Source: a bacterium | Lineage (GTDB): Bacteria; UBP7; UBA6624; JBBIMK01 | DNA: 28,147 nucleotides | Assembly: GCA_037444445.1 (NCBI GenBank) | Contig: JBBIMK010000027.1 | Span: 1-28,147, forward strand | Direction: 5' to 3' | Part shown: one piece after another, positions 1 to 28,147 of the stretch | Layout: each line of letters begins with the position of its first letter | Position numbering within the stretch: position 1 is the first letter of the stretch | Program-made: the position numbers and the translations under genes | Notes under the pieces: generated by a model | Database searches by the model: none | What the model saw: the letters and a program-made list of their open reading frames with translations, nothing else | What the model was told of the DNA's origin: nothing

Positions 1-1
1 C

Positions 2-26
2 AAGCGGGGGGGATGAAATCCCGCTT
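2..26 (-). terminator. Possible hairpin downstream of cstA (7-bp stem AAGCGGG/CCCGCTT, 11-nt loop)
   Basis: Inverted repeat read at 2-8 and 20-26, 36 nt past the cstA stop codon (62-64). The minus-strand 3' flank runs off the window, so a U-tract cannot be assessed. Confidence 0.3.
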
Positions 27-61
27 CAGAGGGCAGTGAGATGGGCATTTCGCCCAGCATT

Positions 62-1795
62 TTAGTGTGAAGGTGGAGACGGAGTTTCACCCTGGCTGCG
101 AATGTAGCCCTGATACACCAGGTATGCCATCCGCAAGCCGAGGAAGATGAGGATAATTCCTACGAGAATAAAGAGGGCGTTCAGGACAGTGGCAATGGTG
201 GGATACTGGTCCAGCGGGGGCTTCACGAATTCCGCCGGCGGTCTCCTCGTCAGGATACCAATTCGGGTGGCGTCAAAGAATTTATACACCTGCCAGCCCA
301 ACCCTGTCAGCGTGGTGATTATCATAAACACGGCGGGAATAAGGGTATAGAGGGTGGGCGCCTTCACACGAGCCAGATGAATAGTGATGAGCATCAGAGC
401 AAGCCCCGCCAGAAGTTGATTGGACCCGCCAAAATAGAGCCAGAGATTGATCCATGAACCGGTAATGGCAAAAATAAAGGAGAATAACAAGCCTACGAAG
501 GTAGAGATGTGTTTATGGCCCAGAATGGGGAAAGGACTGGTGGAGAAGACCTCCTGTGCCACCAGCCGCCAGAAGCGGACCGCCAGGGTTAGCACGGTCA
601 ATGCATACAGGACGAGGGAGAGGCTGAAGAATGTGTTCCATACCCCTGCCAGAGCGTCTCCACCCAGATATCTGGAAGTCAGAAGAGTGGCGCCTTTCAC
701 CCAGGCAGCGAAATTGACTTTCCCTATCTCTTCAGGGCTAAGAACCATATAAGCGGCTAAGGAAGCCAGCGCCAGCATACCCTCGGTGAGCATAGCTCCC
801 GCCCCCACAGGATGCGCGTCCGTTTCCACATCCAACTGCTTGGAAGTAGAGGAAGAGCCCACAAGGGAGTGCCAGCCAGAAATGGACCCGCAGGCGATGG
901 CAATGAACATCATCGGCCAGAGGGGTCCCACAGCGGGAGTAAACCAGGTATTGAATGCCTTCTGCTGGAGAGTCACGCCAGTCAAGGGTGATACCAGAGC
1001 TCCTACAAGGATTAACAGAATGGCTAAAAAGGTGGGAAAAAATGCTACGAAGTTTATGGGCTGGATGAAACGGGGCATAGGCAGTGTGGAGCCTAAATAG
1101 AGAATGACACAGGTAATCACAGCCCAGAAAGGAATGGTCCAGGCACCCAGGAAGTCCGCCCCTGGCCTTTGAATCCAGTAGCCCAACCCGATGCTGATGC
1201 CGGTAAGCACCAGCCCAATAATGGTGGTCGGGACAATCGGCAATCGGTGTTTATATAGCAAATGACCCACCAACACTCCGGTAGCAAAAACACCCAGGGT
1301 TGCCCAGAAAGTGCCCTGAAAAATATTGAAGAAGGTTGCGATGAAAAACACGAATACACCCGTGATGATGAGGATATAAAACAGGATAAAGCCGAGAAGG
1401 GTATTCCGGCCTTCGGAGCCGGTGAAAGCATAAGCAATGGGACCAAAAGAGCGCCCTTCATTCCTCACGCTCACCATAATGGAGCCATAGTCCTGAAGCC
1501 AGCCGATGAAAAAATTGCCAAAAATAATCCACAGAAGAGCGGGTAGCCAACCGAAGGTTACAGCGATGAATGGGCCGAGGATAGGACCCAGTGCCGCCAC
1601 GCTTTTGAATTGATATCCCCACAACACATATTTATTCACCGGAAAATATTCCACGCCATCCAGATACAAATGAGCGGGTGTAACTCTGCTCTCCGACGGC
1701 TTCCAGACTTTTCGGTCATACCACTTCCCATACCCCCAGTAAGCCACCGCATAGGCCACCAGTGCAGCGCTCACAAAGAAAAAGGGCGATGCCAT
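62..1795 (-). CDS. cstA: Carbon starvation protein A family transporter (CstA, peptide/pyruvate uptake), polytopic membrane protein
   Basis: The N-terminal stretch WGYQFKSVAALGPILGPFIAVTFGWLPALLWIIFGNFFIGWLQDYGSIMVSVRNEGRSFG is typical of CstA, and the protein is hydrophobic throughout. I prefer the ATG at 1795 (MASPFF...), which lies downstream of GAAGGAGG at about 1806-1813. The track start at 1822 is a TTG upstream of that SD. Confidence 0.9.
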   Translation of the reverse strand: MASPFFFVSAALVAYAVAYWGYGKWYDRKVWKPSESRVTPAHLYLDGVEYFPVNKYVLWGYQFKSVAALGPILGPFIAVTFGWLPALLWIIFGNFFIGWLQDYGSIMVSVRNEGRSFGPIAYAFTGSEGRNTLLGFILFYILIITGVFVFFIATFFNIFQGTFWATLGVFATGVLVGHLLYKHRLPIVPTTIIGLVLTGISIGLGYWIQRPGADFLGAWTIPFWAVITCVILYLGSTLPMPRFIQPINFVAFFPTFLAILLILVGALVSPLTGVTLQQKAFNTWFTPAVGPLWPMMFIAIACGSISGWHSLVGSSSTSKQLDVETDAHPVGAGAMLTEGMLALASLAAYMVLSPEEIGKVNFAAWVKGATLLTSRYLGGDALAGVWNTFFSLSLVLYALTVLTLAVRFWRLVAQEVFSTSPFPILGHKHISTFVGLLFSFIFAITGSWINLWLYFGGSNQLLAGLALMLITIHLARVKAPTLYTLIPAVFMIITTLTGLGWQVYKFFDATRIGILTRRPPAEFVKPPLDQYPTIATVLNALFILVGIILIFLGLRMAYLVYQGYIRSQGETPSPPSH

Positions 1796-1821
1796 CCTTT
1801 CTCTTCCTCCTTCTATGCTCA

Positions 1822-1851
1822 AGCATAATCCCTGAAAACCATCACTGTCAA
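1822..1851 (-). promoter_or_regulatory. Candidate sigma70-type promoter for cstA (TTGACA-N18-TATGCT on the minus strand)
   Basis: On the minus strand the -35 TTGACA is the complement of 1846-1851 and the -10 TATGCT is the complement of 1822-1827, with an 18-nt spacer. This would give a short leader containing the SD. The call rests on sequence pattern only. Confidence 0.3.
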
Positions 1852-2066
1852 CCTTACTACAAATCAGATGTATACCAACTCATATATATAAATGGAATAT
1901 GCGATAAGGCTGGATGTGTGGAGCCTGACGAAATTTATAGCCCACTGGCTATCTTCATTGGGTCATCAGGGTTGTTCCCTGCACTCGGTTCCTCTCTGAC
2001 GAAAAAACTCTGACAGTCAGTGAATATCGTCTCAGTGAATTTTCACCCACTGGCATTCATCAGGCA

Positions 2067-2075
2067 TGATAAAAT
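2067..2075 (+). promoter_or_regulatory. Extended -10 element (TGATAAAAT) upstream of ppsA
   Basis: TG at 2067-2068 is followed by TAAAAT at 2070-2075. There is no good -35, which extended -10 promoters can tolerate. The element lies 40 nt upstream of the preferred ppsA ATG at 2115. Confidence 0.35.
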
Positions 2076-2114
2076 AAGAAAATGGACGAGACATTTTCAG
2101 GGGGTGCGTATGGG

Positions 2115-4553
2115 ATGAAGAAGTGTATTTTGTGGTTAGGTGAGATTGGAATGGAAGATGTGCCTCTGGTGGGTGGAAAGAATGCCTCGCTGGGAGAAAT
2201 GTATCAGGAACTTTATCCAAAAGGGGTAAAGGTGCCCAATGCTTTTGCGGTAAGCGCTCAGGCTTACCGGGAGTTTCTCCGCCACAATCATCTTGAGGAA
2301 CGAATCCGGGAAGTTTTCAGGGGTTTGAATCTGGAGGATGTCAGCGATTTGCAGAAGCGTTCACGAAAGATACGCAATCTTATTTTGGGGGCTGAATTTC
2401 CGGAGGACCTGCGAGAAGAAATTGTGAGTGCTTACGAGAAGTTATGTGAAGAATACGGGGAGGATACGGATGTGGCGGTAAGGTCATCAGCCACTGCAGA
2501 GGACCTGCCCACAGCCTCGTTTGCCGGACAGCAGGATACTTTCCTGAATATTCGTGGCTCCGAGATGGTGCTGGACAGCGTCCGGCGGTGCTTTTCCTCA
2601 CTGTATACTGACCGGGCGGTAAGTTATCGCGCCCATCACGGATTTGACCAGGTTTCTATCTCTCTCTCCGTGGGCATCCAAAAGATGGTGAGAGCCGACC
2701 AGGCGGCCTCCGGCGTTATCTTCACCCTGGACACGGAAACAGGGTTCAAAGATGTAGTTTATATCACGGCTTCGTATGGGCTGGGAGAGATGCTGGTTCA
2801 GGGTGCTGTCAACCCGGATGAGTACTATGTGTTCAAGCCCACCCTCCGGCAGGGGTATAACGCCATTATAGAGAAAAAACTGGGCTCCAAAAAAGTGAAA
2901 ATGATTTATGGGCTCAAAGAGACGGAGAGCCCCACGAAAGTGGTGAAAGTTCCCGTGCCGGAGCGACGCAAAGCCTGCCTGACGGATGAAGAAATCCTTA
3001 CTCTTGCCCGATGGGCAATCCTTGTGGAAGACCATTACTCGCAAAAAAATGAACGATATACGCCCATGGACATTGAATGGGCGAAGGACGGTATCACGGA
3101 AGAGCTTTTCGTGGTTCAGGCTCGCCCGGAAACGGTTCACTCCCAAAAATCCCATACAGCCCTGGAAATCTACCAGTTGAAGGGAAAGAGCCGGGTGCTG
3201 GTGGAAGGGCTGGCAGTGGGCTCTAAAATTGCCATCGGACCCGTGAAAATCCTGGAAGATGCATCCATGATGAACGCCTTCAAGGATGGAGAGGTGCTGG
3301 TGACGGATATGACGGACCCAGACTGGGAGCCGATTATGAAAAAAGCCAGCGCCATCGTCACCAACAAGGGAGGAAGAACCTGTCATGCGGCCATCGTCTC
3401 CCGAGAACTGGGCATCCCCGCCATTGTGGGAACAGGAAACGCCCTGGAGGTTCTAAAAGAAGGACAGCCCGTTACCATTTCTTGCGCTGAGGGCGAAATC
3501 GGCTATGTGTATGAAGGCACCCTGCCGTTTACTGTAGAGCGAATTGACTTGAACCATCTTCCCCTCCCCGAAACCGCTATTATGCTCAATGTAGGAAATC
3601 CGGAAAAAGCCTTTGATTATTCTTTCTTCCCCAATCGTGGTGTGGGGCTTGCCCGTGAAGAGTTCATCATTGCCTCCCATATTCAAGTTCATCCCCTCGC
3701 ACTCTTGCACCCGGAAGAGGTGCAAAGTGTTACCCTCCGGCAGAAGATAGACGACCTCACCTATGGGTATGAAGATAAAGGGCAATTCTTTGTGGACCGC
3801 CTGGCGGAGGGTATTGCAAAGATTGCCGCCGCTTTCTACCCTAATGATGTGATTGTGCGCTTTAGCGACTTTAAATCCAACGAATATGCTAACCTCATCG
3901 GAGGAAAATACTTTGAACCTTCAGAGGAAAATCCCATGATAGGGTGGCGAGGGGCTTCCCGATATTATGCCGACCGGTATAAGCCTGCCTTCGGCCTGGA
4001 GTGCAAAGCCATCCTGAAGGTCCGAAATGAAATGGGCCTCACCAATGTAAAAGTAATGATTCCTTTCTGCCGAACCCCGGAAGAGGGCAGGCGAGTTCTG
4101 GATACGATGGCTGAATTCGGGCTAAAACGAGGAGAAAATGGATTGCAGGTGTATGTCATGGCAGAAATCCCTTCCAATATCCTTCTTGCGGAAGAGTTTG
4201 CAGAGGTGTTTGACGGCTTCTCCATCGGCTCCAACGATTTAACCCAGTTGACCCTGGGGCTGGACCGGGACTCCCGCCTGGTGGCTTCCCTGTACAATGA
4301 ACGCAATCCAGCGGTTCTCTCCCTCATCTCTCATCTATTACAGGTGGCGAAAAGAAAGGGGTGCAAAGTGGGTATTTGCGGGCAGGCTCCCTCCGATTTT
4401 CCGGAATTCACCCGTTTTCTCGTTCAACAAGGCATTGATAGCATTTCCCTGAATCCGGACGCAGTGATGAAAACCATCATGTTAATCTTAGAAATAGAGG
4501 GGAAGGTTTCAGCCTCCGCCACTGTCTCTTATACGAATTTTGCGTCCTTTTAG
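2115..4553 (+). CDS. ppsA: Phosphoenolpyruvate synthase (pyruvate, water dikinase)
   Basis: ILWLGEIGMEDVPLVGGKNASLGEMY matches the PpsA N-terminus. The phosphohistidine swivel motif is GGRTCHAAIVSRELGIPAIVG. The C-terminal PEP-utilising TIM-barrel motifs are GFSIGSNDLTQLTLGLDRDS and GICGQAPSD. An in-frame ATG at 2082 is an alternative start without an SD. Confidence 0.93.
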   Translation: MKKCILWLGEIGMEDVPLVGGKNASLGEMYQELYPKGVKVPNAFAVSAQAYREFLRHNHLEERIREVFRGLNLEDVSDLQKRSRKIRNLILGAEFPEDLREEIVSAYEKLCEEYGEDTDVAVRSSATAEDLPTASFAGQQDTFLNIRGSEMVLDSVRRCFSSLYTDRAVSYRAHHGFDQVSISLSVGIQKMVRADQAASGVIFTLDTETGFKDVVYITASYGLGEMLVQGAVNPDEYYVFKPTLRQGYNAIIEKKLGSKKVKMIYGLKETESPTKVVKVPVPERRKACLTDEEILTLARWAILVEDHYSQKNERYTPMDIEWAKDGITEELFVVQARPETVHSQKSHTALEIYQLKGKSRVLVEGLAVGSKIAIGPVKILEDASMMNAFKDGEVLVTDMTDPDWEPIMKKASAIVTNKGGRTCHAAIVSRELGIPAIVGTGNALEVLKEGQPVTISCAEGEIGYVYEGTLPFTVERIDLNHLPLPETAIMLNVGNPEKAFDYSFFPNRGVGLAREEFIIASHIQVHPLALLHPEEVQSVTLRQKIDDLTYGYEDKGQFFVDRLAEGIAKIAAAFYPNDVIVRFSDFKSNEYANLIGGKYFEPSEENPMIGWRGASRYYADRYKPAFGLECKAILKVRNEMGLTNVKVMIPFCRTPEEGRRVLDTMAEFGLKRGENGLQVYVMAEIPSNILLAEEFAEVFDGFSIGSNDLTQLTLGLDRDSRLVASLYNERNPAVLSLISHLLQVAKRKGCKVGICGQAPSDFPEFTRFLVQQGIDSISLNPDAVMKTIMLILEIEGKVSASATVSYTNFASF

Positions 4554-4734
4554 GGTATTCTTTTCACTAATGCTGATTCCGAATTTCCCATTTGTTCAAC
4601 ACGGTCGCACTTTCCCGGACACCTGAAAAAATGATTCTTCAGGCATACAGGTTCAAGTGAGTTACAAAATATTTGCAGAGGGGAATAAACCCAGGGAATT
4701 GAGTGGAACTGCATCCGGGGTGCAGGGGTTGGAT

Positions 4735-6357
4735 TTACTCCCTGAGGATGGTAGAGAAAGCGTCCTTCATTCGCTGGATAGCTTTTTCAACCAATTCTTT
4801 CACCGTGGAACCATCATCGGGGAAACTGCTTGCGCCCCAGGCTAACCTCAACGAGCGCAGTTCCCTGCCGAATAAAATGAGGGGTTTGCTCTCAAAAGCA
4901 GTTCTGATGCGTTTTGCGGCAATCTGGGCATTGGGATATGGAGTGACTGGAAGAAGGATGAGGTAGGAATTTTCACCGTAGCGGGAGATAAAATCAGATG
5001 CCCGAAGGTTGCTGGTGAGCGTGAGATAAACAGCCCGAAGCGCTGATTCAGAAGTTTTATCTCCGTATTTTTCCTGAATGCGAGCATAATCAGGAAAGTG
5101 AACATAAAGGCAGGACAATTTTTCGTTGTAGCGACGGGCACGGCTCACTTCTTCAATGAACCGATAGTTGAACAGACGCCAGGTATAAGCCCCTGTGGGC
5201 TCATCCGTGATGACATTTTCCCCCATCTTTTCGTAGGTATAAATAGAATCTATCACAGGAGAAAGAATCTGAGCGGCAGTGGATAAAAAGCGAACATCCG
5301 ATGGGTCCAGGCCCTTCTTTTCCTTTGCCAGAAAAAGAATAAACCCCAGGTCCTTATCCAGAAAGGACAGAGGCAAAAAAGCCAAAAAAGTCATTCCAGT
5401 CGCCTCTATAACAGGGTGCAAAGGATGTTCCACGGGCATATCCGAATAGAAGGAAGGGTTCTGAGAAAGAATTGCCGCATCCAGTTGTTTCTCCTTCCTG
5501 GAGATTTTCCACTCCAACAGGGACTCAGGAAGGTGTCTGACCCCCCGGACCCAGTATTCCTGGTCCTGGCGAATGGCTATCAGGGATGCATCAAACTCTG
5601 GAAAGCAGTCTTCCAGAATTTCCAGAACCTTCTTCGGATAAGTTTGTGGATGAGTGAGGGTTCGGAATCCCTCACCAATTCGGCTCAGGAGGTTGAATTT
5701 TCTGGATTCCTCAATGCGTAACTGGAGGAGGGATTCCAGGAAACCATAAAAGGGATAAGCAGGAGATTCATCCGGGAGGGCATCGGGAAGAGTTTTCAAT
5801 GCCGATTGAACGACCTTCGGGTCCCACTGCCGTCCGCTCTGGTCTTGAAGGATCTTTTTGGCTTCCGTGGAGGAAACACGACGGCGATGAGCACGGGAAT
5901 GGGTGAGCGCTTCAAAGGCATCCGCAACGGCGAGGATTCTCGCTCCCAGCGGGATTTCTTCTTCCCGGAGCCCCTGCGGATAACCCGTGCCGTCCCAGGC
6001 TTCATGATGATGCCGAATCCACAGGGGAGCATCCTCCCCCAGGCCGGGAATTTCCTTTGCCAGCAGATATCCGGCTTCCGAGTGGAGATGAAGAACCTGA
6101 CGCTCTTCCGCAGTCAGGGGTTCCGGCTTGAGGAGGATGGCTTCCGGCACAGCCCCCTTTCCGATGTCATGAAGCAAGGCAGCGATATGCAATTTCTCCA
6201 CATCGGGGAACTTCATAGCTCTGGCGATGGCCACCGCATATTCCGCCACTCGCAGCGAATGCCCCCACTTGAACGGGTCCTTCACCTCTACCGATGCCGC
6301 CCAGGCCCGGTAAAAGTCCTTTTCCAGACCTTCTTTACGACCGAAAAAAATTGCCAT
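4735..6357 (-). CDS. Cyclic-di-GMP signalling protein with N-terminal HD-GYP phosphodiesterase, central GAF-like domain and C-terminal degenerate GGDEF domain
   Basis: HD-GYP motifs are HDIGK (res 63-67) and HHHEAWDGTGYPQG (res 116-129). The GAF-like stretch covers about res 200-375. The GGDEF fold begins at DEPTGAYTWR, but the signature reads GENSY (res 461-465) instead of GGDEF. An RxxD motif (RASD, res 452-455) is kept at canonical I-site spacing. Confidence 0.88.
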   Translation of the reverse strand: MAIFFGRKEGLEKDFYRAWAASVEVKDPFKWGHSLRVAEYAVAIARAMKFPDVEKLHIAALLHDIGKGAVPEAILLKPEPLTAEERQVLHLHSEAGYLLAKEIPGLGEDAPLWIRHHHEAWDGTGYPQGLREEEIPLGARILAVADAFEALTHSRAHRRRVSSTEAKKILQDQSGRQWDPKVVQSALKTLPDALPDESPAYPFYGFLESLLQLRIEESRKFNLLSRIGEGFRTLTHPQTYPKKVLEILEDCFPEFDASLIAIRQDQEYWVRGVRHLPESLLEWKISRKEKQLDAAILSQNPSFYSDMPVEHPLHPVIEATGMTFLAFLPLSFLDKDLGFILFLAKEKKGLDPSDVRFLSTAAQILSPVIDSIYTYEKMGENVITDEPTGAYTWRLFNYRFIEEVSRARRYNEKLSCLYVHFPDYARIQEKYGDKTSESALRAVYLTLTSNLRASDFISRYGENSYLILLPVTPYPNAQIAAKRIRTAFESKPLILFGRELRSLRLAWGASSFPDDGSTVKELVEKAIQRMKDAFSTILRE

Positions 6358-6396
6358 CCCTGCTTTTATTAACTCTTTTTGGCCTGTCTTGTTGCT

Positions 6397-6425
6397 ATTA
6401 TATTAAATCCTCTGTGAAAAGTCAA
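6397..6425 (-). promoter_or_regulatory. Near-consensus sigma70 promoter for the HD-GYP gene (TTGACT-N17-TATAAT on the minus strand)
   Basis: The -35 TTGACT is the complement of 6420-6425 and the -10 TATAAT is the complement of 6397-6402, with a 17-nt spacer. The -10 lies about 40 nt upstream of the ATG at 6357. Confidence 0.5.
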
Positions 6426-6438
6426 TAGAGAACATCCA

Positions 6439-6454
6439 CCGGGTGAAAACCCGG
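6439..6454 (-). terminator. Weak hairpin after epmA (CCGGGT-GAAA-ACCCGG)
   Basis: A 6-bp GC-rich stem with a 4-nt loop sits 34 nt past the epmA stop, just upstream of the promoter above. The downstream tract on the minus strand (TGGATGTTCTCT) is only moderately T-rich. Confidence 0.3.
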
Positions 6455-6487
6455 AAAACACCACGCCATCGCAGGCGGAAAAAATCA

Positions 6488-7864
6488 TCATCTACGGGAT
6501 AGGGAAAATGGCAAGACAGAAGCAAGAGTGGGATACTCAAATAGAATCATCAGTAATCTGTCCACACCAACAGCCACGCCGGCGCAAGAGGGCAGGCCAT
6601 AAGCCAGTGCTCTCAAAAATTCAGTCGGCAAGCCACGAATTGAACGTTCTTTCAACTCTTGCCGAAATCTCTTAGCTTGTTCCCGAGTCTCTGTGAGTTC
6701 TGAATAGCCATTCGCTAATTCTATTCCAGCGATGTAAAGCTCAAATCGCTCCAGTGTGGAAGGGTCATCTTTTTTGGGTTTTGACATCGTGCCGAGTTCA
6801 GCAGGATAGTCGTAGAGGAAGACCGGACGGCGGATTCCCAGATTCGGCTCCACACGCTTCGTCAGCAAGTAGAAATAAATGTCCTTCCAGGCAAAGCCGG
6901 GGGCAGCGGTTTTCACTTCCTCTGAAACCATTTCTGGCAGATGGTAAAAATCCGCGGTCCGGTAAATCGGTAAGCCAGTGTAACGACGAAAGACATCTAC
7001 CAGTTTCCATCTTTCCCAGGGTGGAGTGAAATCAACCCGGTGGCTCATCCTGTTTACCACAGTCTTACCACACAACTTCCTCACCAGAAAATAAAGCAGG
7101 CTTTCCACCTCCTTCATCAGGGTCAGATAATTAGCGTCAGAACGATACCACTCCAGAAGGGTGAATTCTGGATTATGAAGGGGACTGAACTCTCCCTGAC
7201 GAAAAACGGGCGCCAGTTGAAAGATTTTCCGGCACTCAGCCACCAGTAACATCTTCATAAAGTATTCGGGAGAAGACTGAAGATAATATCGGCGTTTCCT
7301 GCCTCCGATGTGAAGAAATGCAGGAATAGAGTGGATTCCCGGGTCCAAAGCAGGATAGGGGTGGAGAATGGGGGTTTGAACCTCCAGATATCTCCTTCGC
7401 CGGAAGAAGGCCCTGATGGCATCATAAAGGGAAGCCCTTTGCGGGAGAATCTTAGGGTTTTTCAGCCCCCAGAAAAAGTCTTCCCACGAGGAACGAGTGG
7501 CGGGAAGACCACGGTAGCGATAGAGCAGATGAACACTTTCCGCAACCGCCTTACCTTTTTCAATCCTCTGCCCGGACCGACGGGATTTCGCTCCACTCCA
7601 GCAGGCGAGGACTGCCACCCGGTCACCCAACCGAAGGGCGAGAGGATGTGAGGAAAAAAACTTTATGATTCCAGTGGCATCGCGAAGCCAGAGAACACTC
7701 CCCGAAGAAGATGGGAACAGGGCAATCACCCGCCCGCATACACAAGAGCGGAGGGGTTTTTTCTGCAAAAACTCTTGAATGGTGCACGAAAAAGCCCCCA
7801 AAAAAAGAGAAGACCCACGGGACCTTTTTCGAACCCCTTTCTCCTCCCATTTGGATTTTTTCAT
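6488..7864 (-). CDS. epmA: EF-P (R)-beta-lysine ligase-like class II aminoacyl-tRNA-synthetase paralog (EpmA/GenX/PoxA type) with an extra N-terminal OB-fold-like region of about 140 aa
   Basis: The catalytic core matches E. coli EpmA blocks SSPEYFMKMLLVAECRKIFQLAPVFRQGEFSPLHNPEFTLLEWYR, ERFELYIAGIELANGYSELT and GVAVGVDRLLMIL. The N-terminal CGRVIALFPSSSGSVLWLRDATGIIKFF resembles the anticodon-binding OB fold of LysRS/AspRS. The start is uncertain because the SD AAGGAG abuts the ATG. Confidence 0.8.
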   Translation of the reverse strand: MKKSKWEEKGVRKRSRGSSLFLGAFSCTIQEFLQKKPLRSCVCGRVIALFPSSSGSVLWLRDATGIIKFFSSHPLALRLGDRVAVLACWSGAKSRRSGQRIEKGKAVAESVHLLYRYRGLPATRSSWEDFFWGLKNPKILPQRASLYDAIRAFFRRRRYLEVQTPILHPYPALDPGIHSIPAFLHIGGRKRRYYLQSSPEYFMKMLLVAECRKIFQLAPVFRQGEFSPLHNPEFTLLEWYRSDANYLTLMKEVESLLYFLVRKLCGKTVVNRMSHRVDFTPPWERWKLVDVFRRYTGLPIYRTADFYHLPEMVSEEVKTAAPGFAWKDIYFYLLTKRVEPNLGIRRPVFLYDYPAELGTMSKPKKDDPSTLERFELYIAGIELANGYSELTETREQAKRFRQELKERSIRGLPTEFLRALAYGLPSCAGVAVGVDRLLMILFEYPTLASVLPFSLSRR

Positions 7865-8203
7865 CTCCTTCGCAATCCCTCAATGATTAGCATAGCACCC
7901 TTTTTAGCCCGAGTGTATTGGTTTTGTTCATACTACTTCAGTATCCTGACTCACCAGAAGCACGGATTTAATCCGAACTCCAGCCGGGTTATGGGTGAAA
8001 CTGGTTTTTATAATGGTGTGATTTCTATCTCATTTTCTATTGATATAAGTCATCCAATTGGCTGAATGAAAGATGATAAGATGATGATGGTGAGCGGTAA
8101 ATAAAGGAAACAGGAGGGAAAGTTCGGTTTTATCAACATTCAAGATTAAAGAAAAAGGACAATGGAGGTGGACGACCTCAAAAATTCAGGATAGGAGGTA
8201 TTC

Positions 8204-8890
8204 ATGAAGGAAAGAGATGAAAAAACAGTTTTACGATTAAGTATTCAGGTGAGAGTCCAGCATTTTCTACTTATGCTCAGTGTTACTATGCTCATCCTGA
8301 CGGGCCTTGCTTTGATGTACAGCGATAGTTGGTTAGGAAAACTGATGATTTTCCTGGAGGGAGGGTTTGAAACCCGGGGATTCCTCCATCGGATTTCTGC
8401 AATCCTTCTCTTTCTCGGAGTGATTTACCATTGGCTGTATATTTCGTTGACGCGGGAGGGTCACGAAGAATTTTTACAGATTCTGCTTCGCCTTCAGGAT
8501 TTTCGGGACCTTGGGCATGCAGTGCTTTATGATGTTGGGCTACGAAGCCAGCCTCCACAATTTGGGAGGTATGGATACCGGGAGAAATTTCAATACTGGG
8601 CTATGGGCATATTAATTTTATTGATGCTGTTTTCTGGAATTATCCTCTGGTATCACAACTTTTTTCTCGGCGTATTGCCTAAATGGGCTATGGATTTGAC
8701 ACTGGTTGTTCACGGTTCTGCAGGCACTATACTCTTTCTCTTTCTGGTTCTCTGGCACTTTTATATGGTTCACTGGGCTCCTGGAAAGTTTCCCTTCTCT
8801 ATGACCTTCTGGCATGGCAAAATTACTCAGGAAGAGTGGGAAAGAGAGCATCCTCTGGAATGCATGCAGAAAAAGAATGAAAATCAGTAA
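8204..8890 (+). CDS. Membrane b-type cytochrome, 4-TM FdnI / Ni_hydr_CYTB-like (copy 1)
   Basis: A strong SD AGGAGG at 8193-8198 lies 5 nt before the ATG. There are four hydrophobic helices with conserved His residues (RVQHF, LHRISA, VHGS...WHFYMVH) in the pattern of diheme b subunits. It is a clear paralog of 9940-10929. Confidence 0.8.
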   Translation: MKERDEKTVLRLSIQVRVQHFLLMLSVTMLILTGLALMYSDSWLGKLMIFLEGGFETRGFLHRISAILLFLGVIYHWLYISLTREGHEEFLQILLRLQDFRDLGHAVLYDVGLRSQPPQFGRYGYREKFQYWAMGILILLMLFSGIILWYHNFFLGVLPKWAMDLTLVVHGSAGTILFLFLVLWHFYMVHWAPGKFPFSMTFWHGKITQEEWEREHPLECMQKKNENQ

Positions 8891-9938
8891 GGTTTGGGGA
8901 GTGATATTCCTGATCGGGGGCATGGTGGCGGTAGAGGCTGTTCCCGGCTTTGCCCAGGTAGACCCCTTGCGGCGTTGTCTTCTATGCCACGGGAAAGCGG
9001 GTTTTAAAGAGGTATTAGAGGGCGGTAAGGAACGACCGCTCTACATTGATGTAGAGGATTTTAGAGGTTCCGCTCATGGCAATATGGTTTGCACTATATG
9101 CCATACAGATGTGCGAACGATACCTCATTTGAGCCGGCCACGAAGGATTCACTGTCTCCAGTGTCACTACGAAGGAAATGTGGTTGGGGCTCCTGTGGAG
9201 AGAAAACCGGAGAAATACAAAGAAAGCGTCCACGGGAAGGCACTGGAAAAGGGCGACCCCAGGGCTCCGGACTGCCGGGATTGTCACACTTCTCATTCTG
9301 TGCGTCAAGCCTCAGATTCTGCCTCTACTGTGAATAAAAGGCATGTGCCTGAAACCTGCGGCCGCTGCCATCTCTCCGTGTTCACTGCTTACTCCCAGAG
9401 TGTGCACGGAACCGCCCTATCCAAAGGGATTCTGGAATCTGCAGCCTGCTCCGATTGCCACCGAGAACATGACCTTCTACCCAAGGATGACCCTCGTTCC
9501 TCTCTATACCCTCAAAATGTTGCCAATACCTGTGCTACCTGCCATCAGAATGAAACCCTGATGAGAAAACTGGGCATCCCTGTCAAGCAAGTGCAGGCAT
9601 TTAAGGAAAGCTTCCACGGTGTTGCCATAGAATTTGGTTTTCTCAAGGTTGCCAACTGCGTAAGTTGCCATGGTTATCACGATATACTTCCACAGTCTGA
9701 CATTCGTTCTTCTATCCATCCCACCAATCTGGCAAAAACCTGCGGGAAATGCCATCCCAGGGTTACGGCGATGGTGGCCAGAGGAAAAATTCATGTCCTG
9801 CCTACGGAACCATCTTCTGGAATTGTCTATTGGGTGAGCCAGTTCTTCAAATGGTTCACCATTCTGGTTCTCTTAGGGTTATTTTTACACATTCTTTTGG
9901 ACCTCTTTGGTCGTTTCCGCGCCCATAGGACGACCTGA
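8877..9938 (+). CDS. Nonaheme c-type cytochrome with N-terminal signal peptide and C-terminal TM anchor
   Basis: Nine CXXCH motifs are present (CLLCH, CTICH, CLQCH, CRDCH, CGRCH, CSDCH, CATCH, CVSCH, CGKCH). The signal-like N-terminus is MKISKVWGVIFLIGGMVAVEAVPGFAQ. The hydrophobic C-terminus is IVYWVSQFFKWFTILVLLGLFLHILLDLF. I chose the start at 8877, which overlaps the upstream stop by 14 nt. The track start at 8814 lies inside the cytochrome b gene. Confidence 0.9.
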   Translation: MKISKVWGVIFLIGGMVAVEAVPGFAQVDPLRRCLLCHGKAGFKEVLEGGKERPLYIDVEDFRGSAHGNMVCTICHTDVRTIPHLSRPRRIHCLQCHYEGNVVGAPVERKPEKYKESVHGKALEKGDPRAPDCRDCHTSHSVRQASDSASTVNKRHVPETCGRCHLSVFTAYSQSVHGTALSKGILESAACSDCHREHDLLPKDDPRSSLYPQNVANTCATCHQNETLMRKLGIPVKQVQAFKESFHGVAIEFGFLKVANCVSCHGYHDILPQSDIRSSIHPTNLAKTCGKCHPRVTAMVARGKIHVLPTEPSSGIVYWVSQFFKWFTILVLLGLFLHILLDLFGRFRAHRTT

Positions 9939-9939
9939 T

Positions 9940-10929
9940 ATGATGTCATACCCTGACGAAAATCCTCCCCGGGAGCCCCAAGGGGCAAAAATTCCACCGC
10001 AGAAGGAGAATCTCGCTCAGCGAATTCAGAAAGTTTTTTCGGATTTAGATTATCCCCTGGACGAGGAGATTGTAGAGGAAATCCTGCAGGATGTTCGGAA
10101 AAGAGTTGAACAGGAAATTGTAAAACAAAGAAGGAAAGAAGAAAAAGAACGCCGGGAGGCGAGAGAATTCGTTACCCGATTTAACCTGAATATTCGGGTT
10201 CAACACTTTCTTTTAGCGGTGGCTGTGCTTCTTCTTATTTTCACTGGCTTACCCATAAAATTTCACGAGTCAGCGTGGGCAGATATCTATTTTCGCTTCC
10301 TGGGCGGGTTATCCCTCAGCCGGTGGCTTCATAGATTGGCTGCCATCCTGCTGACGGGAATCAGCCTGTATCATCTTTTCTATATCTCTTTTCATCCGGA
10401 AGGAAAAAGAGAGTTTCGGCTGATGATTCCCACCCGGAAAGATTTCAAAGATTTTTGGCAGAATATTCGGTTTTATCTGGGATTATCCAGTCAGAAACCG
10501 AAATTTCACCGCTTTTCCTATGTGGAAAAATTTGATTACTGGGCGGTTTACTGGGGTGTAGTTATTATGGTTGTTTCCGGTTTTCTTCTCTGGCTTCATG
10601 ATTGGACCCTGGCAATCCTCCCGAAGTTCATCCTGGATATTGCCCGGGAAGTTCACTCGGATGAAGCGTTCCTGGCCACGGTGGCAATTATTATGTGGCA
10701 CTTTTATAATGTCCATCTGAATCCTCACAATTTTCCATTCAACCCCAGCATCTTTACAGGCAAGATTTCTCGGGAGAAAATGCGAGAGGAGCACCCACTG
10801 GAATATGATGAAATATTCATTGAAACTCTTACAACTGCTTCAACTTCTCACACTACCGCAGTAGCCACATCCTCACCATCCTCTGAAGATTCTTCCCCTC
10901 CTCCCGAACCTTCTGAGCATCACCTATGA
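9940..10929 (+). CDS. Membrane b-type cytochrome, FdnI / Ni_hydr_CYTB-like (copy 2) with a charged N-terminal extension and an S/T/P-rich C-terminal tail
   Basis: The core RFNLNIRVQHFLLAVAVLLLIFTGLP...LHRLAAILL...VHSDEAFLATVAIIMWHFYNVH is collinear with copy 1. The ATG at 9940 lies 1 nt after the upstream TGA (9936-9938). About 80 K/E/R-rich residues precede TM1. The C-terminal tail is TASTSHTTAVATSSPSSEDSSPPPEPSEHHL. Confidence 0.8.
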   Translation: MMSYPDENPPREPQGAKIPPQKENLAQRIQKVFSDLDYPLDEEIVEEILQDVRKRVEQEIVKQRRKEEKERREAREFVTRFNLNIRVQHFLLAVAVLLLIFTGLPIKFHESAWADIYFRFLGGLSLSRWLHRLAAILLTGISLYHLFYISFHPEGKREFRLMIPTRKDFKDFWQNIRFYLGLSSQKPKFHRFSYVEKFDYWAVYWGVVIMVVSGFLLWLHDWTLAILPKFILDIAREVHSDEAFLATVAIIMWHFYNVHLNPHNFPFNPSIFTGKISREKMREEHPLEYDEIFIETLTTASTSHTTAVATSSPSSEDSSPPPEPSEHHL

Positions 10930-12947
10930 AAATCAAGTGGTCTCTATGGTTTCCAGTCACTCTGGTTTTATTTTTTGTGCTGTTTATTACCGGGAAAGCC
11001 ACGGATTCTCCGTCTTTTTGTGGTTCCTGCCATTATATGAAGCCTTTCTATGAAAACTGGCAAAGTTCCAGCCATGCCCGGGTGAACTGCAATAAATGTC
11101 ACTATGCAAAGGGGTTCCGTGGCTACATAAGGGGAAAAATGGCACTTCTCGGAGAGATAACAAAATACTATACTCACACCTACACACTTACCCCTCATGC
11201 CAGAATAGAGGATGGGAATTGTCTAACCTGCCACCCTTTCAAAAAACTTGGCGAAAAAATCACATATCGCAGGAACATACCATTCCGTCATCAGAGCCAC
11301 TATGATAAAGTTTCACGCGGTATCCGCCTGAGGTGCACTTCCTGTCATTCCGAACTGGTTCAAGGAAGCCATACCGCCGTGACAGAATCTTCGTGTTTCT
11401 ACTGCCATTTCATCGGCGTGGCATTTCGCCAACCCCTGTCGGAGTGCAACACCTGTCATGGTTCTCCTGCTGAGGAAATACTGCTTCAGGGAATGAAATT
11501 CAGTCATTCTAAGTTTCTGAAAACCGGTGTGGATTGTTTGACCTGTCATGTGGAGGTAGTCAGCGGTGCAGGAGATGTGCCTCAGGAAAAATGTCGTACC
11601 TGTCATATTCAACGGGAATTAGCCTGGAGTGAGGCTCAGAAACTGCACCAGGTTCATGTGACTCAACAATCTGTGAAATGCAATTCTTGCCACACCGAAC
11701 TGACGCACGGAAAAATTCAAATGCTGGAAACTCTATACCCGGAATGTCGTTCCTGTCATGGAGCCATGCATACCCTTCAGGAACAAATATATATGGGCAC
11801 CTTTCCTATCGGGGGTGAGGAACCCTTACCTGACCCGATGTTTCTGAGTGGCGTGGACTGCACTGCCTGTCACCTTTCTCAGGAATCTATGGGGATTTCT
11901 CAGCACCCCAGAAAACTTGCCAGGGCATCTCCTTCCGCTTGCCTAACCTGTCACCCTGAAGGGTTCAACCAACTTTTAATCGCCTGGCAAAACGATGTTC
12001 AAAGCGAAGTCCAAAATCTGGAAAAATTCGTAGATTTTCTCGGGCGAGTGACTCAGGATGAAAAGACACCGAAAAACTCTCAAAAAACAATGCGAACAAA
12101 AGAATGGAAAGAAATTCAACAGGTTCTCCATTCTATTCGTCAGGATGGCAGTTGGGGTGCGCACAACATTCGCCTGACCTTTCATCTTTTGTCTTTCGCC
12201 TATTCAAAAATCTCAGAAGAATATTCTCGTCTCAGTGTGCCTCCGTTTCAACCCCTACCGGAAACTCGGTTTTTTATCTCCCTCTATGGTTGCAATGAAA
12301 CCTGCCATGTGGGCGTTGAACGCAAATCTGTTCTCCAAAAAGAATGGGTTTTCCCCCATGATATTCATCTCTTCAAAGCCAGCCTGGACTGCAATACCTG
12401 TCATTCCACTGAACCCGTGGAAACAAGTACCCATGGTAAATCCCTGTTCACTGCTTCCTCCTGTTCCTCCTGTCATCATTCAGCAAAATGGAAGAGAACT
12501 TGCGTCTCCTGTCATCCGGTTCAGGCTCAGATGTATTCGGGTTCCGTATGGGGAGAGAACTCTCCGGATGCGATGCAATCCGTCGGAATCACCTGCGAAA
12601 TGTGTCACCAAAATGAAAAGGGGGAAATCATCCGCTTCTCCGTGAACAGTTGCCTCTCCTGCCACGAAAATTCTTCCGTGGATGAAATGAGGAACAAACA
12701 GCAAACCATTCGGCAGTCATTAAAAATAGTGGAACAAAACCTGACGATGGCTCAAACTCAGTTGCTATCAGAAAAGGGTAAATCTCTATTAGAAAATTGG
12801 AGAAACCTATACACACTGAAGGAAATCCTGGAGTGGCTCAAGAAGGATGGTAGTTGGGGTGCCCACAACTTGATACTTTCACAAAGGTTGTTAGAGAAAA
12901 TCCTCCCGCCATCAGAAGAGTTGCGAAAAGAGAAGGAGAATTTATGA
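10926..12947 (+). CDS. Large membrane-anchored multiheme c-type cytochrome (17 CXXCH plus 1 CX3CH) with a NapC/NirT/NrfH-like N-terminus
   Basis: It has an ATGA start/stop overlap with the upstream gene. An N-terminal TM helix (WSLWFPVTLVLFFVLFITG) is followed by CGSCHYM...SSSH...CNKCH, as in NapC/NrfH anchors. I counted 17 CXXCH by eye plus CNETCH. The octapeptide DGSWGAHN occurs twice. Confidence 0.9.
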   Translation: MKIKWSLWFPVTLVLFFVLFITGKATDSPSFCGSCHYMKPFYENWQSSSHARVNCNKCHYAKGFRGYIRGKMALLGEITKYYTHTYTLTPHARIEDGNCLTCHPFKKLGEKITYRRNIPFRHQSHYDKVSRGIRLRCTSCHSELVQGSHTAVTESSCFYCHFIGVAFRQPLSECNTCHGSPAEEILLQGMKFSHSKFLKTGVDCLTCHVEVVSGAGDVPQEKCRTCHIQRELAWSEAQKLHQVHVTQQSVKCNSCHTELTHGKIQMLETLYPECRSCHGAMHTLQEQIYMGTFPIGGEEPLPDPMFLSGVDCTACHLSQESMGISQHPRKLARASPSACLTCHPEGFNQLLIAWQNDVQSEVQNLEKFVDFLGRVTQDEKTPKNSQKTMRTKEWKEIQQVLHSIRQDGSWGAHNIRLTFHLLSFAYSKISEEYSRLSVPPFQPLPETRFFISLYGCNETCHVGVERKSVLQKEWVFPHDIHLFKASLDCNTCHSTEPVETSTHGKSLFTASSCSSCHHSAKWKRTCVSCHPVQAQMYSGSVWGENSPDAMQSVGITCEMCHQNEKGEIIRFSVNSCLSCHENSSVDEMRNKQQTIRQSLKIVEQNLTMAQTQLLSEKGKSLLENWRNLYTLKEILEWLKKDGSWGAHNLILSQRLLEKILPPSEELRKEKENL

Positions 12948-13441
12948 ACACAGCGAAAGTAAAAACATATTTTCGGATTCAGCTTACGAATAATAACCTA
13001 ACACAGGTCTTACCAAAAAGATGCAGGCTCATGGCAACGGTGGCATGGCTGGTCATCTGTTCCGGTGGGTTCCTCAATGTAAAAATTACCAATGAAGAGT
13101 GTATAGCCTGTCATGAAGGAGTGGAGAAAATAGCACCTGTGCATGAAAAGGTTTCCTGCCAGGATTGTCATCACGACATCCAGGAGATTCCGCACTCTGT
13201 TCCAACGCAACGGATTGATTGCCTCCGATGCCATCAAGAATTGATGAATTTATGGGTAGGGGACCCGCACCTTGCGGCGAGAGAAAAAGGAAATAAGAAT
13301 GCTCCCGACTGTCAGACCTGCCACGGGAAGCACGACTTGAAAACCTGGGGGAGAAAAAAGGCGGAAACATCAGAAATTCAACGACAAAGAGTGCAAATCT
13401 TTTGCAACACCTGTCACATGGCCGCCTTGGTGGAAGTGTAA
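12944..13441 (+). CDS. Pentaheme c-type cytochrome, secreted or membrane-tethered
   Basis: It has an ATGA overlap with the upstream stop, and SD AAGGAG at 12933-12938 lies 5 nt before the ATG. Five CXXCH motifs are present (CIACH, CQDCH, CLRCH, CQTCH, CNTCH). A hydrophobic segment MATVAWLVICSGGF follows a basic N-region. Confidence 0.85.
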   Translation: MNTAKVKTYFRIQLTNNNLTQVLPKRCRLMATVAWLVICSGGFLNVKITNEECIACHEGVEKIAPVHEKVSCQDCHHDIQEIPHSVPTQRIDCLRCHQELMNLWVGDPHLAAREKGNKNAPDCQTCHGKHDLKTWGRKKAETSEIQRQRVQIFCNTCHMAALVEV

Positions 13442-13568
13442 TTGCCAAAATACTTATCCAGAAGTTCCCGACTCTTTTAAGATAATTCAGGCTTTTGAGG
13501 AGATTTTTCGCGCAAAATTTTCTTCTCCTGTCTACCCTCTTTCCTCTCACTTTTAGGGTTCATTTACC

Positions 13569-13910
13569 TCACTCCTCCGCAGGGCCATCCAGTTTTCTGC
13601 TTCCATTCTGGTAAAGCATAACCACGGCATTCGCGCGGGATTTATCAGCACACACGCGAGCCTGCTTCCGTTCTAATTCTACCGGACCCTTTTTCACCCT
13701 GCAAAAGCCGAATTTCTCAAAGTATCCTGTCAAATCTGTAGTGATGTAAACTTCATCCGAGGGAAAATGTTTTATGAGGTAATGGACGATAGTTTTGCCG
13801 ATGCCCTTTCCCCGGTATTCGGGCAGGACGCCCAAACAGCCAAGTTCATAGCAATCCCCGTGAGGGCGGATACGACCGAATCCTACGATGACACCGCCTT
13901 TCTTGGTCAT
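13569..13910 (-). CDS. GNAT-family N-acetyltransferase, N-terminally truncated (possible remnant)
   Basis: The acetyl-CoA-binding core is LGVLPEYRGKGIGKTIVHYLI, followed by YFEKFGF. The protein is only 113 aa and lacks about the first 40-50 residues of a normal GNAT. There is no SD before the ATG, and an in-frame TAA (13944-13946) closes the frame 33 nt upstream. Confidence 0.55.
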   Translation of the reverse strand: MTKKGGVIVGFGRIRPHGDCYELGCLGVLPEYRGKGIGKTIVHYLIKHFPSDEVYITTDLTGYFEKFGFCRVKKGPVELERKQARVCADKSRANAVVMLYQNGSRKLDGPAEE

Positions 13911-13943
13911 AAGAAATTGCCGATGAAAGAGAACTCCGAATCT

Positions 13944-14804
13944 TTAGCGGGGCAGATTTGAACTGGCATTCTCCGGTGCGTTCAGGGGAACGCCGGCGGT
14001 TTCCCCTATATTCTGCGCCGTCACACCTTTATTGAGGTCCAGGATTTTCCCGTTCACGAAGATGGTAGGAGTGGAATTGAACCCCAGGGCCTGGGCAATC
14101 TTCATATCCCGCTCCACCCGGTCCTCCCTGCAGTTTCCTTCCACATTGAGGGCTTTTTTAAAATCTTCTTTATTGTTTCCCTGGGTCACTTCCAGTTTGC
14201 GGACCGCGTCAAAGAAGGCTTCACCGGTGAAGCAACTTGCCACTTCGGCTTTATTTTTTGCCTGGGGATGAATCGGGAGGGGCAAGAATTTATAGTAGAG
14301 GATTATTTTGTCTGAGTTTTTGTCAATAATTTGGTGAAGGTTCTGGAGGGCACGCTTGCAGTAAGGGCAATCCACATCTCCCCAGAAAATAATTCGGACG
14401 GGAGCATCCGGAGAACCTATGGAAAAATCTTTATCTAAAACCATGGTTTCTTCGGGAATCTCAAGAGGTTTTAATTTGCCGGTAGATTGTTGAGTGAGAT
14501 TTACACCGTTCATATCCAGGATGCTCCCCAGGATAAGGTATTTTCCATCCTCGGTGAAATACACTAAAAAGGGTTGCTCACCCTGAGGAATTTTTATCCA
14601 GAGCCTTCGTTGAAGGATACCCGGAAGAGGAGAGGGCTCCAGGGGTTCTATCTGGGTAATCACCAGAGGCTGGCGAAACTGGGCCCTCAAAACCTTCAGC
14701 CAGGGTTCTTCCACAGGTTGAGTGGGCTGAGGAAGGGGAAGGGCCCCTTCTGCTGCCAGTAAGAACCACATCCCTAAAATCATTGCAATTTTTTTTCCGT
14801 TCAT
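13944..14804 (-). CDS. Periplasmic thiol:disulfide interchange protein, DsbC/DsbG-like (N-terminal dimerisation-type domain plus thioredoxin fold with CPYC)
   Basis: The signal peptide is MNGKKIAMILGMWFLLAAEG. The active site reads WGDVDCPYCK, there is a second Cys pair (SCFTGE...GNC), and the cis-Pro loop is STPTIFVNG. I prefer the ATG at 14804, which follows GGTGA. The track start at 14813 is a GTG. Confidence 0.8.
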   Translation of the reverse strand: MNGKKIAMILGMWFLLAAEGALPLPQPTQPVEEPWLKVLRAQFRQPLVITQIEPLEPSPLPGILQRRLWIKIPQGEQPFLVYFTEDGKYLILGSILDMNGVNLTQQSTGKLKPLEIPEETMVLDKDFSIGSPDAPVRIIFWGDVDCPYCKRALQNLHQIIDKNSDKIILYYKFLPLPIHPQAKNKAEVASCFTGEAFFDAVRKLEVTQGNNKEDFKKALNVEGNCREDRVERDMKIAQALGFNSTPTIFVNGKILDLNKGVTAQNIGETAGVPLNAPENASSNLPR

Positions 14805-14886
14805 CCATATCACCCGATAGATAAGTATACCATAACTCTACGGGAGGTATTTCAGGTTCAGGCATAAAAGGTTCAAGGAGGAAGAG

Positions 14887-14915
14887 TTGACAGGAGGAAT
14901 AGATTTATCTAAAAT
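14887..14915 (+). promoter_or_regulatory. Near-consensus sigma70 promoter of the dtxR-feo operon (TTGACA-N17-TAAAAT)
   Basis: TTGACA lies at 14887-14892 and TAAAAT at 14910-14915, with a 17-nt spacer. The first in-frame ATG (14927) is only 11 nt downstream. So either the mRNA is leaderless or nearly so, or translation starts at the internal ATG at 14987 (MEDYLKAIY). Confidence 0.5.
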
Positions 14916-14925
14916 AAAATTTAGA
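14908..14925. promoter_or_regulatory. AT-rich inverted repeat TCTAAA-N6-TTTAGA overlapping the -10 element, a candidate DtxR/MntR-type operator
   Basis: The perfect 6-bp arms are at 14908-13 and 14920-25, giving an 18-bp dyad. It sits over the -10 of the promoter that drives two DtxR-family genes. Function is inferred from position only. Confidence 0.35.
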
Positions 14926-14926
14926 G

Positions 14927-15655
14927 ATGGCTAAACAAAAATATTCAGGCATACTGCTGCTAAGACGGAAGGGGCTCACCGCCCCTATGGAGGACTATCT
15001 GAAAGCCATCTATTCCCTGCAGCAAAAGGGAATGAACGCTACCACCCTTGCTCTGGCAAAAGAGATGAAGGTTTCCCCACCTTCTGCCACTTCCATGATG
15101 AAGAAACTGGCAGATTGGAAATTGGTGCGTCACACTCTGTATCTGGGGGTTCGGCTCACGCCCCTGGGAGAAAAAATCGCTCTGGAAGTCATCCGTCATC
15201 ATCGCTTGTTAGAATTATATCTTTCTCACTCGCTGGGGTATTCCTGGGACGAAGTTCACCAGGAAGCGGAAAAATTGGAGCATTTTATCTCGGAAGATTT
15301 TGAGAGTCGTATGAGCCAGGCGCTGGGGAACCCAAAACGGGACCCCCACGGCGCACCCATACCGACTAAAAAGGGAACCTGGGAGGAGATTCCTTCCTTT
15401 TCCCTTGCCTCCGCTTCCCCGAAAAATTGCCTGATTATGCAAGAAGTGGAGGATGAGGACCCGGAATTACTTCGCTATCTGAGTCAGTTGGGCCTGTATC
15501 CCGGGGTGGAAATTTCCGTGCTGGAAAAACATCCATTTGAGGGGCCCTTATATCTTCGCATCGGAAAATCTCATCATTACCTCGGACATAAAGTCGCTGA
15601 CCGCATTCGTGTCATCCTGAAAAAGAAACGGAGAAAGGAAGTGAAAGAAAAATGA
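14927..15655 (+). CDS. DtxR/MntR/IdeR-family metal-dependent transcriptional repressor with a C-terminal SH3/FeoA-like domain
   Basis: MEDYLKAIYSLQQKG...VSPPSATSMMKKL is the wHTH, HHRLLELYL...HQEAEKLEH is the metal-ligand helix region, and DPHGAPIP is also present. The C-terminal segment LIMQEVEDEDPELLRYLSQLGLYPGVEISVLE is the FeoA-like part. An alternative start is at 14987. Confidence 0.9.
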   Translation: MAKQKYSGILLLRRKGLTAPMEDYLKAIYSLQQKGMNATTLALAKEMKVSPPSATSMMKKLADWKLVRHTLYLGVRLTPLGEKIALEVIRHHRLLELYLSHSLGYSWDEVHQEAEKLEHFISEDFESRMSQALGNPKRDPHGAPIPTKKGTWEEIPSFSLASASPKNCLIMQEVEDEDPELLRYLSQLGLYPGVEISVLEKHPFEGPLYLRIGKSHHYLGHKVADRIRVILKKKRRKEVKEK

Positions 15656-16617
15656 GTCCCTGGTTTTTTATAAAAAAGAAGAAAACAGATACGAAGTGGA
15701 AGCGGGAACTCTTTGAGGATGTTTTGAAGATTCTGTATGCGGAATCGCAGACATCGGAAGGGGCCACGGCAGAATTGCTCGCTAAAAAACTCCATATTTC
15801 AAGCAGAAGAGCGAATCAACTCATTCAAACTTTGCTGGAAAAAGGGCTGGCTACAAAAGACGAGGAAAGGATTCAACTGACTTCTGCTGGAAAAGCCCTG
15901 GGGTTGCATCTGGTGCGGGCACATCGGCTGTATGAACGCTACCTGGCCGATGACACCGGGGTGCCATTAAGGGATATACACCGATTAGCGGACCGGAAAG
16001 AGCATCAATTGACCGAGTCAGAAGTGCAATCTCTGGAAGCCCGCCTCGGATTTCCCGCTTCCGACCCGCACGGCGACTGGATTCCAAACGAGCAGGGTGA
16101 GCCCAGAGTCACAGAAGAAAAACCCATTCTTCTGAACCGGTGGAGCCCCGGAAAACCCGCTCGTATTGTCCACATTGAAGATGAGCCAGAATCCACCTTT
16201 GTCCAAATCCTTTCCGCCGGGCTACTGCCGGGCACTGACATTCTGGTTCAGGAAATTTCTGAACGCGGCATTCACATCACAGTGGATGGAAATGAAATCT
16301 GGCTGGCTCCGGCTCTTGCAGGTCAAATTGAGGTGAATACACCCTTACCGATGAAACAGTCCCTCTGGCTTCGTGCGAAAACTCTATCCCAACTCCAGCC
16401 CGGAGAAAAGGGACGGGTCCTGGCGATTGCCCACCACGTTCGCGGTCTGCCCCGGCGCAGACTCCTGGACCTGGGATTTACTCCGGGTGCTCGCGTAGAA
16501 TGCGCTTTGAAAAGCACTTTCGGTAGAGGAGACCCCTCGGCATACCGCATACGAGGCACAGTGGTTGCCCTGCGAAGAGAACAAACAGAGCAGATTTTCA
16601 TTGAACCAGTGGAGTAG
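15652..16617 (+). CDS. DtxR-family regulator fused to two tandem FeoA domains
   Basis: It has an ATGA overlap with the upstream stop. The DtxR-like part is FEDVLKILY...RRANQLIQTLLEKGL...AHRLYERYL...HRLADRKEH...DPHGDWIP. FeoA-like domain 1 covers about res 159-228 (PGKPARIVHIEDEP...LLPGTDILV). FeoA-like domain 2 covers about res 244-319 (LQPGEKGRVLAI...LGFTPGARVE). Confidence 0.85.
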   Translation: MSPWFFIKKKKTDTKWKRELFEDVLKILYAESQTSEGATAELLAKKLHISSRRANQLIQTLLEKGLATKDEERIQLTSAGKALGLHLVRAHRLYERYLADDTGVPLRDIHRLADRKEHQLTESEVQSLEARLGFPASDPHGDWIPNEQGEPRVTEEKPILLNRWSPGKPARIVHIEDEPESTFVQILSAGLLPGTDILVQEISERGIHITVDGNEIWLAPALAGQIEVNTPLPMKQSLWLRAKTLSQLQPGEKGRVLAIAHHVRGLPRRRLLDLGFTPGARVECALKSTFGRGDPSAYRIRGTVVALRREQTEQIFIEPVE

Positions 16618-16641
16618 AAGGAAGTTTCATCAGGAGGCAAA

Positions 16642-17454
16642 TTGCCTGTATCTCCTCATTCCTGCAAAACCTGCCCGATGTATGTGAACCGATTGGGCGT
16701 AGATGTATCCCGATGGGATTATCTCATTGCCCTGGCAGGAAATCCAAACACGGGGAAAAGCACATTGTTTAACGCCCTCACGGGATTAAAACAGCATATC
16801 GGCAACTGGCCCGGAAAAACAGTTTCTCGCGCAGAAGGAGGATTTCAATTCAACGGAAAAAAGTATAAATTGGTGGATTTGCCGGGGACTTATTCTTTGC
16901 TTTCAGCATCCGAGGAAGAAGAAATTGCCAGGGACTTCCTGCTTTTCGCTAACCCGGATGTGGTGATGATTGTCATGGATGCCACCGCCATTGAGCGGAA
17001 TCTCAACCTGACTTTACAGATACTGGAAATCACTCCACGCTCAGTCCTCGTGTTGAACTTGATGGATGAAGCCAGAAAGAAGGGAATTTATGTGGACCAT
17101 CGGCATCTGGAGACAGAATTGGGCATTCCAGTGGTTCCCATCGTTGCCCGAACGGGAGAAGGATTAAGTTTTCTGATGCAAACAGTTTCGGAAGTCATTG
17201 AAGGCAGAATCTCTCTGAAGCCCAGGCACATCCCTCTGGACTCTGATTTGGAATCCGCGGTTCAGCAATTGCTTCCACTCCTGCAGGAGGCATTCCCTGA
17301 CTTTCCCAATCCTCGCTGGATTGCATTGAGGTTGTTGGATGGGGATGCCTCGGTTTCTGCTGTTCTAACCAGAAATCAGGAGGGAAATGCTTTCAGGAAA
17401 GTGGCGGAAAAAGAAAATGAACAGGGGAGAAGTTTTGACAGAAATAGAGCGTAA
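16642..17454 (+). CDS. feoB: Ferrous iron transporter FeoB, N-terminal GTPase (G) domain plus the start of the helical domain, ending at a stop codon
   Basis: The G1 motif is GNPNTGKST, the G2/G3 region is GKTV...DLPGTYSL, and the helical-domain motif is RWIALRLLDGD. The TTG start at 16642 lies 4 nt after AGGAGG (16632-16637). The N-terminal extension contains CKTC. The ORF stops at 17452-17454, before any membrane domain. Confidence 0.85.
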   Translation: MPVSPHSCKTCPMYVNRLGVDVSRWDYLIALAGNPNTGKSTLFNALTGLKQHIGNWPGKTVSRAEGGFQFNGKKYKLVDLPGTYSLLSASEEEEIARDFLLFANPDVVMIVMDATAIERNLNLTLQILEITPRSVLVLNLMDEARKKGIYVDHRHLETELGIPVVPIVARTGEGLSFLMQTVSEVIEGRISLKPRHIPLDSDLESAVQQLLPLLQEAFPDFPNPRWIALRLLDGDASVSAVLTRNQEGNAFRKVAEKENEQGRSFDRNRA

Positions 17455-18835
17455 ACAGCAAATTTTATTGCAAAAGGCAGATGCACTCCGACGGTCACTC
17501 CATATAGACTTTCGGGACCGGCTTGTAGAAACCATTTACTCTGAAGCCCATCGGATTGCAGAGGCAGTCACGCGAGTGAAACCGAATCCTGCCACCGACC
17601 TCGACCAGCGGATAGACCGCATCGTCACTCACCCTATTTTGGGCTTACCCTTGATGCTTTTGGGCCTGGCTCTCGCTTTCTGGATAACCATTGTGGGCGC
17701 CAACTATCCATCCGAAATGATTGCCCGTCTTTTGTTCGCGGTGGAAAATTATGGGAGCAAATTCTTTGATTGGATGGGCATGCCCTGGTGGGTTACTGGA
17801 TTTCTCTGGAATGGGGTGTATCGCGGCCTTGCCTGGGTAGTCAGCGTGATGCTACCCCCCATGGCAATTTTCTTTCCGCTCTTCACCATTCTGGAGGACC
17901 TGGGCTACCTTCCGCGAGTTGCCTTTAATCTGGATTGGCTATTTAAGAAGGTGGGAGCGCACGGGAAGCAGGCATTAACGATGACGATGGGTTTCGGGTG
18001 CAATGCCGCAGGGGTAATTGCCACACGCATCATTGAATCGCCCCGAGAGCGTCTGATTGCCATTTTGACGAATAATTTTGTTCCCTGCAATGGGCGATAC
18101 CCCACACTGATTATGTTAGGAACGATTTTTGTGGCAGGGGCTTTCCCACCAGCGTTTGCATCGTTTGCCGCCGCCGGCGCTGTGATGGGTTCAGTTCTCA
18201 TCGGCATCTTGTTCACCTTCCTTTCATCCTATCTTCTTTCCCGCACGGTTCTGAAAGGGCAAGCCAGCGCCTTTACCCTTGAACTCCCCCCCTACCGCAC
18301 ACCAAACATCAAGCGTATTTTGTATACTTCCTTTATTGACCGAACAATTTTTGTCCTCTGGCGGGCGATGGTGATGGCCGCTCCCTCAGGTGCTGTCATC
18401 TGGATTCTGGCGAATATCCACATCGGAAATGAAAGTTTGTCCAACATAATCACCCGGTGGCTAAATCCTCTCGGTTACGCCATCGGCCTGGATGGAGTCA
18501 TTCTTCTGGCGTATATCCTCGCCATTCCCGCTAACGAGATTGTTGTGCCCACCATCGTGATGGGCTATCTCAAAGCGGGGATGATGATGGAACTGGAAAG
18601 TCTATCCGAGCTACGGCATCTTCTGGTAGAGCAGGCGGGATGGACTTTGCTCACAGCGATTTGCCTGATGTTATTTTCAGTGCTCCACAACCCCTGCTCC
18701 ACCACCGTCCTGACCATTTACAAAGAAACAGGGAGCAAAAAATGGGCAATCATCGGCGCACTTTTCCCCCTGGGATTTGCCTTTCTAACAACCTTTCTCG
18801 TCGCTTCCATCTGGAGGTTGCTCTTGAGAGGATGA
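17387..18835 (+). CDS. feoB: Ferrous iron transporter FeoB, remainder of the helical domain plus the membrane (gate/permease) domain, in a different frame
   Basis: DQRIDRIVTHPILGLPLMLLGLALAFW is the typical entry into the FeoB membrane domain, and multiple TM segments follow to the C-terminus. This ORF overlaps the upstream ORF by 68 nt in the +1 frame. AGGAGG at 17378-17383 lies 3 nt before the ATG at 17387, and there is another ATG at 17417. Confidence 0.85.
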   Translation: MLSGKWRKKKMNRGEVLTEIERKQQILLQKADALRRSLHIDFRDRLVETIYSEAHRIAEAVTRVKPNPATDLDQRIDRIVTHPILGLPLMLLGLALAFWITIVGANYPSEMIARLLFAVENYGSKFFDWMGMPWWVTGFLWNGVYRGLAWVVSVMLPPMAIFFPLFTILEDLGYLPRVAFNLDWLFKKVGAHGKQALTMTMGFGCNAAGVIATRIIESPRERLIAILTNNFVPCNGRYPTLIMLGTIFVAGAFPPAFASFAAAGAVMGSVLIGILFTFLSSYLLSRTVLKGQASAFTLELPPYRTPNIKRILYTSFIDRTIFVLWRAMVMAAPSGAVIWILANIHIGNESLSNIITRWLNPLGYAIGLDGVILLAYILAIPANEIVVPTIVMGYLKAGMMMELESLSELRHLLVEQAGWTLLTAICLMLFSVLHNPCSTTVLTIYKETGSKKWAIIGALFPLGFAFLTTFLVASIWRLLLRG

Positions 18836-18885
18836 AGTAAGCCGGATGGGGATTGAAAATTCCACCGGCAGGGTGTATAAAATAG

Positions 18886-19149
18886 ATGATGCAATTCTAC
18901 GAATGCACCAGCTGCCCAACCCTGCTGGGGGTGGAAGAGGGCGGGAAACCACCTATGGCTTGCCCGCTGTGCCGGAGCCGAATGGCTTCCATTCCTCCCC
19001 CGGCGGAATTGGTTGAAATGAAGCCCCATTACTGTTCGGAGTGCGGATATACTTTCTCTCTCCCTGCAAGGGTATCCCCATATAAATGCCCCGCGTGTAA
19101 CTGGACTTTTCTACTGACGCCACACAAACGGGCAGAAGAACGCCTGTAA
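18886..19149 (+). CDS. Small (87 aa) double zinc-ribbon protein
   Basis: Four CxxC pairs form two ribbons (C7xxC10...C26xxC29 and C50xxC53...C68xxC71). It lies 50 nt downstream of feoB on the same strand. There is no clear SD, so coding is inferred from the Cys pattern. Confidence 0.55.
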   Translation: MMQFYECTSCPTLLGVEEGGKPPMACPLCRSRMASIPPPAELVEMKPHYCSECGYTFSLPARVSPYKCPACNWTFLLTPHKRAEERL

Positions 19150-19151
19150 AT

Positions 19152-19478
19152 TTACTCTTTTGGCATACGCCCGTTTCTTCGTATCGCTTCCCGTATCATC
19201 TCTGCCGAGGGGTAAGGATGAATACGCCCATCAAAAGAATAAAGACGGATACGAAAACCATAATCCCCGCTGGGACGATACGATGGGTCCACATCCGCTC
19301 CGTTAATGCGGATAGTAGGAGACCCGGGAAAGCAGTGCCTTTCTGCTTCCGCCCGACTGGTAATGAGAATCAGTTCCACCTTTTCGTCCAACCCTTCTTC
19401 GCGCAGCACCTGCTCCAGAAGATTTCGGGCTACTGGAAACCCCTCACTCTCTTCATAATAAAGTAACTCCACTTTCAC
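19152..19478 (-). CDS. Thioredoxin-fold protein of the GCP...GSPT family (often annotated DUF2703-like) that lacks the usual cysteines
   Basis: The GTG start lies 7 nt after GGAGGT (complement of 19486-19491). The family-like blocks are MKVELLYYE..EGFP, FPGSPTIRINGADV and GFRIRLY. The positions that I recall as Cys in this family (GCP and ACR) are Phe and Ile here. Confidence 0.7.
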   Translation of the reverse strand: MKVELLYYEESEGFPVARNLLEQVLREEGLDEKVELILITSRAEAERHCFPGSPTIRINGADVDPSYRPSGDYGFRIRLYSFDGRIHPYPSAEMIREAIRRNGRMPKE

Positions 19479-19541
19479 TCTCGCTACCTCCTTCCTTTTT
19501 TCCCTGTGTCGTTTTCATCTTCATTCTCGTCATCAATTCTT

Positions 19542-19888
19542 TTATGATACCACCTCTATTAGAAAAATGCAAGCCCCCCCACTTTTTGAGTCAATAGATC
19601 CTGACCAGGTGATACAAAACACTACTCTATCATAGAAATTCTCCTTGAGGTTGTCCATAGCCGATTCAACTCCAATAACCCCCACTATCAAGGTGCCTCT
19701 TTTATTCAGAAGTATCGGAATGAATGCGACGGGAGTAATCGCTGAAGACCTTATGCTGGAATCAGTGGGCGGGGCATAGGATTCATCGTAAAAGAAGGCA
19801 TCCACCACACATAGACACCCACGACCACCAGTGTTACCAGAATAATGAAAAATAAGAACTTCCAGTTTACTTCAGTTACTGTAACCAT
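19542..19888 (-). pseudogene. Two short overlapping ORFs, possibly one frameshifted small membrane-anchored protein (TM helix, then a beta-rich fragment)
   Basis: ORF A (19751-19888) has its ATG just after GAGGGAAAGG and encodes MVTVTEVNWKFLFFIILVTLVVVGVYVWW.... ORF B (19542-19808, GTG start) continues in the -1 frame as VDAFFYDESYAPP...ITPVAFIPILLNKRGTLIVGVIGVE. A single-nucleotide change near 19806 would fuse them. Support is weak. Confidence 0.2.
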
Positions 19889-19969
19889 CCTTTCCCTCAG
19901 GGAAATGACTCTCTTTTTACCTTTTTCCTCATTTGCAGAAGATAGAGAATTTATCATAAGATAGTGAAA

Positions 19970-20004
19970 TGCGGGGAGCCCCGCCTCCCACAGGGCTCCC
20001 CGCA
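19970..20004 (-). terminator. Rho-independent-type terminator after the lipoprotein gene (12-bp GC-rich stem, 11-nt loop)
   Basis: TGCGGGGAGCCC (19970-19981) pairs perfectly with GGGCTCCCCGCA (19993-20004). The hairpin starts 14 nt past the stop at 20019-20021. On the minus strand it is followed by TTTCACTATCTT. Confidence 0.6.
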
Positions 20005-20018
20005 ATCCGGCTTTCTTC

Positions 20019-21458
20019 TCAGCCGCTCTCAGAAGATGGCTTTACTTCTAATTTCAACGCCACTCTGTTGGTTCCTCCCATCACATACTTGATTTCAATC
20101 TCCTGCCCGATATAGGAAGAGAGATTTTCCACGCAGATGTGAAGAGAGGGCTCCACTTCCAGTTTCGTATTTTGGACCAGGTAGTAAGTGTTACCATTGC
20201 TGGCAGTCACGGTGATGTCAGAGCCCACATTTACGGAAACCAGTGTAACCCCTTCCACTTTGAACTCAGGAAAGGGAATGGCTCCATAATCGGTGAGGGT
20301 CCTGGTGGGAGTAGTGGTGCATCCGGCGGGCGGTTCCGGCGGCTCCCCTTCATTCTCTCCCGCCACCTTCGCTTCCACCTTCAGCGCAGTCAGGATATGA
20401 GCGATGTCGTCCCACTGACCCTTTGCCTCCACCACCATTCCCGCTTGCAGGTCGGATAACCCTGTGAAACCCTCCCAGATGGTGTTCTCACTCACCTGCA
20501 CCGTGAGCGTGCCATCGGAGTTCAGAACCGGAACGAATCCCTTTGCTTCACTCAACTGGAGAGTGAAGGAAGAATTCCCGACGTCCACACTTGCTACAAC
20601 ACCCTCTACCGCATCCTGCAATTCAGGGGTAGGAGATAGGCTATGGTCGGAGTGCATGACTACAGCCGTCAGGGTGAGGACGGAAAGGTCCAGGGTCCCT
20701 TTCGCTTCCACCTCATCCCCGATATTCAGGAAGTTGAAACAAGCGGAGCCCGTGCCCTTTCCGGGGCAAACGGTTAAGGGCGTCACCTGGATGGAGACAG
20801 GGATTGAAGAGTGCTCAGGCAAAATCGCCAGCCGTAAATTGGATGCGTCTATGCTGGTCACCCTGCCCTCCAGTTTATCTAAATGTCCGTATCCAGGGTA
20901 ACCCTGCTCGGAGTCATCCACGACCACCGTGGCAGCGACAAGCCCCGTGGACGGGTCGTAGTTAAATTGAACCAGGTCAAAATCCAGAATCAACGTTCCG
21001 GTGGCATTCGGTTGAACGGTGATGTTCCCCTGTATCTGAACCTGTAGAGTGAAAGTATCGCCCGTGGGAACAAACTTTGCCGTGGTCACGTTCCCGGAAG
21101 AGTCCACAAGGGTAATGGAATTAGACAGAGTGATGGTGACCTGATTATACTCACCCGGAGGAATCTGTGCCACATTCACCAGAGTGAGAACACCGGCAAG
21201 ATCCGTCACATCATAGGTAAGCCCACCCGTGGCGGTGGCATCCACCAGAACCAAGGAGGCACCGGTATCCGTATTCGCCAGTTCTGCCTTCAGAACCGTC
21301 ACCAGAACCTGAGAGTAAGTAGAAAGCGGTGAGTCGGTAACATACACACCGACAGATGAACTACCAGACGGAAGCGGCGAACTTCCACCACCTCCGCATC
21401 CCATAGAAAACAGGAAAACCCCGATAACTATCGGAGTCCATAACCAGAGTTTCTTCAA
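20019..21458 (-). CDS. Lipoprotein with an N-terminal DUF4382-like domain and three DUF5666-like beta modules
   Basis: The TTG start lies 9 nt after GGAGG. The signal peptide and lipobox are MKKLWLWTPIVIGVFLFSMGC, followed by GGGGSS. The DUF4382-like pattern is VYVTDSP...VLVTVLKAEL...IPPGEYNQVTITL...LILDFDL. There are three repeats of the EG.V.S.D...L.V.V...G..VEAKG type. Confidence 0.8.
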   Translation of the reverse strand: MKKLWLWTPIVIGVFLFSMGCGGGGSSPLPSGSSSVGVYVTDSPLSTYSQVLVTVLKAELANTDTGASLVLVDATATGGLTYDVTDLAGVLTLVNVAQIPPGEYNQVTITLSNSITLVDSSGNVTTAKFVPTGDTFTLQVQIQGNITVQPNATGTLILDFDLVQFNYDPSTGLVAATVVVDDSEQGYPGYGHLDKLEGRVTSIDASNLRLAILPEHSSIPVSIQVTPLTVCPGKGTGSACFNFLNIGDEVEAKGTLDLSVLTLTAVVMHSDHSLSPTPELQDAVEGVVASVDVGNSSFTLQLSEAKGFVPVLNSDGTLTVQVSENTIWEGFTGLSDLQAGMVVEAKGQWDDIAHILTALKVEAKVAGENEGEPPEPPAGCTTTPTRTLTDYGAIPFPEFKVEGVTLVSVNVGSDITVTASNGNTYYLVQNTKLEVEPSLHICVENLSSYIGQEIEIKYVMGGTNRVALKLEVKPSSESG

Positions 21459-21630
21459 TGAAAATCCCCTCCTTCCTTAAGAATTTTTTTGAAGATTTGG
21501 TTTCTTCTGACCGTGTCCATTTTCAATTTTATATTCAAATATTTATCGGGTGGAAAAAAAATAGAAAGAAGGTAGAAATTCCGTATGATATTTCCAGCAA
21601 TGAGATTCATTATCAATTAGTCAATTACAC

Positions 21631-23793
21631 TTATCGGGTGATGAGGATTCGCTCTTCCGTGTTTTCTTCAATCTCTTTCTCCGTAAAAAATAGCGGATGA
21701 TAAGAGTTGTTAAGCCACAGTGACAGTTGGTCCTGGAAATGAGGAGAAGTGGGATTTCCACTGTTGCCTCCGGGCAAAACTCCCCGGGCTTTTGGGGGTG
21801 AGGTCATTTCTACAATGAAGCGATACATGGCTCCCAGGTCTTGAACCCAGGCTGGCTTCTTATCTATCCATTCTAAGTTCGCATACCCCACATCCACGGT
21901 GCCAGCATCCCCCTGCTTACTCATCAGTGGAGGGGTCCATTTTCCTTTGATTTTTCGCTCTAATGCATGCCTCATCCTTATCCTGTGCACTACCTTCCAC
22001 TTCCAGCCTTGTGGGTCTTTTCCATAATATTGTATCAGCGTTTCCACCGCCTGCGTGAGGCTTTTCGTTGTCAGTGCTTTCAACTTATCCGGCTCCCTAT
22101 CAAATCCCAGATACAGCGCCGTGTCACTTCCTTCTTCCCCTTCAAAATAAGCCTCGCCAAGGAAGTGAAACCAGAACCTGAATAGTGTTGCGCCCACGCT
22201 TTCCTCATCCGCCCGATTATCCCACTGCTCTAAAATCCGAATGGCTTTCTCTATCATCTTATCTTCTGTCACCTTTTCATCTAAAGCCCTTAACATCATT
22301 TGTTTGAAAATTAAGGCTTGCATCACCCGGGTATCCGCCTGTATGTTTATCATATCCTCCACACTGAGTTTATCCTTTTCCTGCAGCATCTGAACGATGC
22401 GCCATGCCCGATATTCTTCTCCAAAATCGCCGGGTAATTGCTCTGCCTCTCGGGAAGGGGGGTTATTGGCGGTGGCGATGAAATGCCACTTCGGATTTTC
22501 CAGATGAGGCAACTCATCCAGAGATAGGGGGCCCTCCCAGTCCCCGATAGGGGAATCCGCATCCAGAACCTCTCTCCGCCATCCGGGTTTTCGCTTCGGT
22601 ATCCACCCTGCCGCCTGATAGGCGATATTTCCCTGGACGTCCGCCATCACCCAGTTTTGGGCAGGCATAGGATAATGCTTCAGCCCCTCCCGAAAATCCT
22701 GCACGGTTCCTGCATTCATCAAGTCAAAAACAAAATCCATTGGAATGCAGGTCATATCCCACCCTGCCCATCTAACGGTATAAGCGGTCTGGCCTTTCAT
22801 CCAGAAAATCAACCCCCGAGAGGTGGCGTAAAACTTTTTCCAGAAGATAGGAATCTTCACACCCGGAAAAACCTTTACCCGGACCACGGGTTGAGTCACG
22901 GATAGAGGTTTCCATTCCCCTTGAGAGAGGTATCGCTTTCTCCTTCTATCTACCTTTTCCCGATACACCTCCCAGATGTCCACACCGAGATAGGTTACGC
23001 CCCAGGCAACTTTCCCATTATGCCCCAGGATAGGAAAAGGCAAGCCGGGAATCATCGCTCCAATAACATTGAGGTTCCCACCTTTTACATGAACCTCGTA
23101 CAGTGGAGGCGGTGTGGAAAGGGTCAAGTGGGGGTCATTACAAAGAATGGGGTAGCCCGAGGCAGACTTCGTTCCATCCACTACCCAGTTATTGCTCCCC
23201 TTACTGTGACCTCTTGCCCCTTTCCCTGTTCCTCCCATCATCAACCCGAAGATCCCTTTCCCCTCTTCCGTCGTCACAATGTATCCAAGCCTTTCCTCCG
23301 GGTAAGCGAATTGCACCCACTTCTCACCTTTTTTCTGGCAGACAGCCATCCACTCCAGGCGATTTTCCATTTCCTGCCGGCTCAGTTGCAAACCCTGAAG
23401 GAAAAAGATGCGAATCACATCTTCTGGCGTCCATTTTTCTGGTTTTAACCGTAAGGTTTCAAATTCAGGTGGAAGATTTTTCTCATTTCTCTCTACCCAG
23501 AAATTGATGCCATTGACGAAGTGGATGAGAAGCGAGCGTGTTTTTGAAGTTTTCGGTTGATTCTCCCAGAGTTGTTTTGCCAGCGCAGGGACACGGAGAA
23601 GGCAGATAAGAAAGTCCTGACGAACAGCGGAGGGACCTGCGATTTCCGCCCACCGCCCTGAAGCCACTCGCCTGAGATATTCCATCTGCCATAACCTATC
23701 CCGAGCGTTCATATACCCAAGAGCGAACAGAGCAGATGCCTCATCCTCCGCCAGAATATGCGGCACTCCGAACCTGTCTATCCGTATCTCCAT
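21631..23793 (-). CDS. Penicillin amidase / acyl-homoserine-lactone acylase family Ntn hydrolase, with no detectable signal peptide
   Basis: The alpha-subunit start is RIDRFGVPHILAEDEASALFALGYMNARDRLWQMEY. The beta-subunit nucleophile context is GSNNWVVDGTKSASGYPILCNDPHL. I chose the start at ATG 23793 (MEIRIDRFG). The 94 extra codons in the track ORF overlap the divergent adh gene and are non-hydrophobic. Confidence 0.9.
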   Translation of the reverse strand: MEIRIDRFGVPHILAEDEASALFALGYMNARDRLWQMEYLRRVASGRWAEIAGPSAVRQDFLICLLRVPALAKQLWENQPKTSKTRSLLIHFVNGINFWVERNEKNLPPEFETLRLKPEKWTPEDVIRIFFLQGLQLSRQEMENRLEWMAVCQKKGEKWVQFAYPEERLGYIVTTEEGKGIFGLMMGGTGKGARGHSKGSNNWVVDGTKSASGYPILCNDPHLTLSTPPPLYEVHVKGGNLNVIGAMIPGLPFPILGHNGKVAWGVTYLGVDIWEVYREKVDRRRKRYLSQGEWKPLSVTQPVVRVKVFPGVKIPIFWKKFYATSRGLIFWMKGQTAYTVRWAGWDMTCIPMDFVFDLMNAGTVQDFREGLKHYPMPAQNWVMADVQGNIAYQAAGWIPKRKPGWRREVLDADSPIGDWEGPLSLDELPHLENPKWHFIATANNPPSREAEQLPGDFGEEYRAWRIVQMLQEKDKLSVEDMINIQADTRVMQALIFKQMMLRALDEKVTEDKMIEKAIRILEQWDNRADEESVGATLFRFWFHFLGEAYFEGEEGSDTALYLGFDREPDKLKALTTKSLTQAVETLIQYYGKDPQGWKWKVVHRIRMRHALERKIKGKWTPPLMSKQGDAGTVDVGYANLEWIDKKPAWVQDLGAMYRFIVEMTSPPKARGVLPGGNSGNPTSPHFQDQLSLWLNNSYHPLFFTEKEIEENTEERILITR

Positions 23794-23905
23794 CCGCCCT
23801 TTATTATATCTATCGTCTTGCCTCTTTTCTCCACAATCTACAGAAGACTCTTCTGAAAAAAAGCCTGAAGCATCATCTTTCTGCTCTGGTAGAATAAGGG
23901 AGGAT

Positions 23906-24901
23906 ATGAAGGGAATGGTATTAAAGGAACCGGGTTCTGTCACCTCCGCACCCTTACAGATGACTGATTTGGAAAGGCCATCACCGGGTGAGAATGAAAT
24001 CCTTATCCGCGTCAAAGCCTGCGGAGTTTGCCATACTGATTTGCATATCGTGGAAGGGGAATTGAAATCGCACAAACTGCCGGTGGTGCCGGGACATCAG
24101 GTAGTGGGAATTGTGGAGGAAATCGGGCACGATGTGAAACATCTCAAACCGGGTGACCGGGTGGGCGTGGGATGGCTTCACCATACCTGCGGAGCGTGTG
24201 AATTCTGCCAAAAGGGGCGTGAAAATCTCTGCAACTTCGCATCTTTTACAGGATACGACAGCGATGGCGGATATGCGGAATATGTGCTGGGGCAGGAGAA
24301 TTTTACTTTTCACATTCCAGAGAATTTCTCGGATGAAGAAGCGGCCCCCCTGTTATGCGCAGGAATCATTGGGTATCGTGCCTATCGCCTCAGTTCTATA
24401 AAAACAGGGGAATGCCTGGGGCTTTACGGCTTCGGCGCCTCCGCTCACCTGATTCTCCAGGTAGCCCTTCATCAGGGATGCGAAGTCTTCGTATTCACCC
24501 GGAGCCCGGAGCATCGCCAGCTGGCGCTGGAATTGGGAGCCCGATGGGCAGGAAGAGCGGAAGAAACGCCACCGACTCAAATGGACTCCAGCATTCTCTT
24601 CGCCCCCGCCGGTCATCTCGTCCTGAAAGCCCTCCGGGTGCTGAAAAAGGGAGGCACCCTCGCCCTGGCAGTCATTCATTCCACCCCCATCCCGAAAATC
24701 ATCTATTCTCTGCTCTACCCGGAACGAACCATTCGGAGTGTGGCAAATTTTACCAGGCAGGATGCATCAGAATTCCTGAGCCTGGCAGGAAAAATTCCCA
24801 TCCGCCCCAGAGTTCAAACCTTCCCTCTTTCTCAAGCCAATTCCATACTCCAGAAATTAAAAGAAAAGGGCTTCCAGGGGTCCGCTGTGCTCACTCCATA
24901 G
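23906..24901 (+). CDS. Zinc-dependent alcohol dehydrogenase (medium-chain dehydrogenase/reductase family)
   Basis: SD AAGGGAGG precedes the ATG. The catalytic Zn motif is GVCHTDLHIVEG. The structural Zn cysteines are in CGACEFCQKGRENLC. The Rossmann glycine motif is GLYGFGASAH. Confidence 0.92.
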   Translation: MKGMVLKEPGSVTSAPLQMTDLERPSPGENEILIRVKACGVCHTDLHIVEGELKSHKLPVVPGHQVVGIVEEIGHDVKHLKPGDRVGVGWLHHTCGACEFCQKGRENLCNFASFTGYDSDGGYAEYVLGQENFTFHIPENFSDEEAAPLLCAGIIGYRAYRLSSIKTGECLGLYGFGASAHLILQVALHQGCEVFVFTRSPEHRQLALELGARWAGRAEETPPTQMDSSILFAPAGHLVLKALRVLKKGGTLALAVIHSTPIPKIIYSLLYPERTIRSVANFTRQDASEFLSLAGKIPIRPRVQTFPLSQANSILQKLKEKGFQGSAVLTP

Positions 24902-24940
24902 CAGAACCTTCCCTCTCCACGCCGGTGGTAAGATAAAAGT

Positions 24941-25675
24941 GTGAAAAGCAAAGACTGGGGGATGCACCAGGTTTCTTCAGAGGAAGTGGAAGCATTTCGC
25001 CAGACGATGAAGCCGGAAGATTTTTTAACACCCTATGAACTCTGGCAATATCAAGCCATGACCTCCCCTGACCGGAAGAGAGATTTTTTCGCTGGAAGAC
25101 TGGCGGCAAAAAATCTGCTCCGGCAATGGACTCACCAGAAAGGTGCTTCATCCCCTCCCTGGACCGCCATCGGCATCCGTAACTTGCCACCGGGTGTGCC
25201 AAAGATAGAATGGGTGAATTACCCCGGGTATCCTGCTTCTCAGAAAGCCTATCCACTATTAGTCCCTGACTTTTCCATTTCCATCGCTCATTGTGAAGGG
25301 AACGCAGTAGCCGCTCTTTCCCCTACCCTTTCCGTGGGCGTGGACATCCAGCGGATTCGCCCGATTCCATCCAGATATATTCATCGCCTCCTGACTCCCG
25401 GAGAGCTGGTTCATCTCCATCGGTTGAATCCGGAAGAAGAGTGGAAAAGTTTCTATGATTTCTGGGTTTTGAAGGAAGCAGTTGCCAAAGCCCTGCATAT
25501 CCCGCTATACACACGCATTCACGATATAGAAATATACCCTCGCCCTTCCGCTGAAACCGCACGCCTGAAACTTGCCCCTCACCTCCCGTCGACGGAAACC
25601 TGCCATTTGATACTAAAACACTGGAATGACTATAAAATCGCTTTCTGCGCCTGCTCCTTTTCCCTTCCGAAATAA
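24941..25675 (+). CDS. 4'-phosphopantetheinyl transferase, Sfp-type
   Basis: The motifs FSISIAHCEGNAVAAL, VGVDIQRI and FWVLKEAVAKA (W/FxxKEAxxK) mark the PPTase superfamily, and the length of about 240 aa fits the Sfp type. The start is either GTG 24941 or ATG 24962. Confidence 0.8.
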   Translation: MKSKDWGMHQVSSEEVEAFRQTMKPEDFLTPYELWQYQAMTSPDRKRDFFAGRLAAKNLLRQWTHQKGASSPPWTAIGIRNLPPGVPKIEWVNYPGYPASQKAYPLLVPDFSISIAHCEGNAVAALSPTLSVGVDIQRIRPIPSRYIHRLLTPGELVHLHRLNPEEEWKSFYDFWVLKEAVAKALHIPLYTRIHDIEIYPRPSAETARLKLAPHLPSTETCHLILKHWNDYKIAFCACSFSLPK

Positions 25676-25741
25676 AATCAGAAGAAAAATCGTTTGAGGC
25701 AAACCACTAAATTGGATAAAATTCTCTGTGGAGTGATAGAA

Positions 25742-26956
25742 ATGAGAAAGCCGTGGCTGGAAGGAGTAGTGATTTTCACCCTCTGGGCTCTCCGGATGGG
25801 AAGCACAGGGTATGGAGCAGATGCAGAGCGGGTCTGTCCCCCTCTTTCTTCCAAAATTGAAGAACGGATTGAAAGTGTAGAGAAAGCCGTTGCCAGTGAA
25901 CTACCTTTCAGCGAGAGAGAAAAAGTGGTTAAAGACGGAATGGCTTTCTTTAAAGAGATGGTGGAATATGCTCCTCGTGATGTGGAAGGATATATAGGAC
26001 TGGCAAGAATGCTGGCACTACACTGGCGATTAGAAGAAACACAAGCAAAATTAGACCTGGCTGATGAAGCCTTTGACCGGGCGACAATGAAGTTCCCGGA
26101 AAATACTCTCCCCTATTGCTACTGGGCTTCGTTTCTCACGAATGTAGAAATGGAAAACTACCTCACTGAAGAAAAAGCCCGAGGAAGGCAAGCCACTCTC
26201 TGGGAAAAAGCAGAATGGGCATATTCTCAGACCCTCGGGTTCCCAAATTTTCAGCCCACTGCCACATTTTTTGATGCTTTCCTGCATACACTGGCTCTGC
26301 GTGTAGCGGCGGGAGATGTGAGCCGGGCAATCGTGGGGTATCACTGGTCAAAAGTCGCCAGTCAACTCTTCCCGCAGAAACCCCCTCAAGAGTTTAAACT
26401 GGATGTTTTTCAGACCTACACTGAGGGGGAGAAATCTTTATTAGAACATCGGGATGATATAACTTTTACCTATAAGAAAGGCTGGGTCGCATACCGGAAC
26501 AACCGTTTCCGGTATGAAGTTCAATTTCCCGCCGGCTGGGTGATTCGGAAAGAGGAGTTATATACAGAAGCACAGCCACCCTTCAAAAGTTCCAATGTTC
26601 TAATAGTGGAGTTGCCCCTGGTTAGACAGCGGGCGTGGCGGTGGGAGAACGCCATCCATCCTTCTATCCGCCTCACCGCTATAGAAATGGTCACTGCCTT
26701 ACCCTTAAAATCTTTCTCGGAAAAGTGGCGAGGCCGCACCGGTGTTTTTCGGGGCCCCGGCACCCCCGCCCCGTTGCCCAATGCCTATGCGGAATCTTTT
26801 CTCCACAAAGAGGGAGATATAACCTACAAGGGAGATACGGTATATCTGGTAAAAGGAAATATCGGGTATCAAATAGTCTTCACTACAACGCCAGATAGTT
26901 ACAAAGGACACCGCCTTCTCTTCCTCGCTTTCCTCCAATCTCTCAAACTTCTATAA
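25742..26956 (+). CDS. Secreted hypothetical protein with a helical, TPR-like N-terminal half and an uncharacterised beta-rich C-terminal half
   Basis: GGAG lies 8 nt before the ATG at 25742. The signal-like N-terminus is MRKPWLEGVVIFTLWALRMGSTGYGA. I recognise no family motif. Coding is supported by ORF length and the absence of a competing frame. Confidence 0.65.
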   Translation: MRKPWLEGVVIFTLWALRMGSTGYGADAERVCPPLSSKIEERIESVEKAVASELPFSEREKVVKDGMAFFKEMVEYAPRDVEGYIGLARMLALHWRLEETQAKLDLADEAFDRATMKFPENTLPYCYWASFLTNVEMENYLTEEKARGRQATLWEKAEWAYSQTLGFPNFQPTATFFDAFLHTLALRVAAGDVSRAIVGYHWSKVASQLFPQKPPQEFKLDVFQTYTEGEKSLLEHRDDITFTYKKGWVAYRNNRFRYEVQFPAGWVIRKEELYTEAQPPFKSSNVLIVELPLVRQRAWRWENAIHPSIRLTAIEMVTALPLKSFSEKWRGRTGVFRGPGTPAPLPNAYAESFLHKEGDITYKGDTVYLVKGNIGYQIVFTTTPDSYKGHRLLFLAFLQSLKLL

Positions 26957-26997
26957 CTCAACATCTTCCGTTCCATTATGAAATCTAACCCCTTCCA

Positions 26998-27021
26998 CTT
27001 TGACTTCTGACCTTTGACTTC
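26998..27021 (+). repeat. Tandem direct repeat CTTTGACTTC x2 (14-bp period) upstream of the CsgG-like gene
   Basis: The 10-bp copies at 26998-27007 and 27012-27021 are identical, and each contains TTGACT. A TGGTATACT extended -10-like element lies at 27053-27061, too far away to pair with either copy as a -35. Confidence 0.3.
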
Positions 27022-27086
27022 CCCCCACTCCCGATTGGCTATTGGTTAACTATGGTATACTATAAGCAGAGGAGGTTGAATAAAAA

Positions 27087-28073
27087 ATGCGAAAAAGGAG
27101 TTTATTTACCTGCTTATTATTTCTAATAGTAACTCTTGGACTTTCTGTGGCTTCTGGACCACCGGAGGAGGATTACCCATCCAGAGAGCAGAAAAAAACG
27201 GAGAAGAAGTCGGATGAGCCGAAGTGCAAGGGGCTAAAGAAGAGCATCACGGTCTACAAGTTTGAGCCCAAAGCACCCGGGTCCCGGAGCGAGGTGGGCG
27301 ATACCCTCACGGATATGCTCCAGACCGCACTGGTGAACACAGGCTGTTTTATCGTGGTGGAGCGAACGGAACTGGAGCAAATTATGAAGGAGCAGAAACT
27401 GGCGGAGACAGGGAAAACCGTTCCTTCTTCTGCGGCGAAAGCAGGCTCTCTCGTGGGGGCGCAGGTCATCGTTATGGGCGCCATCACCACCTTTGAAGAA
27501 AACGAGCGAGGAGGCGCCATCGGAGGCATCACCCGAAGTGGACGGGTCGGCGGAATCATCACCAATAAAGCCAAAGTTACCCTGGATATGCGATTGGTGG
27601 ACACCAGCACGGGAGAAGTTCTACAAACCGCCACCGCCAGTGGCGATGCCTCCCAGACCGGTGTACTCATCGGTGGCATCCCTGTGGGTGACATCAAAAT
27701 TGGCACCGCCGCCTGGCAGAAAACTCCCATCGGCAACGCCGCAAGAGAAGCCATTGAAAATGCCGTCAAAATCATCCTGAATCAGATGAAAACCCTTCCC
27801 TGGCAAGCGAAAATCGCCCGAATCACAGAAGACAAAATCTACCTCAATATGGGGGAAAATGCAGGTATAAAAGCGGGTGAGTCCTACTTCGTCTATTCCA
27901 TCGGTGAGCCAATAACTGACCCCGATACCGGCGCCATCCTCGGGGTGGAAGAAACCAAAGCCGCCGTCATTGAAATCACCACCGTCCAGGAAAACCTCTC
28001 CATTGCAAAAGCCCTCACCTACCTCACCGAGAATGTCACCCTGAAACGCGGCGACCTCGTCCGGGAAAAGTAG
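27087..28073 (+). CDS. CsgG-family (curli production/transport component-like) periplasmic protein with an additional C-terminal beta domain
   Basis: The CsgG-like core is ITVYKFEPKA...VGDTLTDMLQTALVNTGCFIVVERTELEQIMKEQKL...GAQVIVMGAITTFE...VTLDMRLVDTSTGEVL. The signal peptide MRKRSLFTCLLFLIVTLGLSVASG has no lipobox Cys at the cleavage region. An extra C-terminal module of about 90 aa reads KIYLNMGENAGIKAGESYFVYS...LKRGDLV. Confidence 0.85.
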   Translation: MRKRSLFTCLLFLIVTLGLSVASGPPEEDYPSREQKKTEKKSDEPKCKGLKKSITVYKFEPKAPGSRSEVGDTLTDMLQTALVNTGCFIVVERTELEQIMKEQKLAETGKTVPSSAAKAGSLVGAQVIVMGAITTFEENERGGAIGGITRSGRVGGIITNKAKVTLDMRLVDTSTGEVLQTATASGDASQTGVLIGGIPVGDIKIGTAAWQKTPIGNAAREAIENAVKIILNQMKTLPWQAKIARITEDKIYLNMGENAGIKAGESYFVYSIGEPITDPDTGAILGVEETKAAVIEITTVQENLSIAKALTYLTENVTLKRGDLVREK

Positions 28074-28147
28074 CCAGAACTTTCCACACCATCACATAAA
28101 GAAGCACTTGCCCTTCCAGAGTTGCTGGATATATTTTCGGGCGGAGG

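Follow-up and report, generated by a model that had tools for sequence, protein, structure and literature searches.

What kind of respiratory system is encoded by an operon that carries two genes for cytochromes b and three for multihaem cytochromes c? This question is raised by a locus in the contig JBBIMK010000027.1 of a bacterium of the UBP7 lineage, whose whole stretch of 28,147 nucleotides was analysed and is termed the window. Of the steps of extracellular electron transfer, the one carried out by inner-membrane quinol oxidases is, to our knowledge, understood least, and nearly all work on these enzymes has been done in Geobacter and Shewanella. The parts of this operon belong to known families, and the operon is probably a Cbc-like variant. 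With a probability of about 60%, it encodes a Cbc (bc-type) inner-membrane oxidoreductase between the quinone pool and multihaem cytochromes, acquired as a cassette.

Table 1. Features of the cytochrome locus (positions in the window).
Feature	Position	Strand	Description
g1	8204..8890	+	FdnI/HydC-type dihaem cytochrome b; 4 TM; 228 aa; 0 CXXCH
g2	8877..9938	+	Periplasmic nonahaem cytochrome c; 353 aa; 9 CXXCH; Sec signal and C-terminal TM helix
g3	9940..10929	+	FdnI-type dihaem cytochrome b; 329 aa; no Cys
g4	10926..12947	+	N-terminally anchored 18-haem cytochrome c; 673 aa; 17 CXXCH and CX3CH (residue 456)
g5	12944..13441	+	Small pentahaem cytochrome c; 165 aa; 5 CXXCH; exactly 10 His
Variable 5.9-kb cassette	8035..13921		Cytochrome operon and short GNAT gene
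Cassette-borne 5' region	8035..8203	+	Strong Shine-Dalgarno site (GGAGG)
Short GNAT acetyltransferase	13569..13910	-	PF00583, match from profile position 39; within segment absent in L042

The five-gene operon (8204-13441, plus strand) is real and holds about 32 haem sites in total. Its reading frames are co-directional, and each overlaps or abuts the next: g1 and g2 share 14 nt (8877/8890), g2 and g3 are joined by TGA-T-ATG (9936-9942), and ATGA overlaps are found at 10926 and 12944. Shine-Dalgarno sites precede g1 (GGAGG, at about -10) and g5 (GGAG), and the start sites of g1, g2 and g3 are those of the recorded products of the contig. The genes, haem-motif counts, junctions and ribosome-binding sites described in an earlier, sequence-only reading were thus recovered. 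Among the six-frame translations of the window, 34 CXXCH matches occur, of which 31 lie within g2, g4 and g5, and shuffled versions of these three proteins contain at most two, so that the motif density in the operon is not due to chance. Pfam places g2, g4 and g5 in the cytochrome c7/c3 families. In agreement with the same reading, CXXCK motifs are absent from the operon proteins, as are molybdopterin, FeS and beta-barrel genes from the contig; a porin-cytochrome conduit of the Mtr/Pcc type is therefore ruled out, with no barrel gene in operon or contig. A sigma-70 consensus scan of 8035..8203 gave no plus-strand site, sigma-70 promoter and terminator scans yielded nothing informative at the operon ends, and an Rfam search returned 0 matches.

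Both b subunits score above the Pfam cut-off of PF01292 (49.4 bits for g1 and 48.1 bits for g3; cut-off 30.1), and a profile of 16 b sequences matches FdnI, the b subunit of E. coli Fdh-N (1kqf_C, E = 2.4e-14), as expected for the FdnI/Ni_hydr_CYTB type proposed beforehand. The candidate haem ligands are His20/62/170/185 in g1 and His89/131/239/254 in g3, one each in TM1 and TM2 and two in TM4. In the alignment they coincide with the FdnI haem ligands, which we take to be H18/H57/H155/H169. The proposal had been staked on these residues, and in this respect it stands, since all four are invariant across 16 orthologues and paralogues and aligned with the ligand columns of FdnI. g1 and g3 share with FdnI the four TM helices, the four ligands and a conserved cytoplasmic C-terminal motif. 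The partner of FdnI is the FeS subunit FdnH, whereas here the periplasmic partner is a TM-anchored multihaem cytochrome, and electron flow is likely reversed relative to FdnI. A PDB sequence search with g3 alone gave no match.

In g2, the nine CXXCH motifs together with 11 other His vary little or not at all among orthologues. Its C-terminal TM helix, which spans residues 316-352 in the AF2 model (pLDDT 88), bears His338 (LHILLD), and a TM His is found in 20 of 26 orthologues. A PDB sequence search with g2 alone gave no match, and Foldseek with this good model just weak HAO-like ones (E >= 0.02). The affiliation becomes apparent from P0495, a natural c-b fusion that is 45% identical to g2 in its c-domain and 52% to g3 in its b-domain; fused paralogues with 16-18 haems and a b-domain (721-889 aa; 42% identity to g2, 37% to g1) adjoin the module in relatives. 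Together, g2 and g3 possess five membrane His (g2 TM H338, g3 H89, H131 and, in TM4, H239 and H254), and this pattern of one in the linker TM, one in b-TM1, one in b-TM2 and two in b-TM4 is that of the published description of CbcL. On the basis of the fusion and the five-His pattern, g2 and g3 appear to constitute a split CbcL-type unit, likened to CbcL by its published description, and the claim that the layout matches no Cbc complex was too strong. The charged cytoplasmic N-terminal extension of g3 (about 75 aa, present in all g3 orthologues) is the former linker of a c-b fusion.

CbcL of G. sulfurreducens (GSU0274) likewise joins a periplasmic nonahaem c part through a linker TM helix to a dihaem b part resembling HydC/FdnI, and for the CbcL family as for the g2/g3 unit, the presumed role is electron exchange between the menaquinone pool and periplasmic cytochromes. 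The CbcL/MtrH/MtoC family ranges from 3 to 23 CXXCH, and CbcL itself contains 9 bis-His haems; the 9 motifs and 11 conserved His of g2 agree with the family count and with the bis-His supply of CbcL. In CbcL, MtrH and MtoC, however, the c and b parts reside in one polypeptide. Here they are encoded by two genes, whose translation is coupled to that of two components foreign to CbcL, the additional b subunit g1 and a NapC-type cytochrome with 18 haems. A read-through or frameshift fusion of g2 and g3 is ruled out, since both lie in different frames and are separate genes in every module locus surveyed. The CbcBA system (GSU0593-0594) resembles g2 plus a b subunit in its separate multihaem cytochrome c with a His-bearing C-terminal TM anchor and its 4-TM dihaem b. 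Yet CbcA contains 7 haems versus 9 in g2, CbcB has three ligand His versus four in g1 and g3, represents a different b lineage with 'no sequence homology' to CbcL, and is regulated by sigma-54/BccR. Membership in CbcBA is ruled out, as haem and His counts differ and the contig is devoid of a sigma-54 regulator.

The largest protein, g4, begins with a tetrahaem head like that of NrfH/NapC and also contains c3/c7-type repeats and two helical-bundle modules of the OcwA/NrfA kind, both of which end in DGSWGAHN; all 18 haem sites are invariant in an alignment of 55 sequences. Its N-terminus scores 38.7 bits with PF03264 (NapC/NirT; cut-off 24.1), and the head reaches 44 bits with the NrfH model TIGR03153, far under the 134-bit cut-off of the latter. 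The single TM helix (residues 3-21) is followed by a first motif C32-x2-C35-H36-x-M38 (CXXCHxM), in which M38 is invariant in the same alignment. K71 is 98% conserved and, with NrfH (2j7a_C) aligned at offset 11, found at the offset of NrfH Lys82. The distance from haem 1 to haem 2 is 23 residues, as in NrfH. One N-terminal TM helix, CXXCHxM, this spacing and the Lys are features of NrfH/NapC/CymA proteins, and the NrfH-like anchored head postulated for g4 is corroborated by PF03264, CXXCHxM and K71. NrfH-type proteins carry 4-5 haems and dock a separate reductase, whereas g4 adds 14 haems and two helical bundles in one chain. ImcH (GSU3259) is also an inner-membrane multihaem cytochrome with a NapC/NirT-like segment, but in this case 3 TM helices stand at the N-terminus, the first motif is CX3CH and about 7 haems are present; the identity of g4 with ImcH is ruled out by its one TM helix, CXXCH first motif and 18 haems. 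As the b subunits keep their four His and the g4 head bears the NrfH hallmarks, the three quinone-interacting modules envisaged earlier are plausible.

About 25 genomes from uncultured lineages, namely Bipolaricaulota, Fraserbacteria, WOR-3, Kryptoniota and Bacteroidota, share the order b / 9-haem / b / 18-haem, and identities over these loci (about 25) range from 44-57% for g1, 54-64% for g2, and 45-63% for g3 to 34-41% for g4. The g4 family encompasses 315 clusters (50% identity) at E <= 1e-30, the g2 family more than 1,700 matches. A Rieske/cytochrome b pair lies within 8 kb in 20 of about 26 module loci, followed, in loci with the order read, by a 9-haem cytochrome and a g4 paralogue. Only the Kryptoniota and Bacteroidota loci harbor a putative porin downstream, located between further multihaem cytochromes. 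The module has been listed before: genes JGI4_02289-02302 of Ca. Kryptonium thompsonii, one of the hot-spring bacteria described, were designated a 'Putative Iron Respiration Pathway' by annotation only (Eloe-Fadrosh et al. 2016). The order given for JGI4_02291-02294, b / 'tetrahaem c' / b / 'tetrahaem c', matches that of locus L021, whose genes are 52%, 57%, 52%, and 35% identical to g1-g4. The Kryptonia cluster thus holds the same four-gene core in the same order; it is about three times larger and also encodes rubrerythrin, c554, Rieske/b, a 17-haem-b fusion, a g4 paralogue, a putative porin and further multihaem cytochromes, whereas the window has only the core and a private pentahaem gene. 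Literature searches on 18-haem or octadecahaem proteins, or on multihaem cytochromes of Acetothermia/Bipolaricaulota, found nothing on the module. The gene order, said in the sequence-only reading to match no textbook layout, is therefore widespread in its four-gene core and present in a published list, although that pathway is an annotation-level prediction; of the overall interpretation, domains, ligands and quinone modules hold, and the layout is less orphan than claimed. The module appears to be a common solution outside Proteobacteria. It bears on quinol oxidation by split CbcL-type units with an NrfH-headed 18-haem protein and on the direction of flow, as well as on the genome-based claim of iron respiration for Kryptonia and related lineages, and its compact, self-contained form of four to five genes could be transferred to a model host.

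The best reading is a menaquinol oxidoreductase that exports electrons, most likely by drawing them from the quinone pool and passing them along about 32 haems. For subunit contacts, quinol sites, direction of flow and acceptor, we infer the following order of events. Menaquinol would be oxidised at the FdnI-type dihaem b subunits g1 and g3, and electrons would cross the membrane via the two b haems to enter the nine haems of g2. The latter is supposed to be held on a b subunit by its C-terminal TM helix, a docking modelled on FdnH on FdnI and on the joined halves of single-chain CbcL. Onward transfer would lead to the membrane-tethered g4, whose NrfH-like head may add a third, periplasm-facing quinol site. 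Subsequently, g5 or periplasmic/outer-membrane cytochromes encoded elsewhere might deliver electrons to an extracellular or periplasmic acceptor, e.g. Fe(III). This Cbc-like reading is based on the family and ligands of the b subunits, the split CbcL-type unit, the NrfH-type head of g4, and the four-gene order retained at 34-64% identity over five candidate phyla with nearby Rieske/b pairs. It also draws on CbcL, which is genetically required for reducing low-potential acceptors and whose 9 bis-His haems reduce PpcA, on the C-terminal His-bearing anchor shared with CbcA, on the putative porins in Kryptoniota and Bacteroidota, and on the Kryptonia iron-respiration listing. Several points count against it: neither an outer-membrane conduit nor a terminal reductase nor a family of periplasmic shuttles is encoded on the contig, g1 stands without the c-type partner that it has in Bipolaricaulota, Fraserbacteria, and WOR-3 (a preceding 7-9-haem cytochrome), g5 is truncated, and FdnI and HydC normally operate in the opposite direction, reducing quinone.

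The last point leads to inward flow, in which g5, g4 and g2 would receive electrons from extracellular or periplasmic donors, be it Fe(II), a mineral acting like a cathode, or c3-type cytochromes that hydrogenase or formate dehydrogenase has reduced, and menaquinone would be reduced at a cytoplasmic-side site of the b subunits in an energy-conserving redox loop as in Fdh-N, perhaps reversibly. The b subunits are of the FdnI type with all four ligands, and in Fdh-N electrons natively run from the periplasm to quinone. Moreover, members of the CbcL/MtrH/MtoC family are known from both Fe(III) reducers and Fe(II) oxidisers, and for a comparable multihaem and Rieske/b cluster of Zixibacteria RBG-1, Fe(II) oxidation was the function that its authors considered more likely. 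Against this, reduction of menaquinone by Fe(II) at neutral pH needs energy input, and the Rieske/b complexes that, together with g4 paralogues, are co-located with the module in relatives usually oxidise quinol. The closest studied analogues, CbcL and CbcBA, are quinol oxidases as well, and the Kryptonia authors favoured ferric iron respiration (Eloe-Fadrosh et al. 2016). Inward flow is thus considered unlikely. Doubtful, too, is a more far-reaching interpretation of the b/c9/b/c18 core as a distinct, horizontally mobile respiratory supercomplex, in which a single wire of 27 or more haems would connect cytoplasm-side quinone sites of the FdnI type with periplasm-side ones of the NrfH type, and which would act as a plug-in for mineral respiration or its reverse. 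If true, it would provide thermophilic candidate phyla with a built-in, potential-dependent 'gearbox' or quinone loop, in parallel to the Rieske/b version with its paralogous 18-haem output.

The C-terminal part of g4 raises the possibility of catalysis. The g4 family profile matches OcwA of Thermincola potens (6i5b, E = 1.1e-29) over the last haems and the helix bundle including the DGSxGxHN motif, and NrfH at 4e-14. With the AF2 model (pLDDT 79; long helices 347-436 and 582-659), Foldseek retrieved OcwA (E = 8.6e-4), MccA, NrfH (NrfH-normalised TM 0.59) and NrfA/ONR. The fold of OcwA and NrfA/MccA/ONR, last haems followed by a three-helix bundle with D-G-S-x-G-x-H-N, is accordingly shared by g4, and the earlier notion of an electron wire with no catalytic subunit, borne out for the contig, has to be qualified in this respect. 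OcwA, located on the cell surface of a monoderm bacterium, carries 9 haems and is a terminal reductase of extracellular electron transfer; two of its haems are five-coordinate, and it reduces nitrite and hydroxylamine in vitro. By analogy, g4 could be a membrane-anchored, NrfH-NrfA-like fused reductase, in which the b/c modules and the NrfH head would feed an open-coordination haem in an OcwA/NrfA-like module acting on a small substrate, for instance a soluble oxyanion of N or S. For the 18 haems of g4, conserved residues that may serve as axial ligands number only about 17 (15 His, 2 Met), which leaves room for such a site; however, the one 'missing' ligand is explained by an NrfH-type quinol-site haem. 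In contrast to OcwA, g4 contains two copies of the bundle and an inner-membrane tether, and a His-His distal pocket is not evident; where OcwA has its HH motif, g4 has one His, H282, in line with the first of the pair. The TM-scores for catalytic families are low (0.13-0.25). The ligand count and the absence of CXXCK point to a wire rather than a dedicated catalyst, and a fused reductase is regarded as distinctly improbable.

The operon lies in a variable cassette. Its place is taken by 780 bp with a UDG gene in L042, a syntenic relative whose flanking sequences are 83-88% identical (nt) on either side, and the GC content of the cassette, 0.463 versus 0.501 in the rest of the contig, is the lowest among 5.9-kb windows. 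Flanking direct or inverted repeats, a tRNA, and an integrase were looked for at the cassette and none was found, so that a mobile-element origin finds no backing in such features. A functional link to the adjoining DtxR/FeoAB iron-uptake genes is ruled out, because these are present and syntenic in L042, which has no operon. The GNAT gene shares the cassette with the operon. Presence or absence of the cassette between close relatives represents a natural experiment on its ecological value.

A sister strain (L045, 97% identical) keeps all five genes, with a longer g5 of 190 aa and 6 haems. Since 118 nt are absent from the window at 13426/13427 relative to this strain, the g5 of the window is a C-terminally truncated allele. 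The absence of the cassette from L042, its low GC content, the g5 deletion and the lack of the upstream cytochrome partner of g1 might suggest that the cassette was acquired recently and is now decaying, a mere passenger that plays no part in respiration at present. This is very improbable, given that g1-g4 are intact with all haem motifs and ligands conserved, coupling junctions and Shine-Dalgarno sites are preserved, and a second strain retains the whole set. The five-gene unit described earlier exists as such, but its last member is lineage-specific and outside the conserved module, as no g5 orthologue follows g4 in the other module loci; searches with g5 returned just a weak match to an NrfH-type haem motif.

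The operon g1 to g5, which encodes in this order a b-type, a 9-haem c-type, a second b-type, an 18-haem c-type and a 5-haem c-type cytochrome, is best read as a Cbc-type menaquinol:multihaem-cytochrome oxidoreductase (probability about 0.6). The analysis shows the protein families, haem ligands, elements of topology, gene fusions and synteny; subunit contacts, quinol sites, electron direction and acceptor are inferred. The FdnI-type subunits g1 and g3 would form the membrane part of the complex, the nonahaem g2 would dock via its anchor helix, the 18-haem g4 would serve as a tethered wire that has an NrfH-type quinol head of its own, and the small cytochrome g5 is a possible shuttle. The main alternative is the same complex with inward or reversible electron flow; the native direction of FdnI, the relatives of MtoC and the authors' reading of RBG-1 speak for it, and it is regarded as a distinctly less probable option.

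Features of the operon and its surroundings (forward-strand coordinates of contig JBBIMK010000027.1)
Feature	Coordinates	Strand	Product or content
Upstream flank			CstA, PpsA, HD/GGDEF protein, class II aaRS-like protein
Gene divergent from operon	6488-7864	-	458 aa
Cassette	8035-13921		operon and short GNAT gene
g1	8204-8890	+	228 aa
g2	8877-9938	+	353 aa, 9 CXXCH
g3	9940-10929	+	329 aa
g4	10926-12947	+	673 aa, 17 CXXCH and one CX3CH
g5	12944-13441	+	165 aa, 5 CXXCH
26-nt direct repeat, first copy	12142-12167
26-nt direct repeat, second copy	12844-12869
GNAT gene	13569-13910	-	113 aa
Downstream flank			GNAT, DsbC-like protein, two DtxR/FeoA proteins, split FeoB
Iron-uptake cluster	14927-18835		DtxR/FeoA proteins, split FeoB
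feoB, G-domain gene	16642-17454
feoB, membrane gene	17387-18835
Second indel relative to L042	19573-21646
DUF4382/DUF5666 gene	20019-21458	-	479 aa

The gene structure proposed in the sequence-only reading was reproduced throughout, i.e. the five ORFs with their coordinates, plus strand and CXXCH counts, the junctions (one 14-nt overlap, TGA-T-ATG and two ATGA overlaps) and strong Shine-Dalgarno sequences 5' of g1 and g5. The starts chosen for g1, g2 and g3 agree with the products recorded for the contig, whose NCBI record is complete at 28,147 nt. In a six-frame scan of the whole window, 31 of the 34 CXXCH matches lie in g2, g4 and g5; shuffled protein sequences gave two at most. No tRNA or Rfam family was found in the window.

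The b subunits g1 and g3 belong to PF01292 (Pfam), and their nearest NCBIfam models are formate dehydrogenase gamma and hydrogenase b-type subunits, with scores far under the equivalog cut-offs. In an alignment of 16 sequences comprising orthologues, paralogues and fused versions, His20, 62, 170 and 185 of g1 correspond to His89, 131, 239 and 254 of g3 and are invariant. The profile of this alignment matches E. coli FdnI (1kqf_C) with E = 2.4e-14, and the four histidines fall into the columns of H18, H57, H155 and H169, the haem ligands of FdnI. The objection that the two b-type proteins might lack these ligands therefore does not apply. Every g3 orthologue carries a charged N-terminal extension of ~75 residues.

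g2 shows a Sec-type signal; its nine haem motifs are invariant, and the other conserved His, 11 or more, suffice for bis-His ligation of all nine haems. The C-terminal TM helix contains the motif (L/I)HIxLD, whose His is retained by 20 of 26 orthologues. AF2 predicts the protein with confidence (pLDDT 88), with a long terminal helix (316-352); a close fold match was not found in the PDB. The relation of g2 to its b-type partner is illustrated by P0495, a single chain from a deltaproteobacterial MAG, which shares 45% identity with g2 over its residues 12-357 and 52% with g3 over its residues 394-577. Other genomes harbor 16-18-haem-b fusions adjoining the conserved g1-g2-g3-g4 module (42% identity to g2, 37% to g1). 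Geobacter CbcL is published as a protein with nine bis-His haems and a HydC/FdnI-like membrane part, with a single His in TM1, TM2 and TM3 each and a pair in TM5; compared by this description, its membrane His pattern equals that of g3 together with the anchor helix of g2. The c-b fusions and the shared His pattern thus argue for g2-g3 as a putative split CbcL-type unit, cut within the cytoplasmic linker. As to CbcBA, CbcA resembles g2 in its His-bearing C-terminal anchor, whereas CbcB, with three ligand His, is of another lineage.

Among 55 homologues of g4, all 18 haem sites, M38 of a CXXCHxM motif, 12 non-motif His and an H413-N414 pair are invariant, and K71 is conserved in 98%. The first ~100 residues are NapC/NirT/NrfH-like (Pfam, NCBIfam) and align with NrfH of D. 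vulgaris, the offset being 11 throughout, so that K71 occupies the position of NrfH Lys82, a quinol-site residue. The family profile matches OcwA of Thermincola (6i5b; E = 1.1e-29) across the last haems, the three-helix bundle and a DGSxGxHN motif, and also GSU1996, HmcA, MccA and NrfH. The AF2 model (pLDDT 79) contains two long helical bundles (347-436 and 582-659), and Foldseek matched it to OcwA, MccA, NrfH (TM 0.59) and NrfA/ONR. Taken together, the profile, model and fold matches point to a predicted architecture in which c3/c7-type repeats and two OcwA/NrfA-like modules are joined to an NrfH head. No more than one or two haems would be five-coordinate, because the conserved ligand candidates for 18 haems are 15 His outside the motifs and 2 Met, and CXXCK does not occur in g4; the NrfH-type haem of the quinol site should be one of the five-coordinate haems. 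A catalytic role of the OcwA/NrfA-like part is considered improbable, and g4 does not belong to the ImcH family, from which it differs in haem count, in its first motif and in the number of TM helices. DGSWGAHN of both helical-bundle modules is encoded by a 26-nt direct repeat whose copies are 92% identical; such nucleotide-level conservation is unusual, the internal duplication having diverged otherwise. In seven much larger fusions of 1,320-1,440 aa (P0270, P0311, P0338, P0340, P0357, P0369 and P0389), a g4-like region (query ~10-430) lies at the C-terminus.

Homologues are numerous, with 244 word-index hits for g4 (315 clusters at 50% identity and E <= 1e-30 in an exhaustive search) and 1,744 hits for g2. 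Loci were gathered from three distant contexts and then by a scan with one genome per species (n = 35); essentially all complete ones keep the g1-g2-g3-g4 order and the 4-nt overlaps. Hosts are Bipolaricaulota/Acetothermia, Fraserbacteria, WOR-3 (Hydrothermus), Kryptoniota and Bacteroidota, all represented by MAGs or single-cell genomes, and weaker versions occur in deltaproteobacterial-type MAGs. No g5 orthologue was found 3' of g4 in the other loci surveyed. The loci of Bipolaricaulota, Fraserbacteria and WOR-3 carry, upstream of g1, a cytochrome of 7-9 haems that ends in the same kind of His-bearing helix; their ancestral unit would seem to have been two c-b pairs in tandem, together with g4. 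The window operon has no such upstream cytochrome. A Rieske/cytochrome b pair lies within 8 kb of the module in 20 of ~26 module loci; in those whose gene order was read, a 9-haem cytochrome and a paralogue of g4 (31-33% identity) come next. Kryptoniota and Bacteroidota loci encode, amid further multihaem cytochromes, an extra 421-aa protein (L005 15614-16879) with sub-threshold Porin_4 and OMP barrel matches. With its homologues in L031 and L032 it forms a family of 421-491 aa with a signal peptide, encoded downstream of the module, which could represent the outer-membrane component of a conduit.

The module has already been noticed in the literature, as a b/'tetrahaem c'/b/'tetrahaem c' run within a Kryptonia cluster listed as a putative iron-respiration pathway, solely a genome-based prediction (Eloe-Fadrosh et al., 2016, Supplementary Data 6). 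The published list begins with b (fusion), rubrerythrin, b, 'tetrahaem c', b, 'tetrahaem c' and c3/NapC and ends with c554, Rieske, b, c3, hypothetical, c7 and CxxxxCH; L005 and L021 (Ca. Kryptonium thompsonii JGI-4) have this gene order. For Geobacter, a 2026 review still names only ImcH, CbcL, CbcBA and Cbc3-6 as inner-membrane quinol:cytochrome oxidoreductases, none with the g1-g5 composition. As the precedent is a prediction, the supposition that the order does not belong to a characterised complex therefore held. Inner-membrane multihaem cytochromes of Desulfuromonadia very rarely have >10 haems. For organisms other than the models, this compact, transferable and widespread operon is a candidate for the inner-membrane step of extracellular electron transfer.

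In L042, a relative with 83-88% nucleotide identity and synteny on both flanks, 780 bp with a UDG (uracil-DNA glycosylase) gene (15870-16649) replace the cassette; the whole operon and the short GNAT gene are thus a presence/absence polymorphism. The GC content of the cassette is 0.463 vs 0.501 in the rest of the contig, the lowest among 5.9-kb stretches of the contig, and no flanking repeats were found. The sister strain L045 (97% identity) retains all five genes, with six haems in g5; the 118 nt (L045 5730-5847) missing at 13426/13427, with the sixth CXXCH and ~55 C-terminal residues of g5, were therefore lost in the window. In L045, g4 ends ~20 nt before the g5 ATG, and the ATGA overlap is thus not conserved. 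A functional tie to the adjoining iron-uptake genes was rejected, since these occur whether or not the cassette does, and adjacency is no evidence of function. The two tandem DtxR-type proteins are fused to FeoA domains, the second without an HTH match, and the FeoB genes overlap by 68 nt and are also split in L042. Judged by Rho of L042 (1656-3026) as a proxy, the host appears to be a deep lineage (closest matches 67-72% identity, MAGs including 'bacterium JZ-2024 1'; rest <=62%). The GNAT gene may be N-terminally truncated (Pfam match from profile position 39). The DUF4382/DUF5666 gene is present in the window, not in L042. The 458-aa protein comprises a class II aaRS (D/K/N) catalytic core (residues 138-454) and an additional N-terminal region of ~137 aa.

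Follow-up and report, generated by a model that had tools for sequence, protein, structure and literature searches.

NrfH belongs to the NapC/NirT family and serves the NrfHA nitrite reductase as its menaquinol dehydrogenase; Lys82 of the Desulfovibrio vulgaris protein corresponds to Lys83 of W. succinogenes, the conserved lysine of the quinol pocket. NrfA is marked by a Ca site and a catalytic His/Tyr/Arg constellation, with the catalytic His and the Ca ligands carried in the stretch before its fourth heme motif. The roles of the heme-1 Met and of the Lys in NrfH have been described (bioRxiv 10.1101/2023.05.03.539133). In OcwA of Thermincola potens (PDB 6i5b), hemes 5-9 form the NrfA heme core and heme 9 has His/Met ligation (PMC6703420). 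Both OcwA and OmhA of Carboxydothermus ferrireducens (6qvm) have a proposed role in extracellular electron transfer (EET), and ImcH of Geobacter sulfurreducens is a NapC/NirT-related inner-membrane heptaheme quinol oxidase for the same process.

The window, the whole 28,147 nt stretch of DNA that was analysed, contains a cytochrome gene, MHC18, whose product recombines components of the nitrite-reductase machinery. MHC18 is a type-II membrane-anchored, periplasm-facing, 18-heme c-type cytochrome in which an NrfH-like head is followed by c7-like hemes and two NrfA-type modules. Its function is probably that of a quinol-linked periplasmic electron conduit, a reading to which we assign a probability of roughly 0.6. 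The gene and its surroundings are as follows.

8035..13921, no strand assigned: 5.9 kb cassette comprising the five-gene cytochrome operon and a GNAT gene (blastn against the close relative L083)
8204..8890, + strand: cytb1, FdnI/HydC-type membrane b cytochrome of 228 aa (PF01292, hydropathy)
8877..9938, + strand: MHC9, 9-heme c cytochrome (9 CXXCH motifs, c7/c3 Pfam matches)
9940..10929, + strand: cytb2, second FdnI/HydC-type b cytochrome (PF01292, E 1.6e-12)
10926..12947, + strand: MHC18, 673-aa 18-heme cytochrome (start overlaps the cytb2 stop, ATGA)
12944..13441, + strand: MHC5, small 5-heme c cytochrome (one hydrophobic N-terminal segment)

The five genes are tightly packed, with operon junctions of 4-nt overlaps or 1-nt gaps. 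In particular, cytb1 (PF01292, E 6e-13; TIGR01583 at 47.8 bits, under cutoff) has four TM-like segments and an AGGAGG upstream of its ATG. The likely start of MHC9 is ATG 8877, where the ORF listing has 8814, and its TM-like segments lie at aa 1 (signal-like) and aa 315 (a C-terminal TM helix). The cytb2 protein has a cytoplasmic N-terminal extension, its likely start being ATG 9940, 1 nt past the MHC9 stop. The start of MHC5 overlaps the MHC18 stop (ATGA) and is preceded by GGAG; in another relative, L080, a 190-aa MHC5 homologue follows the MHC18 gene. A porin or outer-membrane component was not found in the window. When compared by blastn with L083 (83-88% nucleotide identity), the window aligns at 94-8034 and 13922-19572; L083 is without 8035-13921 and has instead 780 bp carrying a UDG gene. 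GC content is ~0.44-0.50 within the cassette versus ~0.50 in the flanks. We infer that the operon behaves as a transferable cassette.

The MHC18 ORF spans 2022 nt, or 673 codons plus a stop; the first-pass annotation had the coordinates right but gave a length of 672 aa, which the recount corrects to 673 aa. Every sequence feature that it named was found at its given position. The sole hydrophobic region in 19-mer windows is aa ~3-27, where the AF2 model places a helix at 2-25, in agreement with the lone N-terminal TM helix described earlier; the first heme site, CGSCHYM, occupies aa 32-38 (nt 11019-11039), and there are 17 CXXCH motifs plus CNETCH at aa 456-461. We give virtually no credence to a chance ORF or decaying gene whose motifs are a compositional coincidence, and it was rejected on several grounds: full-length homologues reach E 1e-142 and below, 120 sequences retain the 18 heme sites together with 17 further ligand positions, the AF2 model has a pLDDT of 84, and a 97% nucleotide-identical copy occurs in an independent sample. 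The parts of the protein map to the gene as listed below.

10926..11240, + strand: NrfH-like head, aa 1-105 (Pfam, phmmer, profile and Foldseek matches to NapC/NirT/NrfH), comprising the TM segment at aa ~3-27, heme 1 at CGSCHYM, heme 2 at C55, K71 (nt 11136-11138), E77 and heme 3 at C99
11283..11549, + strand: c7/c3-like units with hemes 4-7, aa 120-208 (Pfam Cytochrome_C7, hhalign)
11580..12221, + strand: module 1, aa 219-432 (OcwA profile match, hhalign self-match, modelled helices)
12144..12167, + strand: DGSWGAHN copy 1, at the helix 2/3 turn of module 1 (H413 and N414 invariant, 120/120)
12279..12923, + strand: module 2, aa 452-666 (hhalign duplicate of module 1, profile and fold matches)
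12291..12308, + strand: CNETCH, heme 13, the first heme of module 2, with CX3CH spacing (motif)
12846..12869, + strand: DGSWGAHN copy 2, at the helix 2/3 turn of module 2 (H and N in all relatives having the region)

The assignment of the head draws on several searches. PF03264 matches aa 11-87 at 38.7 bits (gathering cutoff 24.1) and is precomputed on most MHC18 homologues. Against D. vulgaris NrfH, single-sequence phmmer gives E 2e-6, the A1 profile E 9e-15, and the family N-terminal (A3) profile E 1.6e-13 over the TM helix and hemes 1-3; Foldseek aligns 103 columns of the MHC18 model with NrfH chain 2j7a_C at a TMt of 0.54 and an rmsd of 3.0 A. The first ~105-120 residues are therefore significantly similar to the NapC/NirT/NrfH family by Pfam, phmmer and profile matches, as had been proposed. 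The protein is no NrfH in the strict sense: the NrfH equivalog TIGR03153 scores 44.1 bits, far under its cutoff of 134.2, the NrfH-likeness of the family profile stops past heme 3, and neither the size of a tetraheme NrfH nor an adjacent nrfA with CXXCK is present. An alignment with NrfH had been suggested as a check on three residues, and two of them are kept: M38 of CXXCHXM is invariant (120/120 relatives), and K71, which aligns with NrfH Lys82 in the profile alignment, is Lys in 114 of 120 (95%). The Asp89 position varies across the family; it is Glu77 in MHC18 and Q in 38, M in 34 and E in 30 of the 120 relatives. By its sequence motif, the proximal ligand of heme 1 would be the Met of CXXCHXM.

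Seven of the 18 hemes sit in the head and the c7-like units. Pfam Cytochrome_C7 matches aa 120-178 with an overall E of 1.3e-24, matches 2 and 3 of the hhalign self-comparison also bear on these units, and their FxHxxH-type distal histidines (H122, H125, H149 and H194) are invariant. The first-pass annotation had divided the protein into an NrfH-like head and a stretch of about 14 hemes built from two modules; the head and the two modules stand, but the modules hold five and six hemes.

The internal duplication was confirmed by hhalign self-comparison, in which aa 452-666 duplicates aa 219-432 (99.9%, E 1.7e-35, 197 columns). Module 1 contains five hemes (C223, C252, C274, C312, C339), the conserved residues H241, H244, H261, H282, M305 and H413, and a three-helix unit modelled at 347-377, 391-407 and 415-436; module 2 has one heme more (C456, C489, C513, C526, C557, C576), followed by its own three-helix unit. 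The octapeptide DGSWGAHN, at aa 407-414 and 641-648, is part of this ~215-residue duplication rather than an isolated motif. Its two 24-nt stretches are identical at 22 of 24 positions, as counted before, with both mismatches at synonymous third positions, and a repeat search extends the nucleotide repeat to 24/26 nt; an identical 8-mer pair in 673 aa has a chance expectation of ~9e-6. In the structural models, both copies occupy the equivalent context that the first reading anticipated, namely the turn that joins helix 2 to helix 3 in the three-helix units of homologous modules. A 12-heme form with one module is also present in the family, and we infer that a tandem duplication of the module turned a 12-heme ancestor into the two-module form.

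Each module is a heme module of the NrfA/OcwA/MccA type, ending in a three-helix unit with that superfamily's (D/E)xSxGxH(N) motif. The A1 profile matches OcwA 6i5b with E 1.6e-28 over profile positions 209-453 (module 1), and MHC18 alone does so with E 3.8e-11 over aa 208-440. The A2 profile (module-2 tail) matches OcwA (3.9e-18), OmhA (4e-13), MccA (1e-10), ONR (9e-6) and NrfA (~1e-4), and in profile comparison OmhA, MccA, ONR and NrfA match both modules. These matches substantiate a likeness to the C-terminal helices of NrfA/HAO-type cytochromes that the first reading had noted. The motif itself aligns with DGSNGVHN in OcwA, DASHGIHN in 6qvm, DGSWGMHG in MccA and ENSDGFHNP in ONR. Moreover, a model of module 2 only (pLDDT 87) has members of the NrfA superfamily as all of its top 11 Foldseek matches, and the leading fold-search ranks hold only the NrfA-type superfamily and NrfH; this Foldseek support is weak in its scores (E of at least 2e-3, TM-scores against NrfA <0.5, module TMq 0.38-0.47).

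The same homology bears on whether MHC18 is instead catalytic, a counterpart in one chain of the NrfH-NrfA2 nitrite reductase complex. Heme 8 (C223) and/or heme 13 (CNETCH) would then be five-coordinate and, fed by quinol-derived electrons, reduce a small substrate, for example nitrite, hydroxylamine, NO, sulfite or a metal chelate. The modules are indeed homologous to the active-site-heme part of OcwA, NrfA, ONR and MccA; their first hemes match OcwA heme 5 in the alignment, a five-coordinate heme whose proximal ligand is His; H282 pairs with OcwA His380, a member of the distal HH motif above that open heme; and OcwA, with a CXXCH site, still reduces nitrite and hydroxylamine. The CX3CH spacing also sits exactly at the module-2 heme equivalent to the active site, but it is a minority feature, with CXXCH at the heme-13 site in 99 and CX3CH in 21 of the 120 relatives, and it is a clade variant. 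Further, a motif scan found CXXCK neither in MHC18 nor in any of the five operon genes, and each module opens with a CXXCH or CX3CH heme site, both sites having His in 120/120 relatives. In the family consensus, the stretch leading up to the fourth heme motif holds no conserved His or Arg in either module, and the NrfA Ca site and His/Tyr/Arg constellation have no conserved counterpart in the corresponding stretch. The module-2 equivalent of H282 is the proximal His of the extra heme, and the neighbouring genes encode multiheme and b cytochromes rather than nitrogen- or sulfur-cycle proteins. Overall, we consider catalysis unlikely.

The heme ligands bear on the same question. Across the 120 relatives, conservation is at least 97% at every one of the 18 heme sites, and hemes 2-18 each have one conserved residue available as a possible sixth ligand. 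These 17 positions comprise 15 His and two Met (H50, H122, H125, H149, H194, H241, H244, H261, H282, M305, H413, H478, H481, H503, H518, M550 and H647), the M550 position being M, H or K among relatives. Their number suggests that hemes 2-18 may be six-coordinate, although a count of conserved His and Met is not proof, because OcwA, with enough histidines, has two five-coordinate hemes.

As an electron conduit, MHC18 would work as follows. At the outer side of the membrane, the head would trade electrons with the menaquinone pool, and the remaining 17 hemes, as predicted from their motifs, would act as a protein-bound chain that relays them to or from further multiheme cytochromes. Its direct partners are probably encoded in the same operon, i.e. 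the two FdnI-type b cytochromes, the membrane-anchored 9-heme cytochrome and the 5-heme cytochrome. Together they would make up a quinone-linked respiratory module serving electron acceptors or donors in the periplasm or outside the cell.

MHC18 is no oddity; it is typical of a large and widespread family, with 1024 cluster representatives at E<=1e-30 and relatives in at least 592 species genomes from roughly 20 phylum-level groups. No experimentally characterised member was found in the literature searched. Its members most likely carry electrons from respiration outward from the cell membrane. The order cyt b, 9-heme cytochrome, cyt b, MHC18 is kept in Hydrothermae, WOR-3, Bipolaricaulota, Kryptonia, Bacteroidota and others, and MHC9 homologues adjoin MHC18 genes in most related loci. 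Of 78 related loci, 32 have a cytb2-homologous cyt b directly upstream of the MHC18 gene, 54 have a cyt b of the FdnI type or the Rieske/bc type adjoining it, and 14 have a porin-like ORF among further multiheme cytochromes.

These neighbourhoods could also be read as those of a self-contained redox loop, of which MHC18 is one half, or of an electron-uptake module. In the loop, MHC9 with an FdnI-type cyt b would reduce quinone on the cytoplasmic side and the NrfH-type head would re-oxidise the quinol on the outer side; for uptake, the head would operate backwards and reduce quinone, a direction proposed for the NapC/NirT proteins of iron oxidisers. In both cases, the role of the operon would be to conserve energy or take in electrons rather than merely discharge them. 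One operon indeed contains two different kinds of quinone-reactive module, each with a multiheme cytochrome of its own after it and all translationally coupled, the pairing is kept across phyla, and a Rieske/cyt b complex takes the partner's place in other relatives. Protons leave NrfH-type sites on the P side, and the Sideroxydans NapC/NirT proteins are proposed to run in the uptake direction. However, the argument comes from gene content only, no cyt b fused to an MHC18 protein was found among the N-terminally extended relatives examined, and parallel quinol oxidases of differing potentials, such as ImcH, CbcL and CbcBA of Geobacter, would explain the same genes. A loop or uptake role is rather improbable in our view.

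A broader proposal joins these ideas: MHC18 would be a covalent single-chain NrfH:NrfA2 with an intramolecular pseudo-dimer, acting within a quinone-loop complex as an EET gateway. We hold it to be doubtful. If true, the modules would pack via their three-helix units, so that the His/Met hemes 12 and 18 touch like hemes 5 and 5' of the NrfA dimer. With the 9-heme subunit and the co-translated FdnI-type b cytochromes, MHC18 would make up an energy-conserving quinone-loop complex not recognised before, and this would be the main inner-membrane EET gateway in many uncultivated phyla of the FCB group, Bipolaricaulota, WOR-3 and Aminicenantes.

Compared with known systems, the electron conduit proposed here begins like D. 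vulgaris NrfH (PDB 2j7a/2vr0). Both have a single N-terminal TM anchor leading directly into CXXCHXM, the same spacing from there to heme 2 and to the conserved Lys (Lys82, K71), and a shared sequence and fold over the TM helix and hemes 1-3. In contrast, NrfH is a 159-residue tetraheme protein that docks on a separate NrfA dimer, whereas the MHC18 chain runs 15 hemes beyond heme 3. OcwA and OmhA are the best sequence and fold matches of each module, with which they share a core of five hemes, a Met that precedes the fourth heme motif by seven residues, and a three-helix unit bearing DGSxGxHN. Unlike MHC18, they are secreted surface proteins of Gram-positive bacteria whose N-terminal module is c554-like and which lack a membrane quinol head, and they carry one such module rather than two; the two five-coordinate hemes of OcwA have HH motifs, where MHC18 has a single conserved His, H282. 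NrfA, ONR and MccA have last two hemes and a helical region homologous to those of the modules, and the SxGxH motif is common to the modules, MccA (KDGSWGMHG) and ONR (ENSDGFHNP). These three are soluble oligomeric enzymes, whereas MHC18 links two modules covalently within a single chain behind a membrane anchor.

By its description, ImcH is similar in combining an NrfH-like quinol site with extra hemes that feed periplasmic cytochromes. Its conserved Lys overlaps NrfH Lys82, and the Gln distal to heme 1 in the ImcH model resembles the Gln found at position 77 in 38 of 120 MHC18 relatives. The same description gives ImcH three TM helices, seven hemes and a His proximal to heme 1, where MHC18 has a single TM helix and 18 hemes, with heme 1 of the Met type, and it includes no NrfA-type modules for ImcH. 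Finally, Geobacter CbcL, a fusion of a 9-heme c domain with a HydC/FdnI-type b cytochrome, has the domain content of MHC9 plus cytb2 and not that of MHC18; the likeness is one of domain content only, MHC9 and cytb2 being two separate genes. In Ca. Hydrothermus, a fused 721-aa version with CbcL-like content follows the MHC18 gene.

MHC18, the 18-heme cytochrome, is encoded by the fourth of five tightly packed genes:

Genes of the MHC18 operon (window coordinates)
8204-8890, cytb1, FdnI/HydC-type b cytochrome
8877-9938, MHC9, nine-heme cytochrome with a C-terminal TM helix
9940-10929, cytb2, FdnI/HydC-type b cytochrome
10926-12947, + strand, MHC18, 18-heme cytochrome
12944-13441, MHC5, five-heme cytochrome

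The first 14 nt of MHC9 overlap cytb1, its stop lies 1 nt from the start of cytb2, and ATGA overlaps join the start of MHC18 to the stop of cytb2 and the start of MHC5 to the stop of MHC18. In their homologous C-terminal regions (WHFY...H..FPF), cytb1 and cytb2 share a 50-nt stretch of 70% identity (8748-8797 and 10691-10740), and a tandem duplication of a cyt b + MHC pair may lie at the origin of the operon. Promoter and terminator scans returned nothing informative.

The MHC18 reading frame translates without interruption into 673 aa, one residue more than the 672 aa of the first-pass annotation, whose motif readings and positions are otherwise correct: a single N-terminal TM-like segment (aa ~3-27, with no second TM-like window) is followed by CGSCHYM (aa 32-38), the heme motifs comprise 17 CXXCH and CNETCH (aa 456-461), and the octapeptide DGSWGAHN occurs twice (aa 407-414 and 641-648). 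Full-length homologues with E-values of 1e-142 and below, together with a second copy at 97% nucleotide identity from an independent sequencing run, indicate that MHC18 is a real gene and exclude an artefact. The two octapeptide-coding stretches are indeed identical at 22 of 24 nt, both differences being synonymous third positions; the chance expectation for an identical octapeptide pair in a protein of this length is about 9e-6. Selection on the motif would be sufficient to explain this identity, since close relatives also carry the same or nearly the same octapeptide in both modules (DGSLGAHN twice in P0002 and DGSWGAHN twice in P0033); gene conversion between the copies may have occurred but is not needed.

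Beyond its observed architecture, conservation, operon structure and gene context, MHC18 is proposed, with a probability of about 0.6, to be a quinol-linked periplasmic electron conduit. Its head (aa 1-105) would trade electrons with menaquinol/menaquinone on the periplasmic side, an electroneutral exchange like that of NrfH, and c7-like hemes followed by two NrfA-type modules would carry the electrons to partner cytochromes or bring them from there. The direct partners would be the operon's b cytochromes and MHC9.

The first ~120 residues are significantly similar to the NapC/NirT/NrfH family, as had been anticipated, by Pfam, profile and fold matches. In particular, PF03264 (NapC/NirT) matches aa 11-87 with 38.7 bits (cutoff 24.1), while among PDB sequences D. 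vulgaris NrfH (2j7a_C) is matched by the single MHC18 sequence with an E-value of 2e-6 and by the whole-family profile with 9e-15. A profile of the first ~150 residues matches NrfH with an E-value of 1.6e-13, covering NrfH residues 15-128 from the TM helix through hemes 1 and 2 to the heme 3 motif; past heme 3 the similarity stops. Foldseek aligns the AF2 model of MHC18 with NrfH over 103 columns (rmsd 3.0 Å, TM 0.54 normalised to NrfH). The NrfH equivalog model TIGR03153 scores aa 12-103 at only 44 bits against a cutoff of 134; MHC18 is therefore no NrfH orthologue.

What Met49, Asp89 and Lys82/83 do in NrfH is reviewed in a preprint on ImcH (bioRxiv 10.1101/2023.05.03.539133). Alignment with NrfH shows that the Met of CXXCHXM is invariant in the 120-member family alignment and that K71 of MHC18, a Lys in 114 of the 120, corresponds to Lys82. 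The position of Asp89 is variable (Glu77 in MHC18; Q in 38, M in 34 and E in 30 of the 120) and is a Gln at the corresponding heme 1 position of the ImcH model (bioRxiv 10.1101/2023.05.03.539133). The quinol-site signature is thus kept in the head, save for one variable distal residue.

Between the head and module 1 lie c7/c3-like units with FxHxxH-type histidines (Pfam; hhalign matches 2 and 3). The remainder of the protein was suspected to be an internal duplication, and a profile-versus-profile comparison of segments of the family alignment bears this out: aa 452-666 match aa 219-432 with 99.9% probability and an E-value of 1.7e-35 over 197 columns. The two modules are laid out as follows:

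Hemes and terminal helices of the two modules (helices from the AF2 model)
Module 1, aa 219-432, hemes at C223, C252, C274, C312, C339
Module 1, terminal helices 347-377, 391-407, 415-436
Module 2, aa 452-666, hemes at C456, C489, C513, C526, C557, C576
Module 2, terminal helices 582-613, 619-641, 649-659

The additional module-2 heme (C526-H530) occupies the place of the conserved module-1 His H282, where there is no heme. In the whole-protein model (pLDDT 84, pTM 0.67), three helices close each module and each DGSWGAHN lies in the turn between helix 2 and helix 3, so the two octapeptides share an equivalent structural context; a model of module 2 alone (pLDDT 87) has the same helix arrangement.

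The closest solved relative by sequence is OcwA of Thermincola potens (6i5b), matched by aa 208-440 of the window protein with an E-value of 3.8e-11 and by the family profile with 1.6e-28. The five module-1 heme motifs are paired in this alignment with OcwA hemes 5-9; these coincide in superposition with the heme core of NrfA, and an NrfA-like three-helix bundle comes after them (PMC6703420). A profile of the module-2 tail gives matches to five relatives:

Matches of the module-2 tail profile
OcwA, E 3.9e-18, aligned motif DGSNGVHN
OmhA (6qvm), E 4e-13, aligned motif DASHGIHN
MccA, E 1e-10, aligned motif DGSWGMHG
ONR, E 9e-6, aligned motif ENSDGFHNP
NrfA, E ~1e-4

These matches substantiate the likeness of the G-x-HN helix to NrfA/HAO-type C-terminal helices, which the first-pass annotation had suggested. 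Fold searches gave weak E-values (≥2e-3) and partial TM-scores of 0.38-0.47, with top matches that all belong to NrfH and the NrfA/ONR/MccA/OcwA superfamily. The DGSWGAHN helix motif is the signature of the helical unit of this superfamily; MHC18 has two copies of it because it has two copies of the module.

Each of the 18 heme sites is conserved in at least 97% of the 120 relatives. Heme 3 is CX4CH in 70 of them; the CX3CH site, heme 13, is present as described but is not unique to MHC18, being a clade variant found in 21 of the 120, MHC18 among them. Outside the heme motifs, the same relatives conserve 17 potential axial ligand positions, equal to the number of hemes minus heme 1:

Candidate axial ligands of MHC18
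His: H50, H122, H125, H149, H194, H241, H244, H261, H282, H413, H478, H481, H647
His, less conserved: H503 (85%), H518 (90%)
Met: M305; M550 (M 64%, H 24%, K 7%)

Both M305 and M550 lie seven residues ahead of the fourth heme motif of their own module. OcwA has a Met at the position aligned with M305, and its heme 9 is His/Met-ligated (PMC6703420); by analogy, hemes 12 and 18 are candidates for His/Met ligation. A heme-by-heme assignment by analogy to PpcA did not place H503 on PpcA His47. The ligand count fits a fully six-coordinate wire but would not prove one, because OcwA has histidines sufficient in number and yet two open hemes (PMC6703420). That MHC18 is instead a catalytic, single-chain NrfHA-like reductase is unlikely in our estimate. 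H282 aligns with OcwA His380, in the HH motif above open heme 5 (both HH motifs show the same numbering offset, 29); a motif scan found no CXXCK in MHC18 or its neighbour genes.

A related contig, L083, is collinear with window positions 94-8034 and 13922-19572 at 83-88% nucleotide identity. The intervening 5.9 kb cassette (8035-13921), which holds the operon and a GNAT gene (13569-13910, - strand), is replaced in L083 by 780 bp (15870-16649) carrying a uracil-DNA glycosylase (UDG) gene. GC content inside the cassette is slightly below that of the flanks, repeat searches turned up no direct repeats flanking its boundaries, and the window ORFs scanned against Pfam include no integrase-like domain. 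Its absence from a collinear relative indicates that the operon is an accessory block, recently gained or lost, in agreement with its patchy phyletic spread, and suggests a respiratory capacity that moves between genomes.

The surrounding genes offer several separate observations. A second indel of ~2 kb (19573-21646), missing from L083, contains a 479-aa DUF4382/DUF5666 ORF (20019-21458, - strand). A periplasmic DsbC-like thiol-disulfide isomerase (13944-14813, - strand) adjoins the cassette and, being conserved in the cassette-less L083, is probably not dedicated to it. Just downstream (14927-18835) are two DtxR/IdeR-type iron-dependent repressors in tandem, both with a FeoA domain at the C-terminus, and then FeoB in two ORFs, GTPase (16642-17454) and membrane (17387-18835); L083 has the same split, which is thus a natural division rather than a frameshift, and the arrangement is present with or without the cassette. 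Further along, a 420-aa ORF with no Pfam match and a CsgG-like secretion-channel lipoprotein gene lie side by side (25694-26956 and 27087-28073). PEP synthase (PpsA, 2082-4553) has one close relative, that of L083 (93% identical), and its best named matches are 63-66% identical and come from a mix of taxa (Aquificota, Woesearchaeota, Nitrospira). The lineage appears poorly sampled.

When one genome per species was scanned, MHC18 relatives turned up in at least 592 species-level genomes from roughly 20 phylum-level groups, the closest just 37-42% identical. Cultured carriers among them are Caldithrix abyssi and relatives of Ignavibacteria or Thermoanaerobaculum. The best 79 loci come from Hydrothermae, WOR-3, Bipolaricaulota, Fraserbacteria, Kryptonia, Bacteroidota, Ignavibacteria, Caldithrix, Zixibacteria, Marinimicrobia, Aminicenantes and other Acidobacteriota, Gemmatimonadota, Planctomycetota, Poribacteria and several others. 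An exhaustive profile search returned 1024 representatives at E<=1e-30 (about a thousand 50%-identity clusters), including ~450-aa, one-module, 12-heme forms that end at the module-1 helix motif; the last helical region is missing in about a quarter of aligned family members. Source annotations name the family only 'cytochrome c3 family' or 'NapC/NirT family'. N-terminal extensions of ~170, 325 or 870 aa precede the NrfH-like head in some members (P0286, P0352, P0357, P0290, P0364 and P0376), and may be real fusions or gene-calling artefacts; one carries a cyclic-nucleotide-binding (cNMP) domain, and Pfam gives no match for the rest. A 'Rosetta-stone' fusion of cyt b to MHC18 was considered and rejected, as the 325-870-aa extensions of the relatives examined contain no cyt b domain.

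Family members are nearly always linked to b-type cytochrome quinone modules and additional multiheme cytochromes. The gene order cyt b, nine-heme MHC, cyt b, MHC18 is repeated in the closest clades. Across 78 loci, an FdnI-type cyt b lies directly upstream in 32, a bc-type cyt b within 6 kb in 35 (29 of them with a Rieske protein), and either or both in 54; in 14, a porin-like ORF sits amid further MHCs. The genes of the Ca. Hydrothermus island run in the order Fer4, NrfD, Rieske, cyt b, MHC9, MHC18, ..., cyt b, MHC9, cyt b, MHC18, CbcL-like fusion. A redox-loop or electron-uptake role for MHC18 is unlikely in our estimate. In Kryptonia/Ignavibacteria, the gene lies inside large islands (L013 14596-21322; L041 12008-19492) with Rieske/cyt b or Fer4/NrfD modules, cytochromes of 11, 14, 15 and 6 hemes, and a heme-free ORF of 422-441 aa, which in L013 (17613-18881) has a weak Porin_4 match; the layout resembles porin-cytochrome gene sets. 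A nitrate/nitrite link was also rejected: the Caldithrix homologue lies outside the published Nap/epsilon-Hao locus, convergent with an operon of a c554-like 4-heme cytochrome, a bc-type cyt b and a 9-heme MHC, and flanked by housekeeping genes.

CymA, ImcH, CbcL, NrfH and TorC are known inner-membrane entries to extracellular or periplasmic electron-transfer chains. To our knowledge, such entry points are confined to a few Proteobacteria and Desulfobacterota, and for the lineages that carry MHC18 we know only of reports of 'many multiheme cytochromes'. If MHC18 were the quinol gateway of these organisms, its family would supply a marker gene and a testable mechanism, with a bearing on how such lineages respire metals or electrodes, or take up electrons. 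The interest of the family lies in its breadth, its clean modular anatomy and its testable hypotheses. Further, it displays how a large cytochrome can be constructed in one chain from an NrfH head, c7 units and NrfA-type modules, with the 12-heme and the duplicated 18-heme stages both extant, which is relevant to the 'grafting and pruning' model of multiheme cytochrome evolution (PMC9250108).

Overall, MHC18 groups at the family level with NapC/NirT/NrfH, and its modules with the NrfA superfamily; the literature searched contains no description of its architecture. It differs from NrfH proper in its equivalog score, in not having tetraheme size and in having no NrfA partner, and from NrfA proper in having no CXXCK. 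In concept, MHC18 would work like ImcH or CymA, as an extended quinol-site cytochrome.
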